A stretch of 64,000 nt of DNA from Thermoplasmata archaeon. Its GTDB lineage: Archaea; Thermoplasmatota; Thermoplasmata; Thermoplasmatales; ARK-15. The DNA lies in NCBI GenBank assembly GCA_039794005.1, contig JBAMMA010000017.1, forward strand, positions 114,490 through 178,489, written 5' to 3'. The first letter of the stretch is position 1, and every line of letters starts with the position of its first letter. A model generated the notes under the pieces. The model worked only from the letters and a program-made list of their open reading frames with translations. It was not told the origin of the DNA and made no database searches. Below, piece by piece: positions 1 to 64,000 of the stretch. Made by a program: the position numbers and the translations under genes.

Positions 1-663
1 TGCACCAATGACATCGCCATTAACAAATCCAAAATTTTTCAGGGAAATATATTTTATTACAAATGAAACAAGGATTCCTATGTATGATATAAAATAATGA
101 AAATGGAATATTAATATTAGTGGTGTAGTATATATTAAGCCTATAAACAGATAATATGGTCTGAAATTCTTGAAAAATATTTCTCCTATGCCACTTGGAT
201 ATACTTTTTCATATAAACCGAAAAGCATCGAAAATTTTGCAGATAATTCTGACAATATAAAAAATGAGAATATATTAAAATAATCTAATTTCAAATTATA
301 TAGTGAGAAAATTTCAGTTAATATTACAATCAAAACTGAAAATGTGCCTGCAATTCCTGTATTTACATCTTTTAAGGCCTTTATTTTCTTTTCCAAGCTA
401 CCCTTTGCCATTACACCATCTGAAAAATCCGCGAGGCCATCCAGATGCAATAAACCTAATATAAGATAAATAAAGATTATAACTATTAAAGAATATATTA
501 TTTTTGGAATAAACATTAATAATATTGCAAAAAGAGAGAATATAAATCCAAATAAAATTCCCAAGAATGGCAATAAATAAGATATCTCAGAAGCCTTATT
601 AATATCGCTTTTTCCAGGTATTCTGGAGAAAAATGAAATAATTGATGAAATGTAATCAATCAT
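1..663 (-). CDS. cobS: Adenosylcobinamide-GDP ribazoletransferase (cobalamin synthase), runs off the left edge
   Basis: Hand translation from ATG at 663: MIDYISSIISFFSRIPGK...GLLHLDGLADFSDG...ALKDVNTG. The HLDGLAD-x-x-DG motif is typical of CobS. Not in the ORF track because it is truncated. Confidence 0.9.
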   Translation of the reverse strand, partial: MIDYISSIISFFSRIPGKSDINKASEISYLLPFLGILFGFIFSLFAILLMFIPKIIYSLIVIIFIYLILGLLHLDGLADFSDGVMAKGSLEKKIKALKDVNTGIAGTFSVLIVILTEIFSLYNLKLDYFNIFSFFILSELSAKFSMLFGLYEKVYPSGIGEIFFKNFRPYYLFIGLIYTTPLILIFHFHYFISYIGILVSFVIKYISLKNFGFVNGDVIGA

Positions 664-868
664 TAATTGTAAAAAATATTTTAAGATTTATACATTTTCA
701 TTATTGTAAATTTTACTAGAAAAATTTATTAAGTTTAAAATATTTCTAATAATTGTAAGAAAAATTTGAACAAGGGGTGGGAAGATAGAAAAACACAAGA
801 ATTATAGAATAAGATTCAGGTCAAGATAAAAATTAAAATATTTTTTAATATTTTAAATTTTGATTTAT

Positions 869-1834
869 ATGTTTATATTGGTTATTTCCAACACATTAGT
901 TGCACAAATTCCAGGTATTACTGAGGCTGGAGCGAATATTGAATTGATTAAATATACGCCTGTTGCAGATGCAGAATTTCTATTTTATTCTAAACCCATT
1001 TCAATAGATGCAATACCGGTTACACCAGAAGGACATCCTACTCCCGCAATAATTACCAAGGCAGTAAAGAATATTTTGAATTTTCCCATAATTGTTGTTA
1101 GATCTGGGACAATATTATATCCAAAGATACCACACATTTTCATTCATGAAAGGCCAGGGGAAAACATAATGGAAAATGATGGCCTTCCACATATTGACGA
1201 AATTTTAGAAAGGTCTGAGTTACTTGGAATGGAGTTTTCAGATTTATTTGATAATGTTTATATTGCTGAGAGTGTTCCAGGAGGAACAACAACATCCCTT
1301 GCCGTATTAAATTCTTTAGGTTATGAGGCAAGTGTTTCTTCGTCAATGAAAAACAATCCTATAAATTTGAAAAGAAAGATTGTTGAGAATTCATTGAAAA
1401 GGAAAAAGGCAAACAGTTGGTATGAAAGTTTGAAATATTTTGGGGATCCAATGATGGCTTTTATAGTTGGATTTTCTCAGGGTTTTAAAAAAGAGGTCTA
1501 TCTTTTTGGTGGGACACAAATGTTAGCTGCTGCCGCATTAATGAAGGAGACAGGTAAAATGCCTAGGAAAATTGTTACAACAAGATACGTTATAGAAGAT
1601 AAAACTGCAACATTTTCGTCTACAGCAAAAGATATAGGAGTGGAATATTATGCATCATACTTGGACTTTTCAGATTCAAAATATTTTGGCCTAAGGGATT
1701 ATGAAAGTGGCATGGTAAAAGAGGGTGTCGGAGCAGGTGGATCGGTTTACCTTGCTGAAAAAGCCGGTATAAAATGGGAAGATATAAAAAACAAGATAGA
1801 AGAAATATATGAAAACATTATTAAAAAAAGATAA
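869..1834 (+). CDS. cobT: Archaeal-type nicotinate-nucleotide:dimethylbenzimidazole phosphoribosyltransferase
   Basis: Motifs IPGITEAGA, TPVADAEF, GHPTPAIIT, AESVPGGTTT, GGTQMLA, KEGVGAGG; cobalamin context. ATG at 869 preferred to TTG at 860. Confidence 0.88.
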   Translation: MFILVISNTLVAQIPGITEAGANIELIKYTPVADAEFLFYSKPISIDAIPVTPEGHPTPAIITKAVKNILNFPIIVVRSGTILYPKIPHIFIHERPGENIMENDGLPHIDEILERSELLGMEFSDLFDNVYIAESVPGGTTTSLAVLNSLGYEASVSSSMKNNPINLKRKIVENSLKRKKANSWYESLKYFGDPMMAFIVGFSQGFKKEVYLFGGTQMLAAAALMKETGKMPRKIVTTRYVIEDKTATFSSTAKDIGVEYYASYLDFSDSKYFGLRDYESGMVKEGVGAGGSVYLAEKAGIKWEDIKNKIEEIYENIIKKR

Positions 1835-2393
1835 TAATATTATAATATCGGAATTTTATGAAAATTTATTCACGATTACATCATCCAATTTCAATGGAAA
1901 ATTTGGATACAAAAGAGGATTTTACATAAAAGGCATTAAAAATTATGTAAAGGATTTTAAAAAATTGCACAAAGAGATATTAAATAAATATAAAATTAAA
2001 AATTACACTGGATTTTTTACACTTGCAAAAATTCCAGACCATTTTTTCTACAATTATGAAAATAATATCGAAATCTTCACAAGCATAGGCATTTCACACG
2101 TATGTTTTCCAGGAGAAATTTGCAAAAAAATGGGCACAATAAATATAATTATAGTTTTATATGAAGAATTAAAGGTCAACGCCTCAATAGATATATTAAG
2201 CCTAGCATCATCAATTAAATCATATTATTTATGCAAAAATGGGTTGGGATATTCAACACCATCGGATGCAATAATGGTATCATTTAAAAAGGGCAATAGC
2301 ATAGAGTATGCCGGTCCATCAACAAAAATTGGATTCAAAATATCCAAAATGATATCAGATATTTTTGAAGATTATTTTAACAAATTTCATTGA
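1809..2393 (+). CDS. cbiZ: Adenosylcobinamide amidohydrolase-like protein (divergent)
   Basis: GTINIIIV, STPSDAI and YAGPSTKIG resemble CbiZ blocks; overlaps cobT. Confidence 0.65.
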   Translation: MKTLLKKDNNIIISEFYENLFTITSSNFNGKFGYKRGFYIKGIKNYVKDFKKLHKEILNKYKIKNYTGFFTLAKIPDHFFYNYENNIEIFTSIGISHVCFPGEICKKMGTINIIIVLYEELKVNASIDILSLASSIKSYYLCKNGLGYSTPSDAIMVSFKKGNSIEYAGPSTKIGFKISKMISDIFEDYFNKFH

Positions 2394-3814
2394 TTTTCCA
2401 TTAGCTCTATTATTCTCTCCATTTTTACATTTTTTTCCACTGTTTCAGCAATCTTTTCAATTATTTCATCAACATTGTAATTTAATTCTACATCATCTAT
2501 AAACATTTTCATAATTGACTTCATGAAATTTTGATTTGCAAATATATCATGAATATATGTTCCAATTGCATTTTTCCCGACTGATCCATCGTATCTCTTT
2601 ATGGGGATCATATTCTCTTTATAAACAATGCTGAATGGATTACTAGATTCCGTATTCCCAAAATGTATCTCATAACCTTTTACAATCCCCTTCATTCTTT
2701 CATCGATTATTTCAGCCTCTACCATCGTTGCCTTCTTTGTATTACTAAATACCGTTTTTGAATCCAATAATCCCATTCCATTTATTTCTCCAATTTTAGA
2801 TTCAAAATTGTCGATGATCTTTTTACCCATCATCTGATAACCACCACATATTCCAATAACAAGTGTTCCATCCCTGTGTAATTCTTTTATTCTATCTTCA
2901 ATGCCATTTTCCCTTATATAAATTAAATCATCAACGGTTCTTTTTGAACCGGGAATTATAATGACGTCCGGGTCCTTTATATCCTCAGCTTTCTCTGCAA
3001 AACTAATTCCTGCATCTTTAATAAAATAAAATGGATGAAAATCTGTGGAATTAGCAATGTTTGGCAATTTTATTATTGAAAAATTTACCTTCCCTTTTTT
3101 CCATCTATAATCGAATAAACTATCTTCCATTGGCAGGAAATCTTCCATATAAGGGATTGTCCCAATATGTTCTATTCTATATTTTTCCTCTAGATATTTA
3201 ATGGCAGGTTCCAACAATTTTTCATCTCCTCTGAATTTATTTAAAATGTATCCATGGAATTTTATTTCATTGGCAAGCATTATTGTACCTACAATTTGTG
3301 CAAATGCGCCACCTACATCAATATTAGATACTAAAATGTTTACAGAATCAATTCTTTTGGCCAATTCCCTGTTTGGCAAATCATATTCAATGTTAATTTC
3401 CGCTGGAGATCCAGCACCTTCTATTATTACTATATCATTTTTTTCTCTCAATGCATTTAAACTTTCATAAACATAATTGAAAAATATTTCTTTTTTTGAT
3501 TTAAAATATTCATACCCATCTATTTTTCCATAGAATTTACCCATCAATATCGTGTGTAAACTATCCTTTTCTGGTTTCAACAATATGGGATTCATCCTGG
3601 CTTCTGGAATATTTCTTGCAGCTTTTGCTTGAACGTATTGTGCATAGGCGATTTCTCCATTGATTGCGGCCGCTGAGTTTAATGACATGTTTTGTGCTTT
3701 GAATGGGGAGACCTTGAAACCCATGTTTGAAAATATCCTTGCAAATGCTGTTACCATTGTACTCTTTCCTGCTCCAGACATGGTTCCCATTATAAACAAA
3801 GGCTTAATGCCCAT
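2387..3814 (-). CDS. cbiP: Cobyric acid synthase
   Basis: GTMSGAGKS, PFKAQNMSLNS, MNPILLKP, EGAGSPAEIN; glutaminase domain GICGGYQM and GYEIH. Confidence 0.95.
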   Translation of the reverse strand: MGIKPLFIMGTMSGAGKSTMVTAFARIFSNMGFKVSPFKAQNMSLNSAAAINGEIAYAQYVQAKAARNIPEARMNPILLKPEKDSLHTILMGKFYGKIDGYEYFKSKKEIFFNYVYESLNALREKNDIVIIEGAGSPAEINIEYDLPNRELAKRIDSVNILVSNIDVGGAFAQIVGTIMLANEIKFHGYILNKFRGDEKLLEPAIKYLEEKYRIEHIGTIPYMEDFLPMEDSLFDYRWKKGKVNFSIIKLPNIANSTDFHPFYFIKDAGISFAEKAEDIKDPDVIIIPGSKRTVDDLIYIRENGIEDRIKELHRDGTLVIGICGGYQMMGKKIIDNFESKIGEINGMGLLDSKTVFSNTKKATMVEAEIIDERMKGIVKGYEIHFGNTESSNPFSIVYKENMIPIKRYDGSVGKNAIGTYIHDIFANQNFMKSIMKMFIDDVELNYNVDEIIEKIAETVEKNVKMERIIELMENQ

Positions 3815-4772
3815 ATTTTATACCCTCATGATTTCTTATATCCATTCCTTTTAATAAATTTATCAATAGATCATTTTCTTCTTTCTTTCTGATTGAAAAT
3901 CTTATGTATCCTTTCAATCCAAAAGATTCACAGTTTCTTACTAATATGTTATTTTTCCTCAGATATTCAAAGAGATCTATTTTGTCGGAAGTAACTAAGA
4001 AAAAGTTTGCGTCGGATTTTATATTAAAAATATTTTCAAACCTCTTCTTTTCTTTCTTTATATATTCAACAGTCTCATAAACAAAATTATAATTTTTTAT
4101 TGCATATTCTGCAAATTTACATCCAGTAATACCCATTGACCATGGAATCGAGAATTCCCTCATTTTTTCAATGTATTTTTTGTTTCCGAAGGCGTATCCT
4201 GCCCTAATACCTGGAACTCCAAATTGTTTTGTCAGACTTCTTAGTACTATTATATTATCTGAATAATGCTCTTTTTTAATATCTGAAAAATCAATGTATG
4301 CCTCATCTAAAATAACTATGGAATTTTTTCTTTCGGCTGTTTGAACAATATCATCTAAATCAATATATTTACCTGTGGGATTGTTTGGGTTTGATATAAA
4401 AACTATTGCATCTGACTTTATTAATTCTGATGGATATGGATCTATATTTTTCAAAACATCCTTCTTCATATTAAAAAGGTCTGCTATTCTTTCATATTCC
4501 TTGTATGTTACATCCATAAACCTAGCGACTTTACCAGAGAATGCATATCCAACTTGGTATAAAAGTTCAGTAATTCCTGCAGAGAAAATTACATCATAAT
4601 CTATTTTGAATTTTTCCTTTATCATATCTTCAATATATGAGCAGTATGGATATCTTGAAAAATCGTATTTTATTTCATTTAAAAATTCTGGAATATATGG
4701 ATTAACATTTGAAGAAAAATCAATCATATCGTATTCAGACGGTCTTGCACCACCATGGAAAATTGAAGACAT
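3804..4772 (-). CDS. cobD: L-threonine-O-3-phosphate decarboxylase (PLP, class I/II aminotransferase fold)
   Basis: HGG, DFSSNVNP, NPNNPTG, DEAY, RSLTKQFGVPGIRAGY; lies between cbiB and cbiP. Confidence 0.85.
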   Translation of the reverse strand: MSSIFHGGARPSEYDMIDFSSNVNPYIPEFLNEIKYDFSRYPYCSYIEDMIKEKFKIDYDVIFSAGITELLYQVGYAFSGKVARFMDVTYKEYERIADLFNMKKDVLKNIDPYPSELIKSDAIVFISNPNNPTGKYIDLDDIVQTAERKNSIVILDEAYIDFSDIKKEHYSDNIIVLRSLTKQFGVPGIRAGYAFGNKKYIEKMREFSIPWSMGITGCKFAEYAIKNYNFVYETVEYIKKEKKRFENIFNIKSDANFFLVTSDKIDLFEYLRKNNILVRNCESFGLKGYIRFSIRKKEENDLLINLLKGMDIRNHEGIKYGH

Positions 4773-5634
4773 ATATCAACACCCCCGTTATAATAACAAT
4801 TGTATAAGAAATAACAATGGTTATCTTTAAAGCTTTTATTACATCTTCTCTTTCTGGCAATGGACCAAAATCAATTCTATAATAACCTATCTTTTCAAGG
4901 GTTCTTTTCAAGATTGCGGCCATCGGGGCCATTGTATACATTCCATTAATCTTTAATTTTCTGTATTTTTTAAGGGCGATTTTTACTTCTCTGAAAGAAA
5001 ATGGTAAAAATAGAATAGAGGTTAATCTGGCAGGTATAAAATTTAAAACGTCATCAAGTCTTGCAGCGAATTTTCCAAAATAAAAATATCTTTCATTCTT
5101 GTAACCGATCATTGAATCCATTGTGTTTACTATCCTATAAAACAGTGCACCAGGAATTCCAAATATTAAAAAATAAAACATGGGTCCGGAGATTGAATCT
5201 GTAATAGATTCTGCTGATGATTCTATGGCAGCTGAATATAAATGATTTTTATCTAAATTTTTTGTATCTCTGCCTACAATCTTTGAAACATTCTTTCTTA
5301 GATTATCAATGTTGTCCGTATCGCAAGATTTTACATGCCTGATCAGGGAACCTATGGAAAATGTCGATTTAAATATATAAATATCTAACAATATTTTTAT
5401 ATATATATTTAATTTCAAACATTCAAAATATATAAAAGGTATTAAAAAAATTATTATCGTAAATATTGAAAATATTGACCCAAATAAAATGTCTATCTTT
5501 CCCTTTCTTCTGTAAATCTTGTCAAAAAATCCTATGGTTTTTCCGATCCAAACAACAGGGTGAAAATATAATGGATATTCTCCAAATATATCAATAATTA
5601 TTGAAAATAAAAATACTATAAAAATGTAGTTCAT
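4735..5634 (-). CDS. cbiB: Adenosylcobinamide-phosphate synthase
   Basis: HPVVWIG, IVGRDT, AIESSAES, YRIVNTMDSMIGY, ARLDDVLNFIPARLT. Confidence 0.95.
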   Translation of the reverse strand: MNYIFIVFLFSIIIDIFGEYPLYFHPVVWIGKTIGFFDKIYRRKGKIDILFGSIFSIFTIIIFLIPFIYFECLKLNIYIKILLDIYIFKSTFSIGSLIRHVKSCDTDNIDNLRKNVSKIVGRDTKNLDKNHLYSAAIESSAESITDSISGPMFYFLIFGIPGALFYRIVNTMDSMIGYKNERYFYFGKFAARLDDVLNFIPARLTSILFLPFSFREVKIALKKYRKLKINGMYTMAPMAAILKRTLEKIGYYRIDFGPLPEREDVIKALKITIVISYTIVIITGVLIYVFNFPWWCKTV

Positions 5635-6329
5635 GGATATATCTGTATTGCATTCTTTTCACTTGATTTTATTCTAAATGCCCTAACATTTAATTCATTA
5701 TTTATCTTTTCTATGCATTTATCAACCGATTTTTCACTGGGCCTTGGAAAATTTGGGGAAACTTCAATCATCATATCTATCCTTAAAATTGGGTTTTCAA
5801 TCAATCCCGAAATAAATTTTGAAATTTCATATGAGTTATCGCATCCAAGCATATTTTCAGAATATACCGTTTCAAATGTAAACTTTTCATTCACCAATCT
5901 TTTTAAATTTTCTAATGATTTCGTATTGTCCCTTTTTGTTATTTTAATATGCTTTTCCCTATCAAGCGTTTTTATTGAAAATGATATTCTATCTGATAAT
6001 TCTACGATTTCATATGTTAACAATTCTCCATTTGTCAATAAATTGATCTTAATTCCAAGATTCTTTAAAATTTTGATGAGATCGATCAATTCTCTATCTA
6101 ATGTTGGCTCACCACCTCCTAAAAATACCTCTTTTATTTTATTATCATTTAAAATTTTAATGATGTCGCTAATCTCTAAAAAATTGATACCTTTGAAATC
6201 TATTTTCTCAGAATGTATGTCATATCTTGATTTTTTTAGTATGCAAAATTCACAGTCCCAATTGCAACCATAAAAAAATAAATAGGCGGAAGAGTCTGGA
6301 AATTTTGTTATATGATATACGTTTGTCAT
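5631..6329 (-). CDS. Radical SAM protein of unknown function (glycyl-radical activating enzyme-like), in cobamide operon
   Basis: CNWDCEFC (CX3CX2C), GGGEPTL, LLTNG. Likely start ATG 6329, just after the btuF stop; the track starts at 6353. Confidence 0.85.
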   Translation of the reverse strand: MTNVYHITKFPDSSAYLFFYGCNWDCEFCILKKSRYDIHSEKIDFKGINFLEISDIIKILNDNKIKEVFLGGGEPTLDRELIDLIKILKNLGIKINLLTNGELLTYEIVELSDRISFSIKTLDREKHIKITKRDNTKSLENLKRLVNEKFTFETVYSENMLGCDNSYEISKFISGLIENPILRIDMMIEVSPNFPRPSEKSVDKCIEKINNELNVRAFRIKSSEKNAIQIYP

Positions 6330-6330
6330 C

Positions 6331-7338
6331 TCAGCTCGATAGGTATATCTCATTTATGGTTAAAGGACTTACCTCATTTGCCAAGTTCGGATATAGTGTA
6401 ACGAAAATTTCATAAATACCGATGAAAAGCTGTGGACCTGGTTCCTCAATGTAATAATCCGGTAAGATTATGAAATGTTTCAACTTTACGGCTGTCAAAT
6501 TGGAAAACATGCTGTTATTTACAAATTGTGATAATAGAGATTCTTGATCTTGGGAAACTATAATCCAATTAGGATTTGCATTTACTATATTTTCAGGATT
6601 TATTATAAAATATCCAACACCGAAAGATGCGATGTTTATTCCACCTGCACTTATGATCATATCATTTATGAATGTGTTTTCTCCTGCTGTCCATATTGGA
6701 TTATACCAACCCAAGTAAAATACAGTTGACCTGTTTTTAATATTATGTAAAACATTGTTTAAATTATTTTCAAATTTTTCTAATGCATTAATTACCTTTG
6801 TTGCATTGTTTAAATCATTGGTTGCATAACCCAATAAAAATATGTCATGTATGATTCCATCCAAATTCTCCGGATACATAAACAGAACAGGTATTCCAGC
6901 ATTTTCAATCTGTTGTATTGCGTTGGGATCATAAATTCCTCCAAATGCCAATACCAAATTTGGCTTCAATGACAAAACCTTTTCCACAGATACATTTGTT
7001 AATCCTCCTATTTTTGTTATATTCTTAGCTGATGGTGGATATGTGTCATATACAGTATCACCAACAATATATTTACCAAGGCCTATAGAATATGCAATTT
7101 CCGTGCATGATGGTGCTAATGACACAATTCTATTTACAGGTTCTTTTATTTTTACAATGTTATTTAAATCATCGATTACTGTTACATAAGTGTAATTTGT
7201 GGTTTTATTTTGCATTGTAGTATTGTTTTGCATATATGTTTTATTTTCCATTGTATTAAAGAAATATCCGGCTGAAAAAGAGACTATTATAACTAAAACC
7301 AAGATTATTGCAATGATCCAACTTTTCATATCTTTCAC
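6331..7338 (-). CDS. btuF: Cobalamin ABC transporter substrate-binding protein
   Basis: N-terminal TM anchor, RIVSLAPSCTEIAYSIG, EKVLSLKPNLV, PGP motif; cobamide cluster context. Confidence 0.85.
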   Translation of the reverse strand: MKDMKSWIIAIILVLVIIVSFSAGYFFNTMENKTYMQNNTTMQNKTTNYTYVTVIDDLNNIVKIKEPVNRIVSLAPSCTEIAYSIGLGKYIVGDTVYDTYPPSAKNITKIGGLTNVSVEKVLSLKPNLVLAFGGIYDPNAIQQIENAGIPVLFMYPENLDGIIHDIFLLGYATNDLNNATKVINALEKFENNLNNVLHNIKNRSTVFYLGWYNPIWTAGENTFINDMIISAGGINIASFGVGYFIINPENIVNANPNWIIVSQDQESLLSQFVNNSMFSNLTAVKLKHFIILPDYYIEEPGPQLFIGIYEIFVTLYPNLANEVSPLTINEIYLSS

Positions 7339-7414
7339 CGAAACTAAAATAAACTTTAATTATTTAAAATTTATTTGAAAAAGTTTTATTAATATTATTT
7401 ATTTAGTAAAAATC

Positions 7415-7996
7415 ATGAATGATACATATTCACTCTATAAACTTGCGGAATCGACTGTTTGCATGATGAAGTGGAATGATTGTGTTTATTTTTATTCAAT
7501 ATTGTTAGAAAGGAATGATATACCCGGTGAATTGTTAGCTGGAGCATGGCATGGGTATGGGGATTGTTTGGAAAAAATAAAGAAAAAGGAAGAAAGTCTA
7601 AAAGCATATGAGAGGGCGCTCGAATATCATATGAAAGATGCAGTTAAAAATAATAAAGCGAGCTCATACCTATGGGGTTCATGGGCTGCATTAAAATTGA
7701 ATAAAACGGATCTGGCATATGACATGATTAAAAAATCCTTGGACCTGGATCCTGACTATGCATATTCATGGCTGACATATTCCGTTATTTCTTCAAAATT
7801 GGGTAAAAAGGAAGAATCAGAATATGCAAGAAATATGTATAAAAAACTAATTGAAATAAGACCTTACAAAGACAGAATATGTGAAGGTCTTGAAATGCTT
7901 AAATCGGTTATTGATAATCTGGATGGGGATATAAGAGAAAGGGCTGAAAATATATTAAAAAATACGAAGTGCAAGGAAAATGTTAATAAAGAGTGA
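7415..7996 (+). CDS. TPR-like helical repeat protein
   Basis: AWHGYGDCLEK...AYERAL and LDPDYAYSWLTYS are TPR-type motifs; overlaps btuC start. Confidence 0.7.
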   Translation: MNDTYSLYKLAESTVCMMKWNDCVYFYSILLERNDIPGELLAGAWHGYGDCLEKIKKKEESLKAYERALEYHMKDAVKNNKASSYLWGSWAALKLNKTDLAYDMIKKSLDLDPDYAYSWLTYSVISSKLGKKEESEYARNMYKKLIEIRPYKDRICEGLEMLKSVIDNLDGDIRERAENILKNTKCKENVNKE

Positions 7997-8990
7997 AAAA
8001 AACAGGGAGTATTTTACTATTTCAATCATTTTTCTCTCTATTCTATCAATAATATTTTCAATGGCGATAGGGCCTGTTAATATAAGCATATCAGAGATTT
8101 TGGAATACCTTTTTCTTTTAAGGGATAAAGGAACTGTTGGTATTATATTGTGGGATATAAGGATTCCTAGAATATTCTTGGCATTTTTGGTAGGATCTTC
8201 TCTGGCATCCGTTGGGGTTGTTATGCAGTCTATTTTTAGAAATCCACTTGCCGATCCATATATAACTGGGACTGCATCAGGAGCTGCTTTTGGTGCTACT
8301 TTGGCAGTAATAACGAATTTGTATTTAATCTCATTCTTGTACCTTCCATTTTTTGCATTTCTTGGCGCAATGTTTGCAACCACTCTTTCATTTTTCATAT
8401 CTTATTTATCTGGCAACAGAAGAAATGAAAACTTACTTTTAGCGGGCCTTGGCATTTCTATATTTTTGTCTTCTTTGGTATCTTATATGATGTATATGGA
8501 TGGAAAGGATTTGGATTATTTGTTCTATTGGCTTATGGGGAGTTTCAGCGGTGCACAAATGTATATGGTATACACGGTATTTTTAATATTCATTCCATCT
8601 ATAATAATATTGATAATATTTTCAAGGGATTTGGATTTATTCATGATTGGGGAAGAACATGCAAAGACCCTTGGAATGGATGTGAATAAAAAGAGAATTA
8701 TGTTTTATTTTATTTCATCACTACTTACTGGAGTCAGCATATCATTTGTAGGCATTATCGGATTTGTTGGTCTTATAATACCCCATATAATAAGAATAAT
8801 TGGTGGTTCCTCAAACAGATTTGTTTTATTTAATTCAATTTTTCTGGGAGGTTCATTCATGGTAATTTCCGATACAATTGCAAGATCATTCAACATCATT
8901 GAAGAATTACCTGTAGGGATAATAACATCATTGATTGGGATACCGTTCTTTTTATATTTAATTGCCATTGAAAGGAGGTACTGGACATGA
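7980..8990 (+). CDS. btuC: Cobalamin/iron-siderophore ABC permease (FecCD family)
   Basis: IRIPRI, QSIFRNPLADPYITG, GEEHAKTLG, GIIGFVGLIIPH, LPVGIITS. Confidence 0.9.
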   Translation: MLIKSEKNREYFTISIIFLSILSIIFSMAIGPVNISISEILEYLFLLRDKGTVGIILWDIRIPRIFLAFLVGSSLASVGVVMQSIFRNPLADPYITGTASGAAFGATLAVITNLYLISFLYLPFFAFLGAMFATTLSFFISYLSGNRRNENLLLAGLGISIFLSSLVSYMMYMDGKDLDYLFYWLMGSFSGAQMYMVYTVFLIFIPSIIILIIFSRDLDLFMIGEEHAKTLGMDVNKKRIMFYFISSLLTGVSISFVGIIGFVGLIIPHIIRIIGGSSNRFVLFNSIFLGGSFMVISDTIARSFNIIEELPVGIITSLIGIPFFLYLIAIERRYWT

Positions 8991-9769
8991 TAAAAATTAA
9001 AAATCTTAATTTTTCATATAATAATGAATTTTCATTAAATAATATTAATATGGATATAGAGGATGGAAAAATAGTATCAATCCTTGGACCTAATGGATCT
9101 GGAAAAACTACAATTTTAAAAATTATTTCAGGAATAATTACAGATTACAATGGAGATGTTTTTATAAACAATAAAAATTTGAAAAAATTCAGTAGAAAAG
9201 AATTATCAAAAACAGTTTCATATGTTCCCCAGGACCTGAATATTGCATTTGATTTTACAGTAAAGGAAATAATATCAATGGGAAGATATCCCTATTTATC
9301 TCCAATTTCAAACTTCAATAAAGAGGATTATGAAATAATTGAGAGAGCAATGAAAATTACAGGAACTAAAAATATTGAAAATAGATCAATAAAAGAAATA
9401 TCAGGTGGAGAAAAACAGAGAGTATTGATAGGAAGGGCCCTGGCACAAGGATCAAAAATTATTTTACTTGACGAACCGACCTCGAATCTGGATATAAAAT
9501 ATCAATTGGAAATTTTAAAAATATTAAGCAATTTGGTTAAAAATGAAAATAAGACGGTAATAATGAGTATGCATGATATCAATCTTTCAATAAGATTTTG
9601 CGATGAAATATATCTAATATCTAAAGGTAAAATCGTAGAAAAAGGGGCCCCAGATGATATAATAAATGATAAAACACTTAGTGATGTTTACAATATAAAG
9701 GCAAAAGTTTTAAGGAATGAACATGGAAAAATCTCGTATATTTTTCCCGAGGAAGTTAATGGGCATTGA
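8987..9769 (+). CDS. btuD: Cobalamin/iron ABC transporter ATPase
   Basis: Walker A GPNGSGKT, signature ISGGEKQR, Walker B LLDEPT, H-loop MHD. Confidence 0.9.
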   Translation: MIKIKNLNFSYNNEFSLNNINMDIEDGKIVSILGPNGSGKTTILKIISGIITDYNGDVFINNKNLKKFSRKELSKTVSYVPQDLNIAFDFTVKEIISMGRYPYLSPISNFNKEDYEIIERAMKITGTKNIENRSIKEISGGEKQRVLIGRALAQGSKIILLDEPTSNLDIKYQLEILKILSNLVKNENKTVIMSMHDINLSIRFCDEIYLISKGKIVEKGAPDDIINDKTLSDVYNIKAKVLRNEHGKISYIFPEEVNGH

Positions 9770-11026
9770 TAGATGTCTTCTTGCTACATCTGGAACTTCA
9801 TAATAAATTTCATTTAAATCTCTTTCTAACTTCAATTTAACCTTTTCTGGAGAATATGTGTTACATTTCTTACACCTAAAACCTTTATCCTTTCCCATAG
9901 ATTCCATTGATCTATTGCATATAGGACATTTTGGATTTACTAATACGTATTTTTCTTTTAACTTTAAGATTTTTATCTTTTCTAAATTTAATGTATTATT
10001 ATACTTTTTAACAGATCCGTATAAAAGTAAACTATCTCCTATATCCAATTTTTTAATTATTTGCCTGAATTGTAATGTATGATCATATGCTATAGCATAT
10101 ATTTCCCCTGTACCGTCAGAAACCTTAAAAATAACGTGACCACCCTTTATCGTTTTTGGCTTTTCTATTACCTTGGCCTTTATTATATAAGATCCATACT
10201 CCTTTATTTCTGAAATTTTTGATTTTACTAGATGATCATCTGTGGCCTGATTTGTTTTATATATTATATATGAATCGAAAGGATCTGAAACGACAATTTT
10301 CATAGCCTTTTCTAAATCTTGAAAATTTGTACCCCTTATACCATATAGAACTGGTGTTAAAGTTTCCGGTTTAATCATGACTTTTTTATTTAAATAATCA
10401 TAATTTTCAAATGTTGTTTTTATCATTTTATCCATCATTATAACGGAATTTTCGTCTACATATCTATCTTTATTCCAGCGATCCTCAGGTAAATATGTAA
10501 TCAATTCATAAGTAAATTTTCTAGGCCTCCATGAGATTGCGGCCAAAGCCCCTATTAACCCAGTCTTGTTTTTATAGGCCTTATAATGAAGGCCATTCAA
10601 ATATCCCTCAACATCGTTCAAATTTACTATTTCCCTTACTGCTTTCCAATATAATTTTTCACTCACCTTATCTTTTGTTATTATTATTCCAGGGGATGTT
10701 TTTTCAACATCAAATCTTGCATACCTTTCAACAATATTTGATATCGATTCCATTAAATCTTCAATATCAGGCTCTTCTTTTATTTTATAATAAGCATAAA
10801 TATCTTTACCTTTTACATTCCCAATCTTTATCTTTTTACCTTTTCCTATTCCTAATCTAATGGCTATAGCTGCATTCCCCCTGGTTTTCCAGGGAACATT
10901 TGGATTCAACCTTACAAGTCTTGGAAGTCCAATGAAATCTAGTTTGGTTTCCTCTGCAATCTTTATAGTAATATATGTAGTACACATTCCTTCTGGACCA
11001 TCTGTATCATCTATGCCTACCCACAT
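9710..11026 (-). CDS. tiaS: tRNA(Ile2) agmatinylcytidine synthetase
   Basis: VGIDDTD..GMCTTY, PRLVRLNPNVPWKTRGN, TNQATDDH, OB fold, C-terminal Zn ribbon, ARRHLS. Confidence 0.95.
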   Translation of the reverse strand: MWVGIDDTDGPEGMCTTYITIKIAEETKLDFIGLPRLVRLNPNVPWKTRGNAAIAIRLGIGKGKKIKIGNVKGKDIYAYYKIKEEPDIEDLMESISNIVERYARFDVEKTSPGIIITKDKVSEKLYWKAVREIVNLNDVEGYLNGLHYKAYKNKTGLIGALAAISWRPRKFTYELITYLPEDRWNKDRYVDENSVIMMDKMIKTTFENYDYLNKKVMIKPETLTPVLYGIRGTNFQDLEKAMKIVVSDPFDSYIIYKTNQATDDHLVKSKISEIKEYGSYIIKAKVIEKPKTIKGGHVIFKVSDGTGEIYAIAYDHTLQFRQIIKKLDIGDSLLLYGSVKKYNNTLNLEKIKILKLKEKYVLVNPKCPICNRSMESMGKDKGFRCKKCNTYSPEKVKLKLERDLNEIYYEVPDVARRHLSMPINFLGKNIRDFSMFIP

Positions 11027-11082
11027 TTTATTAAAATTAATAGTTGTAAAATTTATAATTTACTCTTTTTATTATAAATATA

Positions 11083-11331
11083 ATGATAAGTGAAATATTG
11101 GCAGGAGTTCAATTCATTCTATCTCTATTTTTTACAATAATTTCCCTTAGGTCATTCATAATTAGGAAGGATATGAAATATGGATTTTTCTTGGTATCTA
11201 TGTTATCTTTTATGATTGAATCGATATTAATTTTATATAATTACACGTTTCAATATTTAACTCCAATATGGTGTTTAATTTCATTTAACCTGGTAATCAT
11301 GGTATTTCTATTCCTATCCTTGGTAAGGTGA
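11083..11331 (+). CDS. Small 3-TM membrane protein
   Basis: 82 aa, three hydrophobic segments; 4 bp upstream of a wHTH gene. Confidence 0.65.
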   Translation: MISEILAGVQFILSLFFTIISLRSFIIRKDMKYGFFLVSMLSFMIESILILYNYTFQYLTPIWCLISFNLVIMVFLFLSLVR

Positions 11332-11335
11332 TCAC

Positions 11336-11854
11336 TTGGTATTGGACTTAGAGAGTAGAAGGAGGATTTACGAAGCAATAGAAAAAAATCCTGGAATACA
11401 TTTCAGAGAATTATTGAAAATGCTAAATATTAATACGGGAGAATTACAGTACCATTTGGGAGTCTTGATTAAAAATAATTTAATTTCAGAAAAAGAAGTA
11501 AACAACATGAAGGTATATTTTCCAACCAAAATGCCAAACCAGAGAATGAAAGATGTTTTACCATATCTTAGAAATTATATAACAAAGGCAATTATAATAA
11601 ATATTGCGATGAATCCTGGAATTAGCCAAAAAGAATTATACAATAATATTAAGGCATCAAACAAAACAATAGCTAGCAATATTTTAAAATTAAAGGAAAG
11701 AAAAATAATAAAGGAAGAATTTATAAATAACCTTTGTAAATATTATTTATATGATGAAGATTTAATAGTAAATACACTTGTGACTTACAAAGAATCACTT
11801 TTCGATGAACTCGTACAAAAATTCATAGAATTTATGGAGAAAAATGAAAAATGA
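11336..11854 (+). CDS. Tandem winged-helix transcriptional regulator
   Basis: RRRIYEAIEKNPGIHFREL...GELQYHL and a second NPGISQKEL HTH. Confidence 0.8.
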   Translation: MVLDLESRRRIYEAIEKNPGIHFRELLKMLNINTGELQYHLGVLIKNNLISEKEVNNMKVYFPTKMPNQRMKDVLPYLRNYITKAIIINIAMNPGISQKELYNNIKASNKTIASNILKLKERKIIKEEFINNLCKYYLYDEDLIVNTLVTYKESLFDELVQKFIEFMEKNEK

Positions 11855-11912
11855 TTATTTAAATGATAAATAAAAAAAGAAATTTTTTATATTTATACAT
11901 TATTATTACTAC

Positions 11913-13364
11913 ATGTTTATTGAAAAATTTTCGGAAATTAGAATTGGGTATACTTTTGATGATGTATTGTTAATACCATCAAAAACAGAGGTAGATCCAA
12001 AGGATGTAAATACAGAAACTAAGCTAACAAGGAACATAAAATTAAAGATACCGATAGTGAGTTCTCCCATGGATACTGTAACAGGACCTGAAATGGCAAT
12101 AGCTATGGCGAGATTGGGTGGAATAGGAATAATTCATAGAAATCAGAGCATTGAGAGTGAAAGAGAGAGTGTTAGAAAAGTCAAAAGGGAGGAAAGCACA
12201 ATAATAAGGGATGTTTTTACAGTTTCTCCTGATGATACGATAAAGAATGTTTTAAAATATATGAGAGAGAAGAACATAACAGGATTTCCGGTTATGAAAA
12301 ACGGTGTTTTGGTGGGTATAATCACAGACAGAGATGTGAGATTTTTGAAAAATCATGATATTAAAGTTGAAGATGTTATGACTAAAAATGTTATTACTGG
12401 TAAAGAGGGAATAACGCTTGACGAGGCTTTGGAAATAATGCAAAGAAATAAAATTGAAAAGTTACCAATAACAGATGAAAATGGAAAGTTGACAGGATTA
12501 ATAACAGCTAAGGATATATTAAAGAGAAAAACATATCCAGATGCAGTCAGAGATGACGATGGGAGACTTCTCGTTGGGGCTGCAGTTGGACCATTTGATG
12601 TTAATAGGGCAAAGGTTTTGGAGGAGGGAGGGGCAGATGTACTTGTGATAGATACGGCACATGCACATAATAAGAAGGTAATGGAAGGCATAAAAGAGAT
12701 TAGAAAAAGTGTAAATATTGATATTATTGCCGGGAATATAGCAACATCCTCGGCGGCTGAAGATTTAATATCTCTTGAGGTGGATGCTCTCAGGGTGGGA
12801 ATTGGCCCTGGATCAATATGCACAACAAGAATAGTTGCAGGGGTAGGAGTTCCACAGTTAACGGCTATTTCTGATGTTGCAGAGGTTGCAGAAAAATATG
12901 GTATTCCCATAATTGCAGATGGAGGTATTAGATATTCTGGGGACATTGTAAAAGCATTAGGTGCTGGAGCACATACAGTAATGTTGGGAAATTTATTGGC
13001 TGGAACTGACGAGGCACCGGGTGAAGAAATAACAATTGGAGGAAGAAAATATAAAACTTATAGAGGCATGGGCTCACTGGGAGTAATACAAAAAGGTATT
13101 TCAGACAGATATGGAAAAATTGGTGAGACAAAATATGTACCTGAAGGTGTTGAAGGTGCAGTACCATATAAAGGTAAGGTTGAAGATGTAATATATCAAT
13201 TGGTTGGAGGCCTTAAATCAGGCATGGGTTATGTTGGGGCAAAGAATATAGAAGATCTGAGAAAGAACACAAAGTTCATCAGAATGACCGGGGAAGGCCT
13301 TAGGGAATCACATCCACATGATATTATGATAATTACAGAATCTCCAAATTATCCAAGATTATGA
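11913..13364 (+). CDS. guaB: IMP dehydrogenase with CBS pair
   Basis: TFDDVLLIP, SSPMDTVT, GIGPGSICTTR, IADGGI, YRGMGS, ESHPHD. Confidence 0.97.
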   Translation: MFIEKFSEIRIGYTFDDVLLIPSKTEVDPKDVNTETKLTRNIKLKIPIVSSPMDTVTGPEMAIAMARLGGIGIIHRNQSIESERESVRKVKREESTIIRDVFTVSPDDTIKNVLKYMREKNITGFPVMKNGVLVGIITDRDVRFLKNHDIKVEDVMTKNVITGKEGITLDEALEIMQRNKIEKLPITDENGKLTGLITAKDILKRKTYPDAVRDDDGRLLVGAAVGPFDVNRAKVLEEGGADVLVIDTAHAHNKKVMEGIKEIRKSVNIDIIAGNIATSSAAEDLISLEVDALRVGIGPGSICTTRIVAGVGVPQLTAISDVAEVAEKYGIPIIADGGIRYSGDIVKALGAGAHTVMLGNLLAGTDEAPGEEITIGGRKYKTYRGMGSLGVIQKGISDRYGKIGETKYVPEGVEGAVPYKGKVEDVIYQLVGGLKSGMGYVGAKNIEDLRKNTKFIRMTGEGLRESHPHDIMIITESPNYPRL

Positions 13365-15181
13365 AAAATAAAATTTTTTATAAAGCATTTATTATTTTAA
13401 TAATTTTCATAATGTTTTCAGAAACATACATAAATATTAATTTATATATAAAAAACAATAATAAAATTTTTAAAAATTTAAATTTAAATGTTTCAAATTT
13501 TTCTGTATATTATGGAAGCGTAAACGATAGCATTATAAATTACTTAAATAAATATGATTTGGTTATATTGCAACATTGGGCAGTTTCTTCATATAATCTC
13601 TCAAAAATTAAAGCGATAAAGATTGCTTACATCGATCTTGGGGAATATGATAACTCTACATATCCAAACTGTACAATAAATCTTACAGGAATTGTGATTG
13701 GTTATGACAATCAATGGAATCAACCAATTGTTAATGTTTCTTCACAAAAATGGATAAACTATACAATTTGCAGGGTAAAATATGACATAAAATTAGGTTT
13801 TAATGGAGTTATGTTTGATGATTTGGATGTTGTAGAGGAGTATCCTTGGGAGGCAAGTGGATTTATTAAGATAATTTCACTCATAAGGCAAGAGTTCAAA
13901 AATATATACATTGGTATAAATAGAGGATTTGAACTAATTAAAAACGTTTCTGAATACATTAATTTTGTATTATACGAAGATTTTGGTACATATTATAATT
14001 TTAATTCCAATGGATATAATTTTTTGAACTTTTCACAATTGGAAAATTTAAGTAATAATATAAATGAAATAAAATCATACGGAATTCAGGTTCTTGCACT
14101 TGGATATTCCCCTGCAGACTGCAACTATTATACATATTTTGATAGTTATATTGCTAATAAATTAAATGTGCCTTTGTATATAGGTAATTGGAATTTAACA
14201 TCTTTATATAATCAATGCAATTTTACATTTAATCTTTATGAAATCATGAAAAATTACAATGAGATGATAGTGGAACAGGCAAATTATATATTGAATTCCC
14301 AGCTGGATGATGGAGCAATTAAAATATCAATAAATAGCAATAAAATAATACCATACATTTCGAATATCGCTTCGATTGGCCTTATATATGCTTACGAATT
14401 GACTGGAAATGAAAGTTATTTAAATTCTGCTAAGAAATGGATTGAATGGTATTCCATTCACCAAAATATAAATAAAGATAATGAAGGCATAGTCGGAACA
14501 ATATATAATTATAACATTTCAAATGGTTTAGAATTATCAACAAATTATTACAATAGTAGCGATTCATACGCCGCCACATTTTTAATATTAATATATGATT
14601 ATTACAATTTGACAGGAAACATAACCTTCATTAAAGAGGAGTATAAAAATATAAAACTCGCTTTAAATGCAATATTTTATACTATGGATAATAATTCAAC
14701 CTATGCTAAGCCAAATTTAAAAGTAAAATATCTAATTGATAATTCTGAGGTTTATTTGGCTCTGCATGATTCAGCAAAAATTTTCAAATTGTTCAACGTT
14801 TCATATTCAAATTATTTAAATAACATATCAAACTCTGTTAAATACAATATTTTAAATTACTTTTTAATAAATAACACATTTTTCGATTGGTCTATTAATG
14901 GTACAATAAACATTTCTAATTATTATCCCGATATTAACGCAAATTATTGGCCTATAATTTTTGGTGTGATTAAATGGAATTCATCAATATCAAATAACAT
15001 TTTCAATTTTTTATTAAACGTTTCATATTATAATCAGGCCATTAATATAACAAATTTAGACCTGTCAGCAGCATACTATTCAACAATCATGGGTCGCAAC
15101 AATATATCCCAAATTATCATAAACAGTATTTTATCAATGGGAAATTACACAAATTGCTGGAATGTTGAGGATAGTTCCTAG
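13361..15181 (+). CDS. Exported glycoside hydrolase-like protein (GH114/PelA-like barrel plus alpha/alpha toroid), N-terminal part of a gene interrupted by an in-frame TAG
   Basis: Signal peptide; YYG..YDLVIL, AYIDLGE, GFNGVMFDDLD, INRGFE (GH114-like); then YELTGNESYL and DSYAATFL (toroid-like). Confidence 0.65.
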   Translation: MKNKIFYKAFIILIIFIMFSETYININLYIKNNNKIFKNLNLNVSNFSVYYGSVNDSIINYLNKYDLVILQHWAVSSYNLSKIKAIKIAYIDLGEYDNSTYPNCTINLTGIVIGYDNQWNQPIVNVSSQKWINYTICRVKYDIKLGFNGVMFDDLDVVEEYPWEASGFIKIISLIRQEFKNIYIGINRGFELIKNVSEYINFVLYEDFGTYYNFNSNGYNFLNFSQLENLSNNINEIKSYGIQVLALGYSPADCNYYTYFDSYIANKLNVPLYIGNWNLTSLYNQCNFTFNLYEIMKNYNEMIVEQANYILNSQLDDGAIKISINSNKIIPYISNIASIGLIYAYELTGNESYLNSAKKWIEWYSIHQNINKDNEGIVGTIYNYNISNGLELSTNYYNSSDSYAATFLILIYDYYNLTGNITFIKEEYKNIKLALNAIFYTMDNNSTYAKPNLKVKYLIDNSEVYLALHDSAKIFKLFNVSYSNYLNNISNSVKYNILNYFLINNTFFDWSINGTINISNYYPDINANYWPIIFGVIKWNSSISNNIFNFLLNVSYYNQAINITNLDLSAAYYSTIMGRNNISQIIINSILSMGNYTNCWNVEDSS

Positions 15182-16003
15182 ATAATTCAATCATACTTTT
15201 TAATAAAACCCGATAATACCGTTATAAAATCTTTTAATTTAAAATATTTTAAAAATATATTAATCTTGAATTTGACCATTTTAAAAAATAACAACTCAAA
15301 AATTTTAATCTATATTCCGTGGAATTTTTATTTGTATTCAAATTGTAACTATTCAAATGAAAAATTTAACAATGATAGTTATATTGATATAAATAATTTT
15401 GATTCAAATAACATTTCATTGTATTACTTTTTCAATAACAATGAAAAATATATGATAAAAATAATTGAAAATGGTATAAAAAACAAATCATGGGGTGTGA
15501 TAATAAATAATAAAATTTTTTATTCAAATAATAATTCTATAATTATTTATTTGCCGGCTGGGTTATATAAATATTCCATAATACCTGAAAATGGTTTTTA
15601 TGTTATGAATGCAACCGGTTATTTACTGTTATTTAAAAACGATACCATCTATGTTAATTTTATAAAAACATTATACTATTATAATGTAACTTTTATATTG
15701 AATGGATCAGAAAATTTAACATGGTATATTAAGATAAATAATATGACATATGAAGTAAAAAATATATCAATTACATTAAGGGAAATTAATGGAACCTATT
15801 TTTATTCCATAATTCCACCAGATGGATATATTGTCAATAAAACAAATGGTGTTTTTATCGTTAATGGAAGCGATATTATAATTACATTGGAAATTAAAAA
15901 GGTGGAGAATTATAATTATTTATATTGTATTTTAATATTTTTTGTAATTTTATTATCTTTAATTTTTATAATTAAAAGAATTAAGTTAGGAAGAGGCCCT
16001 TAA
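15182..16003 (+). pseudogene. In-frame continuation after the TAG: surface beta-repeats and C-terminal TM anchor
   Basis: 15182-15265 is open and in frame (IIQSYFLIKPDNTVIKSFNLKYFKNILI) into the 15266 ORF, which has no ATG start or signal peptide but ends in a TM segment and basic tail. Confidence 0.7.
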
Positions 16004-16613
16004 TTCCTTCCACTACAAATTCCACCGCCATTGCTGCCAATATAAGTCCCAAAATCCTGGAAAGTATTTGGTTACCAGTTTTACCTAAATATTTAAAGAA
16101 AAATTCTGAAAAGTATAATAATATATATGATATTGCCATCGTTAATAAAATTGATACTACAACTAATGAAATTTCAAAATAATTTGTACTTTTTTCTGTT
16201 ATGTATATAATTACAGTTGTGATGGCACCAGGACCTGCCAAAAGTGGAACTCCTAGAGGTACTACGCCTATTGATTCTCTCTCTTCAATTTCCTGTCTTT
16301 CGGATTCTGAAAGTCTAGATCTTGTATACTTACCATGCATCATATCGAATGCAATTTTAAACAGAAGTAGACCGCCAGCAATTTTAAAAACGTAAACATT
16401 TATGTTGAATATTGCAAATATGACATTTCCCCCAAAACCGAATATCAATAAAACAGCAAATGCAACCAGAATGCTGTTTTTTAATATTTTCAGTTTTTCT
16501 TCTCTTGGCATATTTTGTGTCATTGTAAAGAAAAATGGTATTGAACCAAAGGGATTTACTACTGAAAATATTGCAACGAAACTGGATATAAAAAATACTA
16601 GATCAAATACCAC
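15981..16613 (-). CDS. MarC family membrane protein
   Basis: FSVVNPFGSIP, FKIAGGLLLF, VPLGVPLLAGPGAIT, RILGLILAAMAVEF. Confidence 0.92.
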   Translation of the reverse strand: MVFDLVFFISSFVAIFSVVNPFGSIPFFFTMTQNMPREEKLKILKNSILVAFAVLLIFGFGGNVIFAIFNINVYVFKIAGGLLLFKIAFDMMHGKYTRSRLSESERQEIEERESIGVVPLGVPLLAGPGAITTVIIYITEKSTNYFEISLVVVSILLTMAISYILLYFSEFFFKYLGKTGNQILSRILGLILAAMAVEFVVEGIKGLFLT

Positions 16614-16759
16614 AAAGAAGAATTGAAAATTTATTATTTAAATGTTCTTTTCATTTATTTTCGTCCCCGCTTTTTGTTTCATTTGACTGCTGTACCTGAC
16701 CTTAAGGCAGATTCCCCAGATGTAGAATGTACATGTTGAAATAGGGTGTTCCGAGGAAT

Positions 16760-17827
16760 ATGTTTGTTGCAGCTGGATCGACGGAGACTTCAGCAAAGAT
16801 AAATGGAAATTTCAATATCAAGATCCTAGATTCATTATATTCTTCCAGCTTATCTTTAATCCAGGGTTATTCAGTATTAAATGCTGGAAATTATTATATA
16901 AATACAACGATGACACCGCTCCACGGACAGAATGTTAATCCTGACGGGGCTGGAATAATTCTTGCAGTTTATGTTTTTTCACCATCATATTTTTATTTAC
17001 CAAGCAAATATAATGTGAATTTTGTTGAATCCGGCCTCCCTGCTGGAACAACCTGGACCGTAACCCTGAATAACATAACACAATCATCCCAGAACAATGT
17101 AATACAGTTTACAGAATACAATGGATCATATCAGTACAGAATATCCATGGCAAATGGAATGACACCAAATCCCGGATATGGGAATATTTTTGTGAACGGC
17201 TCATCATTGAACGTATCAATAGAATTCATGCCACCGGGAAAATATATGGTAACATTCCAACCGGAAGGTCTGAATCCAAATGATGAGTATTCGGTAACAA
17301 TTGATAATTCAACACATAATGCATTTGGAAATCAAACAATAATATTTTCTCTGATTAACGGGACGTACAGCTATAAAATAGTAATGCCTTCAGGTTATAT
17401 CGTATATCCACAATCTGGAATTGTATCTGTATCGGGTAAGAATGTTGTTATAAAGATATTCTTTATGCCTAAACAATACCGTATAACCATTATTGAAAAC
17501 GGTCTTCCACCTGGGACTTTATGGTGGGTAACTTTCAAAGGACAGAATTATACTTCAACATCACAGGAGATAAATATTTCTGCCTCGGACGGAAATTATG
17601 CAATTTATTTTTCATCACCTCAGGGATATGAACCGGACAAAAATTATATCTCTGTTGATATAAACAATTCCAACTCTACGGTTAAAGTTTCATATTCATA
17701 CATATCACCATCAAATATAAGTTTCCTGAATTCACCAACATATCTTCTTGTAATCTCATTATTATTATTTACAGTACTCACACTTTTTTTATATGTGATT
17801 TTTAGAGGTGTTAAGAATGTCCTATAA
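16760..17827 (+). CDS. Surface protein with three thermopsin-type C-terminal beta repeats and TM anchor, probably 5'-truncated
   Basis: YNVNFVESGLPAGTTWTVTLN, YMVTFQPEGL and YRITIIENGLPPGTLWWVTF repeats; C-terminal TM; no signal peptide. Confidence 0.7.
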   Translation: MFVAAGSTETSAKINGNFNIKILDSLYSSSLSLIQGYSVLNAGNYYINTTMTPLHGQNVNPDGAGIILAVYVFSPSYFYLPSKYNVNFVESGLPAGTTWTVTLNNITQSSQNNVIQFTEYNGSYQYRISMANGMTPNPGYGNIFVNGSSLNVSIEFMPPGKYMVTFQPEGLNPNDEYSVTIDNSTHNAFGNQTIIFSLINGTYSYKIVMPSGYIVYPQSGIVSVSGKNVVIKIFFMPKQYRITIIENGLPPGTLWWVTFKGQNYTSTSQEINISASDGNYAIYFSSPQGYEPDKNYISVDINNSNSTVKVSYSYISPSNISFLNSPTYLLVISLLLFTVLTLFLYVIFRGVKNVL

Positions 17828-18861
17828 TCCGATGAATAAAAATGTAAAACTAAGATCCAAGGAAAAAATGATAAAAAATGGAATACTATTGATTGCAATA
17901 GGTTTAATTTTTTCAGCTATACCATATTTGGGTTCCGTTTTGACTATCCTTATCCTTATTGGATTTATTTACATATTAATAGGATACAGGAATCATTCTC
18001 AAGCATACGCGAAAATAGCAAAATATGCATTTGTTTTATTTCTAGTAGCAATTGTTCTGGAAATAATAGGTGCATCTTATGACCTTTCTCTTCTTTTTGG
18101 ACTGAACAATGTGAGCTCAATTTCTTATGGAAAAATAATATCATTTTTTGGATCCCTTCATTTTCTTTGTTGTTTTATCCTACATTTTTCTGGGTGCTTC
18201 AATGTTTATGGTTCTATATCCAGTTTTTCCAAAAAAATCTTACGTACTTCTTTGGATCATATTTCTCATTACATTCTTAATTATACTTTCTATAGGATAT
18301 GAACAGATGTCAACCCTGAACACTATGTACTATCAGAACCTGACACTGAACAACGTTGGCGTTTTAAACTCTGTTGTAGGAAACATTGAAGGTTCCGCAG
18401 CACTGTTCAATATATTGTGGGCAATAATGTTCTTTCTCGGTTATGTTTTTGCAAAGAGGAAATTTTCCACATTAAATTATGGAAATGTTTCTAAGGGTCA
18501 GGTTCACCAGACAAATAAATGCCCGAACTGCGGGGCAGAAAATCCAATAGAGGCAAAGCACTGTATGAAATGTGGTATGCCACTTGCACCCATTTTTGGA
18601 GGGCAGGGAATCAGGTGCCCGAACTGCGGTTTAACAAATCCACCAAACGTTCAAAATTGCATAGTGTGCGGATATCCTCTGTACAACCAAAATAATTTGC
18701 AAGGAAATATCCAGACACAGAATAATAGCCAAGGATATTTTTCATCATATAGTAATCAGGGAACCGATAATCAGAATAATTACATTACATGTCCAAACTG
18801 TGGATATTTAAATCCACCAGAAGCAACATACTGTCTTAAATGCGGCTATAGGCTTAAATAA
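17817..18861 (+). pseudogene. Frameshifted multi-TM membrane protein with C-terminal zinc ribbons
   Basis: ORF 17817-18302 (SD GAGGTG at 17805) loses protein-like character after the T6 run at 18144-18149. The +1 frame ORF 18148-18861 continues with TMs and three CPNCG...CxxCG ribbons. Confidence 0.7.
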
Positions 18862-19149
18862 TCATTACTTTTTTATATAAAATTTATTAATTATCAGAAA
18901 ATCATGCTGATTAAAACCCAACTATTTATTTTTAAACAAACTATTTTGTTTTATTCAGTATTTTAATAAAATTTCAATATCTTTATATTTATAAATCATG
19001 ATCCTTGAAAATATTAAAAGAATATCACAGAAACTATATTTTCCATATTATATAATCAGTACATAAAATAAAACAATTTCAATATAAAAGCATTTCAAAA
19101 GAAAATAAATTAGATCTTAAACAATTAGATTCATAGAATTCTGAGATAA

Positions 19150-19520
19150 TGAATAAAGGCAGGAAAAATTGGCTGGATTGAAAGAGAATAATGGTAAAAA
19201 TATACAGAATATGGACTAATTTGAATAATAAAATGGATTACGTTGCAACAGATGATGATAAATTAAGGCTTATAATTCAATTTAGAGGATATGAAAATAC
19301 CAAAACGTGAATTATTAAATGAATTAATAAAAGAAATAAAAAATACGTAAAACAATTAAAAGAAAAAAGCAAACAATTTACATTATCAGTAGATTGAAAA
19401 GACTACCGAAAGAGTGAATTTTAGAAATAAAAAAAATTGATAAATATAAGGAAAAGGGTAAAATAAAGATAGTAAAACGAAAAATTGGAAAGTCTAATTT
19501 TTTCATTAAAATATTTAAAG
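19150..19520 (+). pseudogene. Decayed gene remnant, possibly the C-terminal (DUF4143-like) part of an archaeal AAA ATPase
   Basis: Fragments in shifting frames: IYRIWTNLNNKMDYVATDDDKLRLIIQ, KRELLNEL, GKIKIV; many stops. Confidence 0.25.
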
Positions 19521-19742
19521 AAATATTTTGATATGCGGGAAGAAGTAGTAAAATATTACAATTACTAAATGATTAATATTAGACGTATGAAGATATAATA
19601 ATAATTTAGAGACAGGGAAAAGTTAAATGAATATGATGCTTTAAAATAAAGAATAAGGGGATAAAAAATAAAACGATTTTTTGATATTATATATTTCATT
19701 AAAATTCGATAAAGTTAAATTTATGAATTTATATTAATAATT

Positions 19743-20450
19743 ATGTGGAATAAAAAGACTGAAAAATTGTATTTGGATGATTCCTATTTAAAAGAGTTCA
19801 ATTCTAAAGTTTTAGAATATAGAGAAAATGAAATATTGCTTGAGAAAACAGCATTCTATCCAGAGGGAGGAGGGCAACCTTCTGATAAAGGAAAAATATT
19901 TACAAATTTAGAATACAACGTTATTAATGTTTATAAAGATAATGATGCGGTTATACATGTATTAGACAAACCATTCGATGGTTCTGAAGAGGTGAAAGGA
20001 ATAATAGATTGGAATTTAAGATATTTACATATGAGGCATCACACAGCAATACATATCTTAAGTGGTATTTTTTATAATAAATATAAAGCGAAGATTACTG
20101 GTTCCCAAATATATCCAGATCGTGCGAGAATGGATATAAACTATGAGTTGAAAAGGGATGAAATACCAGAAATAGAAAATTTAGCGAATGAAATAGTTAA
20201 AAACGATTATGAAATAAAAATTTATTATATTGATAAAAAGGACTTTAACGATAATCTTGTAAGAGTAAGAGAAGACCTACTTCCAGATGTTGATAAAATT
20301 AGAATTGTTGAAATATCAAATTTTGACATGCAGGCTGATGGTGGAACCCATGTGAAAAGAACGTCTGAAGTGGGGAAAATAAGAATTTCAAAATATGAAA
20401 ATAAAGGAAAAAATAATAAAAGAATATACATAACATTAGAAAAAGATTAG
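19743..20450 (+). CDS. alaXM: Alanyl-tRNA editing protein AlaX-M
   Basis: TAFYPEGGGQPSD, MRHHTAIH, QADGGTHV. Confidence 0.93.
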   Translation: MWNKKTEKLYLDDSYLKEFNSKVLEYRENEILLEKTAFYPEGGGQPSDKGKIFTNLEYNVINVYKDNDAVIHVLDKPFDGSEEVKGIIDWNLRYLHMRHHTAIHILSGIFYNKYKAKITGSQIYPDRARMDINYELKRDEIPEIENLANEIVKNDYEIKIYYIDKKDFNDNLVRVREDLLPDVDKIRIVEISNFDMQADGGTHVKRTSEVGKIRISKYENKGKNNKRIYITLEKD

Positions 20451-20451
20451 A

Positions 20452-21495
20452 ATGGAGACTAAAATCTTAAATATTGATCCAAACAACATAGATATTGAGA
20501 AAATTTTAATCGCTTCAGATGTAATTAAAAAAGGAGGGTTAGTTGCATTTCCAACCGAAACTGTTTATGGCCTTGGTGCAGATGCATTTAATGAAAATGC
20601 CGTGAAAAAAATATTTATTGCAAAAGTGAGACCTAACGATAATCCTCTAATTGTCCATATAACAGAAAAAATTGACATAAATGATATCGTTGAATACTTC
20701 CCAGAAAATGCAATTTTATTAAAGAATAAATTCTGGCCGGGACCTTTAACAATGATTTTACCAAAGTCAAAAAGAATACCATTTGTTGTAACAGGAAACC
20801 TCAACACTGTTGCGGTGAGAATGCCTTCCCATAATATTGCAAAATCTTTGATTAACTATTCTGGATGCCCGATAGCAGCTCCAAGCGCGAATATATCCGG
20901 AAAACCCAGTCCAACAAAGGCTGAACATGTGATAAAAGATATGTTTGGAAAGATTGATGTTATAATAGATGGTGGTCAAACTGACATAGGTTTGGAATCA
21001 ACGGTTATTGATTTAACAAAAGATATTCCAATAATTTATAGGCCCGGGAAAATCACAGTTGAAGAAATTGAAAAAGTAATTGGAAAAGTTGAGTTAAGTC
21101 CTATTGCAAAAGCAGAATTGAGGATGGATAATATCATAGCAATGTCTCCAGGAATGAAATACAGACATTATTCTCCAGATACCCCCTTAATTTTATACGA
21201 GGGGGAAGGTGATAAAGTTATAAATGCAATGGAAAATGATTTAAATGTTTTAAAAAATAATAATAAAAAGGTTGCTCTAATATTGTTAGATAATTACATA
21301 AAATCTGATATGACAATAGTATTTAATTCTAAAGATTTGGAGAATATTGCTAGAAATATATTTTCTACATTGAGGGAATTAGATAAATATAAATTTGATT
21401 ACATATTAGTCCAGGGAGTTGATGATCAAGGTCTTGGCCTTGCAATAATGAATAGATTGAGAAAAGCCTCTACAAATATAGTTAAAGTGGAATAA
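20452..21495 (+). CDS. sua5: Threonylcarbamoyl-AMP synthase (Sua5 with C-terminal domain)
   Basis: FPTETVYGLGA, RPNDNPLIVH, AAPSANISG, SPGMKYRHYSP, MNRLRKA. Confidence 0.96.
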   Translation: METKILNIDPNNIDIEKILIASDVIKKGGLVAFPTETVYGLGADAFNENAVKKIFIAKVRPNDNPLIVHITEKIDINDIVEYFPENAILLKNKFWPGPLTMILPKSKRIPFVVTGNLNTVAVRMPSHNIAKSLINYSGCPIAAPSANISGKPSPTKAEHVIKDMFGKIDVIIDGGQTDIGLESTVIDLTKDIPIIYRPGKITVEEIEKVIGKVELSPIAKAELRMDNIIAMSPGMKYRHYSPDTPLILYEGEGDKVINAMENDLNVLKNNNKKVALILLDNYIKSDMTIVFNSKDLENIARNIFSTLRELDKYKFDYILVQGVDDQGLGLAIMNRLRKASTNIVKVE

Positions 21496-21547
21496 AGGTA
21501 CAAAAAAATAAAAATATTAGTTAATACTTTTAAAAAATTAGATTAGA

Positions 21548-22333
21548 ATGAAATATTTAATATTATTAATATCCGTGGTTCTTATTTCGTCAATTTCATC
21601 GGCAGGAAATATTAATATTGGAATTAATGGCCTTAATTCTTTGATTTATAATAATCAAAAAATAATTGAATTTATCCATTTCTATCCGAATCCATATGGT
21701 GTTTGGATAAATGATTCAAACATATACGAATATTCAAATGGATATGTTGATATGCAAATTGTACCATTGCCAGGACCAATGATTTTAATGCATTTCAATG
21801 GTTCCGGTCGTTCCGTGATGAAATTTTTTGATTATGTTTATAAGGATATTACGTTTAATGGATTTCAAGATAACAATTCTTTGATTTATGGAAGATGTGT
21901 TGGAGTTAATATAAACGTTTCCAAGAATTATGTTAATGTATCGTGGTACCATAATGCCTCAATGGTTTTGATAATAAATCCAAATCTTGATTTTAATAAA
22001 AATACAAATTTATTATTTACACCATATAATATATCAATTACAGTGGTATACAATGGTATTACGTTATCATATCCAACTTCTGATGTAAAGTTGAATGGCA
22101 CGTCTATAATGTATAATAAAAACAGGCCTCTATTGTTATATTCAAATATTAATATAAACAAATTTTATATCGATAATACAAACAAGGTGTTAAATCTAAA
22201 AGAAAGTAATTATGGATATTATGCATTAATCAACATTGAGAATAATAATGGAATAGATTATAATTGTTATATCTTGAGTCTTATATTGATAATAATTGTA
22301 TCTTCACTGATCTACAGGGTAGGGAGAAAATGA
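21548..22333 (+). CDS. Hypothetical exported protein with C-terminal TM anchor
   Basis: Signal peptide MKYLILLISVVLISSISSA, Asn-rich body, C-terminal TM plus RVGRK. Confidence 0.65.
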   Translation: MKYLILLISVVLISSISSAGNINIGINGLNSLIYNNQKIIEFIHFYPNPYGVWINDSNIYEYSNGYVDMQIVPLPGPMILMHFNGSGRSVMKFFDYVYKDITFNGFQDNNSLIYGRCVGVNINVSKNYVNVSWYHNASMVLIINPNLDFNKNTNLLFTPYNISITVVYNGITLSYPTSDVKLNGTSIMYNKNRPLLLYSNININKFYIDNTNKVLNLKESNYGYYALINIENNNGIDYNCYILSLILIIIVSSLIYRVGRK

Positions 22334-22992
22334 AGGCTATTGTTTTTCTAATATCTTTTATATTATTGCAGGGAGTATTTGAAAATTCACATTATGTTAC
22401 GATATATTCCAATAATATAAAAATAGAAATAAACAAAAAAAGCCCAATTTTAAATATTTTTGATGGAAATGATATATTTAAGGTAATTTTAAAGGCCTTC
22501 AGCAATAATGAGAGTTTTATAGATCCTTTTAATGATTCCTTTAATTCATATTTTTATGAAAATGATTTTTATGAAATAATAATGAATGAATCAAAAGAAA
22601 ATAACTTTGTTAAAATAGATTATAGAATAAATAAAAATTTGAATGATATTTTAATAAATTTTAACATTAGAACTAAAGATAAATATTCTGACGTTATATT
22701 ATATATATTTCACAACATAAATAATACTCATAATAATTTAATTTATTATTCCAAAGGATCCGTTATTATAAAAAAGATTGGAAATGAAAATATTGTTGAA
22801 AATAAAAATTCAACATATGCATATGAAAATTTGACTTCTCAAAATGGTTCGATATCAGGAATATTTGTTTTAAGTATATTTTCATCCCAAGTGATTTTAC
22901 TTTATCCAATAATTTATTTTATTTTTGGCATTATATTGGGCACATTTTTAATATTAATCCTTATATTTATTTGGAAAAAGGTTAAATATTAA
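22330..22992 (+). CDS. Hypothetical exported protein with C-terminal TM anchor
   Basis: ATG 22330 overlaps the upstream stop (ATGA); MKAIVFLISFILL N-terminus; C-terminal TM plus KKVKY. Confidence 0.65.
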   Translation: MKAIVFLISFILLQGVFENSHYVTIYSNNIKIEINKKSPILNIFDGNDIFKVILKAFSNNESFIDPFNDSFNSYFYENDFYEIIMNESKENNFVKIDYRINKNLNDILINFNIRTKDKYSDVILYIFHNINNTHNNLIYYSKGSVIIKKIGNENIVENKNSTYAYENLTSQNGSISGIFVLSIFSSQVILLYPIIYFIFGIILGTFLILILIFIWKKVKY

Positions 22993-23016
22993 TTTCATAT
23001 TTGAGAAATGATATCT

Positions 23017-23166
23017 ATGACATTCCAGGAAGCAGTAAATAGAAAATTAAACAAATTGATATGCATGAAATGTTATGCTAAAAATCCAATAGGGGCAAAA
23101 AGATGCAGGAGATGTGGATACAAGGGACTTAGACCTAAAAATAAGGAAAGAAAAGGAAATAAATGA
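23017..23166 (+). CDS. rpl40e: 50S ribosomal protein L40e
   Basis: Hand translation: [49 protein letters not shown]; below the ORF-track size cut-off. Confidence 0.95.
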
Positions 23167-23167
23167 T

Positions 23168-24340
23168 TTAAATTTCTAATTTTTCCAATGATTTTAAGAC
23201 ATTTTCCCTGATATTATCAACATCTGGTATATCTTTTACGACATTGCCATTTTCAATGTATTTTTCCAATACATTTTTCATTTCTCTTCCACAATACTTA
23301 CATTTTGGTGGTTTATCACCGTGTGGCACAACTGCATAATTTACGCAATTTTCACAATAATAAACATCTTTTCTTCCAGAAAACTTCCCTCTCTTTGTAA
23401 TAGGTTTTTTGTCAATTTCAACTATATCTAATGCATAATCTATTGTTGATGCTGATGAAATTGAAGTACCAATTCCAAAACCGTCCGCCCCGGCTTCAAT
23501 CAAGTCTTTAATCTCTTCCTCTTTTATTCCTCCTGAAACAATAATTTGCACTTTATCGAAACCCCTTATCTTTAATTCCCACTTAACTTCCCTTATTAAA
23601 TATGAAAAATCACCTTTTCTGGAAGAAGGGGTGTCAAGCCTAACTCCGGAAAGGTGTTTTATGAGTTCTGCAGCTTTTATTGCCGAGAATTTTTCATCAC
23701 AAAATGTATCGATCAATGCAATTCTAGGTATAGATGGATCTAAATCCTCATCAAACTTTTTCCACGCATCTTCTTCACCTATTAAAAGAATAAGTGCGTG
23801 GGGCATCGTTCCTCTCGGTGTCTTATTCAATCTTTCAGCCCCTATTACACTCGATACATAATCACAGCCTCCAATGTAAGAATATCTATCTATCATCGGT
23901 GCAAGAGCAGGGTGCATTCTTCTTACTCCAAAAGACATTAAAGTTTTATTTCCGATCAACTTTTTGAACCTTGCAGATTTTGTCGAAATTCCACTTGCTT
24001 GACATATAATGCCAAGTAATGGAGTTTCAAATTCTGCAAAATCTACATAATTTCCTTCGATCATCATAATAGGAACTGGTATTCCATTTTGGTCAAAAGG
24101 TTTGAATATAAATCCTTCTGGAATAGAATAAAGATTTATTTTTTTACCTTTCAATAATTCCAATACCTCTTCCAAACCTGAAAATACTATCCATGGATAT
24201 TTATTGTCATGTGTTGTTATTTCCATCAATACATTCTTGTTTATTTTCTCCTTTTGCAATATCTCTTTTGTCCTTATAAAATAAATATCTGTCGTCTTTC
24301 CACTTTTAATTTCATCATCATTTGCTATATAGAACCTCAT
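23168..24340 (-). CDS. pncB: Nicotinate phosphoribosyltransferase
   Basis: TDIYF, SFGVRRMHP, GTMPHAL, VRLDTPSSR, SGG, FGIGT. Confidence 0.93.
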   Translation of the reverse strand: MRFYIANDDEIKSGKTTDIYFIRTKEILQKEKINKNVLMEITTHDNKYPWIVFSGLEEVLELLKGKKINLYSIPEGFIFKPFDQNGIPVPIMMIEGNYVDFAEFETPLLGIICQASGISTKSARFKKLIGNKTLMSFGVRRMHPALAPMIDRYSYIGGCDYVSSVIGAERLNKTPRGTMPHALILLIGEEDAWKKFDEDLDPSIPRIALIDTFCDEKFSAIKAAELIKHLSGVRLDTPSSRKGDFSYLIREVKWELKIRGFDKVQIIVSGGIKEEEIKDLIEAGADGFGIGTSISSASTIDYALDIVEIDKKPITKRGKFSGRKDVYYCENCVNYAVVPHGDKPPKCKYCGREMKNVLEKYIENGNVVKDIPDVDNIRENVLKSLEKLEI

Positions 24341-24870
24341 TGTAATACCCCCAAGTCTTTTAGCCTAATCAATTTTGTTCCATACATATTCATCATATAT
24401 TTTAAGCCAAATTCTTTGTTTTTGGGCTTGATGGAATCCGTGCATTCTTCAACAACATATGTTTCAAATCCCGCAAAAAACGCATTTGAAACGGTGTGCA
24501 GAACGCATATATCTGTGCTTACACCAGCCACTATTAATTTTTGAATGTTCTTTTCCTTTAATATCCTTTCAAGCTCTGTATTGTAAAACGCACTGTATGT
24601 CCTCTTTTCTATAATGATATCATTCAATTCTGGTTTTAATTCATCAATAATCTCTGATGCATAAGAACCTTTCATTGCATGTTTCCCCCATACCTTTAGT
24701 TCTGGGTCATTCTCTTCGTGTGAATCCTTTGCATATACTATTGTCCAATTCATTTTTCTGCCATACTCAATAAGCTCCTTTACCTTTGGAACTATTTTTT
24801 TTACCCTTTCAGAACCAAATTTACCGTCCACAAACTCATGAATCATATCAACAATTAATATTGCATACAT
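24337..24870 (-). CDS. pncA: Nicotinamidase / isochorismatase-family cysteine hydrolase
   Basis: IVDM, DSH, KRTYSAF, GVSTDICV; overlaps the pncB start. Confidence 0.82.
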   Translation of the reverse strand: MYAILIVDMIHEFVDGKFGSERVKKIVPKVKELIEYGRKMNWTIVYAKDSHEENDPELKVWGKHAMKGSYASEIIDELKPELNDIIIEKRTYSAFYNTELERILKEKNIQKLIVAGVSTDICVLHTVSNAFFAGFETYVVEECTDSIKPKNKEFGLKYMMNMYGTKLIRLKDLGVLQ

Positions 24871-24977
24871 ATGAAAGAATAATATCCATCAATTTAATAA
24901 GTTTATTTAAATGATAAAATATAATGTTAATTTTTATTTAAGAAAAATTTAATTTTAGTTTTACCATATTAATTGTT

Positions 24978-26402
24978 ATGAAGGATGGGAGATATTTAAT
25001 AATTCAAATATATGGTAAACATTCTAATGACAAATATAAGAAAATAAGATATGAAATTGAAGGAAAAAGTTATGAAAGTAGATTGAGCTCAGGTGCACTT
25101 TTACAACATTATGGAAATGCAGATCTTTTATATTTGATTCCCGAGAGCCTTTTTATAAATGATGTTAAAAATACAAATGAATTTGAAAATTTTATGAAAG
25201 AAAATTATAAGGAAGTATATAAAAATGCTATAATTAATCAATTGGATATGGAAAAAATAAACATAAACATAAATAAAATTTATTCAATTGGTTTTTATGA
25301 CAACTCAGGAACTCAGGGAAATAAAAACACTCTCTCTGTTGAATTTAGGAATAATATAGATGGTATAAAATTAAAACTATTTAGAGATGTATTTAAAATA
25401 ATAAATAATTATGATAATATTATAATAGATTTATCTACTGGTCTTAATTATTATATACCAATAATAATTGATGTAATTAGGAATATTATAACTTATCAAA
25501 AACTCTCTCACTACATAGATACAAATAATTTTGATAAAAAGTATAATGTTACTGTTGTACCACCAGTAGGGGATTCAAAAACAACAATACATTTTGAAAC
25601 TATAGATGCAGTTGCATATTTTGATTTGATAGATGTAAAAAAATTTGAACTTTCTCCGTCTGACAGCACTAATACGGATATAATCATAAAAACGAGGAAG
25701 GAATTTGAAGACAATATAGATAGATTGAATAAAATAATGAATATAACAAAGATAGGTTTAAATGCTCTAAAAAACAATACACCACTGGTCTTTTATGATC
25801 AAGATATTTTAGATATTGATGAAGATAAATTAAATATGAGTTCTAACCAGATATTAGAAGATTATATTTTCAAAATAATAGATTATTTGACAGAATATAA
25901 AATTGAGATAAACAATAATCATATAATCGTATCGAGACCGAAAATTGATGGTTTAAAGATAATGAAGTTTATAATGGGGATTGGAATATATGAGAGTATT
26001 AGAAAGATTAGATATGATATCCAAAAAGATTTTAAAAATGTGTGGATAAATGAAAAAAACGCTGCAACAATCGAGGACATTGAAGCCAGGTTTACAAAAA
26101 TTTATCAAAAATTAAATTATAATGTTAACATAAAATTTTTGGAAAGGGATTTAAAAGAAATAAAGTCATTAAAAATTGATGGTAGTTATAGATTAATTTC
26201 AGAGCTAAAATATGGAAATAATACAAACGACAATTCAGGTAATGATATTAAAAACTCAGATATTAAAAGAAACTTTTTTGCCCATAGCGGATTTGAATAT
26301 AAAATAACTCAAGTTAGAAAGGATAACGATAAAATTTTCATCATGTATATAAAAAATGAAAAAAAGAATGAAATTAAAAGTTGGCTATTAAATCAATCTT
26401 GA
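24978..26402 (+). CDS. csx1: CRISPR-associated CARF-HEPN ribonuclease, Csx1 family (stand-alone)
   Basis: CARF elements LIPESL and DLSTGLNYYIP; C-terminal HEPN RNFFAHSG (R-X4-H). Confidence 0.85.
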   Translation: MKDGRYLIIQIYGKHSNDKYKKIRYEIEGKSYESRLSSGALLQHYGNADLLYLIPESLFINDVKNTNEFENFMKENYKEVYKNAIINQLDMEKINININKIYSIGFYDNSGTQGNKNTLSVEFRNNIDGIKLKLFRDVFKIINNYDNIIIDLSTGLNYYIPIIIDVIRNIITYQKLSHYIDTNNFDKKYNVTVVPPVGDSKTTIHFETIDAVAYFDLIDVKKFELSPSDSTNTDIIIKTRKEFEDNIDRLNKIMNITKIGLNALKNNTPLVFYDQDILDIDEDKLNMSSNQILEDYIFKIIDYLTEYKIEINNNHIIVSRPKIDGLKIMKFIMGIGIYESIRKIRYDIQKDFKNVWINEKNAATIEDIEARFTKIYQKLNYNVNIKFLERDLKEIKSLKIDGSYRLISELKYGNNTNDNSGNDIKNSDIKRNFFAHSGFEYKITQVRKDNDKIFIMYIKNEKKNEIKSWLLNQS

Positions 26403-26509
26403 TTGTTTTAAAATTATTTACAAATTTTTTTACATTAATTATTAACGTTTATTGAGGTAAACAATAGAATAAATTTTTATACTAAAATTATTTTTCTCCA
26501 CAGTAAGAT

Positions 26510-26551
26510 ATGGTGACCCATAATGGAAGAAGAGGCATACCGGTGTTCTGA
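26510..26551 (+). ncRNA. Weak candidate box C/D sRNA
   Basis: ATGGTGA (C box with one mismatch) at 26510 and CTGA (D box) at 26548 enclose a GC-richer island in AT-rich spacer; internal C'/D' boxes are non-canonical. Confidence 0.2.
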
Positions 26552-26589
26552 ATATTTTTTAGTATATATTATAAGGAGGTGTGGGGTGT

Positions 26590-27672
26590 ATGGTTTTACC
26601 TAGGGCTGTCATTCTTGCAGAGGGAGTCTATGGTAACTTAAATGGAAAAACTGCACATGGACTTGTAAGATTTTCCAAAAGATTTTCAATTGTAGCAGTC
26701 ATAGATTCGGAATTTGAGGGTATGGATGCTGGAGAGGTTTTGGACGGAAAGTTTAGAAACATTCCAATAGTTGGATCCTTGAAGGATTCTTTAAAATTCG
26801 AACCTGAAGTGCTAATAATAGGTGCAGCAACTGATGGTGGATTTTTACCTAAGAATTATAGACCCATAATAATTGAAGCTTTAAGGAATGGCCTAGATAT
26901 TGTTTCAGGCCTACACGAATTCATAAGTGATGATGAAGAATTTTTAAAATTGGCAGAATTTTCCGGTTCCAAAATAATCGATGTAAGAAAAATGTATCTT
27001 AAAAAGCAGGAGTTCTTCACAGGAGAAATAGAGAATGTTCTTTCCACAAAGGTTGCTGTTTTAGGAAGTGATAGTGCAATAGGAAAAAGGACGACTACAA
27101 TAATGATAACAGAAAAGTTAAAAGAGTTAGGATATAATGCTGTATTCATTGCGACGGGTCAGACTGGATGGATGCAAGGTGCCGAGTACTGCGCATTGAT
27201 TGATGCAATGATTAATGACTTTGTAGCAGGAGGAATTGAGAGCGAGGTCGTCAGGGCATGGAAAGAAAAGAGACCGGATTTTATTTTAATTGAAGGACAG
27301 GGGGGTTTATTACATCCTGCATATCCGGGAGGTTTTGAAATAATTGCAGCTGCAAGACCAGAGGCTATAGTATTTCAACATTCACCAAAGAGAATTTATT
27401 ATGATGGATTTGAGAAATATAGGATACCTGATCTTGATAAATTCATACAGCTCATAGAAATACTATCAGGGAGAAAACCTATTGGAATTACATTAAACAC
27501 AGAAAAAATAGAGGAATTCGAAATACCTTATTATATCAGTGAATATGAAGAAAAATATTCAATGCCTGTAGATGCGCCTTTGTATACAGGTGTAGAAAAG
27601 ATTGCAAAAGAATTGATTAAACTTCATGAAAATAGGCTTGATAAAAGCATTGCAAGGAATGTGTTTCACTGA
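26590..27672 (+). CDS. DUF1611 family P-loop protein (DgcN-like N-acetyltransferase family)
   Basis: GKTAHGL, IVSGLHEF, GSDSAIGKRTT, ATGQTG, EGQGGLLHP; SD GGAGGTG at 26576. Confidence 0.88.
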   Translation: MVLPRAVILAEGVYGNLNGKTAHGLVRFSKRFSIVAVIDSEFEGMDAGEVLDGKFRNIPIVGSLKDSLKFEPEVLIIGAATDGGFLPKNYRPIIIEALRNGLDIVSGLHEFISDDEEFLKLAEFSGSKIIDVRKMYLKKQEFFTGEIENVLSTKVAVLGSDSAIGKRTTTIMITEKLKELGYNAVFIATGQTGWMQGAEYCALIDAMINDFVAGGIESEVVRAWKEKRPDFILIEGQGGLLHPAYPGGFEIIAAARPEAIVFQHSPKRIYYDGFEKYRIPDLDKFIQLIEILSGRKPIGITLNTEKIEEFEIPYYISEYEEKYSMPVDAPLYTGVEKIAKELIKLHENRLDKSIARNVFH

Positions 27673-27674
27673 TC

Positions 27675-29114
27675 ATGGATCTTATAACATTTTCTGAAAT
27701 TAAGATAAACAAGCCAGAGATTGAAAAAAACAAAATATCTACAGACATAGTTTTAAACAACAAGGAATCATTTAAATTAAAATTTACATACCAAGAGAAT
27801 ATTGAAGATATTCCTGGGATTGAAAATTTAGCAAATATGTTAGTATCTTCACCTATAATTAACTATGGACTATTCACAGAAAAAATATATTTTGATTTTC
27901 CCCTTTCTAAGGAGGATATTGAATATATCAAGCATAACATGGACATTATTTCTGCTGATATTTATGTTAACAGATTTTTGAGGGTAAACAATCCCTACAT
28001 TATAGAAGGATATTTACCGAATAAAGATCATGTAAATATAGAAGATTCAAAAACGAAGGCAAAGATTGAGGTAGAATCCATAGAAGATTTTAAATTCCAA
28101 GTTAAAACGGACGATAAAAAGGTCGCAATACTGTCATCTGGTGGAAAAGAAAGCCTTTTAACATACGGTCTTTTGAATGAGATGGGATTCGAAACACATC
28201 CTATGTTCTTCAACGAGTCAGGAGGCCATTGGAAAACCGCTCTTCCATCTTATAGATATTTCAGCAAAAATATTAAAAATACATCTAAAGTATGGTCAAA
28301 TCTTGATAGGTTTTATTTGTTCATGCTTGACAACATGAAATTCATAAAGAAAAATCACAGAAGGATATGGAGTGATAACTATCCAATAAGGCTCTTTATC
28401 TTTGGGCCTTATATATTTGCATTTTTGCCATTGGTAATAAGAAGGGGAATTGGAAATATACTGCTTGGAAGCGAATATGATGATGTAAGAGCTGAAAAAT
28501 ATTATCATGGTATAAGGCATTATTATGGAATATACGATCAAAGTGCTGACTTTGATTATTACAATACTGATTATTTTAAATCAAAAAATTTGAATATAAG
28601 GCAGTGGAGTATAGTAAGGCCAATAACAGGACTTATCGTTGAAAGGATTTTGATGAAAAGGTATAATTATTTGTATAAATTGCAAAGATCTTGCCATTCA
28701 TGTCATTATGAAAATAATGATGTCTATCCATGTGGAAAATGCTCTAAATGTCTAGGCATAATTTCATTCATATTGGCAAACGATGGTGATCCAAGGGATA
28801 TAAATTATAAGGATGAACATATAGAAAATCTTGAAAACAATATTTCAAAGACAATATTAAAATTGGATCAGGATGAAAAGGAACATGTATTTTACATTCT
28901 ATCTAAAAAAGGTTTTAAACTTGAAGGAAAAGAACATGATCACGTTGAAAAGATTCATATTGATGAATCATCACCATTGGATTTAATACCAGAGAATTTT
29001 AGGAGGGTATTTTTAATATACAAAGATTATGTAAAAGGTGTTGTAAAATATGAAAATGGAGATTTTGTAGATTTTAATGATTTTTTTGATAAATTGATAC
29101 AATTGAAGCAATGA
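27675..29114 (+). CDS. Uncharacterised PP-loop (adenine nucleotide alpha hydrolase) protein with Cys cluster
   Basis: LSSGGKESLL PP-loop variant; SCHSCH and PCGKCSKC; 2 bp after DUF1611. Confidence 0.7.
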   Translation: MDLITFSEIKINKPEIEKNKISTDIVLNNKESFKLKFTYQENIEDIPGIENLANMLVSSPIINYGLFTEKIYFDFPLSKEDIEYIKHNMDIISADIYVNRFLRVNNPYIIEGYLPNKDHVNIEDSKTKAKIEVESIEDFKFQVKTDDKKVAILSSGGKESLLTYGLLNEMGFETHPMFFNESGGHWKTALPSYRYFSKNIKNTSKVWSNLDRFYLFMLDNMKFIKKNHRRIWSDNYPIRLFIFGPYIFAFLPLVIRRGIGNILLGSEYDDVRAEKYYHGIRHYYGIYDQSADFDYYNTDYFKSKNLNIRQWSIVRPITGLIVERILMKRYNYLYKLQRSCHSCHYENNDVYPCGKCSKCLGIISFILANDGDPRDINYKDEHIENLENNISKTILKLDQDEKEHVFYILSKKGFKLEGKEHDHVEKIHIDESSPLDLIPENFRRVFLIYKDYVKGVVKYENGDFVDFNDFFDKLIQLKQ

Positions 29115-29919
29115 GAATTAAAATTGAGCCTATTATCATTAAAAAATTGAATTTTTCATTTGTTATAAGATAAGAAAATATTGCACCAAAAATAGGTTCA
29201 AAAACAAAGATAAAAGAAGCTGTTTTAGCATCTAAATCTTTTTGCCCGAGGATTTGCAAAAATAATGCGAGAGCGGTCGCAAATATTGAGATATAAATTA
29301 CTATGAAAATCAATTCCAAATTCAATTTCATTTGAATACCATATAAAGGTAACAATGCTGCCGTAAAAATAGTTACAAAAAATAACTGGTATGATGATAA
29401 TACCATAATGTCTATTTCCTTAGAATATTTGTCTATTAAAACTACCTGAAATCCATACGATATGGCCGAAATTAATGTGAGTATATCTCCAAAATTTAAT
29501 CCATATTCATACGCCTGTGAAAATATTAGTAAACCTATTATTGCCAAAATAAGGGAAAAAATATTTTTTGTCTTTAAATCCTCTTTTAAAAAAAAGTAAG
29601 CAAGTATTGGAGCAATAACTATGTATAAACTTGTAATAAATGTCGAAGAATCAGGGTCTGTATATTTCAGGCCTATTATTTGAAAAATATATCCAGAAGT
29701 TACAAATATTCCCAATATTAATCCCTTAAAAAATTCATTTTTTCCGGATTTTGCAATACTTTTATAAGATATAGGAAAAAAAATGATCGATGCAATAATA
29801 AACCTTAAAAAATTAAAAAAGACTGGGTTTATATAATTTAATGATAATTTCATTAAAGGGAATGTAGAACCCCATATTATTGTTGCAATTAAAATATAAA
29901 TAGGGGATTTTTTCATCAA
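29074..29919 (-). CDS. EamA/DMT family transporter
   Basis: IWGSTF, two EamA repeats, FEPIFGAIFSY. Confidence 0.92.
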   Translation of the reverse strand: MMKKSPIYILIATIIWGSTFPLMKLSLNYINPVFFNFLRFIIASIIFFPISYKSIAKSGKNEFFKGLILGIFVTSGYIFQIIGLKYTDPDSSTFITSLYIVIAPILAYFFLKEDLKTKNIFSLILAIIGLLIFSQAYEYGLNFGDILTLISAISYGFQVVLIDKYSKEIDIMVLSSYQLFFVTIFTAALLPLYGIQMKLNLELIFIVIYISIFATALALFLQILGQKDLDAKTASFIFVFEPIFGAIFSYLITNEKFNFLMIIGSILILIASIVSIYQKNH

Positions 29920-30659
29920 TTCACCTTTTCATATACATAATCTGCTATTTCACCTATTTGTTCTGGTGTTAACTCTTCAACCCTATTTTCGCTGTAGGGA
30001 ACATTTCCAATAATATTTTTTATCTTTTTTCTTCTCTGGGAGAAGAGTTTTTCTGTTATTTCAAAAAATAACTTTTCATCTTTAACTGAGAACTTTTTAT
30101 TTGGAACAATTTTCACAATAGCTGAATCAACTTTTGGAATTGGATAGAATACTGTTCTTGGTACGTATCTTAGTATGCTTACGTCTGCATAATAATAGAC
30201 ATTAACGGTTAATCTTGAATAATTGTTTGATCCAGGCTTTGCTACAAGTCTCTGTGCGAATTCTTTCTGATACATTATAATTCCTAGCTTAAATTGATGT
30301 TTTAACAATTTAAATGTAATTGGTGATGATATGTTATATGGTATGTTAGATACGATCTTATCAAACCTTGAAAATTCTTCCTTTAAAGCATCACCCAGTA
30401 TTAATTTCAATTTGCCATCGTTAATTTCACTGAAAAAATATGTTCTTAAATATTCATAGAATTCCTTTGACTTTTCAATGGCATACACTTTTGCCCCTGA
30501 TGATAACAATTCTGAAGTTAAAATTCCCATACCGGGGCCAATTTCAAGAACCTCTTCATTTTCATTAATTTGAGCATATGAAACAATAATCTTCACTAAA
30601 TTTTTATCCTTTAAAAGAACCTGACCATTCCTTTTCATTCTTATTCTTTCTGATATCAT
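29916..30659 (-). CDS. rsmA: 16S rRNA dimethyladenosine transferase
   Basis: GQVLL, LEIGPGMG, SNIPYNISSP, FSQRRK. Confidence 0.95.
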   Translation of the reverse strand: MISERIRMKRNGQVLLKDKNLVKIIVSYAQINENEEVLEIGPGMGILTSELLSSGAKVYAIEKSKEFYEYLRTYFFSEINDGKLKLILGDALKEEFSRFDKIVSNIPYNISSPITFKLLKHQFKLGIIMYQKEFAQRLVAKPGSNNYSRLTVNVYYYADVSILRYVPRTVFYPIPKVDSAIVKIVPNKKFSVKDEKLFFEITEKLFSQRRKKIKNIIGNVPYSENRVEELTPEQIGEIADYVYEKVN

Positions 30660-30660
30660 T

Positions 30661-31209
30661 TTATTTTGCTACAAAGATCCTATATTTAATATTTCTGTCT
30701 TTTAACTCCTCTATTATCCTATTCACTATAAGTTTCTCAGGTGGATGTGGAAGCTTAACCCTGCTCTGTAGGTCTTGAAAACTCTTAAATTCACCCTTTT
30801 TCCTTTCTTCTATTATTGCCCACATGGTCTTTTTACCTAGGCCTGGTAACAATTCGAGCATGTGAAACCTCGTTGTTATTGGAGATGCCTTGTTGAAAAA
30901 TTCTATGAATTTTTGTTCATGTTTTTTTACAATTTCCTCAAGAATATAAGGCAGTTCATTTTGTGCTGCAACGGTCAAATCATCGTAAGTTATTCTTCTC
31001 CTTACACTTTCAATCTTTACCCTCTTTTCAATATCTTTCCCAATGTAGATCCTTTCACCTATAGATATCATCACATTTATCTTTGGGATAAGTTCAAAAA
31101 GTTTGAATTCAGATTCACCAATTGCTAATACCAATGGAGTTCTCTTAAAAGATTTTTCTTCCAACCTACCTTGAGGTAAATAATCTAAAACGTATGCGTA
31201 TTCCTCCAT
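30661..31209 (-). CDS. DUF655 putative RNA-binding protein
   Basis: EEYAYVLDYLP, LELLPGLGKK; conserved rpl21e-rpoF-DUF655-rsmA order. Confidence 0.92.
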   Translation of the reverse strand: MEEYAYVLDYLPQGRLEEKSFKRTPLVLAIGESEFKLFELIPKINVMISIGERIYIGKDIEKRVKIESVRRRITYDDLTVAAQNELPYILEEIVKKHEQKFIEFFNKASPITTRFHMLELLPGLGKKTMWAIIEERKKGEFKSFQDLQSRVKLPHPPEKLIVNRIIEELKDRNIKYRIFVAK

Positions 31210-31215
31210 CCCCCT

Positions 31216-31530
31216 TCACTCCCCTCTGAGTATTTCCAAAATCTTGTTTATCTGTTCTTCAGTTAAATCTTTCTTTTCTCTATAAAAAATACTTCTTACT
31301 TGCTCTGAATTTATTGGCATTATATCAACTAATTTAACGGCCATTTTTTCATTTACAAAATCAAGCTTAGTCAACCTTTTTACCAGTTCTTTTGCTTCCT
31401 CGGGCTTTGTTTTACTCAATGTTTTAACATAATTTAAAACGTCTTTTTGAAATTCGTTAATCTCCCTTTCCTTTGCAATATTTTCTAAAATTTCTTTTGT
31501 TTCCGCTATTGTTAAATATTTTCTTTCCAT
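31216..31530 (-). CDS. rpoF: RNA polymerase subunit F (Rpo4)
   Basis: YLTIAETKEIL, KLVDIMP; operon position. Confidence 0.9.
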   Translation of the reverse strand: MERKYLTIAETKEILENIAKEREINEFQKDVLNYVKTLSKTKPEEAKELVKRLTKLDFVNEKMAVKLVDIMPINSEQVRSIFYREKKDLTEEQINKILEILRGE

Positions 31531-31533
31531 GCC

Positions 31534-31824
31534 TCACACCTTCTTCAAATGTACAGGCATGGCTATTATCTTTTTCTTAACCCTATTTATATTTAATTCA
31601 ACAATATATGCATCACCCTGCTTACCAGCAACAACGCCTACAAGACCCTGGAACCTATGGTGAGGCATTCCACTATGTATAGATGGCTCAATATCTATCG
31701 CCACCTTGTCACCTATTTCAAATTGCCTTAACATCCTTGTTATAGGTACAATCCCCTTTTCTCTAACGGATTTCATTAATTTCCTACCAGATCTAGACCT
31801 TGGTCCTCTCGACATTTCTGCCAT
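31534..31824 (-). CDS. rpl21e: 50S ribosomal protein L21e
   Basis: SRGPRSRS, GDKVAIDI, GMPHHRFQG, PVHLK. Confidence 0.96.
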   Translation of the reverse strand: MAEMSRGPRSRSGRKLMKSVREKGIVPITRMLRQFEIGDKVAIDIEPSIHSGMPHHRFQGLVGVVAGKQGDAYIVELNINRVKKKIIAMPVHLKKV

Positions 31825-31826
31825 TT

Positions 31827-32993
31827 TTATCGTTCCTCCGGTTCCAGTATTTTAACTACATCAAGTCTTATTATTTTTATTTTTTGGTCAAGTATCGATG
31901 ATATAGATGGATTCGTTCTACCATTATCTCCATGCACAAATTCTTTTACATATGTTCCCGGATCTGTCTCTATCTCTAATATAATTTTTTTATCCTCAAC
32001 ATTTTTAATTTCTATCCTTCTTATACGTTTTTTTCTATGCATGTCTGACCTGCTTTTTATGACCCTTAAAGGGGTTCTCTGATCTATTATTACATTTTCA
32101 AGAGATTTCAATTTTTTTACTATTTCTTCATTTGGTATTTCTTTTTCAAGCTCAATTTCCAGTTCATATACCTTCGGGTATTCTTTCGATTTTATTTCTT
32201 CAACTTCTTTAGAGCTTGAATATCTTAGGTCAAATATTTCAATTATACCTTTATTTTTTTCATTCACTTCTTTTTCAATTTCCCTTAAATCATAATTCCT
32301 TATTTTTGGATTTGTTATTTCCAATATAAATGGCCTTCCATTTCCTAGCATTAATACATCAACATCCTCTCTTCCTGCACCATGCAAATAAAATTTGTTA
32401 CCTTTGAAATATTTAATTGCGATTTCTCCTATCCTTTCTTCCACAGATTTATCACCTTTATTGTGTATCCATCTTGTTTGTGGGATATTTCTCGAATATT
32501 TTCTATATCTACCATAAATGTATATCGACTTTGCTTTTATTTCAACTGAATAATAATCAACATCTATGATGGCCGATAATTCTGGATCTTTTAAATCTAC
32601 ATTTTTGTTCATCCTATTACTGATTATTTTACCAATTTCTCTAGAAAGCTCATTCTTTATGCTTTCACCCATGTTTCCATATTTTTCATGTATCTTTTTT
32701 TCCTTTTCCAATACATTGTCATCTATTCTTATTCCAACTAGAAAGGTATTGAATTCATAATTCTTCATTTCATCAATAACTATTTCTGCATATTTTTCTA
32801 AATCATTAAAAATATTGTTGCATATGTAACATTTTTCTATTTTTAATTCACCTATATTTAAATTATTTTCCATGGAATATAAAATCCTTATGGCCCTTCC
32901 TCTCTCCTTATTTGTAAGACCATGCCCCATCATGGCATAAATCCTTCCTAAACATGAATCACATAATTCATTGATCTCTTCAGGGTATTGCAT
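31827..32993 (-). CDS. pus10: tRNA pseudouridine(54/55) synthase
   Basis: LCDSCLGR, GRYRKYSRNIPQTRW, HGAGREDVDV, GTYVKEFVHGD. Confidence 0.95.
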   Translation of the reverse strand: MQYPEEINELCDSCLGRIYAMMGHGLTNKERGRAIRILYSMENNLNIGELKIEKCYICNNIFNDLEKYAEIVIDEMKNYEFNTFLVGIRIDDNVLEKEKKIHEKYGNMGESIKNELSREIGKIISNRMNKNVDLKDPELSAIIDVDYYSVEIKAKSIYIYGRYRKYSRNIPQTRWIHNKGDKSVEERIGEIAIKYFKGNKFYLHGAGREDVDVLMLGNGRPFILEITNPKIRNYDLREIEKEVNEKNKGIIEIFDLRYSSSKEVEEIKSKEYPKVYELEIELEKEIPNEEIVKKLKSLENVIIDQRTPLRVIKSRSDMHRKKRIRRIEIKNVEDKKIILEIETDPGTYVKEFVHGDNGRTNPSISSILDQKIKIIRLDVVKILEPEER

Positions 32994-33668
32994 GATTTAT
33001 AGATGATGTAAAAATATTTAATTCTATTTTATGATTTTAAGTTAATCAATAAAAAATTTTTTTAATTTAAGAATTGAAAATATAAATAAAGGTTGAATTA
33101 GAGGATTTTTTAATACCAAAGAAAATGTTTTGTTGTATTGGATATATAAAAATCTCTTTAACAAGATATTTAAAAAAAGGAATTTATAGAAAAATTAAAA
33201 ACTTTGATTGAGCATTTTTCTAAAATACAAATATTTTTACAGAGATAAATCCCTTAAATGAAATGTATGAATCACATGCAAGAAATTTTTTATAAATATG
33301 TTTTTAACATTGAGAAATTTATGGAGAAATTAAGCCAATGGATTGTGATTTTTCAGTAAAAATACAGCACGTATATTCATTGGCAAAAATTTGATTATAT
33401 GATAATAAATGCTGTAATAACAACAATTGTATTTACATGTATTTTACAGAAATTGAAAGATGAGAAAGAAATTCATTTAATATCTATTTTTGCCTGAATT
33501 CCTGAAAATGCAGTTTTATCGAAAAACAAAGGGGAACATGAAAATTCTTTGATGAATATGGAAAATGATTGTTCTAATGAAATTAACAGATTTGATAAAG
33601 TATTGGAAATAATTTCTTAAAACATTCAAATAACATAATTTTGCCATTTGGTATAATTAGGGGTTAAG

Positions 33669-33676
33669 TTTAAATA
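33669..33676 (+). promoter_or_regulatory. Putative TATA box of the speD-pdaD operon
   Basis: TTTAAATA about 65 nt before the likely speD start; two SD-like motifs follow (33709, 33728). Confidence 0.4.
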
Positions 33677-33741
33677 TGATGGTATTATCAGGATTATCTG
33701 TTAAAATTGGAGGTGAAAATAATTTATGGAGGATGCTGAAG

Positions 33742-34119
33742 ATGGCCGTGGGAATACATATAATTGCGGATTTTTACGGCGTTGATGAAAATACGATAGC
33801 ATATGTTGAATCAATGAAGCCAATTTTTGAAGAATCTGTTAAGTATGCTAAGCTAACTAAGATTTCTTCAGATTATTATCAATTTAGGCCAAGGGGATGT
33901 AGTGGTATTATACTTTTGGCGGAATCCCATATTAGTTTTCATACTTGGCCTGAGCATGGTTTGATTACACTCGATATTTATACTTGTGGCGATCCAAATC
34001 AGGCTTTTATAGCTCTTGACTATTTTCAAAAGACGTTCAAGCCAACAAAGATTTCACAAATAGTGATTGAAAGGGGAACAGAAGTAATAGATGAAAAAAG
34101 TGTGGAGATAAAGATCTGA
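33742..34119 (+). CDS. speD: S-adenosylmethionine decarboxylase proenzyme
   Basis: [32 protein letters not shown] 33742 lies 9 nt after GGAGG; the track start 33676 falls in the TATA-like box. Confidence 0.88.
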
Positions 34120-34120
34120 A

Positions 34121-34666
34121 ATGTTAACGATAATACCAAACAAGGTTTTTTTTACAAAAGGCGTTGGAAGGCATACCAGCGAACTTGGATCTTTTGAAAG
34201 GGCCTTAAGGGATGCAGGTATTGCCCAATTTAACTTGGTTGAAGTTTCCTCAATTTTTCCACCAAATGCAGAGATAGTTTCTAAAGAGGAGGGATTAAAA
34301 TATTTAAAACCTGGCCAGATACTTTACGTTGTATTGGCTAGGAATTCAAGCAATGAATTAAACAGGCTGATCTCAGCATCTGTTGGTTTGGCAATACCAA
34401 AGGATAGAAACATGTATGGATATTTAAGTGAACATCACAGTTTTGGGGAAACTGAGCAAACAGCAGGAAATTTTGCAGAGGAACTTGCTGCTGAAATGCT
34501 TGCATCAACGCTTGGAATAGATCATCACCTCGTATGGGACGAGGAAATAAATACTTGGAAACTTGATGATAGGATATTGTTAACTCAAAATATAACATCT
34601 ACAGCCGTAGTTGAAAAGCCTGGAGAATGGACTACGGTGATTGCTGCAGCAGTTCTGATTCCATAA
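34121..34666 (+). CDS. pdaD: Pyruvoyl-dependent arginine decarboxylase
   Basis: [23 protein letters not shown] (Ser-Ser cleavage site), GYLSEHH. Confidence 0.92.
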
Positions 34667-35549
34667 ATTTTTTAGCTAAATTGTGAGCGGGCCTGATTGG
34701 GTCTATGTGATTTAATATTTCTTTACCAATTTTATATGCTCTTCTTAAAGAAATGTGATTTCCTGGTGAAACATATCTATTTTTAATTTTAAAGCCAATA
34801 ATTTCTTTTTGATCATATATCATTTCATCGATCAATTTGCCAAATAGAAGTGATTTTGCAATACCTAATGTTGGTTTATCCCATAATATGCCCAGAAATG
34901 ATGCAAGTCCTATTCTACGTGGATGAAGAATCCCGTTTCCGTCCAATATTCCCAATCCTTCAGGTATATGATCTAATAAAAGAATTCCTTCTCTATATGA
35001 CAAATATGTTGGTATATATGGAAAATTGACAATTTTTTTTATGAGTGTATAATCTTCAATTTTGTAATTTTTAAATTTAACAATAGCAATATATGCATTT
35101 CTATCATTATATGATACATCGTATGAATAAATATAATCAAAATCCACATCCTTCAATTCAAGCTTTTTTAATAGTTCATTTTCGAATTCCCTTATCTTTT
35201 TTAATGGATAGTTTGTCCTGAATTCTCTGAATCTTATCTTATCAAATCCTACTATTCTGTTATTTTCTACCTTGATTCCTTCAGATTCTAATAGTTCAAT
35301 CTTTTTCTTTATACCATTTGGATGTGTGAAACCTCCGATTGTTCCATCGCTCTTTACTACCCTATGACAGGGTATAACAATTGGGTTCGGATTTTTTGAT
35401 AGCATTTCACCAACTGCCCTCGACGCTATTATGTCCCCTAATGCAGTTGCAAGGTCACCATATGTTGATACCATTCCTCTAGGTATTTGCTTCACCAATT
35501 CATAAAAATATGAATAAAGATCGATTTTTATTTCTGAAATATCCATCAT
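34632..35549 (-). CDS. O6-alkylguanine alkyltransferase - endonuclease V fusion (AGTendoV)
   Basis: N-terminal STYGDLA..SRAVG..IPCHRVV; C-terminal [42 protein letters not shown]. Confidence 0.92.
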
Positions 35550-35562
35550 AAAAATATGTTAT

Positions 35563-37113
35563 TCAGAATATTTCATTTTTTCCCATCAATTCTATTTCAT
35601 ATTGTGAGAGGGGGATTTTAATAGGGATTCTAATATGCTGAGATATCATGAATGCTTCACTTCCATCTTTTCCAGGGCCTTTTAAATTTTCTATATATTT
35701 TATTTCATTTTTATTTAAAGAATAAAAATTTTCCATATCTTCTGAAACTTCATTATGTCTAAATATAACATGAATTAGGGAATTGTGCATCATGGTTTTC
35801 CCTTTTTCATTTTTCAATAAATCATCCGATTTTTGCGTGATTAAATTTATGGATGTTTTATATCTCCTTACATGTCTGAACATCATGTCTAAAATATTCA
35901 ATAATTCCTCATCCTTCATTATTTTCCATGCCTCGTCTATTACTAAGAATTTTCTTGAATCATTTTTTAAAATTGGGATTATAGAATTTAATATTATTTT
36001 GATTGATATATAAAAATCCATTTCCTTGATTTTTGAAAAATCAAAAATTATTCCATTTTCCGGTATTTTATTATTACCAAATAAAAATTTCCCGTATTGG
36101 GTATCATAAAAATCGGATATATATGATTTCAAATTTTTTCCTATACTATCTTTAGAATTTATTGACTTTAAAATCTTTTGAGCATTACAGTTTACACAAC
36201 TTTTTATACTTTTTGAAAAATATATCTTTTCTCTTTCACTTAAATGGAAAATGGATGAAAATAATGACGATATTCTTTCAACATATTCATCCAGTGATTC
36301 ACTTTCAAACCTTGTAAATACATCTGGAATATCATCATCGTTTAAATTTGAATATTTAATATCCAAGAATTTTGATAAATTTTTATATTCTCCCAATGGA
36401 TCGATTATAAAATATTTCGTGTTTTTGTAGGATAATTTTTCCCTCATCATTACCATTTTTACGAAATGGGATTTACCATAACCTGTAGAACCTGTTATTA
36501 TGCCATGAGAAGCTGGAAATTCCCATCTGTTAAAGATTATTGGCATATTGTTATAATAATGAAAGCCGATTAAAATGCCATTTTCCATTATTATTCCATT
36601 TCCAGGAAATGGAAATAGGTATGATATTCCATGTGTATGTAATTTTCTACCTTCACTGTTATCTGGAGGCATTATGAATTTTTTGTGCTTGTTAAAAATA
36701 TCGAATTTGTATCTTTTTATTTTAAATTTTTTGGATTTGTATTTGTTTATTATATTATGATATTCTTTACCTTTGATATAAATTATAAAATTTACATCGT
36801 ATAAATGGCCCTTTCCGGATATTATATACTCCAATAACGATTTGGCAGAAACTAATTTATTTTTGTTCTTTATAATGCTGGAAAAATTTTTACTATTTAT
36901 TGCAGGAAAAATTCTCTGCGATTCAGACTCTAAAATTTTTATTGAAAAATTGTCGCTTATGCTCTTAATATCAATTCTCATCGAATGTGGTTCCTCTGTC
37001 AGTATTTCAGATAATTCCGAAAATTTTATCCTTGCTGGAAGGTCCAATTCAAAATAACTTATATTGTTTTTACCTTTTTCTATTCTATCCTTTAATATTT
37101 TCATTTTTATCAC
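35563..37113 (-). CDS. VirB4/TraE-like secretion ATPase
   Basis: Walker A GSTGYGKS, IIDPLGEY, Walker B LVIDEAW, VRRYK, ITQ; preceded by GILIG..PIIFNRW. Confidence 0.85.
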   Translation of the reverse strand: MIKMKILKDRIEKGKNNISYFELDLPARIKFSELSEILTEEPHSMRIDIKSISDNFSIKILESESQRIFPAINSKNFSSIIKNKNKLVSAKSLLEYIISGKGHLYDVNFIIYIKGKEYHNIINKYKSKKFKIKRYKFDIFNKHKKFIMPPDNSEGRKLHTHGISYLFPFPGNGIIMENGILIGFHYYNNMPIIFNRWEFPASHGIITGSTGYGKSHFVKMVMMREKLSYKNTKYFIIDPLGEYKNLSKFLDIKYSNLNDDDIPDVFTRFESESLDEYVERISSLFSSIFHLSEREKIYFSKSIKSCVNCNAQKILKSINSKDSIGKNLKSYISDFYDTQYGKFLFGNNKIPENGIIFDFSKIKEMDFYISIKIILNSIIPILKNDSRKFLVIDEAWKIMKDEELLNILDMMFRHVRRYKTSINLITQKSDDLLKNEKGKTMMHNSLIHVIFRHNEVSEDMENFYSLNKNEIKYIENLKGPGKDGSEAFMISQHIRIPIKIPLSQYEIELMGKNEIF

Positions 37114-37378
37114 CCAAGATTACAATCAAAATATATGTTAGAGAGACAAAAATGAATACATAATTTATAAAAAAGAAAAGAAAAGTTATGAATATTAAGA
37201 AAGAAACTATTGAATATAAAAATTGATTTTTTAAAATGAAATATAAAAAGATTAAAGATGCATTCATTAATATTATTCCAAATATGTTTTTCGATATATA
37301 GGAATATAAAATCGAAATTGAAAGGGACAATAGTAAAAAATCTCTATAAAATTTCAACATAATGACCAAAGCCTCCAT
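37085..37378 (-). CDS. Small multi-TM membrane protein of the T4SS-like operon
   Basis: 97 aa, nearly all hydrophobic; overlaps both neighbours. Confidence 0.65.
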   Translation of the reverse strand: MEALVIMLKFYRDFLLLSLSISILYSYISKNIFGIILMNASLIFLYFILKNQFLYSIVSFLIFITFLFFFINYVFIFVSLTYILIVILGDKNENIKG

Positions 37379-38061
37379 ATAGAATATGAAAATTCATCAA
37401 CTTTCATTTTATTAAAATTAAATTCGAATGATGATATATTTGAAATAATTTTTTCAAGAGATTCCAATTCTTCAACGTTTCCGTTTTTTGATGAAAAAAC
37501 AATGAATGTTTTTAAAAATACCCTCTTTTCAAAATTATTATTAATTAAAATTTTAATTTCATTAGAATATTCATTTTCAATTTCGAATCTAATGTCTGGA
37601 ATTTCATCGTATAAATTAAAAATAGTTATGTCAAAGTTCGTTAAATTTAAAATCTCTATGAATTTTTCCTTTAATTCTTCCTTCTTTTCATCATCTAAAA
37701 ATTCACTGCCTACATATTTTACTGAATATGAAACAGATAATTTATCATTCCATTTAAATATAAATTCATTTACTTTTCTTATAGATGCATATTTTTCAAT
37801 CTCAAATTCTTTAACGTTTTTTCTTGATAAAATATAATAAAAATTTTTGTATAATGTAACATCAATATATTCTCCTCTCACCTTTATTAATGGTATTAAT
37901 ATTAAAATAATTATAATTATCAGAATTACAAATTCTTTTGTCAAATAAAAAAGCAAAATAAATGGAGTTGATAGAATTATTGAATTTTTAATTTTGGATA
38001 TTGGAAAATTCATTATAAAAATATCGTTCATTATATTTTCTGGAATATCTATCTCCTTCAT
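37354..38061 (-). CDS. PrgI/VirB3-like membrane protein with cytoplasmic C-terminal domain
   Basis: MKEIDIPENIMNDI N-terminus, two TMs, soluble tail. ATG 38061 sits next to the upstream stop (track start 38085). Confidence 0.55.
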   Translation of the reverse strand: MKEIDIPENIMNDIFIMNFPISKIKNSIILSTPFILLFYLTKEFVILIIIIILILIPLIKVRGEYIDVTLYKNFYYILSRKNVKEFEIEKYASIRKVNEFIFKWNDKLSVSYSVKYVGSEFLDDEKKEELKEKFIEILNLTNFDITIFNLYDEIPDIRFEIENEYSNEIKILINNNFEKRVFLKTFIVFSSKNGNVEELESLEKIISNISSFEFNFNKMKVDEFSYSIWRLWSLC

Positions 38062-38062
38062 T

Positions 38063-39067
38063 TTAGAATAACACCAGCGAACCAATCATTTCAATTCCAT
38101 TTGAAATAATATCCTTGGCTTTTAAAAGTATACCAAACCTTGGAAATAGAGAATATCCCGTGGGATAACCCATCCTGGACATTGAAAATGTAACTACATA
38201 TGGTATAAGCATTGATACCAATAGTATCGCTATCCAAAACAATGGATCTTGAATTATTCCCATCAGCATAATCAAAGGGGCCATAAATATTATTTCTATA
38301 CTTCTATCTATGAACGTAAGCCACATTCTTTTTCCTATTTCATATGTTCCATTGAATGTTAAAAATATTGAGAACAGAGGGAGAAACATAATGAAAAAAT
38401 ATATCCACACAATTCTCATAACTAGTACAATTGTGAATGCTAGCACTACTGTAAATAACGTTAATAATATCAATAATTCCAAAAGATTGTTTTCGGTATA
38501 TGCAAAATATATATAGTTATTTAAAAAATAGTTGAAAGGCCATAATTCTAGATCTGATATTCCTTGGTATGGATTTGGTGTTCCTGACCAATTTATCTGC
38601 ATTCCTGAATAAAAATAAATATATATTGCTCTCAACAATGAAAATAAAAGATCTGATATTATTAAAGAAAAATAGGCCAAAATGATTCCTAAGACTATAT
38701 TAAATAAATAGTCGTTCCTTTCATGAAAAATAAATTGCTTTTTCCAAAGATAATAGAATCCTGAAAATATTATGAATATAGAAATTGAAGGAGACACTAT
38801 ATAATTTAATATTAAATAATTGATGTTTACTGCAAAGTCCATACCTATCTGAGAAAATATTGGATAAATCGATGATTCATTTTTATAATACAATGGATTT
38901 AATGGAGGTATTTGACCATTTATCAATATTTGTGGAAATGCAAAATTTGGATTAAGCAATGGAAATGTAAAAGAAGCCCATATTATTGCCAATCCAAAAA
39001 TTAATGCAGAATTTATTGTTGATAAAAAATCGAATAAAATTAAATTTATTGCTGTTGATAATGCCAT
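38063..39067 (-). CDS. VirB6/TrbL/CedA-like polytopic membrane protein
   Basis: Multiple TMs with a central loop; MRIVWIYFFIMFLPLF...TYEIGKRMW pattern; position between pilin-like and VirB4-like genes. Confidence 0.6.
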   Translation of the reverse strand: MALSTAINLILFDFLSTINSALIFGLAIIWASFTFPLLNPNFAFPQILINGQIPPLNPLYYKNESSIYPIFSQIGMDFAVNINYLILNYIVSPSISIFIIFSGFYYLWKKQFIFHERNDYLFNIVLGIILAYFSLIISDLLFSLLRAIYIYFYSGMQINWSGTPNPYQGISDLELWPFNYFLNNYIYFAYTENNLLELLILLTLFTVVLAFTIVLVMRIVWIYFFIMFLPLFSIFLTFNGTYEIGKRMWLTFIDRSIEIIFMAPLIMLMGIIQDPLFWIAILLVSMLIPYVVTFSMSRMGYPTGYSLFPRFGILLKAKDIISNGIEMIGSLVLF

Positions 39068-39070
39068 AAT

Positions 39071-39412
39071 TCATCCTGTTGCAATGAAACTTATTATATT
39101 GACTATGGTTGAGGCACCTAGAACTATGAATGATGCAAGCAACATTATAGGCAAATCATGTTTAAATTTCATTATACCCTCTCTATCATCTTTGTGGAAG
39201 AATAAAAATAATCCTTCATATATCCAGAATATAGCAAGTATGGATCCAGCAATTGTGTTAACGACTATGGTTAATCTCGATATAACTTCTTTTAATTGCT
39301 GTGTGGCATTTTCTTGAATATTTATAGTATAATGGCTGCCTTCATTGAACACATATTGGTTATTCCCTATTGTGGATAATATAAATAAGGCTATTATTAA
39401 ATAATGAATCAT
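39071..39412 (-). CDS. VirB2/TrbC/CedA1-like pilin precursor
   Basis: 113 aa: leader, then two hydrophobic helices separated by a short charged loop (HKDDREGIMKFK); first gene of the operon. Confidence 0.6.
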   Translation of the reverse strand: MIHYLIIALFILSTIGNNQYVFNEGSHYTINIQENATQQLKEVISRLTIVVNTIAGSILAIFWIYEGLFLFFHKDDREGIMKFKHDLPIMLLASFIVLGASTIVNIISFIATG

Positions 39413-39595
39413 GATTTTTAGATTAATTTTATTTATATAAAACTTTCTTTATAAATTTTATAATTTTTATGATTTTTATAAATTTTATATTTCACGTTTG
39501 AAAAATTTTCAGAAAAATATTAATTCTTGTATTTATTTTTCATGATTTTTTCCATTTTTCTAAAAATTTAAATATTATTTTTTATAAGGTATATT

Positions 39596-39838
39596 ATGGT
39601 TGAATCGCGAGCGTCAATAGGGGTAAAGCATTCAACTAAGGAATTATTGACATATGTATCTGCACAGGTCCAGAGCGAGGTTGAGAGGGGAGATATAACA
39701 TGGGACGAATTTCTGATTTATTTAGCAATAAAATATTTGGACAATAAAGGAATATCATTTAATGAAATATTAAAGAAATTAAATATTGATGTTGAAGAAT
39801 TTGAAAGGGTAAGCAAAAGAGTTCAAGTGATGAAATGA
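39596..39838 (+). CDS. Small putative ribbon-helix-helix DNA-binding protein
   Basis: ASIGVKHSTKELL...ITWDEFLIYL beta-alpha-alpha pattern; divergent from the T4SS-like operon. Confidence 0.5.
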   Translation: MVESRASIGVKHSTKELLTYVSAQVQSEVERGDITWDEFLIYLAIKYLDNKGISFNEILKKLNIDVEEFERVSKRVQVMK

Positions 39839-40845
39839 CTTTTATATATCAATTTAAGGGAATTAGATATAATGAAAAATTAAACCCCCTGGATGATCTA
39901 ATAATTCCTCCCTTTGATGAAATCAATGAAGAACAAAAAGAAAGATATAAAAAAATAAAATTTAACTTTGTACATTTTACTCTTCCAGATAGTTATGAAT
40001 ATCCAAAAATTTTGGCAGACAGATTTTTAAAAGATGGGATATTTAAAATTGATGATGATTCTTATTATCTAATGGAAATCAAATATGAAAATAAAATTTT
40101 AAAAGGCATTGTTGCTGCTGTCGATCTGAATGGAAAAATATTTCCTCATGAAAAGACCTTCGATTTTCCAGTTAAAGATAGATACAATCTACTTCAAAAT
40201 TCTGGATATGATTTTGAGTATGTATTCTTTCTAACAAAAAAAGATTTAATATACGACGATGAAAAATTGCTTTCTTTTGGAACAATGGATAATAAAATTT
40301 ATAATTTATATAAAATAAATTTAAAGAATAATGATATGGGTGATTTGGTTATAGCTGATGGCCACCATAGATTCCGGGCGGCCCTCCATTTCCACTCGAA
40401 CTTTAATGGATATGATAAAATTTTAGGATTTATTATTAATGTTTTTGATAATAATTTAATACTTAAAAATGCTAATAAAATGGTCCATGATAAATTAATA
40501 GATTTTGATAAAATAAGAGAATATTTTGATTTATCAGATCATGGTCTTAAATTTATTTATAAAGATAATATTTATTATATAATTCCTAAGGATAATGATT
40601 TGTACAAAATGCCTCAAATCTTCTGGTTTAATGAAATTTTAAAATTATTGAATATTGATTATAATATAAATAATGTAATTACTTATTTTGATAATTCCTG
40701 TAAAAAAGATATGGCCTGCTTTTTTCCCATCCCTCCCAAACCTCAAGAGGTTTTTGATCTGGCCGTTAACAATATAATATTTCCACAAAAATCTACATAC
40801 TTTTTACCAAAACCTGCTTCAGGATTGGTTTTTATGAAAAAATGA
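39835..40845 (+). CDS. DUF1015 family protein (ParB/Srx-like core)
   Basis: FKGIRY, PPFDEI, IFPHEKT, IADGHHR, FPQKSTYFLPKPASGLV. Confidence 0.85.
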   Translation: MTFIYQFKGIRYNEKLNPLDDLIIPPFDEINEEQKERYKKIKFNFVHFTLPDSYEYPKILADRFLKDGIFKIDDDSYYLMEIKYENKILKGIVAAVDLNGKIFPHEKTFDFPVKDRYNLLQNSGYDFEYVFFLTKKDLIYDDEKLLSFGTMDNKIYNLYKINLKNNDMGDLVIADGHHRFRAALHFHSNFNGYDKILGFIINVFDNNLILKNANKMVHDKLIDFDKIREYFDLSDHGLKFIYKDNIYYIIPKDNDLYKMPQIFWFNEILKLLNIDYNINNVITYFDNSCKKDMACFFPIPPKPQEVFDLAVNNIIFPQKSTYFLPKPASGLVFMKK

Positions 40846-41097
40846 TTATAAATATTTTTTTGAAATCTTCTTATCTTTTAATTCAAATATAAACCATGTT
40901 GAATCACCAATATCTATTTCTTCAGTTACAAATGCTTCATTTTTATCAAATAAAAATTTTTTATCTTTTTTGATTTTTTTCCATATGGGTTCAGTTATTT
41001 TTATTCCTATACCAAATTTAATAGGTTCTTCAGACATTATACAGTAATTTTTTTCCGCCTTATCATTATCTATTTCTATCAGCACCATAATATTCAC
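40846..41097 (-). CDS. Hypothetical protein
   Basis: 83-aa ORF coupled to the gcvT stop. Confidence 0.55.
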   Translation of the reverse strand: MNIMVLIEIDNDKAEKNYCIMSEEPIKFGIGIKITEPIWKKIKKDKKFLFDKNEAFVTEEIDIGDSTWFIFELKDKKISKKYL

Positions 41098-42200
41098 CTT
41101 AATATCTTTGGTTTACTTACATTTGCCTTTAATAATTTATCTCTTATCTGTATATCTACTATATCACCCAATTTAATATTTTTATCCAGATAACCTAATC
41201 CTATACCCTTCTTTAATATTGGAGACATTGTACCTGAGGTAATATATCCAACTTCATTTCCATCTTTAAATATTTTATATCCATGTCTTGGGATACCATT
41301 ATCTATCATTATGAATCCTCTGAATATCTGTTTATAATTTTCTTTAATTTTTAGTAATGCCTCTTTACCTATAAAATCATGATCCCAATCAATAATCCAT
41401 GATATAGATGCTTCTATGGGACTTTTATCCATATGGAAATCCTGACCCGATAATAACATGCCCTTTTCCATCCTTAAAGTATCTCTTGCGCCTAGACCGG
41501 CTGGTTTTAAATTAAATTCTTTTCCTTCATTTATTAACATATCCCATATTTCCTCTGCATATTCATTTGGGAATATTAATTCATATCCATTTTCACCTGT
41601 ATATCCTGTTCTTGAAATCATTATCTTATTATATGGAAAGAAATCATCCTCTCTGGTCTCTAAATTCTTTATAGATATAAAATCAAAATAAAAACTATTC
41701 ATATTATCATAATTATAATTTGTTAACTTTTTCATTACATCAACGGATTTTGGACCTTGTACCGCTATACTAGCATATAATAGTGTTCTATCTATAATAT
41801 TTATATCATATCCATTTGATTTGCTTAATATCCAATTATATATCATATCTGCTGTAGATGCATTGGGAATTAAAAGGGCCTTATTTTTATTGATTTTGTA
41901 AACTATAGTATCATCCAGCATAATTCCATTTTCGTTTAAATATGCTGAATATTTTGCCTGTTTTTCTACCATGTTAGAAAATTTTGTTGGTAATAAATAA
42001 TCCAAAAATATTTCAGTATCTTTTCCTTCAATTATTATATCTCCCATATGAGAAACATCAAATATACTTACATTTGTTCTAGTATTAATATGCTCATCTA
42101 TAATACCTGTATATTCTAAAGGCATTTCAAAACCAGCAAATTCTGTCATTCTTGCCTTCAATTCGATATGCTTGTTATACAATGGAGTTCTTTTCGGCAT
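41094..42200 (-). CDS. gcvT: Glycine cleavage system aminomethyltransferase T
   Basis: KRTPLY, FAGFEMP, FDVSHMG, SRTGYTGENGYE, GLGARDTLRME. Confidence 0.96.
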   Translation of the reverse strand: MPKRTPLYNKHIELKARMTEFAGFEMPLEYTGIIDEHINTRTNVSIFDVSHMGDIIIEGKDTEIFLDYLLPTKFSNMVEKQAKYSAYLNENGIMLDDTIVYKINKNKALLIPNASTADMIYNWILSKSNGYDINIIDRTLLYASIAVQGPKSVDVMKKLTNYNYDNMNSFYFDFISIKNLETREDDFFPYNKIMISRTGYTGENGYELIFPNEYAEEIWDMLINEGKEFNLKPAGLGARDTLRMEKGMLLSGQDFHMDKSPIEASISWIIDWDHDFIGKEALLKIKENYKQIFRGFIMIDNGIPRHGYKIFKDGNEVGYITSGTMSPILKKGIGLGYLDKNIKLGDIVDIQIRDKLLKANVSKPKILR

Positions 42201-42264
42201 ATTTTCACCTAATATAATAAATGTTTATAACAATTTAAATTTTAATTATTTTTTCCAGTGGAAA

Positions 42265-42849
42265 TCAGGGGGTGAGGGATACAAAATATTCATGTATTTT
42301 AGAATTGTTAGATAATTCAGGATGAAATGTTAATGCCAAATGTTTACCATCTGTGATAATTACAGGATCTGTGTTGAAATAACCAAGAACATCTAGATTA
42401 TTTCCCACCCTTATAATTTTAGGTGCCCTAATAAAAATTGCATGAAAATTGTCATCTATATTTTTTATTTTTATATAGGCTTCAAATGAATTATACTGTC
42501 TTCCATAAGCATTTCTGGATACGTCAAAATCCATTAGGCCCATTCCGACAACCCTTGAATCATTCGTATTTTTTGAAATTAAAATAGCACCAGCACAGGT
42601 ACCCATTACCCTTAATCGATTTTTGCTTACCATTTCAACTATTTTATCATAAATGCCTTTTCTTTTTGAAATGTTATATAAGGTTGTTGATTCGCCACCA
42701 GGTATGATTATTCCAGAGAGTGTTTCAAGATCTTCCTTATTTCTGACTGAAATGACTTGACCATCAACATTCCTATTTTTCATCGCTATTTCAAGCATTC
42801 TAAAGTGTTCAGAAACATCCCCTTGAATATCTAAAACTCCATAATTCAT
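42265..42849 (-). CDS. pdxT: Pyridoxal 5'-phosphate synthase glutaminase subunit
   Basis: IQGDVSEH, IPGGESTT, GTCAGAI, RNAYGRQ, FIRAP, TFHPEL. Confidence 0.95.
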   Translation of the reverse strand: MNYGVLDIQGDVSEHFRMLEIAMKNRNVDGQVISVRNKEDLETLSGIIIPGGESTTLYNISKRKGIYDKIVEMVSKNRLRVMGTCAGAILISKNTNDSRVVGMGLMDFDVSRNAYGRQYNSFEAYIKIKNIDDNFHAIFIRAPKIIRVGNNLDVLGYFNTDPVIITDGKHLALTFHPELSNNSKIHEYFVSLTP

Positions 42850-42895
42850 ATTGGGATGTTAATATCAAAAAATATTTAAAAATTTTAGAAAAAAT

Positions 42896-43846
42896 TTATT
42901 CTTGAGGTTTTTCATCCATGTTAATATTTAAAAGCCTGGAAATTTCTTTGTATCTGTTTCTAATGGTCACTTCTGTAACTCCAGCAACATCCGCAATTTC
43001 TTTCTGAGTTCTTACCTGGTTTTTAAGGGTAGATGCAATATATATTGCAGCGGCTGCAACGCCTGTAGGCCCTTTTCCAGAAACTATTCCCAATTCAGAT
43101 GATTTTCTTATTATGTCCTCAGCTAATTCTTGAACGCTTTTATCTAGATTTAACTTTGCGCAGAACTGTGGTAAATAAGATACTGGATTTGTCGGTTTTA
43201 AAGACAATTTCAATTCCTTTGTCAAATGTCTATATGATCTGCCAATCTTCTTCTTGCTCAATTCAGCAGCCTTTGCAATTTCATCCAATGTTCTTGGCAT
43301 ATTCACTTTCCTGCATGCAGCATAGATGCTGGCTGCAACAATGCTTTCAATACTTCTTCCCCTTATTAGATTGTTTTCTACAGCTTTTCTATATATTATT
43401 GCCGCATTTTCTTTAATATCTTTTGGAAGGCCCATCTTTGTTGCTATGGTATTCAATTCCTGCAATGCTATCGATAAATTTCTTTCTGCAGAATTGCTCA
43501 CCCTAATCCTTTGGTGCCATTTCCTTACCCTATACATTTGTGCCCTATTCCTATGGGGAATCCTTTTTCCATAGGAATCTTTGTTTGACCATGAAATTTC
43601 CGTAGCCAGACCCTTGTCATGACTTAAGTAATTCGTTGGAGCACCAGTCCTTGCCCTTTTCTCTTCCTGTTCACTATCAAAAGCTCTCCATTCTGGTCCT
43701 TGATCTATATATGTGTCATCTAAAACGTGGCCACAATCTTTGCATATTAGTTCGCCACGCTCATAATCATATATAAAATGTGTTGAACCACATTTTGGAC
43801 AAACATGCTTCTGGCCCTCTTCAAAATTATCGGTCATCGGAACCAC
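42896..43846 (-). CDS. tfb: Transcription initiation factor IIB
   Basis: Zn ribbon CPKCG..CKDCG, GPEWRAF, two cyclin repeats, VTEVTIRNRYKE. Confidence 0.97.
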   Translation of the reverse strand: MVPMTDNFEEGQKHVCPKCGSTHFIYDYERGELICKDCGHVLDDTYIDQGPEWRAFDSEQEEKRARTGAPTNYLSHDKGLATEISWSNKDSYGKRIPHRNRAQMYRVRKWHQRIRVSNSAERNLSIALQELNTIATKMGLPKDIKENAAIIYRKAVENNLIRGRSIESIVAASIYAACRKVNMPRTLDEIAKAAELSKKKIGRSYRHLTKELKLSLKPTNPVSYLPQFCAKLNLDKSVQELAEDIIRKSSELGIVSGKGPTGVAAAAIYIASTLKNQVRTQKEIADVAGVTEVTIRNRYKEISRLLNINMDEKPQE

Positions 43847-43906
43847 CAGTATCGGAAAATTTAATAAAAGGAAAAAAGATATAAAGTTTTTCCAGATAGA
43901 AACATT

Positions 43907-45157
43907 TTAATACATCTTCAGAAAATCTTCCCTTTTTCCTTTTATTGTTGCGTCAAATCCTATTTTTGTTGTAATGTCATTTTCATATCTTGAAGGATCA
44001 AGTGAACTTCCCTTTTCTCTTTTAATTATCATATCTCTATCTCCCTGGAATCTTGTAGCAAGGGACCATTCAACATCTTCCATATTGTTTATGTCTATAT
44101 CCTCATCTACTATTATAACATGTTTTAAGCTCTTGTGCCCCTCGAAAGCACCTTCTATTGCCTTTTTTCCATCTTCTTCATGTTCCTTCTTTATTTTAAC
44201 TATTGCATGAAGCCATGAAGATCCTCCGTATGTTAATTTTACATCTAATACATTCACACCCTTCTCTTTTACTGATTTATATATCGTTGGTTCCCTTGGC
44301 ATCCCCATAAGGTTATAGTGTTCATAATATCCGGATAATAATACATGGAATACAGAATCCTCTTTATAATGCATTTTCTCAAAATAAACAATAGGCTGAT
44401 CGTATTTTATGTCATAAGTTCTTGTAATGTCAAGAAATGGCCCTTCAACAGGATATGTATCCAATGTTATCTTTGCCTCAAATATATATTCACTTTCAAG
44501 AGGTGCATAAATATTATTTGATAACTTTATCATTTTTTCTCTCTCATTCATTGTTATATATCTAAGAGATGATGCTATTTTTGATTCATCAATGTTATAA
44601 TCAACCGATGTCGCTGCGGCCAGAAGGAATGTGGGGAAGGCTCCAACAACAATATTTATTTTTAATTCTTCACCGTTAGATTTTGCATCATTGTACATTT
44701 TAAAAAGATCTCTTGGAACCAATCTTATTGCAGCCCTTTTTTCATCAATTACCATCATCCTATGAAATGATACATTCCTCTTGTTTTTATATTCTGAAAA
44801 TACGATTGCAGATGTTAAATAATTTGAACCTTCCTTTTCAAAGTATTTTGGTATCGGTAATTCCCTTAAATTTACATCTTTTGTGGTTTTATATGGAAAT
44901 GAATCAACAACATCATAATCCATTGGATTATCTATTGCATATAACATGCTTTTTAGAATATCCGAATTATTCAACACTTTTGATATATTTTTTCTATCTG
45001 CCCATATATTTCCGGCAGCCATATATCCATCAATATTTTCAAAGAAGACGGGTTGGAAAGGATATTTTAAAAGATATTTTGTAACCTCCAAATTTTTGCT
45101 TACCTTTTCTTTAACATATATGGTATTTTCAAATCTTTTTATTAATTTATAATACAT
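43907..45157 (-). CDS. UbiD family prFMN-dependent decarboxylase
   Basis: RNVSFHR, EGPFLDITRTY, HAIVKI, KHVIIVDEDID, VEWSLATRFQ. Confidence 0.9.
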   Translation of the reverse strand: MYYKLIKRFENTIYVKEKVSKNLEVTKYLLKYPFQPVFFENIDGYMAAGNIWADRKNISKVLNNSDILKSMLYAIDNPMDYDVVDSFPYKTTKDVNLRELPIPKYFEKEGSNYLTSAIVFSEYKNKRNVSFHRMMVIDEKRAAIRLVPRDLFKMYNDAKSNGEELKINIVVGAFPTFLLAAATSVDYNIDESKIASSLRYITMNEREKMIKLSNNIYAPLESEYIFEAKITLDTYPVEGPFLDITRTYDIKYDQPIVYFEKMHYKEDSVFHVLLSGYYEHYNLMGMPREPTIYKSVKEKGVNVLDVKLTYGGSSWLHAIVKIKKEHEEDGKKAIEGAFEGHKSLKHVIIVDEDIDINNMEDVEWSLATRFQGDRDMIIKREKGSSLDPSRYENDITTKIGFDATIKGKREDFLKMY

Positions 45158-45188
45158 ATTTTACAATATAACAATAAATTTAATATTT

Positions 45189-46049
45189 TTATTCCTCGAA
45201 ATTAATATCGATTTGATCATATCCTTTTTTATACAATTCCTTTCTATGTGCTTCAAGCATTAAATTATCTTCATTGTTCATTTCTGCATATGTGAAAACA
45301 TTGCCATTTTTAAAAATTTCATATAGTATCTCTCTATATTTTAAATCCCTCAAAAGATGATGGTCAATTACCACCTTCCCTATTTCATTTGAAATTATTT
45401 TTAAATTTTCGATAGATCTATCTAAATCCCTTCTTGAGAATTTATATCCAAGAAAGTATGTTGGTGGGCCATCAATCACAACAACATCTGGGTTTTCTCT
45501 CAAAATAAAATCTCTTACATTCTCAACTATGGGTCCCTCTACATCTGAAGTGTACAAAATTTTCTCATCACTTTCTATAACAACAGAAACTACGTAACCA
45601 AGTTTTGAATCCTCATTTCCATGGTGAAATGGTTCTGAAAAAAATATTTTCGTATTTTTAAATTCATATTCTTTAGAATCTGCAATTGAATAATCTGATA
45701 TTTTTGTAAGAAAATATTCAGCCCTTAACCTTTGGCTTCTATTTATTTTATTATTTGGATCCTTTAATATGATTTTTTTATCTTTATAAAAATCATCATC
45801 TGGATCGTAATGATCATAATGGTAATGTGTAATTATTATAACATCCGAATCTTTTGCAATTTTATTTATTTTCCTTTTACATTCCAATAATTTTTGATAT
45901 TCAATTTTTGTAGGCCTAAGGCCATATCTATAAGGACCTAAGGATGCAGATGGATCGATGATAATCTTTACATCACTCCTTATAAAAACACTCATAGATC
46001 TTACTCCCATAGAATCTGAACATAGATATTCTATTTCCATTTTTATCAA
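45189..46049 (-). CDS. Metallo-beta-lactamase fold hydrolase (UPF0282-like)
   Basis: DSMGVRSM, ITHYHYDH, TSDVEGP, DGPPTY, DHHLLRD. Confidence 0.88.
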   Translation of the reverse strand: MIKMEIEYLCSDSMGVRSMSVFIRSDVKIIIDPSASLGPYRYGLRPTKIEYQKLLECKRKINKIAKDSDVIIITHYHYDHYDPDDDFYKDKKIILKDPNNKINRSQRLRAEYFLTKISDYSIADSKEYEFKNTKIFFSEPFHHGNEDSKLGYVVSVVIESDEKILYTSDVEGPIVENVRDFILRENPDVVVIDGPPTYFLGYKFSRRDLDRSIENLKIISNEIGKVVIDHHLLRDLKYREILYEIFKNGNVFTYAEMNNEDNLMLEAHRKELYKKGYDQIDINFEE

Positions 46050-46161
46050 AAAAATATCAGAAATTAATTTATTATTTTTATTTATTTTTAAAGAGAATAA
46101 TTAATAAAAATGTCAAATTAGCAAAAAATTTTAAATATATAATTTAATATAAAAAAACTTG

Positions 46162-46896
46162 ATGCGATTGTTAATAAATTTAACATCCGATAAACATGTT
46201 CCAAAAGAATATTTTAACAAATATTATTTTCAGAGTTCTATATATTTTAATTTGATAAATACAAATTTTGAAAATCTCCATAATAAGAAGGGATTTAAAT
46301 TTTTCACTTTTAGCGATTTTTTTCCCTCTGGCGATCTTGAACCAAATAAGATAAAGAGTGTAATCATATCTTCACCGAATAAAGATTTCATCAAAACATT
46401 GTTCGATAAGATGAATGATAATGGATTAATATATTTGTCTGAGAAAAAACTGAATATTTCATCTCTAAAAGTTTATGAGATTAAAAATGTGCCAAAGATT
46501 TTCGAGACAGGAAGTCCAATAGTTTTACAGGTGGAGAAAAAATATAACAAATATTTTTCCTTTAAAAATAATAATAGCATTTCATGTTTCTTAAGGCGTT
46601 TAAAAGAAAATGCAATTAAAAAATATACCACATATTATAACATTGAAGAATTTAATTTTGAAGAATTTATATTTGATGAATTAATGTTTAAAAGAGAGGT
46701 TGTTGTAAATTTAAAAAAGAATGGAAAAAATTTCTTAATGATAGGATCTACATGGTATTATTTAAAAAAGATTCGCATATCTAATGATCTGTTGAATTTT
46801 TATAGATTTATAATGGAAGCTGGTTTAGGCGAAAAGAATAGTTTGGGTTTCGGTTTTATAAATCCAAAGAAAATTAAGGATAAAAGAATCAAATAA
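46162..46896 (+). CDS. cas6: CRISPR-associated endoribonuclease Cas6 (stand-alone)
   Basis: FKFFTFS; C-terminal G-rich loop GLGEKNSLGFG. Confidence 0.88.
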   Translation: MRLLINLTSDKHVPKEYFNKYYFQSSIYFNLINTNFENLHNKKGFKFFTFSDFFPSGDLEPNKIKSVIISSPNKDFIKTLFDKMNDNGLIYLSEKKLNISSLKVYEIKNVPKIFETGSPIVLQVEKKYNKYFSFKNNNSISCFLRRLKENAIKKYTTYYNIEEFNFEEFIFDELMFKREVVVNLKKNGKNFLMIGSTWYYLKKIRISNDLLNFYRFIMEAGLGEKNSLGFGFINPKKIKDKRIK

Positions 46897-46938
46897 TTTT
46901 ATAATAAAATTGAAAATGAATAAAAAATAAAAATCATT

Positions 46939-48222
46939 GTGAATATTATAAATGATATGAGAAAAAAAATGGTCGGCTTTAAAGAAGACGTTAAAATTGA
47001 AGATATGCTGGAAGAATTCAGAAAATATATAGGAAAATCTGATAGGTATGAAACGATCGATGTTTTAGAATCTTTAAACAGATTTTCATTTTCGGATATA
47101 TATTCTAATAATAATATACCAGAATATGATAGGGCTGTTGTGGATGGATTTGCCGTAAATTTCAACGATGTTCTCGGGGCATCAATAAACAATCCTGTAA
47201 GATTAAAAGTTTCCAATACAATATATCCAAATGATAAAAATGAATACATTTTGGAAAATGGACATGCCTATAGGATATTCACCGGAGCTAAGATACCCAA
47301 AAATGCAGATTGTGTTATAATGGTTGAAGATTGTATTGATTATGGAGATGAAGTGGATGTGCAAAAATCATGCTTTAATTATCAAAATATTTCTAGAAAA
47401 GGTGAAGATCTATCAGTAGGCCAAAAGATAATTTCGGCTGGAACAAAGATCACACCTTACCACATAGCATCATTAATATCTGCGAATTTCGAAAAAATAG
47501 ATGTTTTCAAAAGAATAAGGGTAGGAATTATAAATACTGGGGATGAGTTGTTTGATAAAGATTTTAAAAATACCACTGGAATGATGCTCTATTCTTTATC
47601 CAAACATTATGATATGGAACCAAAGTTATACATGTCTCGTGACAACGAGGAGGAATTAAAAAGAAAATTGATTGAATCCTTGTCTGAAAATGATATAGTA
47701 TTTACAACTGGCGGCTCTAGTGTAGGAGAGAAGGATATCGTTCCTGAAGTAATCAATTCAATGAACCCGGAAATTTTTATGCATGGTGTTTCAATGAGAC
47801 CTGCAAGATCCACAGGTTTTTCAATCATAAATAAAAAACCAGTGATATTACTATCGGGTTTTCCAGTTGCATCTTTCATATCTTTTTCTCTTTTCATAAA
47901 TGAATTTATGAAAAAATTTTATGGATCATTACCTATGAGGTCTCCGATAATAAAGGGAAAGATTACTAGGAGATTTACGAACAACCCAGGAATTAGGAGT
48001 TTTGTCAGAGTGAAAGTATATAAAGATGGAAATCAAATATTTGTAGAACCTCTTAGATTGACAGGTTCTGGAATTCTATCTACATTGACAGAGGCCAACG
48101 GAATACTGGTTTTAGAAGAACATGTGGAAGGATATGATGAAGGTGATGAAGTAACAGTCTTTTTGACACAACCAGTAGGAGATGAAAATAGTTTTATCTT
48201 TCCATATATTCAGTTCATGTGA
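46939..48222 (+). CDS. moeA: Molybdopterin molybdo/tungstotransferase
   Basis: DRAVVDGFA, IFTGAKIP, TGDEL, TTGGSSVG, LSGFP. Confidence 0.92.
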   Translation: MNIINDMRKKMVGFKEDVKIEDMLEEFRKYIGKSDRYETIDVLESLNRFSFSDIYSNNNIPEYDRAVVDGFAVNFNDVLGASINNPVRLKVSNTIYPNDKNEYILENGHAYRIFTGAKIPKNADCVIMVEDCIDYGDEVDVQKSCFNYQNISRKGEDLSVGQKIISAGTKITPYHIASLISANFEKIDVFKRIRVGIINTGDELFDKDFKNTTGMMLYSLSKHYDMEPKLYMSRDNEEELKRKLIESLSENDIVFTTGGSSVGEKDIVPEVINSMNPEIFMHGVSMRPARSTGFSIINKKPVILLSGFPVASFISFSLFINEFMKKFYGSLPMRSPIIKGKITRRFTNNPGIRSFVRVKVYKDGNQIFVEPLRLTGSGILSTLTEANGILVLEEHVEGYDEGDEVTVFLTQPVGDENSFIFPYIQFM

Positions 48223-50159
48223 TAAAAATGAAAATTTATCATAATCTAATAACATTAGAAGATGCAAAAATCATATTAAGAAATCTTTTGGATAAAATAA
48301 AATTGGATGTTGAAGAAATAGATTTAAAAAATTCTTATGGAAGAATTTTAGCTGAAGAAATATCCTCAAAGATAGATTCCCCTCCATTTGATAGGTCTGA
48401 GGTTGATGGTTATGCAGTAAACCATTTATCTTTAATAGGCGCTGAGGAAGATAATCCAGTAAAATTGAAGGTAAAATTTTCAATAAACCCTGGAGAATAT
48501 GTAAATGAACATATAAATTTAAATGAAGCTGCTGAAATATCAACAGGTTCAATGATTCCAAAAGGTGCGAATGCTGTTGTTATGGAGGAATATACTAAAA
48601 GGGTAGGAGAATATGTAGAAATATATAGATCTGTATCTCCTGGAGAAAACATTGCATTCACTGGAAGCGATGTTTTAATAGGCGATATAACGCTTTCTAA
48701 AATGACCAAGCTAGATAGCGCTAAGATAGCACTCATAGCATCTCTTGGTTATTCAAAAATTAAGGTGTATAGAAAAATAAGGGCTGGAATATTATCCACA
48801 GGCAATGAAATTTTACCACCAGGGGAAGAACTGAAACCAGGAAAATTATATGATTCAAATTCCTATTCAATTACTTCATATTTAAATATGCTCGATATTG
48901 ATTGGAAATTCTATGGAATAGCAAGAGATGATGAAAATGATATAAAGGAAAAAATATTTAAAGCATTAGAAGAACAGGATATTGTTTTTACGTCTGGAAG
49001 CACATCAGCCGGAAAGGGAGATATCATTTATAAAATAATTGAAGAAAATGGAAAACTTTTATTTCACGGACTTTTAATAAAACCAGGTAAACCCACGCTC
49101 CTCGGTATAATGAATGATAAAATTGTTATTGGACTCCCTGGATTTCCATTCTCATCTTTATCTGTTCTTGAATTTTTAATTAAACCGGTTTTCATGGATT
49201 ATTTAAAAATTCCGAATAAACAGATAAAATTAAATGCTAAAAGTATGATAAAAATAAAATCATCCAAAAATGTAGATGAATTTATACCAGTAGGAATAAT
49301 TAAAAGAATGGGCGAATACTATTTCTATCCCGTGAATTCACAGTCAGGATCAATAACATCAATGATATTTTCAGACGGCATAGCCATTATACCAATGAAT
49401 AAAAATTATATTGAAGAAAATGAAAATGTAGAAATAAGTTTAATAAACAATGAGTTTGAAAATTACGATATAATAGGGATAGGAAGTCATTGCCCTTTAT
49501 TAGATGATATATTAATAGACTATAAGAGGGCAAAATATATAAGAACAGGATCGACTGCAGGGTGGGTCTCAATTGAAAAAAATATAGCTGAATTTGCCGG
49601 GACCCATTTGTTGGATGAAAATACCTTGGAATACAACATACCTTTTATTGAAAAGTACAGGCTAAAAGATAAAGCCAAAATAGTAAGGGGATATGGAAGA
49701 ATGCAGGGGTTTGTTGTTAAAAAAGGAAACCCAAAAGATATAAAGGGCTTTGAAGATTTATTGAGAGAAGATGTTGTTATTGTAAACAGGGTTAAAGGTT
49801 CAGGTACTAGGACACTCTTAGATATAAATCTTAAAAAGATCGCAGAAAAGGAAAATGTAGATTTTAAAGAATTGATACAGGATATAAAGGGTTACTATTT
49901 TGAAGGAAAAACTCATTCCTCTGTTGCTGCTGCAGTTTCACAGGGAAGGGCAGATGTTGGCCTTACTATAGAATATTATGCATATTTATACAATCTGGAT
50001 TTTATACCAATTCAGTCTGAAATATTTGATCTCCTGGTCTCAAACCAAAGTGAAAAAATAGACGAATTTATAGAATATTTCATAAATGCCGTAAAGGAAA
50101 AGTATAGTAAATACAAAGGTTATAAATTATTGGAGGATACGGGTAAAATATATTATTAA
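48219..50159 (+). CDS. moeA: MoeA fused to a periplasmic-binding-protein-like domain
   Basis: PPFDRSEVDGYA, STGNE, KPGKPT, GLPGFP; C-terminal GSHC, GSTAG, NRVKGSGTR, THSSVA. Confidence 0.92.
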   Translation: MIKMKIYHNLITLEDAKIILRNLLDKIKLDVEEIDLKNSYGRILAEEISSKIDSPPFDRSEVDGYAVNHLSLIGAEEDNPVKLKVKFSINPGEYVNEHINLNEAAEISTGSMIPKGANAVVMEEYTKRVGEYVEIYRSVSPGENIAFTGSDVLIGDITLSKMTKLDSAKIALIASLGYSKIKVYRKIRAGILSTGNEILPPGEELKPGKLYDSNSYSITSYLNMLDIDWKFYGIARDDENDIKEKIFKALEEQDIVFTSGSTSAGKGDIIYKIIEENGKLLFHGLLIKPGKPTLLGIMNDKIVIGLPGFPFSSLSVLEFLIKPVFMDYLKIPNKQIKLNAKSMIKIKSSKNVDEFIPVGIIKRMGEYYFYPVNSQSGSITSMIFSDGIAIIPMNKNYIEENENVEISLINNEFENYDIIGIGSHCPLLDDILIDYKRAKYIRTGSTAGWVSIEKNIAEFAGTHLLDENTLEYNIPFIEKYRLKDKAKIVRGYGRMQGFVVKKGNPKDIKGFEDLLREDVVIVNRVKGSGTRTLLDINLKKIAEKENVDFKELIQDIKGYYFEGKTHSSVAAAVSQGRADVGLTIEYYAYLYNLDFIPIQSEIFDLLVSNQSEKIDEFIEYFINAVKEKYSKYKGYKLLEDTGKIYY

Positions 50160-50797
50160 ATCAATATATTTAATAATTTGGCCAAATCCTTTTCGTATAT
50201 TGTAAAATCGGCAAAATCCACAATTTTTTCAGTAAATGGATTGAAGGCAATCGAAATATCTGAATTTACAAACATGGGTATATCAACAATACCATCCCCT
50301 ACTGAAACAATTTTCTTAAATTTTATATTTTGAGAATAAATGAATGAAAGCATTGCAATATCTTTTCTATATGGATTTAAATTTAAAATTCCTCTGCCAG
50401 TTAATCTTCCATTCTTTTCATCTATTACGTTCGATATTTGATAATCCATACCCAATTTCTTCAGAATTAAACTAGCAAGTATATCCGGGCTACCTGTAAT
50501 TATAACCGTTATATAACCATTCTCTTTCAATTTTTTAATCGTATATTCTGCATTTTTCATTGTTGGAATATTTTCATATATTTTTTCAAGTTTTTTTCTA
50601 TTCAAATTTTTGTCTTTTTCAATCCAGAGTGAAATGTCCAATTCAACAAATTTTTCGTAATCTATTTTTCCACTGTTAAAAAGTTCGATATTTTTCGAAT
50701 TGTCAACCTTGTAAAATTTGTGTATGAAATACCAACCACTTCTGCAATCGGTCAAAACTCCATCCATGTCGAAGAATATCACTTTATCTCTTTCCAT
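50156..50797 (-). CDS. HAD-IB phosphatase (phosphoserine phosphatase-like)
   Basis: FDMDGVL, ITGS, VGDGIVD. Confidence 0.85.
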   Translation of the reverse strand: MERDKVIFFDMDGVLTDCRSGWYFIHKFYKVDNSKNIELFNSGKIDYEKFVELDISLWIEKDKNLNRKKLEKIYENIPTMKNAEYTIKKLKENGYITVIITGSPDILASLILKKLGMDYQISNVIDEKNGRLTGRGILNLNPYRKDIAMLSFIYSQNIKFKKIVSVGDGIVDIPMFVNSDISIAFNPFTEKIVDFADFTIYEKDLAKLLNILI

Positions 50798-50838
50798 TTT
50801 AATTTAAATTAATAGATCAAAAATAAAAATTTATCTTT

Positions 50839-51897
50839 TTAATAATGAAAAACCTTTTTGACATATCTTGATTCCATTAATTGTAATAGGCTTGGATAAA
50901 GGGGATAAAATGCAAGTCTATCACCCACCTTAATATCTCTTTTTATATTCCTTATATCCAATATCATGTGATCTCCAGAACCTCCCAAAATTTTAACATC
51001 TTCCAATGGTATCAACGCATCAAATTCCACATCATGTTTCCCCATTGCCAAAATTGCCCTTTTTATTAAGCCAATATTTTCAAACTTCGGTATTTTTCCA
51101 AATGCATCCCTTCCAATTTCTCCATCAGGTATCGTTGGCTTTTCATCAATTTCTATTATTTCACCCTCAACTACGAACGTATCCTGTCTCAAATAATCGA
51201 TCTTCCTATCATTTGTAGTGTCTCGACCTAAAGCTATTGCCTCACCTATTCTTAATTGATTTACCCCCTTTAAAAGACCCATTTCATAAAGTATTAGGGT
51301 ATCAGTTGCACCTCCACTCATTATATTTATATTAAATCCATGTTCTTCCAGCATTTTACCAATTTCTAAAAATTCTTCCAACTTTTTTACAGTAGGTTTT
51401 ACACCTCCATAACATCCTAGGTTCATTGCTATTCCTTCAACATTTAAATTTGGAAGTTTATATATTAAATTAAAAAATTCTAACAACCTCTCTTTTAATA
51501 CTCCTTCTCTTAAATCACCCATTTCAACCATAACAATAATCGAATATTTTTTATCAAAATTCCTTGCATATAATGATAATGATTTTGCAACATCATACTC
51601 AGTTATTATTGCACCATCCGAATATTTCACACTTAACTTAGATTCAGAAATCATGGGAGACCTTATCTGATATATCCTTTCCCTAATACCACCTTTTCTC
51701 AATCTGTAAATATTCTGAATCCTTGAATCTCCAAAAAGTGTTATCCCGGATTCTAAGAGTGTTTTTGCATAATATGGGTGGCCACTCATAACCTTCGTTA
51801 CACCCATAATCTCTATTTTATTCTTAGAAAGCCTGTTATAAAGTTCAGTAGAATTAAACTTAATCTTATCTAAAAAAATATGTAAAAGGGGATACAT
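50839..51897 (-). CDS. Alanine/ornithine racemase-family PLP enzyme (fold type III)
   Basis: MYP..I.LDKI.FN, GVTKV (PLP Lys), GDSRIQN, MVEMGDLREG, SGG, LRIGE, GGSGDH. Confidence 0.85.
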   Translation of the reverse strand: MYPLLHIFLDKIKFNSTELYNRLSKNKIEIMGVTKVMSGHPYYAKTLLESGITLFGDSRIQNIYRLRKGGIRERIYQIRSPMISESKLSVKYSDGAIITEYDVAKSLSLYARNFDKKYSIIVMVEMGDLREGVLKERLLEFFNLIYKLPNLNVEGIAMNLGCYGGVKPTVKKLEEFLEIGKMLEEHGFNINIMSGGATDTLILYEMGLLKGVNQLRIGEAIALGRDTTNDRKIDYLRQDTFVVEGEIIEIDEKPTIPDGEIGRDAFGKIPKFENIGLIKRAILAMGKHDVEFDALIPLEDVKILGGSGDHMILDIRNIKRDIKVGDRLAFYPLYPSLLQLMESRYVKKVFHY

Positions 51898-51902
51898 TAT
51901 TT

Positions 51903-53243
51903 TTAAATAATTTCCTTGATACTCTTTTCAATTATTGATATTGCTGTATTGATCTCCTCATTTCCTATTATGAGAGGAGGCCTGAATCTTATACCCTTTT
52001 CACCCGTCTTTAATACTAGTAGGCCATTTTTATATAATGTTCCAAACAGTTTGTCCCTTGTGTTTGTATCCTTGAGGTCAAATGCATCCATAAGTCCTCT
52101 TCCCCTAACATTGTTCATTAAGGATGGATATTTTTCCTGAACTTCCCACAATGCCTTGACAAAAACATCTCCCATCTTTGCGGCATTGTCTACCAATTTT
52201 TCTTCATGAATTATTTCTAATACCTTTGTACTTTTTACCATATCCACAAGGTTTCCTCCCCATGTGGAATTAATCCTGCTAGAAACCTTGAAAACGTTAT
52301 CTTCAATATCATCCACCTTTGGCCCTACCATTATGCCACATACCTGAGTCTTCTTTCCAAACGCTATGATATCTGGAATGACATCAAAGTGTTGGTGAGC
52401 CCACCATTTTCCAGTTATTCCTAGTCCACTTTGAACCTCATCAACGATGAACATTATATCCCATTTCCTTGTTATCCTTTCAATTTCTTTCAAATATTCT
52501 TTCCTGAAATGGTTATCTCCACCTTCACCCTGAATTGGTTCCATGATAAATGCTGCTATATCATCCGGATTTTCTTTAAGTGCATTCTCTATCTCCTCAA
52601 GACTCCTTTTCTCCAATTCCTGCACTTTTTTAAGATTTTCTTCATTTAGTGGGAACGTAATTTTTGGATTCGTCACTCTAGGCCAGTTAAATTTGGGGAA
52701 ATATTTTGTCTTGTTTGGATCAAAAGTGTTTGTCAAAGACAAAGTATATCCAGATCTACCGTGAAAAGCCTCCTTTAAATGTATTACCTTGAATCCTTTT
52801 TCCTCTTTATACCCCTTTTTAAAATTTTTTCTTACTTTCCAGTCAAAGGCAGTTTTAAGTGCATTTTCTACTGCCAAAGCTCCACCATCTATAAAGAAGA
52901 AATATTTCATGTAATCTGGTGTCGCATATCTGGACAAGGCATCTACAAATTCTGCCATTTCAACAGTATATACATCGCTATTTGTAGGTTTATTTATCGC
53001 GGCATAGTGCACTTTTTTTAAGAATTCTGGGTCAAACATCTTTGGATGATTCATACCTACAGCATTTGTTGCAAAGAATCCAAAGAAGTCTAAAAATTTT
53101 CTATCATACCTGGAATCGTATATCCATGCTCCTTTGCTCCTTTCAAGGTCCAAAACCATATCAAATCCATCTGTCAATATTCTTCTCGATAAAACCTCAT
53201 GAACTTCTTTTGGAGTGATCATATCTGATGATAAGTCAATCAT
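51903..53243 (-). CDS. lat: L-lysine 6-aminotransferase
   Basis: FLDFFGFFAT, NKPTNSDVY, GALAVENALK, AFHGRSGY, EPIQGEGGDNH, DEVQ, FGKK, STWGG. Confidence 0.88.
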   Translation of the reverse strand: MIDLSSDMITPKEVHEVLSRRILTDGFDMVLDLERSKGAWIYDSRYDRKFLDFFGFFATNAVGMNHPKMFDPEFLKKVHYAAINKPTNSDVYTVEMAEFVDALSRYATPDYMKYFFFIDGGALAVENALKTAFDWKVRKNFKKGYKEEKGFKVIHLKEAFHGRSGYTLSLTNTFDPNKTKYFPKFNWPRVTNPKITFPLNEENLKKVQELEKRSLEEIENALKENPDDIAAFIMEPIQGEGGDNHFRKEYLKEIERITRKWDIMFIVDEVQSGLGITGKWWAHQHFDVIPDIIAFGKKTQVCGIMVGPKVDDIEDNVFKVSSRINSTWGGNLVDMVKSTKVLEIIHEEKLVDNAAKMGDVFVKALWEVQEKYPSLMNNVRGRGLMDAFDLKDTNTRDKLFGTLYKNGLLVLKTGEKGIRFRPPLIIGNEEINTAISIIEKSIKEII

Positions 53244-53849
53244 AAATAAAAAAATTTTTAATTTTAATTTTTCAATAATTACCAGAAAGGTTATCCAATA
53301 TGTTAATCAATTTCAAAATAAATTATTATAGAATATGTATATGGATCCAAACCATGATAATACAGATCTTTGAATTTCTATTTAAAATTCATAGGAATAT
53401 GGTAAGATGAATTAAAGGATAAAACATTATCATTATCTCAATTGATAATAATTTCTAACATATTCAAATCAAATATATTATTTTCCATATATATTATATA
53501 ATTTTAAAATTTAAATTAGGAATTTTTTTGTAAGCATGATATCCATGATTGTGGAAATGCTATAAATATAATATTTTCATTTTTTAGCAGTATTACATAA
53601 TTTTTATATGATATGTCAAATAAAATATTATAATTACAGGATCAATTTTTATTTTATATTTTTGACATTTTATAAAAATTAGATTTTCAAGTCCATAATA
53701 TGATAATATTCCAACGATTTATCATTTATTTACCAAATATTCATTTATATTAAATCTTGATTTTTTACCTCCATTTTCAGTATATTTATTAACAATTTAT
53801 TGTTCTATTATTCATTATAAAAGGAAGTAAAAAATGAAATATAAAAATT

Positions 53850-54722
53850 TCAATAATTTCCATTCAAATTATTTATCAAGGTGTTTGCAACATTTTGGTC
53901 CTGGAAATAGCAATATCCATGATATGTGTAATTCACAATAGTAATTGTGTGCAGGGCATGGAAAACATATTGATAATTGTGATATATGTCTGTGGCTGAC
54001 TGAACTGTGACTACACCATCATTCTGCATACCATGGAATAAAATCTTTGCCCACCAGGGTGTGCAATCTCCTGCATATGTCATAATTACAGTGTTTGGAT
54101 AATTATTTATTATATTTTGTTCATTGCTCTGAAGATTCATGATGAATTGTGACCCCGGCGACATTTCTTTAATCTGATATCCATAATTATCCAATAGCCC
54201 AAATTCTTGTAAATATGATACTACCTTAGCGTATGGAGTTCCTCCAAATGGAGTTCCAATGAAAATTACATTTTCCAGGTTTGCTGAAATTAAGTAATTT
54301 TCTAGCATGTATGCCACTACAAGACCTCCCATACTATAGCCAACAATATCTAGATTTATATTTCCATATATGCTTGTTAGATTATTAATACCAAGATATA
54401 GTTGATATGAAATATTTTCTATTGGAGTATTATTTGTTCCATAAAAGCTGTTGTTTGTTATTTGTAGTCCATTGCTAAGATTTATTACAAATGGCCCAAG
54501 GTAGAAAGACACAATTCCCACTGTAAATCCAGCATTAACTAACTGTTGGTATATATTAACCCCCATCATCCATTGCCCATTTCCTGGGTCATTAAAACCA
54601 TTTACAAGTAGAACAAAAGTTGGATTATTAACATCTGCAAAAGTTGCACTTGGCATTAGTGATAAAACAATCATCGATATGCCTACCAATATAACTATTC
54701 CAATTACTATCTTTCCTGCCAT
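53850..54722 (-). CDS. Exported alpha/beta hydrolase (lipase/esterase-like)
   Basis: Signal peptide, GYSMGG nucleophile elbow, GTPFGGT, NDGVV, late His. Confidence 0.8.
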   Translation of the reverse strand: MAGKIVIGIVILVGISMIVLSLMPSATFADVNNPTFVLLVNGFNDPGNGQWMMGVNIYQQLVNAGFTVGIVSFYLGPFVINLSNGLQITNNSFYGTNNTPIENISYQLYLGINNLTSIYGNINLDIVGYSMGGLVVAYMLENYLISANLENVIFIGTPFGGTPYAKVVSYLQEFGLLDNYGYQIKEMSPGSQFIMNLQSNEQNIINNYPNTVIMTYAGDCTPWWAKILFHGMQNDGVVTVQSATDIYHNYQYVFHALHTITIVNYTYHGYCYFQDQNVANTLINNLNGNY

Positions 54723-54866
54723 CGAACCGTATATTAATTAATCCTTTATAAAATTTTCTAAAATATTCAAATTAATTTAGAATTTTTTTAAAAAATTTAA
54801 GGAAATTAATTACACAATTGGGTAAAATTTATTAATGTTTAAAAAATAATACCCTCAGGATCAAAT

Positions 54867-55259
54867 ATGAGAATTTGTATTGCAACATCTGGTCCTGGTG
54901 GAATGAATGATTATGTTAGCCCGGTTTTTGGTAGGTGTCCAACATTTACTATTGTTGATGTTGAAGGTACACAAATAAAAAATGTAAAGGTGATCCAAAA
55001 TCCAGGATACTATTCATCAAGCGGTGCAGGTGTTTTGGCCGCTCAGGAAATTGTTAATGAAGGATGTAATGTATTAATATCTGGATCGGTAGGACCAAAT
55101 TCATATCAGGTATTGAGCATGGGTCATGTTGATATGAGGTCATGTTCACCTGTGACTGTTAAAGATGCTATAAATGCATTTTTGGAAGGAAGGTTGCCAA
55201 TTTCTGTTCCTACCCCAGGCGGAAGGCACGGTATGGGAAGAAGGTTTGGCCAATGGTAG
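54867..55259 (+). CDS. NifB/NifX (FeMo-cofactor-binding) family protein
   Basis: VSPVFGRCPTF, GAGVLAA, GSVGP, Gly/Arg-rich tail. Confidence 0.88.
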   Translation: MRICIATSGPGGMNDYVSPVFGRCPTFTIVDVEGTQIKNVKVIQNPGYYSSSGAGVLAAQEIVNEGCNVLISGSVGPNSYQVLSMGHVDMRSCSPVTVKDAINAFLEGRLPISVPTPGGRHGMGRRFGQW

Positions 55260-55263
55260 CATT

Positions 55264-56103
55264 ATGATAATTGGAGTAACTGGCGGTAAAGGTGGTACAG
55301 GAAAAAGCACTTTTGCTGTAAACATATCTACAATATTATCCAGGAAATACAAGGTAAAATTGATTGATGCAGATGTTGAATGCCCAAATGACCATATACT
55401 TTTGTCTAGAGAATTAAAAAATGAGAAGAGGGAACATGTATTCATACCTTCTTTCAATTATCAAAAATGTATCAAATGCGGTCTTTGTCAAAAAAATTGT
55501 GGTGAAAATGCAATTGTAATGTTCAAGAACGGTTATCCGTTCCTTTTACCCAATTTATGCTCTTCTTGTAAAACGTGTTATTTAATTTGTCCAACGGATG
55601 CCATAGAAAACGGTAAAAAAATCATAGGATCAACATTCATAACAGAGATCAATAATAATCTTGTATTAATAACTGGAATGCTAGATCCAGGACAGGAAAG
55701 ATCATATCCAATGGTATTGAGAACTTTGGAAAGATCAAATGAAATAGAATCAGAAATTACAATAATAGATACATCTGCAGGAACTGGAAATCATGTAGCC
55801 GCATCTTTAATGGATGCAGATTTTGTTTTCATAGTTACAGAACAAACACCTTTAGGTCTACACGATTTGATGATGATTGAAAAGCTTCTAGAAAAAATGG
55901 AAAAAAAATATTATGTTATCGTAAACAGATATGGAATATCGGATATAAAAATTGAAGATAAAGTTGTAGGAAATATACCATTTGACAGTAGGATTGCTGA
56001 AAGCTATTACAAGGGAATCCCTGCAGTTGATTTGTTTAAGGATACAGAAATTGAAAGTTATTTTTCCAAGCCTTTAGAGGTAATAGGAATATGGCAGAAA
56101 TAG
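55264..56103 (+). CDS. MinD-like P-loop ATPase with ferredoxin insert
   Basis: GGKGGTGKS, DADVECPN, CIKCGLC..C and CSSCKTC..CP, DTSAGTG. ATG 55264 preferred to track start 55174. Confidence 0.88.
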   Translation: MIIGVTGGKGGTGKSTFAVNISTILSRKYKVKLIDADVECPNDHILLSRELKNEKREHVFIPSFNYQKCIKCGLCQKNCGENAIVMFKNGYPFLLPNLCSSCKTCYLICPTDAIENGKKIIGSTFITEINNNLVLITGMLDPGQERSYPMVLRTLERSNEIESEITIIDTSAGTGNHVAASLMDADFVFIVTEQTPLGLHDLMMIEKLLEKMEKKYYVIVNRYGISDIKIEDKVVGNIPFDSRIAESYYKGIPAVDLFKDTEIESYFSKPLEVIGIWQK

Positions 56104-56966
56104 TTGTCGCAAGCGGAAAAGGAGGAGTTGGTAAATCCACAGTACTATCATCATTGGCTATATTTTTCAAAGAAAAGAATAACGCAATAGTAGATGGGGA
56201 TGCAGAGGCTCCAAATTTACATTTATTGTTTGATGTTGAATGGTTGGAAGATAGAGAGTACAAGGGTAAAAGTATAGCCGTTGTTAATCATGATAAATGC
56301 AATTTATGCGGTAAATGTGTTGAAGTTTGTGAATATAAAGCTATAAAGCTGGAAAAAAATAGAATAAAAATTCTAGATTATATTTGTGAAGGTTGCCGTG
56401 CATGTGTGGTTACATGTCCTGAAAAAGCAATAGAGATTAAAAATGAAATCTATTCTGGCAGGATAAGAATTGGTAGAACAGAATATGGTCCTTTCATATC
56501 TCCTGAATTAGAACCCGGTCAATCAAACAGTGGAAAGCTCGTCACAGAGGAAAAAAATATTGCAAGATCTTGGAAAGAAAAGGGTATAAAAAATATACTG
56601 GTGGATTCTGCCGCTGGTATAGGTTGTCAGGTAATAGCATCAATGGGAGGAGCAAATTATGCAATTTTAGTCGTTGAACCAACCAAATCAAGTTTCTCGG
56701 ATATGTTAAGAGCCTACGATCTTTCTTACCATTTCAGAATTAAGAGTTTTATAATAATAAACAAATATGACATAAATCCAGGATTTGATTTGATAGAAAA
56801 ATTTTCAAGGGAAGAAGGTATTGAAATAATAGGCAAAATTCCATACGATAAAAATATCCCAATATCAATGGCAAGAAACATGCCAATATTTTTATATGAT
56901 CCAAACTCACCTTCAGTAAAAGCAATGAAAGACTTTTTCCCATCAATATCAAACATATTCGAATAA
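56091..56966 (+). CDS. MinD-like P-loop ATPase with ferredoxin insert (paralog)
   Basis: SGKGGVGKS, DAEAPNL, CNLCGKC..C and CEGCRAC..CP, SGKLV, DSAAGIGC. Confidence 0.9.
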   Translation: MAEIVVASGKGGVGKSTVLSSLAIFFKEKNNAIVDGDAEAPNLHLLFDVEWLEDREYKGKSIAVVNHDKCNLCGKCVEVCEYKAIKLEKNRIKILDYICEGCRACVVTCPEKAIEIKNEIYSGRIRIGRTEYGPFISPELEPGQSNSGKLVTEEKNIARSWKEKGIKNILVDSAAGIGCQVIASMGGANYAILVVEPTKSSFSDMLRAYDLSYHFRIKSFIIINKYDINPGFDLIEKFSREEGIEIIGKIPYDKNIPISMARNMPIFLYDPNSPSVKAMKDFFPSISNIFE

Positions 56967-57023
56967 TAAAACAGAGTTAAAAATAAAGTAAAATTAAAAT
57001 CGATTAAACATTTTATCCAATTT

Positions 57024-57932
57024 ATGGGAAATGAAAATTTGAAAGTATGGCTAGATGGTAAAATCATTAATTATAATGATGCAAAAGTTTCAATTTTAAC
57101 GCATTCTTTGCAATATGGTTCAGGCATTTTTGAAGGCATAAGGGCATATATGGGAGAGCACGGTGTTTTAATATTTAGGTTAAGGGATCATATATTAAGA
57201 TTTTTGAATACAGCCAGGATATATTACATGAATTTAAATTACACATTACAGGAGCTTGAGATGGCTGTAATAGATACTGTAAAGGCAAACGGGAAAAACG
57301 ATTTTTACATAAGGCCATTCGCATTTTACAACGACGATAATATAGGTTTATCACCATTTAAAAAGAAGATTTCAGTATTTATAGCAGCGGTTCCATTCAA
57401 AGAGTATTTGAGTGAAAAGAACGGTGTTAGAGTTAAAATATCTTCATGGAGGAGAATGAATTCAAATATTCTTCCAATAAAGGCAAAGGCCAGCGGTAAT
57501 TATTTGAATTCAATAATTGCTCACATGGAAGTAAAGGTAGCGGGATATGATGAAGCAATTATACTGGATGAGCATGGGTATGTGGCGGAGGGACCCGGAG
57601 AAAATATATTCATTATTAAAGATAATACATTAATAACGCCGGGTGATGAATCCAACATTTTGCAGGGAATTACAAGAGATACAATAATCAAAATCTCCAG
57701 CGATTTAGGTCTATCTGTGAAGGAAAGAATGATTCACAGGGAGGAATTATACACAGCAGATGAATTATTTTTCACAGGCACAGCTGCAGAAATATCGCCA
57801 ATAGTAGAAGTCGATAATATAAAAATAAACGATGGTAAGATTGGTGAAAATACCAAAAAGATCAAGGAAATGTACATGGAAATTGTTAGGGGAAGAATAT
57901 CTAAGTATAAGGATTGGTTGATAGAGGTATGA
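57024..57932 (+). CDS. ilvE: Branched-chain amino acid aminotransferase
   Basis: HSLQYGSGIFEGIRAY, KAKASGNY, EGPGENIF, LQGITR, GTAAEI. Confidence 0.95.
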   Translation: MGNENLKVWLDGKIINYNDAKVSILTHSLQYGSGIFEGIRAYMGEHGVLIFRLRDHILRFLNTARIYYMNLNYTLQELEMAVIDTVKANGKNDFYIRPFAFYNDDNIGLSPFKKKISVFIAAVPFKEYLSEKNGVRVKISSWRRMNSNILPIKAKASGNYLNSIIAHMEVKVAGYDEAIILDEHGYVAEGPGENIFIIKDNTLITPGDESNILQGITRDTIIKISSDLGLSVKERMIHREELYTADELFFTGTAAEISPIVEVDNIKINDGKIGENTKKIKEMYMEIVRGRISKYKDWLIEV

Positions 57933-59275
57933 ATTACGTAATTATAGGCCTGGGAACCGCTGGGGTTTATGCAACAAGATATATTTCCTCTATTGATAGG
58001 GAATCAAATATTATAATAATTGAAAAAAATAAATATGAATCATATTCTCCATGTGGTATTCCATTTATAATAGAAAAGGGAGAAAATTTGGATTTGCTAA
58101 AACATCCATTCCCAAGGACAAAGAGAATTAATGTATATATAAATCATGAAGCTAAGGAGATAGACATTATCAACAAAAAGGTAATCTTTGAAGATTTAAA
58201 TTCGAAGGAAATAAAAGAAGTTCAGTATGATAAATTGCTTTTTTCAACCGGCGCAGAACCTTTTATACCACCAATCAAAAACGCATCGGATTATCTCAAT
58301 AAAGGTGTTTTTGTAATCAAAAGGCTGGAAGATGCTGAAAATCTAACGAATTACATAAAGAAAAATGAAGTTAAAAATATTGTTATCGTAGGTGCAGGAC
58401 CTATTGGTCTAGAAATGGCATATTCAATGAAGAGTTTTGGCCTAAATGTAAATGTTTTTGAAATGCTGAATCAAGTATTCCCAAAATCCCTGGACCCAGA
58501 TATGGCTGAAGAAGTACAAAAATTCATGACCGAAAATGGAATAAAGATAAATCTCTCATCTCCGGTTGATGAAATTGTAGTAGATGGAAAAAAGGTAGTT
58601 GGAATAAAATCTAAAAACAATTTTTATCCTGGAGATGTAGTAATTTTAAGCGTTGGTTTTAAGCCAAACACAGAACTTTTAAAGAATAAAGTAGAAATGG
58701 AAAAGAATTTCATAATTGTGGATGATCATATGAGAACATCAAATTCTGACATTTACGCGGCTGGAGATAACGTAATGATAAAGAATTTGATAAACAACGA
58801 AAAGACAGTTTTTCAGATTGCCACAGTTGCAGCAAAACAGGGAATGGTGGCAGGAATAAATATGGCAGGTAAGGAGGCAATATATTCAGGAACAACATTT
58901 ACATTTGTTTCAAAGATTGGTTCTTTGGAAGTCGCATCAACCGGATTGACAGAATCAGAAGCATCAAAGAAAAGCAAGGTTTATTCTGCAAGGGCTAAAG
59001 GATTAAACAGGCCTAAATATACTGGTGGAACTGAGATTATCATGAAAATTATATGTGATGAAAGTGGTAAAATTTTAGGAGCCCAGGCCATAGGGGATCA
59101 GGCATCACAAAAGATAAATGTTATCTCTATGGCATTAAGGAAAAATTCCAATATTATGGACATATTAGCAAATGAAATGGCATATTGCCCTGAAGTATCT
59201 GAACTGTATGATATAACTAACATGGCCGCAGATCTCCTTTTGAAAAAATTAAATATACAGAAATTTATAATATAA
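57929..59275 (+). CDS. NADH oxidase / CoA-disulfide reductase family flavoprotein
   Basis: GLGTAG, YSPCGIP (redox Cys), GAGPIGLE, YAAGD, AYCP; ATG 57929 overlaps the ilvE stop. Confidence 0.88.
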   Translation: MNYVIIGLGTAGVYATRYISSIDRESNIIIIEKNKYESYSPCGIPFIIEKGENLDLLKHPFPRTKRINVYINHEAKEIDIINKKVIFEDLNSKEIKEVQYDKLLFSTGAEPFIPPIKNASDYLNKGVFVIKRLEDAENLTNYIKKNEVKNIVIVGAGPIGLEMAYSMKSFGLNVNVFEMLNQVFPKSLDPDMAEEVQKFMTENGIKINLSSPVDEIVVDGKKVVGIKSKNNFYPGDVVILSVGFKPNTELLKNKVEMEKNFIIVDDHMRTSNSDIYAAGDNVMIKNLINNEKTVFQIATVAAKQGMVAGINMAGKEAIYSGTTFTFVSKIGSLEVASTGLTESEASKKSKVYSARAKGLNRPKYTGGTEIIMKIICDESGKILGAQAIGDQASQKINVISMALRKNSNIMDILANEMAYCPEVSELYDITNMAADLLLKKLNIQKFII

Positions 59276-59382
59276 TTAGGAATTTAAAACATTTTTTAAT
59301 TTTTCACATATTTTTTTGATAATTTTCCAACTAATGTAATGTTTGATAAAATTATTATAAAGTAATTTTAATAGGTATAGTA

Positions 59383-60429
59383 ATGTCAAATTTATTGTGG
59401 ACATTTATCATCGTTTTTATTTTAATTTGGGTAGTATTATTCATTTTAATAAAATTAATAAAAAATAGGGAGAAGGAGGAGATTGAAAAAAATTTGGAGG
59501 AGGAGGCAATGAACAAAATAAAAACGATGGAAGGAATGGTTAATGAAATAAAGAATCTCAGTTTAGAATATATCTCCTTGGAAAATATGTTAAACAAGGC
59601 AAGGAATAAGCTAGAGGTAGAAAGTTATCAAGATGTATTTGACATTTACAACGATTTTCTAATCTCGTACAGGAGAATCAGGGAGTCCGGTAATGTTGTA
59701 TTTCAAGAAAAAGGGGAAACAAAAGAGGAAGATAAGAAAAAGGTATTGGAGGAATTACCTAAAGATTATCTACCTGCTAAATTCTGGTTAAGCAAAGCGG
59801 AAGAGGCAATAAAAAACATGGATGAAAATACAAAGAATGAGGCGATGAAATATCTATCTTTAGCAAAATATTATTTTGATTCTAAGGAATATACAGAATC
59901 AATAAAATATTCGAATAAGATTGTTAGGATTTTTGAAACAAAAAAGGAAGAAAAGATAGAATTTGAAAGGTCAAAAGAGGGAATGGAAGAATATTACATG
60001 CCATCAAAGTTTTTGATAGAAAAGATAGAGAGCAATTTAGATAAAATACACGGAAGAAAAGAGATTGAGGAACACCTGAAAAAGGCGAAAGAATACTTTG
60101 ACCAAGGATATTACAGGGATGCCATGATAGAAGCTAGAAAGGCAGAAGAGAACTTTGAAGAATTCATTAAATTGAAAAAGGAAGTAAAGGTGGAGGAGAA
60201 AAAGGAAGAAGAGATCGTTTTAGACAAATATTATTTGCCTTCAAAATATTGGATATCCAAAGCCGAAAAGGATTTATTATTGCTTCCAGAGGAATATAGG
60301 CAAAATTTTGAAAGCAAATTGAATGTGGCAAAAAATTCCTTTAAAGATAAAAATTATTTTGATGCAATGAAAATATCTATAGAAGTGGACAGAGAGATTC
60401 AATTAATGCTTGAGAGCATCCAATCTTAA
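59383..60429 (+). CDS. Membrane-anchored protein with three internal helical repeats
   Basis: N-terminal TM; repeats YLPAKFW, YMPSKFL, YLPSKYW spaced 76 and 79 aa. Confidence 0.75.
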   Translation: MSNLLWTFIIVFILIWVVLFILIKLIKNREKEEIEKNLEEEAMNKIKTMEGMVNEIKNLSLEYISLENMLNKARNKLEVESYQDVFDIYNDFLISYRRIRESGNVVFQEKGETKEEDKKKVLEELPKDYLPAKFWLSKAEEAIKNMDENTKNEAMKYLSLAKYYFDSKEYTESIKYSNKIVRIFETKKEEKIEFERSKEGMEEYYMPSKFLIEKIESNLDKIHGRKEIEEHLKKAKEYFDQGYYRDAMIEARKAEENFEEFIKLKKEVKVEEKKEEEIVLDKYYLPSKYWISKAEKDLLLLPEEYRQNFESKLNVAKNSFKDKNYFDAMKISIEVDREIQLMLESIQS

Positions 60430-61323
60430 TTTTAGCTCACACGATTTGCATATTTCAGAAGTTGTTGGATCCCCACATATCTTGCATTTATTCAATTTAG
60501 TATTTTTATAATTTTTTTCCAAATTCCTCTTTATTTCATCATAAAAAGAGATAATTGAATGCCTGCTCCCCGGATGTCTAGATTCCCATAGATCCACGCA
60601 GTATCTAAAATCGTTTCTCAAAGCTCTGGATGCATAAGGACATTCTCCATGGTAAAATTTGATATTTTTTAAAATTGCATATAATAATACTTCCTTTTCT
60701 GGTATCATCCTCAATGGCTGAATTCTTGGAATTAAATCCTCTTTTATTAAATCGTGTGGTCCCAATCTTAATAATCTCTCGACATCACCCCTTACCATAT
60801 TCATTACGATGCTTTGAGCTGTATCATCAAGGTTCAAACCTGTCGCAACATAATTGGCCCTTAATTCCTTTGCTGCCATGTTTATAATTTTTCTCCTGAA
60901 TACACCGCAATATGTGCATGGAACCAATTCTCCATCAATTTTTGATGCCTCATCTATCGAATAACCGATATAATCCTTTATTTTATACACATGATGTTCT
61001 ACACCCAATTCTTTAACAAATTCTGATAGATATTTCAATGCAATGTCCCTATATCCCTCTATTCCCTCATCTACAGTTATGGCTATTATTTCCACGTCCT
61101 TTCTTACAGAAAATATCTTTTTCATTAAATATAACGCTACAGATGAATCCTTACCACCTGAAACTGCAACTGCAATTCTATCACCTTTTTTAATGTTTAC
61201 CTGTTTTCTAATTTCATGTTTCACTCTTTTTTCCAAGAAGTCTATAAAATGCTCCTTGCATAAATGCTCACCATTGTATCTTATGAATATCACGGCATCC
61301 CTTTCGCATCTATCACATTTCAT
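60403..61323 (-). CDS. ttuA: tRNA 2-thiolation protein (TtuA/Ncs6 family)
   Basis: CDRC..C..H, SGGKDS, PCTYCGVFRR, RIQPLR, CP, C-terminal CKICG..CKSC. Confidence 0.9.
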   Translation of the reverse strand: MKCDRCERDAVIFIRYNGEHLCKEHFIDFLEKRVKHEIRKQVNIKKGDRIAVAVSGGKDSSVALYLMKKIFSVRKDVEIIAITVDEGIEGYRDIALKYLSEFVKELGVEHHVYKIKDYIGYSIDEASKIDGELVPCTYCGVFRRKIINMAAKELRANYVATGLNLDDTAQSIVMNMVRGDVERLLRLGPHDLIKEDLIPRIQPLRMIPEKEVLLYAILKNIKFYHGECPYASRALRNDFRYCVDLWESRHPGSRHSIISFYDEIKRNLEKNYKNTKLNKCKICGDPTTSEICKSCELKLRLDALKH

Positions 61324-61366
61324 TAGAATTAAAAACATTAATATTTATTTATGATTTTCCAAAATT

Positions 61367-62083
61367 ATGGAAACTTCAACACCCACAGATTTCTCTAGAA
61401 TGGCGGAAGAGATACAAGATTTATTAAAAATGATAGGACTAACGGATTATGAAGCAAAGGCATTTCTGGCAGTTGTATATTTGGGAGGAAGCGATGCCGA
61501 AAATATTGCTCGTGTAGCTCAAATTCCAAGGACATCTTCTTACAAAGTTTTGGAATCATTGGAAGAAAAGGGATTAGTAATACCCGTTGAAGGGAAACCC
61601 AAGATATATAAGCCGAGAGATCTAAAAATTTTGGAGGAAGGATACGTAAGGAAGATCAAAGATCTATTTTCATATTTGAAACTTGCCCAGGAACTTTATG
61701 GAGAGAAGGGGGAGCCTCAAATTGTATATACGCTCTATGGAAAAAACAAGGTATTGCAAAAATTGGGAGAATTAATAGATAAAAGTGAAGAGGAAATATA
61801 CCTTTCTTCACCAAGGCTTCTTGATATTAAAAAAGCACTCTCTGAAAACATAAAAAGGGCATTGCAAAGAAACGTAGAGATTATAATTGTGACATCCAGA
61901 ACACAAAGGGCCCCTGCTGGAACAAAAGTTCATTACAGAGACTTTTTGATTGCCACAGATTTTGTATCAGATAGCAAGAGGGCTTTCATTGCAGATGCAG
62001 AACTAAATGCATGTGGTTTTACAGAAAATCCAGTGTTGGCCGAACACCTCAAACATTTTATAGAAATGTTGATGCATTTATAA
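61367..62083 (+). CDS. TrmB family transcriptional regulator
   Basis: GLTDYEAKAF, IPRTSSYKVLESLEEKG, GKPKIY. Confidence 0.9.
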   Translation: METSTPTDFSRMAEEIQDLLKMIGLTDYEAKAFLAVVYLGGSDAENIARVAQIPRTSSYKVLESLEEKGLVIPVEGKPKIYKPRDLKILEEGYVRKIKDLFSYLKLAQELYGEKGEPQIVYTLYGKNKVLQKLGELIDKSEEEIYLSSPRLLDIKKALSENIKRALQRNVEIIIVTSRTQRAPAGTKVHYRDFLIATDFVSDSKRAFIADAELNACGFTENPVLAEHLKHFIEMLMHL

Positions 62084-62096
62084 AAATTAAAAAATT

Positions 62097-63334
62097 TTAA
62101 ATTATATTTATTAACTGATATACTATGGGAGATCCTATGCCTGTTACTTCATCGTATCCTGTTGTTGCATAATAGTATCCATTATATCCGACAGTAATAT
62201 CATGGAATGCTATTGAATAGTTTGCGCTGCTGTATATGTTATATAAAATATTATGAACATTCTGTCCGTTAATTGTAGTTGTCCCCTTTATTGATTGAAT
62301 ATCTGCGAATATTGCAGCCCACTGTGGTGCCGCTGCACTTGTTCCACCTACCACAGCCCATCCATCTATTCCTTGATATGGCGTTGTATCATAAACCCAT
62401 ACCCCTGTATTTGGGTTTGCATCATATGAAACATCAGGAACGCCTCTACCAGGTAATGATATACCAGCATTTTTCTGGTATGAAGGCTCTGCGAAGTATT
62501 TGCTTATTCCTCCTCCAGAGTCGTTCCATGCATATTCTTCTGAATATACGGCATTTGTTGATGAAAGATCTGCTAGATAAAGTGTTGTTCCGCCTGCTCC
62601 CACAACATATGGGTCTGCAGATGGATAATCAACAGTGGGTGATGTTGTACTATCGTTTGCTCCATTATCCCCAGAAGCTCCGACAAGAATAACGCCGTGT
62701 TTTGAAGCATATTTAAAAACTGAATCATAACTAAACAGCTGTGAATTTGTTAGGAGGGATTCTGCCTCTCCCCATGACATTGATATGATGTTTGCATGAG
62801 TCACATTAACAGCATAATTAACAGCATCATTTATTAAATATGTGTTTGATGCTGATGGTGTTTCAATAAGAACGATATTTGCACCCGGTGCCATGGCATG
62901 CGCCCATTCCACATCCAACGAGGTTTCCAATGCCCAACCACCATTCTTTGAAACTTTACCAAAAGGTTGTACAACCGTTAGGTTTATTGGAGGAAGGTTG
63001 AAATATTTGTCAAAGTAATTTACGTCATTTACTATTGTTGGACTTCCATATGCGTCTATGATTGCTATGGTTATCCCTTTACCATACGAGGCCATATATG
63101 TTCCGTTTGAAGTATACTGGTAAGATTTCCATATCTGAATGGGAATATATCCCGGATATGTTGTTGGAGTCTTTGTGGTTCCCTTTGCATTCTTATTTGA
63201 TTTTTCTAAGATATACAGGAAAGGAATTGCATTTACACTGTAATGGTCTGATGTTATGGAATAGGTCAGGGATGTTATCGAAAAGAAAATTAGCATTGAA
63301 AAAATCGATAATACTAGGCCTTTTTAAAAAACAT
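62097..63334 (-). CDS. Exported S53 (sedolisin/kumamolisin-like) peptidase; signal peptide split by a one-base frameshift
   Basis: ETSLDVE (Glu/Asp), SGDNG, PDVS, GGTSAAAP (Ser). ATG at 63334 reads MFFKKA-stop, while the adjacent frame reads KGLVLSIFS into the ORF at 63296. Confidence 0.8.
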
Positions 63335-63640
63335 ATTGTACATATGATAACAAATGTCATAGAAATATTTTAATATTTTTAATTTAAAATTTTATCCCTA
63401 ACTCTTTATTTTTTTACGTAATATTTCTAGACTTATCGATAAATCCTGAACTAATTTTTTTGTCTTCACTGAATATCTCCTAAATTTTATAATCTTAAAT
63501 TTGTAAATCTTATTCCGGATAATATTAACAAAATATCTAGCACACCATATTTCCATCCAATATATTCAGCATTTAGAAATATAGGTATAACGATAAAAGA
63601 TTTAGAAACATATATAATGATATTTTATCTCCTAAATATG

Positions 63641-64000
63641 TTAATTTGTCAATAAGTTTGTGTAAGGTAAAGGATACTTCATATCAAACATTCTCATCAT
63701 ATTATCCTTACATATATTGAATTCAGGAAGATATCCCCTCTATATTTATTATTTTCCCCAATGATCCTCAGGTATATAATCTATCTAGCAGATCCTTCAT
63801 CCAACAGAGAATCTATTATCTTTATTCTTCTTCTGATCTCTTTGTTCAACAGTTCTATCATATTCGTAGATCTTATAGCTTTTCTCACCGTTTCAGATTA
63901 TTTTTAGTATTTCAGGTGAAGACCCAGTATTGTTTCTATTTTGTATACTTGCTTATGACTTTGCCAAGGAGGTATCCTTTCCTTTTACCAAAATTTACGG
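63641..64000 (-). mobile_element. IS256-family transposase pseudogene (3' end) with probable terminal repeat
   Basis: Minus strand reads LGLHLKY*K*SETVRKAIRSTNMIELLNKEIRRRIKIIDSLLDEGSAR*IIYLRI with in-frame stops; TGTCAATAAGTTTGTGTAA at 63647-63665 resembles IS256-type ends. Confidence 0.8.

Follow-up and report, generated by a model that had tools for sequence, protein, structure and literature searches.

The window analysed here is a stretch of 64,000 nucleotides from a Thermoplasmata archaeon, and it carries near one end a set of genes for corrinoid uptake and salvage, in which a small radical SAM gene lies between a btuF-like gene and cbiB. In the following, X stands for this gene at 5631-6329 on the minus strand, for its protein and for their homologs. 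The features of the locus are as follows, in window coordinates:

1..663, minus strand: cobS, the gene being cut by the window edge
860..1834, plus strand: cobT, archaeal type (TIGR00303)
1809..2393, plus strand: cbiZ, adenosylcobinamide amidohydrolase (profile matches)
2387..3814, minus strand: cbiP/cobQ, cobyric acid synthase (469.6 bits against a cutoff of 273)
3804..4772, minus strand: cobD-like L-threonine-O-3-phosphate decarboxylase (PLP aminotransferase fold), under the curated cutoffs and assigned by context
4735..5634, minus strand: cbiB, adenosylcobinamide-phosphate synthase (TIGR00380, 249.6 bits against a cutoff of 165.9)
5631..6329, minus strand: radical SAM enzyme X, 232 aa (Pfam, homolog alignments and AF2 model)
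6105..6119, minus strand: GGGEP codons, residues 71-75 of X, the 'GGE' SAM-binding motif
6243..6266, minus strand: CX3CX2C codons (C22-NWD-C26-EF-C29), the putative [4Fe-4S]/SAM cluster motif of X
6331..7338, minus strand: BtuF-like substrate-binding protein (Peripla_BP_2), with its stop 1 nt ahead of the start of X
7415..7996, plus strand: TPR protein, first of a divergent TPR-btuC-btuD unit and kept in the Thermoplasmata clade
7980..8990, plus strand: btuC-like FecCD permease (profile matches)
8987..9769, plus strand: btuD-like ABC ATPase, short form (profile matches)

The btuF-like gene ends with a TGA codon at 6333-6331, separated by the single base 6330 from the ATG of X at 6329-6327, and the TGA stop of X (5633-5631) shares four nucleotides (ATGA) with the ATG of cbiB (5634-5632). 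The divergent btuCD unit lies 85 bp further on from the btuF/X side, and its ATPase is without the C-terminal MJ0874 domain found in other archaeal clusters. No adenosyltransferase was found among ten other ORFs of the window that were tested, comprising seven small ones of fitting size and three large ones. A longer version of X, of 240 aa from the first ATG (5631..6353, minus strand), is possible; the start at 6329, giving a protein of 232 aa that begins MTNVYHIT, is favoured because 13 of 13 close homologs, all of 230-243 aa, begin at the equivalent position with MT(N/R)(V/I)YHIT. An earlier note, made from the sequence alone, had described X as a compact CX3CX2C protein starting at 6329, placed 1 bp after btuF and overlapping cbiB by 4 bp, and likely to be translationally coupled. 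The description and the start held, and the coupling is supported, since the junctions of X with its neighbours across the family are mostly overlaps of 4 nt or ≤10 nt, making such coupling usual. There is no RNA-seq support for co-transcription; the sequence was matched only in hot-spring DNA metagenomes.

X is shown by its sequence motifs and predicted fold to be a genuine radical SAM enzyme, with the cleavage of SAM itself being inferred in the absence of biochemistry. With the Pfam Radical_SAM profile (PF04055), X scores 73.8 bits (E = 2.4e-20), so far above the cutoff of 29.5 bits that a chance motif can be excluded. The cysteines C22, C26 and C29 are invariant in an alignment of 38 diverse family members, and the GGGEP, LTNG (ribose TNG) and SIK (beta5 Lys) motifs are conserved in the family and align with their counterparts in PFL-AE and MoaA. 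The AF2 model (pLDDT 87.9, pTM 0.85) predicts a partial TIM-barrel, and the 50 best displayed matches in a PDB fold search with this model are radical SAM enzymes without exception. Two additional cysteines outside the cluster motif are conserved only within the Thermoplasmata clade and not family-wide. No auxiliary-cluster, SPASM or B12-binding domain was revealed by a Pfam scan of the 232-aa protein.

In sequence and in predicted fold, X is closest to the glycyl-radical activases, yet falls outside their curated families. PFL-AE is its best PDB fold match (Foldseek, TM 0.76, E = 7e-12). Like PflA (PDB 3C8F/3CB8), YjjW and NrdG, X has a compact (beta/alpha)6 radical SAM core, which in profile comparison aligns full-length with PflA, including FFxGC...CxxC..WDxH, GGE and TNG, followed in the C-terminal half by (S/D)xK-x5-H-x3-G-x-SN-x3-LE, a PG strand and a terminal P...W segment. 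The two proteins are also of comparable size (232 aa for X and 245 aa for PflA) and both are without an auxiliary cluster. Unlike the activases, X lacks the DGxGxR glycine-loop motif, has a shorter segment from the YHIT strand to FFxGC, and has a corrinoid ABC importer as its genomic partner, with no glycyl-radical enzyme adjoining. When the activase profiles were tested (PflA, TIGR02493; NrdG, TIGR02491/02495; YjjW, TIGR04041), X reached 59.6 bits against a cutoff of 131 for NrdG2, 40.2 against 232 for PFLA and 40.9 against 250 for YjjW, and eight diverse homologs likewise did not meet these cutoffs. The score with MoaA is 58 bits against 284, with neither a C-terminal Cys cluster nor PF06463 (Mob_synth_C) present, and a true MoaA with Mob_synth_C is encoded elsewhere in relatives; with QueE it is 46.9 bits against 260. 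At only 232 aa, X shows no match to the B12-binding Rossmann domain of class B enzymes (PF02310), and the class B enzymes encoded in Dehalogenimonas are neighbours of X, not homologs. Neither a SPASM/twitch match (PF13186) nor, in Pfam or NCBIfam, any match to ThiC/BzaF (a fold with a C-terminal CX2CX4C) was observed. The DxH following the cluster motif was considered as a B12-binding DxHxxG-like ligand and rejected, because PFL-AE carries the same WDxH.

An exhaustive profile search placed X in a wider family of proteins of about 230-290 aa, found in Thermoplasmata, Hadarchaeota, Bathyarchaeia, Nitrososphaeria, ANME-1, Methanocellales, Nitrospirota, Omnitrophota and other lineages. Alignments define a signature consisting of a (T)x(V/I)YH(I/V)T strand, CN(F/W)xCxxC, WDxH, GGGEPTxD and LTNG in the N-terminal half, and SIKAx5HxxxTGxSN, ETVxIPG and RIDxYxPVPxxPWRxP in the C-terminal half. 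The protein of the window fits this signature, with the C-terminal PWR motif being degenerate in the Thermoplasmata clade (F-x-R-P). A paralog, rSAM2, is often present alongside X. Multi-domain matches of the exhaustive search were inspected as informative fusions and rejected, being tandem radical SAM/SPASM proteins without relation to X. Beyond the superfamily level X passes no curated family threshold in Pfam or NCBIfam, and no description of the family was found in the open-access literature searched, subscription-only papers lying outside the search. X belongs to an uncurated and, as far as this search reached, undescribed family associated with BtuFCD. Its place as a widespread component of B12 salvage rests on gene neighbourhood and is experimentally untested.

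For the neighbourhood analysis, 83 non-redundant loci from species-representative genomes were collected, using as query a narrower alignment than the 38-member one. Within 7 kb of X, BtuF is encoded in 71 of these loci, BtuC in 55, BtuD in 50, CbiB in 38, CobD in 35, CbiZ in 26 and CbiP in 22. BtuF is the immediate neighbour upstream in 33 loci and downstream in 15, BtuC is immediately downstream in 19, and X is often placed between btuF and btuC; a same-strand gene run with gaps below 150 bp joins X and btuF in 55/80 loci. Close homologs lie without exception within btuF-X-cbiB-cobD-cbiP. Distant homologs (25-37% identity) are found in Nitrososphaerales in the order btuF...X-btuC-btuD-cobD-cbiP-cbiB-cbiZ-cobS, and in Thermoprotei adjoining btuDCF/cobD/cbiB/cbiZ/cobS/cobY. 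ANME-1 loci consist of btuF-btuF-X-btuC-btuD and nothing more, and bacterial operons with X lie downstream of cobalamin riboswitches. Conversely, X is missing from salvage clusters that lack btuFCD (one in Pyrococcus and two in Thermoplasmata). A positional replacement of X was sought in these three clusters and rejected, as nothing fills its place; the comparison demonstrates merely that X accompanies btuFCD. In these neighbourhoods X tracks the transporter genes and not those of loop assembly. Three loci have no B12 gene near X.

Several less frequent partners were also recorded. A PF01902 ATP pyrophosphatase is present in 28 loci and adjacent to X in 13, and an Asn-synthase-like protein is present in 13 loci, none of which contains CbiP. 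In Methanocellales a CbiE-like methylase gene is inserted between btuF and X, and at one locus a NirJ2/AhbD-like radical SAM gene accompanies X. The CobA/BtuR adenosyltransferase (PF02572, 195 bits) shares the gene run of X in eight bacterial loci, overlapping X in one; in seven loci of the set cobA directly follows btuD. In Nitrospirota the peptide gene cbpA (TIGR04164) is followed by cbpB (TIGR04163) and directly by X, and two loci have cbpB directly upstream of X. In Dehalogenimonas, X adjoins and precedes B12-dependent radical SAM genes and also adjoins reductive dehalogenases; the radical SAM neighbours were considered as BzaD/E and rejected, being generic class B enzymes.

The earlier note had called X an orphan, which is true only insofar as no curated family covers it; its homologs are numerous. 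Recurrence beside btuF/cbiB, which it had proposed as a check, is clearly borne out: it is seen in archaea and bacteria of many unrelated lineages, with several gene orders, and in bacteria under riboswitches. Neither of the two outcomes named as refuting its proposal was observed: homologs are strongly enriched near B12 genes, and X does not group with a known activase having its partner in the genome, as the NrdG, PflA, QueE and MoaA thresholds are unmet, DGxGxR is absent and no partner lies nearby. Of the three functions suggested, corrinoid processing on imported cobamides is the best match, since X accompanies the transporter genes and not cobT or cobD, with the reaction being unproven; a role as a lower-ligand or linker enzyme fits poorly.

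The substrate of X is likely to be a corrinoid, received in the cytoplasm from BtuCD before it enters the CbiZ/CbiP/CbiB/CobY-S-T route, although this is inferred without substrate data. As to the reaction, our best guess, which no experiment supports and which we hold to be rather more apt to fail than to stand, is that X conditions the cobalt centre or the upper axial ligand of freshly imported corrinoids. In such a mechanism, the reduced [4Fe-4S]+ cluster would cleave SAM and the 5'-deoxyadenosyl radical would be freed next to the corrinoid bound by X, on its beta face. In variant (a), the radical would recombine with cob(II) to give the adenosyl-corrinoid without a need for ATP or cob(I), and in variant (b) it would displace an alkyl ligand in a homolytic substitution, and the resulting cob(II) would pass to a conventional adenosyltransferase. 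X would then be an anaerobic prokaryotic counterpart of the BtuR/CobA and human CblC step just after transport. Variant (a) is the simplest chemically, and variant (b) suits the bacterial operons with CobA. Coupling of uptake to processing of the cobalt ligand has a precedent in btuR/cobA (PMC11841063) and in the seven loci with cobA directly behind btuD. Against this reading, the neighbours acting on the corrin periphery (CbiP or the Asn-synthase-like amidase, PF01902, CbiE-like and NirJ/AhbD-like proteins) fit a reaction on the ring or side chains equally well, and we know of no enzyme in which the 5'-deoxyadenosyl radical itself brings about a homolytic dealkylation. The three loci without a B12 gene near X and the divergent Dehalococcoidia subfamily also count against it.

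A bolder reading, which we regard as unlikely, would place X in a fourth class of corrinoid adenosyltransferases, one that does not depend on ATP. Cob(II) in an imported corrinoid would directly catch the 5'-deoxyadenosyl radical derived from SAM, so that the Co-C bond forms with no cob(I) stage. Its users would be anaerobic archaea that have no CobA, PduO or EutT in their clusters or, in some lineages, anywhere in the genome, and in bacteria it would work next to CobA on a separate substrate pool. Some archaeal lineages are without known adenosyltransferases (PMC7617358), which also speaks for the preferred reading above. However, plain replacement of an adenosyltransferase is unlikely because CobA occurs in the same gene run at eight bacterial loci, and the argument from a missing gene is weak, since archaeal salvage clusters without an adenosyltransferase occur both with and without X. 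Replacement as the main reading was demoted on these grounds.

Among the alternatives to cobalt or upper-ligand conditioning, tailoring or repair of the corrin periphery remains possible. Here the imported corrinoid would be non-native or damaged in the environment, and the radical would take a hydrogen atom from one of its ring or side-chain carbons. Imagined outcomes are re-epimerisation at C8/C13, the opening of a lactone or lactam at position c, and decarboxylation or cleavage of a side chain, and X would partner with amidating enzymes that restore amides on hydrolysed side chains. Radical SAM enzymes by default abstract hydrogen from sp3 C-H, and the recurrent partners named above act at the periphery, CbiP doing so in pure salvage clusters. 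The frequent rSAM2 paralog would suggest a pair of sites or of substrates, corrinoids are damaged faster in thermophiles and acidophiles, to which many hosts belong, and the two extra Thermoplasmata-clade cysteines could serve as H-donors. However, these cysteines are not family-wide, X tracks the transporter and not the amidases, a PF01902 gene is found with cbiB/cobD in Pyrococcus without X, no natural pool of damaged corrinoids is known to be salvaged, and the Dehalogenimonas context is left unexplained. A protein- or peptide-directed role is unlikely. The target on which X installs a radical or other modification would then be part of the transporter, a peptide of CbpA type or an enzyme that depends on B12, as could be argued from the PFL-AE, YjjW-type and NrdG-type activases being its nearest relatives, with full-length alignment to PFL-AE, and from its positions after cbpA-cbpB in Nitrospirota and before the B12-dependent radical SAM genes in Dehalogenimonas. 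Against it, the glycine-loop motif is deleted, no conserved RVxG-type motif is found in the neighbours, CbpA/CbpB are limited to a few bacterial loci with no conserved small ORF or CbpA-like peptide flanking X in archaeal loci, and no protein partners are universal apart from BtuF, which is extracytoplasmic, and BtuC/BtuD.

Still weaker is the case for synthesis of the lower ligand or the aminopropanol-phosphate linker, whether through anaerobic formation of a benzimidazole or phenol or through a radical rearrangement to L-threonine phosphate, which we consider very unlikely. In its favour, organisms rebuilding the nucleotide loop need both parts, and PduX-type threonine kinase and BluB/Bza genes were not seen in X clusters. 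On the other side, X is seldom next to cobT and next to cobD in only two loci, the ANME-1 loci have btuFCD alone, X has no similarity to ThiC/BzaF, and Bathyarchaeial clusters retain X although next to cobD they have a threonine-kinase candidate of their own, the iPGM-like 'proposed homoserine kinase'. An ordinary activase of NrdG, PflA, QueE or MoaA type, present in the operon by accident or as a B12-regulated back-up for a B12-independent isozyme, is all but excluded. NrdG2 and MoaA are indeed the top sub-threshold NCBIfam matches, but every curated cutoff (131-380 bits) is missed widely, the relatives have their separate MoaA, the btuFCD linkage is conserved across phyla, and none of the 83 loci has an nrdD or pflB neighbour or other glycyl-radical partner with an RVxG-type motif, a search that covered neighbourhoods and not whole genomes.

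Several known systems can be compared with X in its preferred role at the cobalt centre or upper ligand. Like CobA/BtuR, PduO and EutT, it is proposed to act directly after corrinoid import, with an identical product in variant (a); btuR was itself first identified as a B12-uptake gene. Unlike them, X is unrelated in sequence and fold, its donor would be SAM plus one electron via a radical and not ATP plus cob(I), and its co-occurrence with CobA argues against a simple substitute. By analogy with human CblC (MMACHC) and bacterial BtuM, X is proposed to carry out the first cytoplasmic step after transport, the removal or change of the upper axial ligand that makes the corrinoid usable for later enzymes. 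The chemistry of CblC relies on flavin or glutathione and that of BtuM on a cysteine ligand, and neither is a radical SAM enzyme or homologous to X. The radical SAM enzyme ChuW/HutW, from heme-uptake operons of anaerobes, acts on an imported macrocycle, and like it X is encoded with a type II (FecCD/Peripla_BP_2) tetrapyrrole ABC importer. ChuW, a HemN-like methyltransferase with a length of about 450 aa, frees iron by ring destruction. Unlike ChuW, X belongs to a different radical SAM clade, and in its pathway the corrin ring is evidently retained, since cbiB, cobS and other loop genes share the operon. CbpB (TIGR04163, 'rSAM_cobopep') is the sole curated radical SAM family annotated with cobalamin operons and shares some bacterial operons with X. 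At about 450 aa, CbpB is a peptide maturase of the SPASM type, whereas X has no SPASM domain and is far more widespread, including in archaea, mostly without CbpA/CbpB.

Corrinoid salvage and remodelling are seen as solved by BtuFCD, CobA, CbiZ, CbiB, CobU/Y, CobS, CobT and CobC/Z, and the presence of X inside importer operons of very many anaerobes, thermophilic Nitrososphaeria among them, suggests a missing salvage step. Any reaction of X, be it radical Co-C chemistry, corrinoid repair or another, would be new enzymology on a highly complex cofactor and would bear on B12 sharing among uncultured anaerobes. X would also offer an annotation marker to tell corrinoid importers from look-alike iron/heme FecCD systems. 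A Dehalococcoidia subfamily carries a divergent GQE motif and may differ in role.

The radical SAM ORF of the window, designated X, lies on the minus strand and is accompanied by the following genes:

5631..6329 (232 aa, MTNVYHIT...) or 5631..6353 (240 aa, first ATG), minus strand: radical SAM ORF X
6331-7338: Peripla_BP_2/BtuF-like binding protein, gene upstream of X
4735-5634: CbiB, scoring over the curated cutoff
3804-4772: CobD-like threonine-phosphate decarboxylase, under cutoffs and named from context
2387-3814: CbiP, scoring over cutoff
strand opposite X: archaeal CobT, CbiZ, TPR protein, BtuC and BtuD
cut by the window edge: CobS
9710-11026: TiaS

As read from the DNA, the TGA of the upstream gene (6333-6331) is separated from the ATG of X (6329-6327) by the single base 6330, and X ends in a TGA (5633-5631) that shares an ATGA with the start codon of the gene after it (5634-5632). 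All close homologs, 230-243 aa in length, start at MT(N/R)(V/I)YHIT, and hence the coordinates 5631..6329 are correct. The protein carries the motifs C22-x3-C26-x2-C29 and G71GGEP and scores 73.8 bits against Pfam Radical_SAM (cutoff 29.5). The observation in the earlier note of a CX3CX2C radical SAM ORF at 5631-6329, located 1 bp after btuF and overlapping cbiB by 4 bp, was thus upheld by the DNA reading and the homolog starts. TiaS, together with a 99%-identical database protein bearing the label 'Thermoplasmata archaeon', assigns the window to a Thermoplasmata MAG. The X sequence itself was found solely in hot-spring metagenomes. C163 and C205, two cysteines lying outside the cluster motif, are fully conserved in the Thermoplasmata clade and also occur in three near relatives (P0016-P0018); the remainder of the family lacks them.

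A word-indexed search with X retrieved only 13 close relatives, all from Thermoplasmata or metagenomes; with an exhaustive HMMER profile search, these proved to be part of a far broader family of approximately 230-290 aa that matches X end to end. Its N-terminal part contains an xVYHIT strand, CN(F/W)xCxxC, WDxH, GGGEPTxD and LTNG, followed in the remainder by SIKA-x5-H-xxx-TG-x-SN, ETVxIPG and RIDxYxPVPxxPWRxP. All NCBIfam scores of X were far under cutoff (NrdG2 59.6 vs 131, MoaA 58 vs 284, QueE 47 vs 260, PflA 40 vs 232), and no curated family was matched by eight diverse family members or by a paralog. The structure was modelled by AlphaFold with confidence (pLDDT 87.9); among PDB entries, the closest to the model is pyruvate formate-lyase activase (PFL-AE; TM 0.76), and viperin, NifB, QueE, SuiB and MoaA come next. 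In a profile-to-PDB search, the family aligned with PFL-AE along the whole length, including the WDxH after the cluster motif; the family lacks the DGxGxR loop, by which activases hold the substrate glycine. In both sequence and fold, X thus shows all the features of a SAM-cleaving radical SAM enzyme; the PFL-AE-like fold, together with the missing loop and the lack of a curated match, identifies it as an enzyme of activase-like origin with a different substrate. No publication on this family was found in the literature searched, which was limited to open-access text.

In the close relatives, the arrangement is always btuF-X-cbiB-cobD-cbiP with cbiZ, cobT, cobS and cobY, which proves little alone because the entire neighbourhood is syntenic; hence, the linkage question is decided by distant family members. 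A repeat search with a 38-sequence alignment brought members labelled Nitrososphaerales, Thermoprotei, Alkanophagales, ANME-1, Bathyarchaeota, Chloroflexota and Dehalogenimonas, and a one-genome-per-species scan added 80 loci. ORFs were called in all loci and searched with B12 proteins from the window and two other X loci (L011 and L013), and neighbours were also clustered without prior labels. Recurrence beside btuF and cbiB, which the earlier note had proposed as a check, was confirmed: in a set of 83 non-redundant loci, BtuF lay no further than 7 kb from X in 71 and CbiB in 38, along with BtuC (55), BtuD (50), CobD (35), PF01902 ATP pyrophosphatase (28), CbiZ (26), CbiP (22), CobS (20), CobT (15), CobY (14) and an Asn-synthase-like protein (13). 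A rough estimate, not computed, puts at a few percent the chance that a randomly chosen gene has a BtuF-type gene no more than 14 genes away. The genes directly adjoining X are BtuF (upstream in 33, downstream in 15) or BtuC (downstream in 19), junctions being for the most part overlaps of 4 nt or no longer than 10 nt; btuF and X share one same-strand run (gaps <150 bp) in 55 of 80 loci, and btu genes occur in 54 of the 66 X loci outside Thermoplasmata. Gene order depends on lineage (btuF-X-btuC-btuD, btuFCD-X, X-btuFCD or btuF-X-cbiB), and the linkage of X to btu has therefore been retained through many rearrangements.

A Nitrososphaerales contig has the order btuF-DUF4015-rSAM2-X-btuC-btuD-cobD-cbiP-cbiB-cbiZ/pgpA-cobS, where rSAM2 is a radical SAM paralog of X; on a Thermoprotei contig, btuDCF and rSAM2 are divergent from X-PF01902-cobD-cbiB-cbiZ/pgpA-cobS-cobY-AsnSyn; ANME-1 loci contain solely btuF-btuF-X-btuC-btuD. 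Bacterial X operons lie on the same strand downstream of cobalamin riboswitches (L051, L077, L078, L082, L083), with partners such as a TonB receptor, CobU, bacterial CobT, CobA/BtuR and the CbpA/CbpB 'cobalamin-operon peptide' system (TIGR04164/TIGR04163). X of Dehalogenimonas etheniformans, like that on a related contig, lies ahead of between one and three genes for B12-binding radical SAM proteins, along with reductive dehalogenases. No B12 link was seen around X at one Bathyarchaeota locus and one further locus. X is firmly tied to corrinoid import and salvage. It is absent from salvage clusters without btuFCD in Pyrococcus woesei (cbiB-PF01902-pgpA-cobD) and two other Thermoplasmata (cobS-cobY-cbiB-cobD), and travels with the transporter rather than with loop assembly.

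The substrate is inferred, and is likely to be a corrinoid, since this is the common denominator of all X contexts, including that of the Dehalogenimonas B12 enzymes. Imported corrinoids are set apart from internal intermediates by cobalt state and upper ligand. BtuR/CobA adenosylation is the classical first cytoplasmic step, and human CblC handles the upper ligand directly after transport. In E. coli, corrinoid uptake and adenosylation are linked (PMC11841063). As a ligand step follows transport in this way, radical chemistry at the cobalt face is favoured for X, although the balance still tips somewhat against it. In variant (a), the 5'-deoxyadenosyl radical would recombine with cob(II) to yield an adenosyl-corrinoid, which is chemically trivial and suits archaeal clusters having all salvage functions but an adenosyltransferase (e.g. 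L035, L050, L052). This variant is weakened because CobA shares the X operon in eight bacterial loci, overlapping X in L066, and because the archaeal clusters examined lack an adenosyltransferase even where X is absent. In variant (b), an alkyl ligand would be homolytically displaced, leaving cob(II), consistent with CobA co-occurrence and the Dehalogenimonas context; to our knowledge, it has no enzymatic precedent.

The main rival to cobalt-face chemistry is that X abstracts hydrogen from the corrin periphery and might thereby repair or tailor damaged or foreign corrinoids; this possibility is suggested by cluster partners of X, namely the amidases and the CbiE-like and NirJ-like proteins. 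Action on a protein or peptide would fit the activase ancestry and the adjoining CbpB, but the glycine-loop motif is missing, a glycyl-radical partner is absent and no conserved peptide was found beside X in archaea, making it unlikely. Still less credible is synthesis of a lower ligand or linker, an option raised in the earlier note that matches the gene positions poorly. That X is a misplaced ordinary activase, which would have refuted that note, is all but excluded: X descends from activases of the PFL-AE type and works as they do, but fails every test of membership, namely family score, DGxGxR motif and partner enzyme. The interpretation in the earlier note was supported in its general form, as a B12-linked enzyme beside the importer.

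Assignments of X as a MoaA, QueE, class B, SPASM or ThiC/BzaF enzyme were rejected. Its nearest functional analogies are CobA/BtuR and CblC in post-transport ligand processing, and ChuW, the radical SAM enzyme of an anaerobic heme-uptake operon, none homologous in the relevant sense. CbpB, the sole curated radical SAM family tied to a B12 operon, is a different protein. X belongs to a new and widespread family of radical SAM enzymes devoted to the uptake and salvage of corrinoids, its reaction being unidentified.

Several recurrent partners were also observed. rSAM2 (approximately 297 aa) has an activase-like core as in X, no curated family and often a short CbiZ-like hydrolase beside it, and occurs in 11 B12-linked loci (e.g. 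L011:6675-7565, L013:6392-7291, L082:8953-9816); the label was placed on 15 loci, the weak matches in L015, L018, L077 and L083 being other radical SAM proteins, e.g. CbpB. The PF01902 (Dph6-like, 'PAB0415-family') protein of 28 corrinoid clusters (e.g. L013:8800-9513, L078:8406-9083) also lies, without X, inside cbiB-PF01902-pgpA(cobZ)-cobD of P. woesei (L101:9862-10509), and might be an ATP-dependent CbiB partner that has gone unrecognised, or a side-chain amidase. The Asn-synthase-like protein (L013:14133-15110 plus 12 further loci), which at approximately 325 aa has the synthetase domain alone, never co-occurs with CbiP and is therefore a candidate ammonia-dependent substitute for this cobyric acid synthase. 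An iPGM-like protein directly adjoining cobD in Bathyarchaeia (L055:5108-6355, L048:3319-4590, L058:2-1201), with apgM and 'proposed homoserine kinase' TIGR02535 as best NCBIfam matches, could be the missing L-threonine kinase supplying threonine phosphate. CbiE-like tetrapyrrole methylases, over the TIGR02467 domain cutoff but under equivalog cutoffs, lie within importer operons, between btuF and X in Methanocellales (L070, L071, L074) and at L072:7851-8648, L076:4428-5860 and L090:2826-3491; in L076, two tandem copies occur together with a NirJ2/AhbD-like radical SAM protein. In Nitrospirota, Omnitrophota and unclassified bacterial MAGs, B12 uptake operons under riboswitch control include the CbpA peptide, with the conserved stretch ...YR(L/K)KC.K...GLSH(F/Y)V..., and the SPASM radical SAM maturase CbpB (L083:8406-8567 and 8647-9996; L081:3273-3389 and 3478-4932; also L077, L082, L059).

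Among importer components, BtuD in most of the archaeal clusters is 426-440 aa with a C-terminal PF27219 'MJ0874' domain (L011:9819-11099, L013:1990-3309), and that of the window (8987-9769) is a short 260-aa form. The small TPR protein (7415-7996, plus strand) opens a TPR-btuC-btuD unit across the whole Thermoplasmata clade, and a TPR gene also lies upstream of btuF in Alkanophaga (L046, L054). Giant proteins (approximately 680-1700 aa) with BtuF-type domains adjoin normal importer genes in ANME-1/Alkanophaga (L046:908-8220, L054:633-8032, L056:4231-9882, L068:4642-9895) and may serve in surface corrinoid capture. Six archaeal loci (e.g. L097:11153-11776) encode, after btuD, a DUF4443 protein whose N-terminal domain is a winged helix; it is a candidate B12-responsive regulator; cobalamin riboswitches are not known in archaea. 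Elsewhere in the window, an Asn-rich protein of 606 aa (13361-15181, plus strand) has numerous N-x-S/T sites and no Pfam match; encoded directly after IMPDH, it is possibly a glycosylated surface protein, and MoeA (molybdopterin molybdenumtransferase; 48228-50159, plus strand) carries a C-terminally fused PBP-like solute-binding domain.

Follow-up and report, generated by a model that had tools for sequence, protein, structure and literature searches.

Five co-directional, overlapping genes on the minus strand of a contig from a heat-vent Thermoplasmata archaeon (positions 35563-39412 of the 64-kb stretch analysed, here termed the window) form an operon encoding a pared-down relative of the machinery used in bacterial conjugation. 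Inherited vertically and kept under purifying selection, this chromosomal locus is therefore well supported as a domesticated system as opposed to a remnant of an integrated conjugative element (ICE). Sequence comparison further assigns its ATPase to the VirB4 type and reveals a new feature, the division of VirB4 between the third and the fifth gene.

Gene content and the split VirB4

All five tightly coupled open reading frames of the original prediction were recovered. They encode a VirB2-type pre-pilin of 113 aa (g1, 39412-39071, minus strand, as are all five), a polytopic membrane protein of 334 aa with about seven transmembrane (TM) helices (g2, 39067-38063), the N-terminal half of the split VirB4 (g3, 38061-37354; 235 aa from a conserved ATG, or 243 aa in the ORF listing with an upstream TTG at 38085), a small 3-TM membrane protein of 97 aa (g4, 37378-37085) and the C-terminal part of VirB4 (g5, 37113-35563; 516 aa from a GTG, or 513 aa from an alternative ATG at 37104). 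Gaps of 3 nt and 1 nt separate g1 from g2 and g2 from g3, while g3 and g4 overlap by 25 nt and g4 and g5 by 20-29 nt. As the same order is kept in more than 12 related genomes and dN/dS lies between 0.07 and 0.17 for each, the five are real genes and not chance ORFs. Family matches to VirB4, pilin and PrgI among them bear out the proposed derivation from a type IV secretion system (T4SS), with all family matches scoring far below the curated cutoffs.

The assignment of g5 draws on matches to Pfam AAA_10 (2e-14), DUF87 and P-loop_TraG, and to the best-scoring VirB4 models, NCBIfam conju_CD1110 (1.6e-27) and the Mbov_0397 family (4.6e-24). Its family profile matched the VirB4 C-terminal domain in the PDB (4AG5) at 8.7e-29, and the Walker A (GSTGYGKS, residue 208) and Walker B (FLVIDE, residue 389) motifs are intact. 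The protein has no TM helix and comprises the RecA-like ATPase domain together with the remainder of the VirB4 N-terminal domain, covering positions 317-634 of the NCBIfam model VirB4_plasma (NF045975). Positions ~34-275 of the 894 in this model were matched by g3 orthologues (6 of 12 members, best 1e-13). Seven of the 12 also matched PrgI (PF12666), in line with the PrgI/VirB3-like nature proposed for this gene, and four matched TrsD/TraD. The g3 protein starts with a conserved 'DIPE' motif and contains a TM hairpin of the PrgI/VirB3 kind and the VirB4 N-terminal soluble subdomain; the window copy itself gave no direct family match, and its link to the family comes from alignment and synteny. 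In unsplit VirB4s of Methanosarcinales, residues 2-247 correspond to the g3 profile and residues 271-841 to the g5 profile, in colinear order. The earlier description of g5 as a short VirB4-like ATPase thus stands as regards VirB4 and needs correcting as regards length, since the 516-aa protein looks short as a result of the split.

The window g1 alone scored below threshold against T4SS_pilin (PF18895, E 0.067); among its orthologues, however, T4SS_pilin was matched by 9 of 14 (best 1.7e-5) and TrbC/VirB2 by 5 of 14 (best 5.7e-4), supporting the VirB2 likeness that had been suggested. The protein is 55-78% identical to its syntenic orthologues and has an N-terminal hydrophobic leader, a conserved N-A-T sequon and two hydrophobic helices linked by an invariant charged loop, HKDDREGxxKFKHD, with 44 invariant columns in the family alignment. 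Its AF2 model (pLDDT 75) folds as a hairpin of two helices (H2-72 and H77-112), for which a fold search returned generic helical hairpins with no conjugative pilin among the matches, and the pilin profile matched no solved pilin in the PDB.

Hydropathy and AF2 secondary structure give g2 some 7-8 long helices, with two conserved extracytoplasmic loops, and g2 invariably has the pilin gene on one side and the VirB3/VirB4 genes on the other. No match was found in Pfam, NCBIfam or PDB sequences, nor was sequence or fold similarity to VirB6, TrbL, CedA or PrgH detectable, the AF2 model used in Foldseek being of low confidence (pLDDT 52). Relatives formed 26 clusters at E<=1e-3 among 1.84 billion representatives, and in the ten looked up all named members were 'hypothetical protein'. 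The VirB6-like label given to this protein draws on topology and position, and g2 is a candidate VirB6-analogous channel or platform. The g4 gene, without a family match, overlaps both neighbours and is found at the same place in every syntenic locus. In locus L018 (648 aa; weak match to the g4 profile with a domain E of 0.028) and in locus L026 (723 aa; predicted TM helices only) the ATPase carries a similar TM region fused at its N-terminus, and g4 probably anchors the ATPase in the membrane or acts as its second VirB3-like partner. GC content falls to 0.20 over 37-38 kb, coinciding with the hydrophobic membrane-protein genes.

Conservation and chromosomal setting

In more than 12 species-level genomes related to DHVE2/Aciduliprofundum, across which GcvT is only ~70% identical, the five genes occupy the same chromosomal place, with DUF1015/GcvT on one side and Ogt-EndoV/PvlArgDC on the other. 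Measured against L122, a ~95%-identical relative, dN/dS was 0.10 (g1), 0.12 (g2), 0.17 (g3), 0.07 (g4) and 0.10 (g5), with similar dN/dS and dS in housekeeping neighbours, and the GC3 of the operon equals that of its flanks, indicating native composition. The domestication initially proposed is substantiated by these data. Within 10 kb, one flank carries MoeA, Cas6, UbiD, TFB, PdxT, GcvT and DUF1015, and the other Ogt-EndoV, PvlArgDC, AdoMetDC, Pus10, L21e, Rpb4, KsgA, EamA, DUF1611 and Csx1. The predicted chromosomal neighbourhood free of relaxase, coupling ATPase (T4CP), integrase and att sites also held: none of the three genes was found in these flanks or among the other large ORFs of the window, and no tRNA, att-like direct repeat or conserved effector-like gene was found beside the operon. 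In this lineage no DNA-binding protein, nuclease or coupling component is encoded in the cluster itself, and IMG/VR viral contigs yielded no relatives.

Conservation across Thermoplasmata, which the original prediction had asked to be checked, proved to be class-wide. Ferroplasmaceae, Thermoplasmataceae, E-plasma and numerous further Thermoplasmata MAGs all yielded clusters of the same pilin, 7-TM and VirB4 families, in a housekeeping context in each case, and the pilin and 7-TM families were found essentially only in this class. In eight Thermoplasmata loci, all of one subclade, an ATPase of the HerA/FtsK/TrwB_AAD_bind type lies directly 3' of VirB4.

Thirteen nucleotides downstream of g5, on the same strand, begins a DNA-repair gene encoding a 305-aa Ogt-EndoV fusion (34632-35549, minus strand; Pfam DNA_binding_1 9.6e-27, Endonuclease_5 6.2e-31), which may be co-transcribed with the operon. 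It adjoins the operon in loci L001-4, L007-10, L013, L016, L020-21 and L122; purSLQ intervenes in L005 and L006, and in the other Thermoplasmata clades examined the gene was not near the cluster. The association is thus lineage-specific, an inherited synteny of one clade and not an independent recurrence. Beside the pilin gene, an 80-aa protein is divergently transcribed (39596-39838, plus strand), and every DHVE2-like locus has a syntenic counterpart, 33-70% identical. It has no Pfam or PDB match, and its sequence pattern suggests a possible ribbon-helix-helix regulator. The AT-rich, 183-bp divergent promoter region between them (39413-39595) contains tandem palindromic TTATA-N6-TATAA-like boxes at 39448-39489, where TRF reports an array of 9-nt period, and a TATA-like element that precedes the pilin ATG by ~25-30 nt. 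The corresponding spacer in L004, L008 and L005 likewise carries paired boxes of this kind, although in DNA of 80% A+T they may be due to chance.

Relation to known secretion systems

The Ced (CedA, CedA1, CedA2, CedB; Sulfolobales and Desulfurococcales) and Ted (TedA, TedB, TedC; Thermoproteales) systems are likewise chromosomal, lack a relaxase and coupling protein, pair a VirB4-like ATPase with a VirB2-like pilin and a ~7-TM membrane protein, and are inherited with the host lineage (PMC9905601). The present operon, however, belongs to a different phylum, Thermoplasmatota, has its ATPase split with a VirB3-like anchor and an additional 3-TM gene, and forms a single tight unit, whereas tedB lies apart from tedC and tedA. 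With its cutoff at 700, the CedB model scored 33 bits, compared with 96 bits for a monoderm VirB4 model, and Ced membrane-component models, CedA included, had no match in the operon. The proposed Ced/Ted likeness is accordingly retained as an analogy, with no orthology detectable, the nearest models being monoderm/mycoplasma-type VirB4s.

The ComB system of Helicobacter pylori resembles the operon as a T4SS that imports DNA with neither relaxase nor coupling protein, but it belongs to a diderm, possesses VirB7-10 core components and works with ComEC. Likeness was also seen to monoderm MPF-FATA systems, especially the minimal apparatus of the mycoplasma ICE (CDS13-17 plus CDS5), which supply the best VirB4 models and whose VirB4 N-terminus is matched by the g3 family; the order polytopic protein, VirB3-like protein, VirB4 is shared with PrgH-PrgI-PrgJ of pCF10. 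The wall-less mycoplasmas, like the operon, have no VirB1- or VirB8-like gene (PMC12857230). MPF-FATA systems reside on ICEs or plasmids with relaxase and VirD4, whereas this operon is chromosomal and has neither. The T4SSs of Patescibacteria (CPR) are also chromosomal, mostly relaxase-less and MPF-FATA-derived, with VirB2-like pilins (PMC12102498), and many of their loci place a g3-like gene before VirB4. They differ in being bacterial, in a VirB4 of ~600 aa and in a proposed role in supporting epibiotic growth; the CPR loci also lack the pilin and 7-TM families of Thermoplasmata.

A search of the literature found no characterised example from this lineage, such a cluster being mentioned only in passing in the 2016 Cuniculiplasma genome paper (PMC5155288). 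The chromosomal 'Type IV secretion components' receive a single sentence there, which does not go into homology, split architecture, conservation or function, and comprise arCOG05340, the VirB4 arCOG04034, arCOG05369 and a Thermoplasmatales-only membrane protein. This set consists of VirB4, a multipass protein and two membrane proteins, one of them lineage-specific, and is very probably the same class-wide cluster as the operon.

Possible functions of the operon

Tentatively, at somewhat under even confidence, we favour a minimal derivative of an MPF-FATA-like (monoderm-type) T4SS, fixed in the chromosome and passed on vertically, that would move chromosomal DNA between like cells. The g1 pre-pilin would be inserted in the membrane and its leader cleaved off, while g2 would form a membrane platform or channel in the role of VirB6. 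The g3 TM hairpin and 3-TM g4 would anchor the soluble g5 at this platform, reconstituting a two-chain VirB4 that could pull pilin out of the membrane into a short pilus or conduit. Chromosomal DNA would then be imported or exchanged between cells of the same kind; plasmid launch is not envisaged, because relaxase and coupling protein are both lacking from the 64-kb window. Such a machine would parallel Ced and Ted, relaxase-less chromosomal T4SS derivatives that import DNA (PMC9905601), but would descend from a different T4SS branch. The HerA/FtsK/TrwB-type ATPase of the eight loci and the closely adjoining Ogt-EndoV gene hint at a link to DNA. The heavy recombination of Ferroplasma populations (PMC2704941), for which we know of no named mechanism, is a further hint.

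A domesticated apparatus building a surface filament or contact device that does not serve DNA is less likely, though a serious contender; it could mediate adhesion or contact between cells, deliver proteins or effectors, or engage episymbionts such as the ARMAN/Micrarchaeota partners of Thermoplasmatales. Cells of Thermoplasmatales have been imaged with needle-like contacts to ARMAN cells. The restriction of the cluster to a pilin, membrane parts and a pilus-assembly ATPase, with no coupling ATPase or DNA-processing gene, fits such a device, as do the chromosomal, relaxase-less T4SSs of Patescibacteria, linked to an epibiotic lifestyle and not to conjugation (PMC12102498). However, Ced and Ted, which alone among archaeal relatives of this kind have been characterised, move DNA, a sister subclade has a DNA-translocase-type module in its HerA/FtsK/TrwB-like ATPase, and no effector-like gene is conserved beside the cluster.

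It is improbable that the operon is a host-encoded mating-pair-formation (MPF) module serving, in trans, mobilisable plasmids or integrated elements whose own relaxase and coupling protein are encoded elsewhere in the genome. The MAG of a relative, GCA_049966975.1, does contain a second, compositionally foreign cluster (L026, GC 38%) in which a g3-like gene and a TM::VirB4 fusion occur together with an archaeal type-IV-pilin-like gene and large ORFs without known function, and a separate VirD4-family ATPase is encoded in Cuniculiplasma genomes (PMC5155288). The L026 element nevertheless carries its own VirB4, the 64-kb window holds no relaxase or T4CP, and class-wide vertical conservation would be unusual for an MPF module serving transient elements.

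Far less probable is another membrane complex with a HerA/FtsK-superfamily ATPase, for instance in defence or transport: the sub-cutoff family scores and weak matches to HerA_antiphage (0.0021) and FtsK_SpoIIIE (0.0091) would allow it, but VirB4 models far outscore HerA and FtsK models, the match to the VirB4 structure is strong, and T4SS_pilin/TrbC, PrgI/TrsD and the VirB4 N-terminus provide independent T4SS-specific matches. A decaying remnant of an ICE or plasmid, suggested by the usual carriage of VirB4-type genes on mobile elements and by the local GC dip, is effectively refuted by five intact genes under purifying selection, their constant position and native GC3, the confinement of the dip to hydrophobic membrane-protein genes, and the lack of integrase, att repeat and tRNA.

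Returning to the favoured reading of DNA movement between like cells, the operon is a strong candidate for DNA exchange or uptake in these archaea.

Gene organization and chromosomal residence

An ORF listing of the window resolved five head-to-tail genes on the minus strand, running from 39412 down to 35563 and designated g1 (39412..39071, 113 aa), g2 (39067..38063, 334 aa), g3 (38061..37354, 235 aa), g4 (37378..37085, 97 aa) and g5 (37113..35563). For g3, the conserved ATG at 38061 was preferred over the TTG at 38085 to which the mechanical ORF list extends, and g5 encodes 516 aa from a GTG at 37113 or 513 aa from an ATG at 37104. Successive genes from g1 to g5 are separated by 3 nt and 1 nt and then overlap by 25 nt and 20-29 nt, a spacing characteristic of a translationally coupled operon. 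The five-gene, co-directional arrangement of the original prediction was thus borne out by the ORF listing in both order and coordinates, as well as by synteny in more than 12 genomes. A sixth gene on the same strand (34632-35549) begins 13 nt 3' of the g5 stop codon and encodes an Ogt alkyltransferase with a PCHR motif, fused to Endonuclease V. Bifunctional fusions of this type are known from Ferroplasma, and co-transcription with the T4SS-like operon is possible. Beside g1, a divergent gene encoding an 80-aa protein (39596..39838, plus strand) shares with the operon an AT-rich spacer of 183 bp. Paired palindromic TTATA-N6-TATAA-like boxes, approximately 18 bp apart, recur between these two genes in the window (39448-39489) and in loci fetched from other genomes (L004, 7478-7512; L008, 5456-5490; L005, 7543-7575); these could serve the 80-aa protein as operators, or be mere TATA boxes in AT-rich DNA.

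In more than 12 species-level Thermoplasmata genomes (hydrothermal-vent and hot-spring MAGs, one Aciduliprofundum sp. among them), the five genes recurred in this order, flanked by GcvT, PdxT, UbiD and DUF1015 on one side and by Ogt-EndoV, PvlArgDC and AdoMetDC on the other. The cultured Aciduliprofundum boonei was not among the genomes recovered by pattern-based scans. Protein identity to the window across the syntenic genomes was 55-78% for the pilin g1, 42-74% for g2, 19-53% for g3, 17-44% for g4 and 30-66% for the ATPase g5, and about 70% for the neighbouring GcvT. In a Nei-Gojobori comparison with L122, a relative of about 95% identity, dN/dS values for g1 to g5 were 0.10, 0.12, 0.17, 0.07 and 0.10, with a range of 0.01-0.21 for nine neighbouring genes, and dS was similar in the two groups (0.19-0.32 for the operon vs 0.23-0.42 for the neighbours). 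In GC3, the five genes (0.17-0.27) fall inside the flank range of 0.19-0.31.

Searches for signs of mobility were uniformly negative. Neither the Pfam-annotated flanks of +/-10 kb nor the other large ORFs of the window included an integrase, a relaxase or a coupling ATPase (VirD4/TraG), and a profile of the HerA/TrwB-like ATPase of other Thermoplasmata had no match anywhere in the 64 kb. No att-like direct repeat bracketed the operon, a tRNA search and Rfam returned no match, and no relatives were detected in IMG/VR viral contigs. Compared with a conjugative element, be it an ICE or a plasmid, the locus therefore lacks not only the relaxase and coupling protein but also the integrase, att repeats, tRNA target, foreign composition and patchy distribution. 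Given the synteny, dN/dS values, native GC3 and negative mobility tests, the locus is a resident and vertically inherited part of the chromosome under purifying selection, in keeping with its original description as domesticated and free of flanking relaxase, VirD4, integrase and att-like ends. The same evidence of selection, synteny and native GC3, together with the absence of integrase, tRNA and att repeats, effectively excludes an ICE remnant.

Elsewhere in the window, Pfam annotation of the identical contig identified genes for Cas6 (46159-46896, plus strand) and the CARF-HEPN protein Csx1 (24978-26402, plus strand), and no CRISPR array was located by Tandem Repeats Finder over the full 64 kb. 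Two further plus-strand ORFs had no Pfam match at 1e-5, one of 606 aa (13361-15181) and one of 479 aa (27675-29114) that is kept beside DUF1611 in relatives. Two adjoining MoeA paralogues are also encoded on the plus strand (46939-48222 and 48219-50159), the second carrying, as a fusion, a PBP-like domain of the periplasmic-binding-protein superfamily.

The VirB4 homologue of g3 and g5

The main new result is that VirB4 is, by model and profile alignments, split between two genes. The g5 product matched Pfam AAA_10, DUF87 and P-loop_TraG, and its best NCBIfam models were the monoderm CD1110 family (1.6e-27) and the mycoplasma ICE Mbov_0397 family (4.6e-24), followed by TraC, VirB4/CagE and then CedB. 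The g5 family profile matched PDB entry 4AG5, the crystal structure of the Thermoanaerobacter VirB4 C-terminal domain, at 8.7e-29, and both Walker A (residue 208) and Walker B (residue 389) are intact. By these sequence comparisons, g5 is assigned as a VirB4-type ATPase, and as a divergent one, since its scores fall far under the equivalog cutoffs.

The missing N-terminal portion was recognized in g3. Among 12 g3 orthologues, PrgI (VirB3-like) was matched by seven and TrsD/TraD by four, while six matched the mycoplasma VirB4 model, 894 positions long, over positions ~34-275 (best 1e-13); g5 covers positions 317-634 of this model. Furthermore, in single-chain VirB4 proteins of Methanosarcinales MAGs, residues 2-247 aligned with the g3 profile and residues 271-841 with that of g5. 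The g3 protein carries a TM hairpin at residues 28-68 and is colinear with VirB3::VirB4 fusions. As g3 and g5 map to successive parts of one VirB4 model and of single-chain VirB4s, g3 comprises a VirB3-like TM hairpin and the first VirB4 subdomain, with g5 providing the remainder. This division explains why g5 looks short: the original description of a short, 516-aa VirB4 was right as to the type of ATPase, but the protein is not simply short, its N-terminal part being encoded by g3. The PrgI/VirB3-like assignment of the third gene was upheld by the orthologue matches and the TM hairpin.

A link of g3 and g4 to a 721-aa paralogue family was not shown by hhalign, but was later shown with HMMs. 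Alignment by hhalign of the family profiles with the single pCF10 proteins PrgH, PrgI, PrgJ and PrgF gave nothing significant, single-sequence templates being too weak, and PDB sequence searches with the family profiles of g2, g3 and the 80-aa protein returned nothing useful.

The pilin and the membrane proteins

The g1 product consists of a hydrophobic leader followed by two hydrophobic helices around a loop, HKDDREGxxKFKHD, that is invariant in the orthologue alignment. The window protein alone was sub-threshold for Pfam T4SS_pilin (E 0.067); among its orthologues, 9 of 14 matched this family (best 1.7e-5) and 5 of 14 matched TrbC/VirB2. The AF2 model is a helical hairpin (pLDDT 75) for which Foldseek returned only generic helical hairpins from the PDB (E>=2), a fold that fits a pilin of this kind but is too simple to discriminate. 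The first gene was accordingly accepted as encoding a VirB2/TrbC-type pilin, in line with the prediction. At E<=10 the pilin profile was without a match in the PDB, whose searched copy should include the pilus structures of CedA1 and TedC, as these were published in 2023. The relationship reported between CedA1 and CedA had no parallel between the pilin and the g2 N-terminus, for which hhalign gave a probability of only ~1%. An N-A-T sequon at residues 35-37, the start of the mature pilin, is nearly invariant in all orthologues from DHVE2-like loci (syntenic operons of Aciduliprofundum-related genomes), which suggests N-glycosylation of the exposed N-terminus.

The g2 product has approximately seven TM helices, and its gene always separates that of the pilin from those of VirB3/VirB4. 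HMM, profile-profile and fold comparisons yielded no link to VirB6, TrbL, CedA or PrgH, the AF2 model (pLDDT 52, from an eight-sequence alignment) being too poor for a fold test and retrieving only ABC-transporter helices from the PDB at E>1. The family is rare, comprising 26 clusters among 1.84 billion representatives in an exhaustive HMM search; none of the 26 carried a VirB6/TrbL Pfam match, and every named member in the 10 clusters looked up was a 'hypothetical protein'. In size, TM count and position, g2 would suit a VirB6/TrbL-type channel protein without a sequence match, and its position and topology are consistent with a VirB6 role. The three-TM g4 product likewise had no family match, in Pfam also when the whole g4 family was used. 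As some relatives have a corresponding TM segment joined to the ATPase (L018, 648 aa; L026, 723 aa), g4 is most likely a membrane anchor.

Distribution, relationships and possible function

Five family HMMs run over 106 fetched loci revealed clusters of pilin, 7-TM protein, VirB4 and, in part, g3 in Ferroplasmaceae, Ferroplasma, Thermoplasmataceae, E-plasma and many other Thermoplasmata MAGs, all amid housekeeping genes and several with a conserved context of their own. Some contain an unsplit VirB4 of 684-706 aa. Eight loci of one subclade (L056, 7034-9052; L062, 7433-9469; L064, L067, L077, L083, L084 and L098) encode, directly 3' of VirB4, an extra HerA/FtsK/TrwB_AAD_bind-type ATPase of 672-709 aa without a TM helix, possibly a coupling or DNA-translocase partner. 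The pair of g3-like and VirB4 genes is common to loci of Patescibacteria and Clostridia, where the pilin and 7-TM families have no counterpart.

In a crude NJ tree (361 columns, without the decisive CedB and TedB sequences), all 35 Thermoplasmata VirB4s grouped together, apart from TraC and the pNOB8 and Thermococcus plasmid sequences, at a node of only 35% bootstrap; the subclades were solid. The VirB4s of the window and its relative L001 formed a long branch away from their syntenic clade. This ATPase is only ~34% identical to the syntenic L004 and L017 orthologues, with ~70% for GcvT and 55-70% for the pilin, indicating accelerated evolution despite a within-lineage dN/dS of 0.10.

Variant loci were also observed. 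In L018 (3036-5745) and L019 (6826-9536), a g3-like gene and a gene for a TM::VirB4 fusion of 642-648 aa are the only members present, beside purS-purL, with no adjoining pilin or 7-TM gene. L026 (1-11555; GCA_049966975.1, the same MAG as L003) is a second, paralogous cluster of 38% GC encoding a 605-aa ORF, a 265-aa g3-like protein, the 723-aa TM::VirB4 fusion, a 6-TM protein, a KaiC-like 450-aa protein, an archaeal type-IV-pilin-like protein and an ORF of >1100 aa; its appearance is that of a mobile element or of a mis-binned contig. The operon copies L014 and L017 of Aciduliprofundum sp. ARK-15 (PNIT01000047 and PNIT01000042) are 100% identical and located at contig ends, and are most likely one locus duplicated by assembly rather than a true paralogue.

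The system had been proposed to be Ced/Ted-like. As a chromosomal, relaxase-less and lineage-conserved T4SS derivative, it does resemble Ced (Sulfolobales/Desulfurococcales) and Ted (Thermoproteales), which are functionally its closest systems; by descent it is closest to monoderm/mycoplasma-type T4SSs, and structurally to the chromosomal T4SS of Patescibacteria. Orthology with Ced, however, was not upheld. The CedB model NF041017 gave g5 33.2 bits (E 2e-8) vs a cutoff of 700 bits and ranked fifth, behind four bacterial-type VirB4/TraC models, while g2, g3 and g4 had no NCBIfam match at E<=1 and g1 only two unrelated weak ones, in a library that may lack models of Ced membrane components. Since neither the CedB nor the CedA comparison indicated kinship, the operon is placed by sequence outside the Ced family. 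Domesticated conjugation systems transferring chromosomal DNA have been described from three crenarchaeal orders only, and their discoverers state that no other case has been reported (PMC9905601). The claim that this lineage holds no characterised example was sustained by a literature search, which found a similar cluster only as a one-sentence listing in Cuniculiplasma genomes (PMC5155288).

In the proposed mechanism, g2 would form a membrane platform to which g3 and g4 would dock g5, whose ATPase activity would power the extraction of pilin and its assembly into a pilus or conduit. With neither relaxase nor coupling protein, the apparatus would then move chromosomal DNA between cells of one species, in the manner of Ced and Ted; this function is put forward at somewhat less than even confidence. 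The chief rival, a contact, adhesion or secretion device that does not handle DNA, would likewise employ the pilin, platform and ATPase and is considered rather unlikely. Use of the apparatus in trans by mobilisable elements is improbable, and a non-T4SS reading was also considered and rejected.

More tentatively than DNA transfer itself, it is suggested that the Thermoplasmata might possess a class-wide third, independently domesticated conjugation-derived machine, descended from monoderm/FATA-type T4SSs and not from Ced/Ted, with a two-chain VirB4 and a lineage-specific pilin and channel. Such a machine could be the missing apparatus behind the intense homologous recombination of natural populations of Ferroplasma/Thermoplasmatales, and possibly serve DNA-repair-linked exchange in vent DHVE2 archaea. 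If true, this class-wide counterpart of separate descent would mean that hosts had captured T4SS parts for DNA exchange on more than one occasion, and would offer a very small T4SS for structural work, with five proteins, a natural VirB4 split and wall-less or S-layer-only envelopes. It would also provide a concrete candidate, open to knock-out tests, for the high and so far unexplained recombination of Ferroplasma populations in acid mine drainage. As some of the lineages that carry the family have cultivable members (Ferroplasma, Thermoplasmataceae and, according to the literature, Cuniculiplasma), the question is directly testable.
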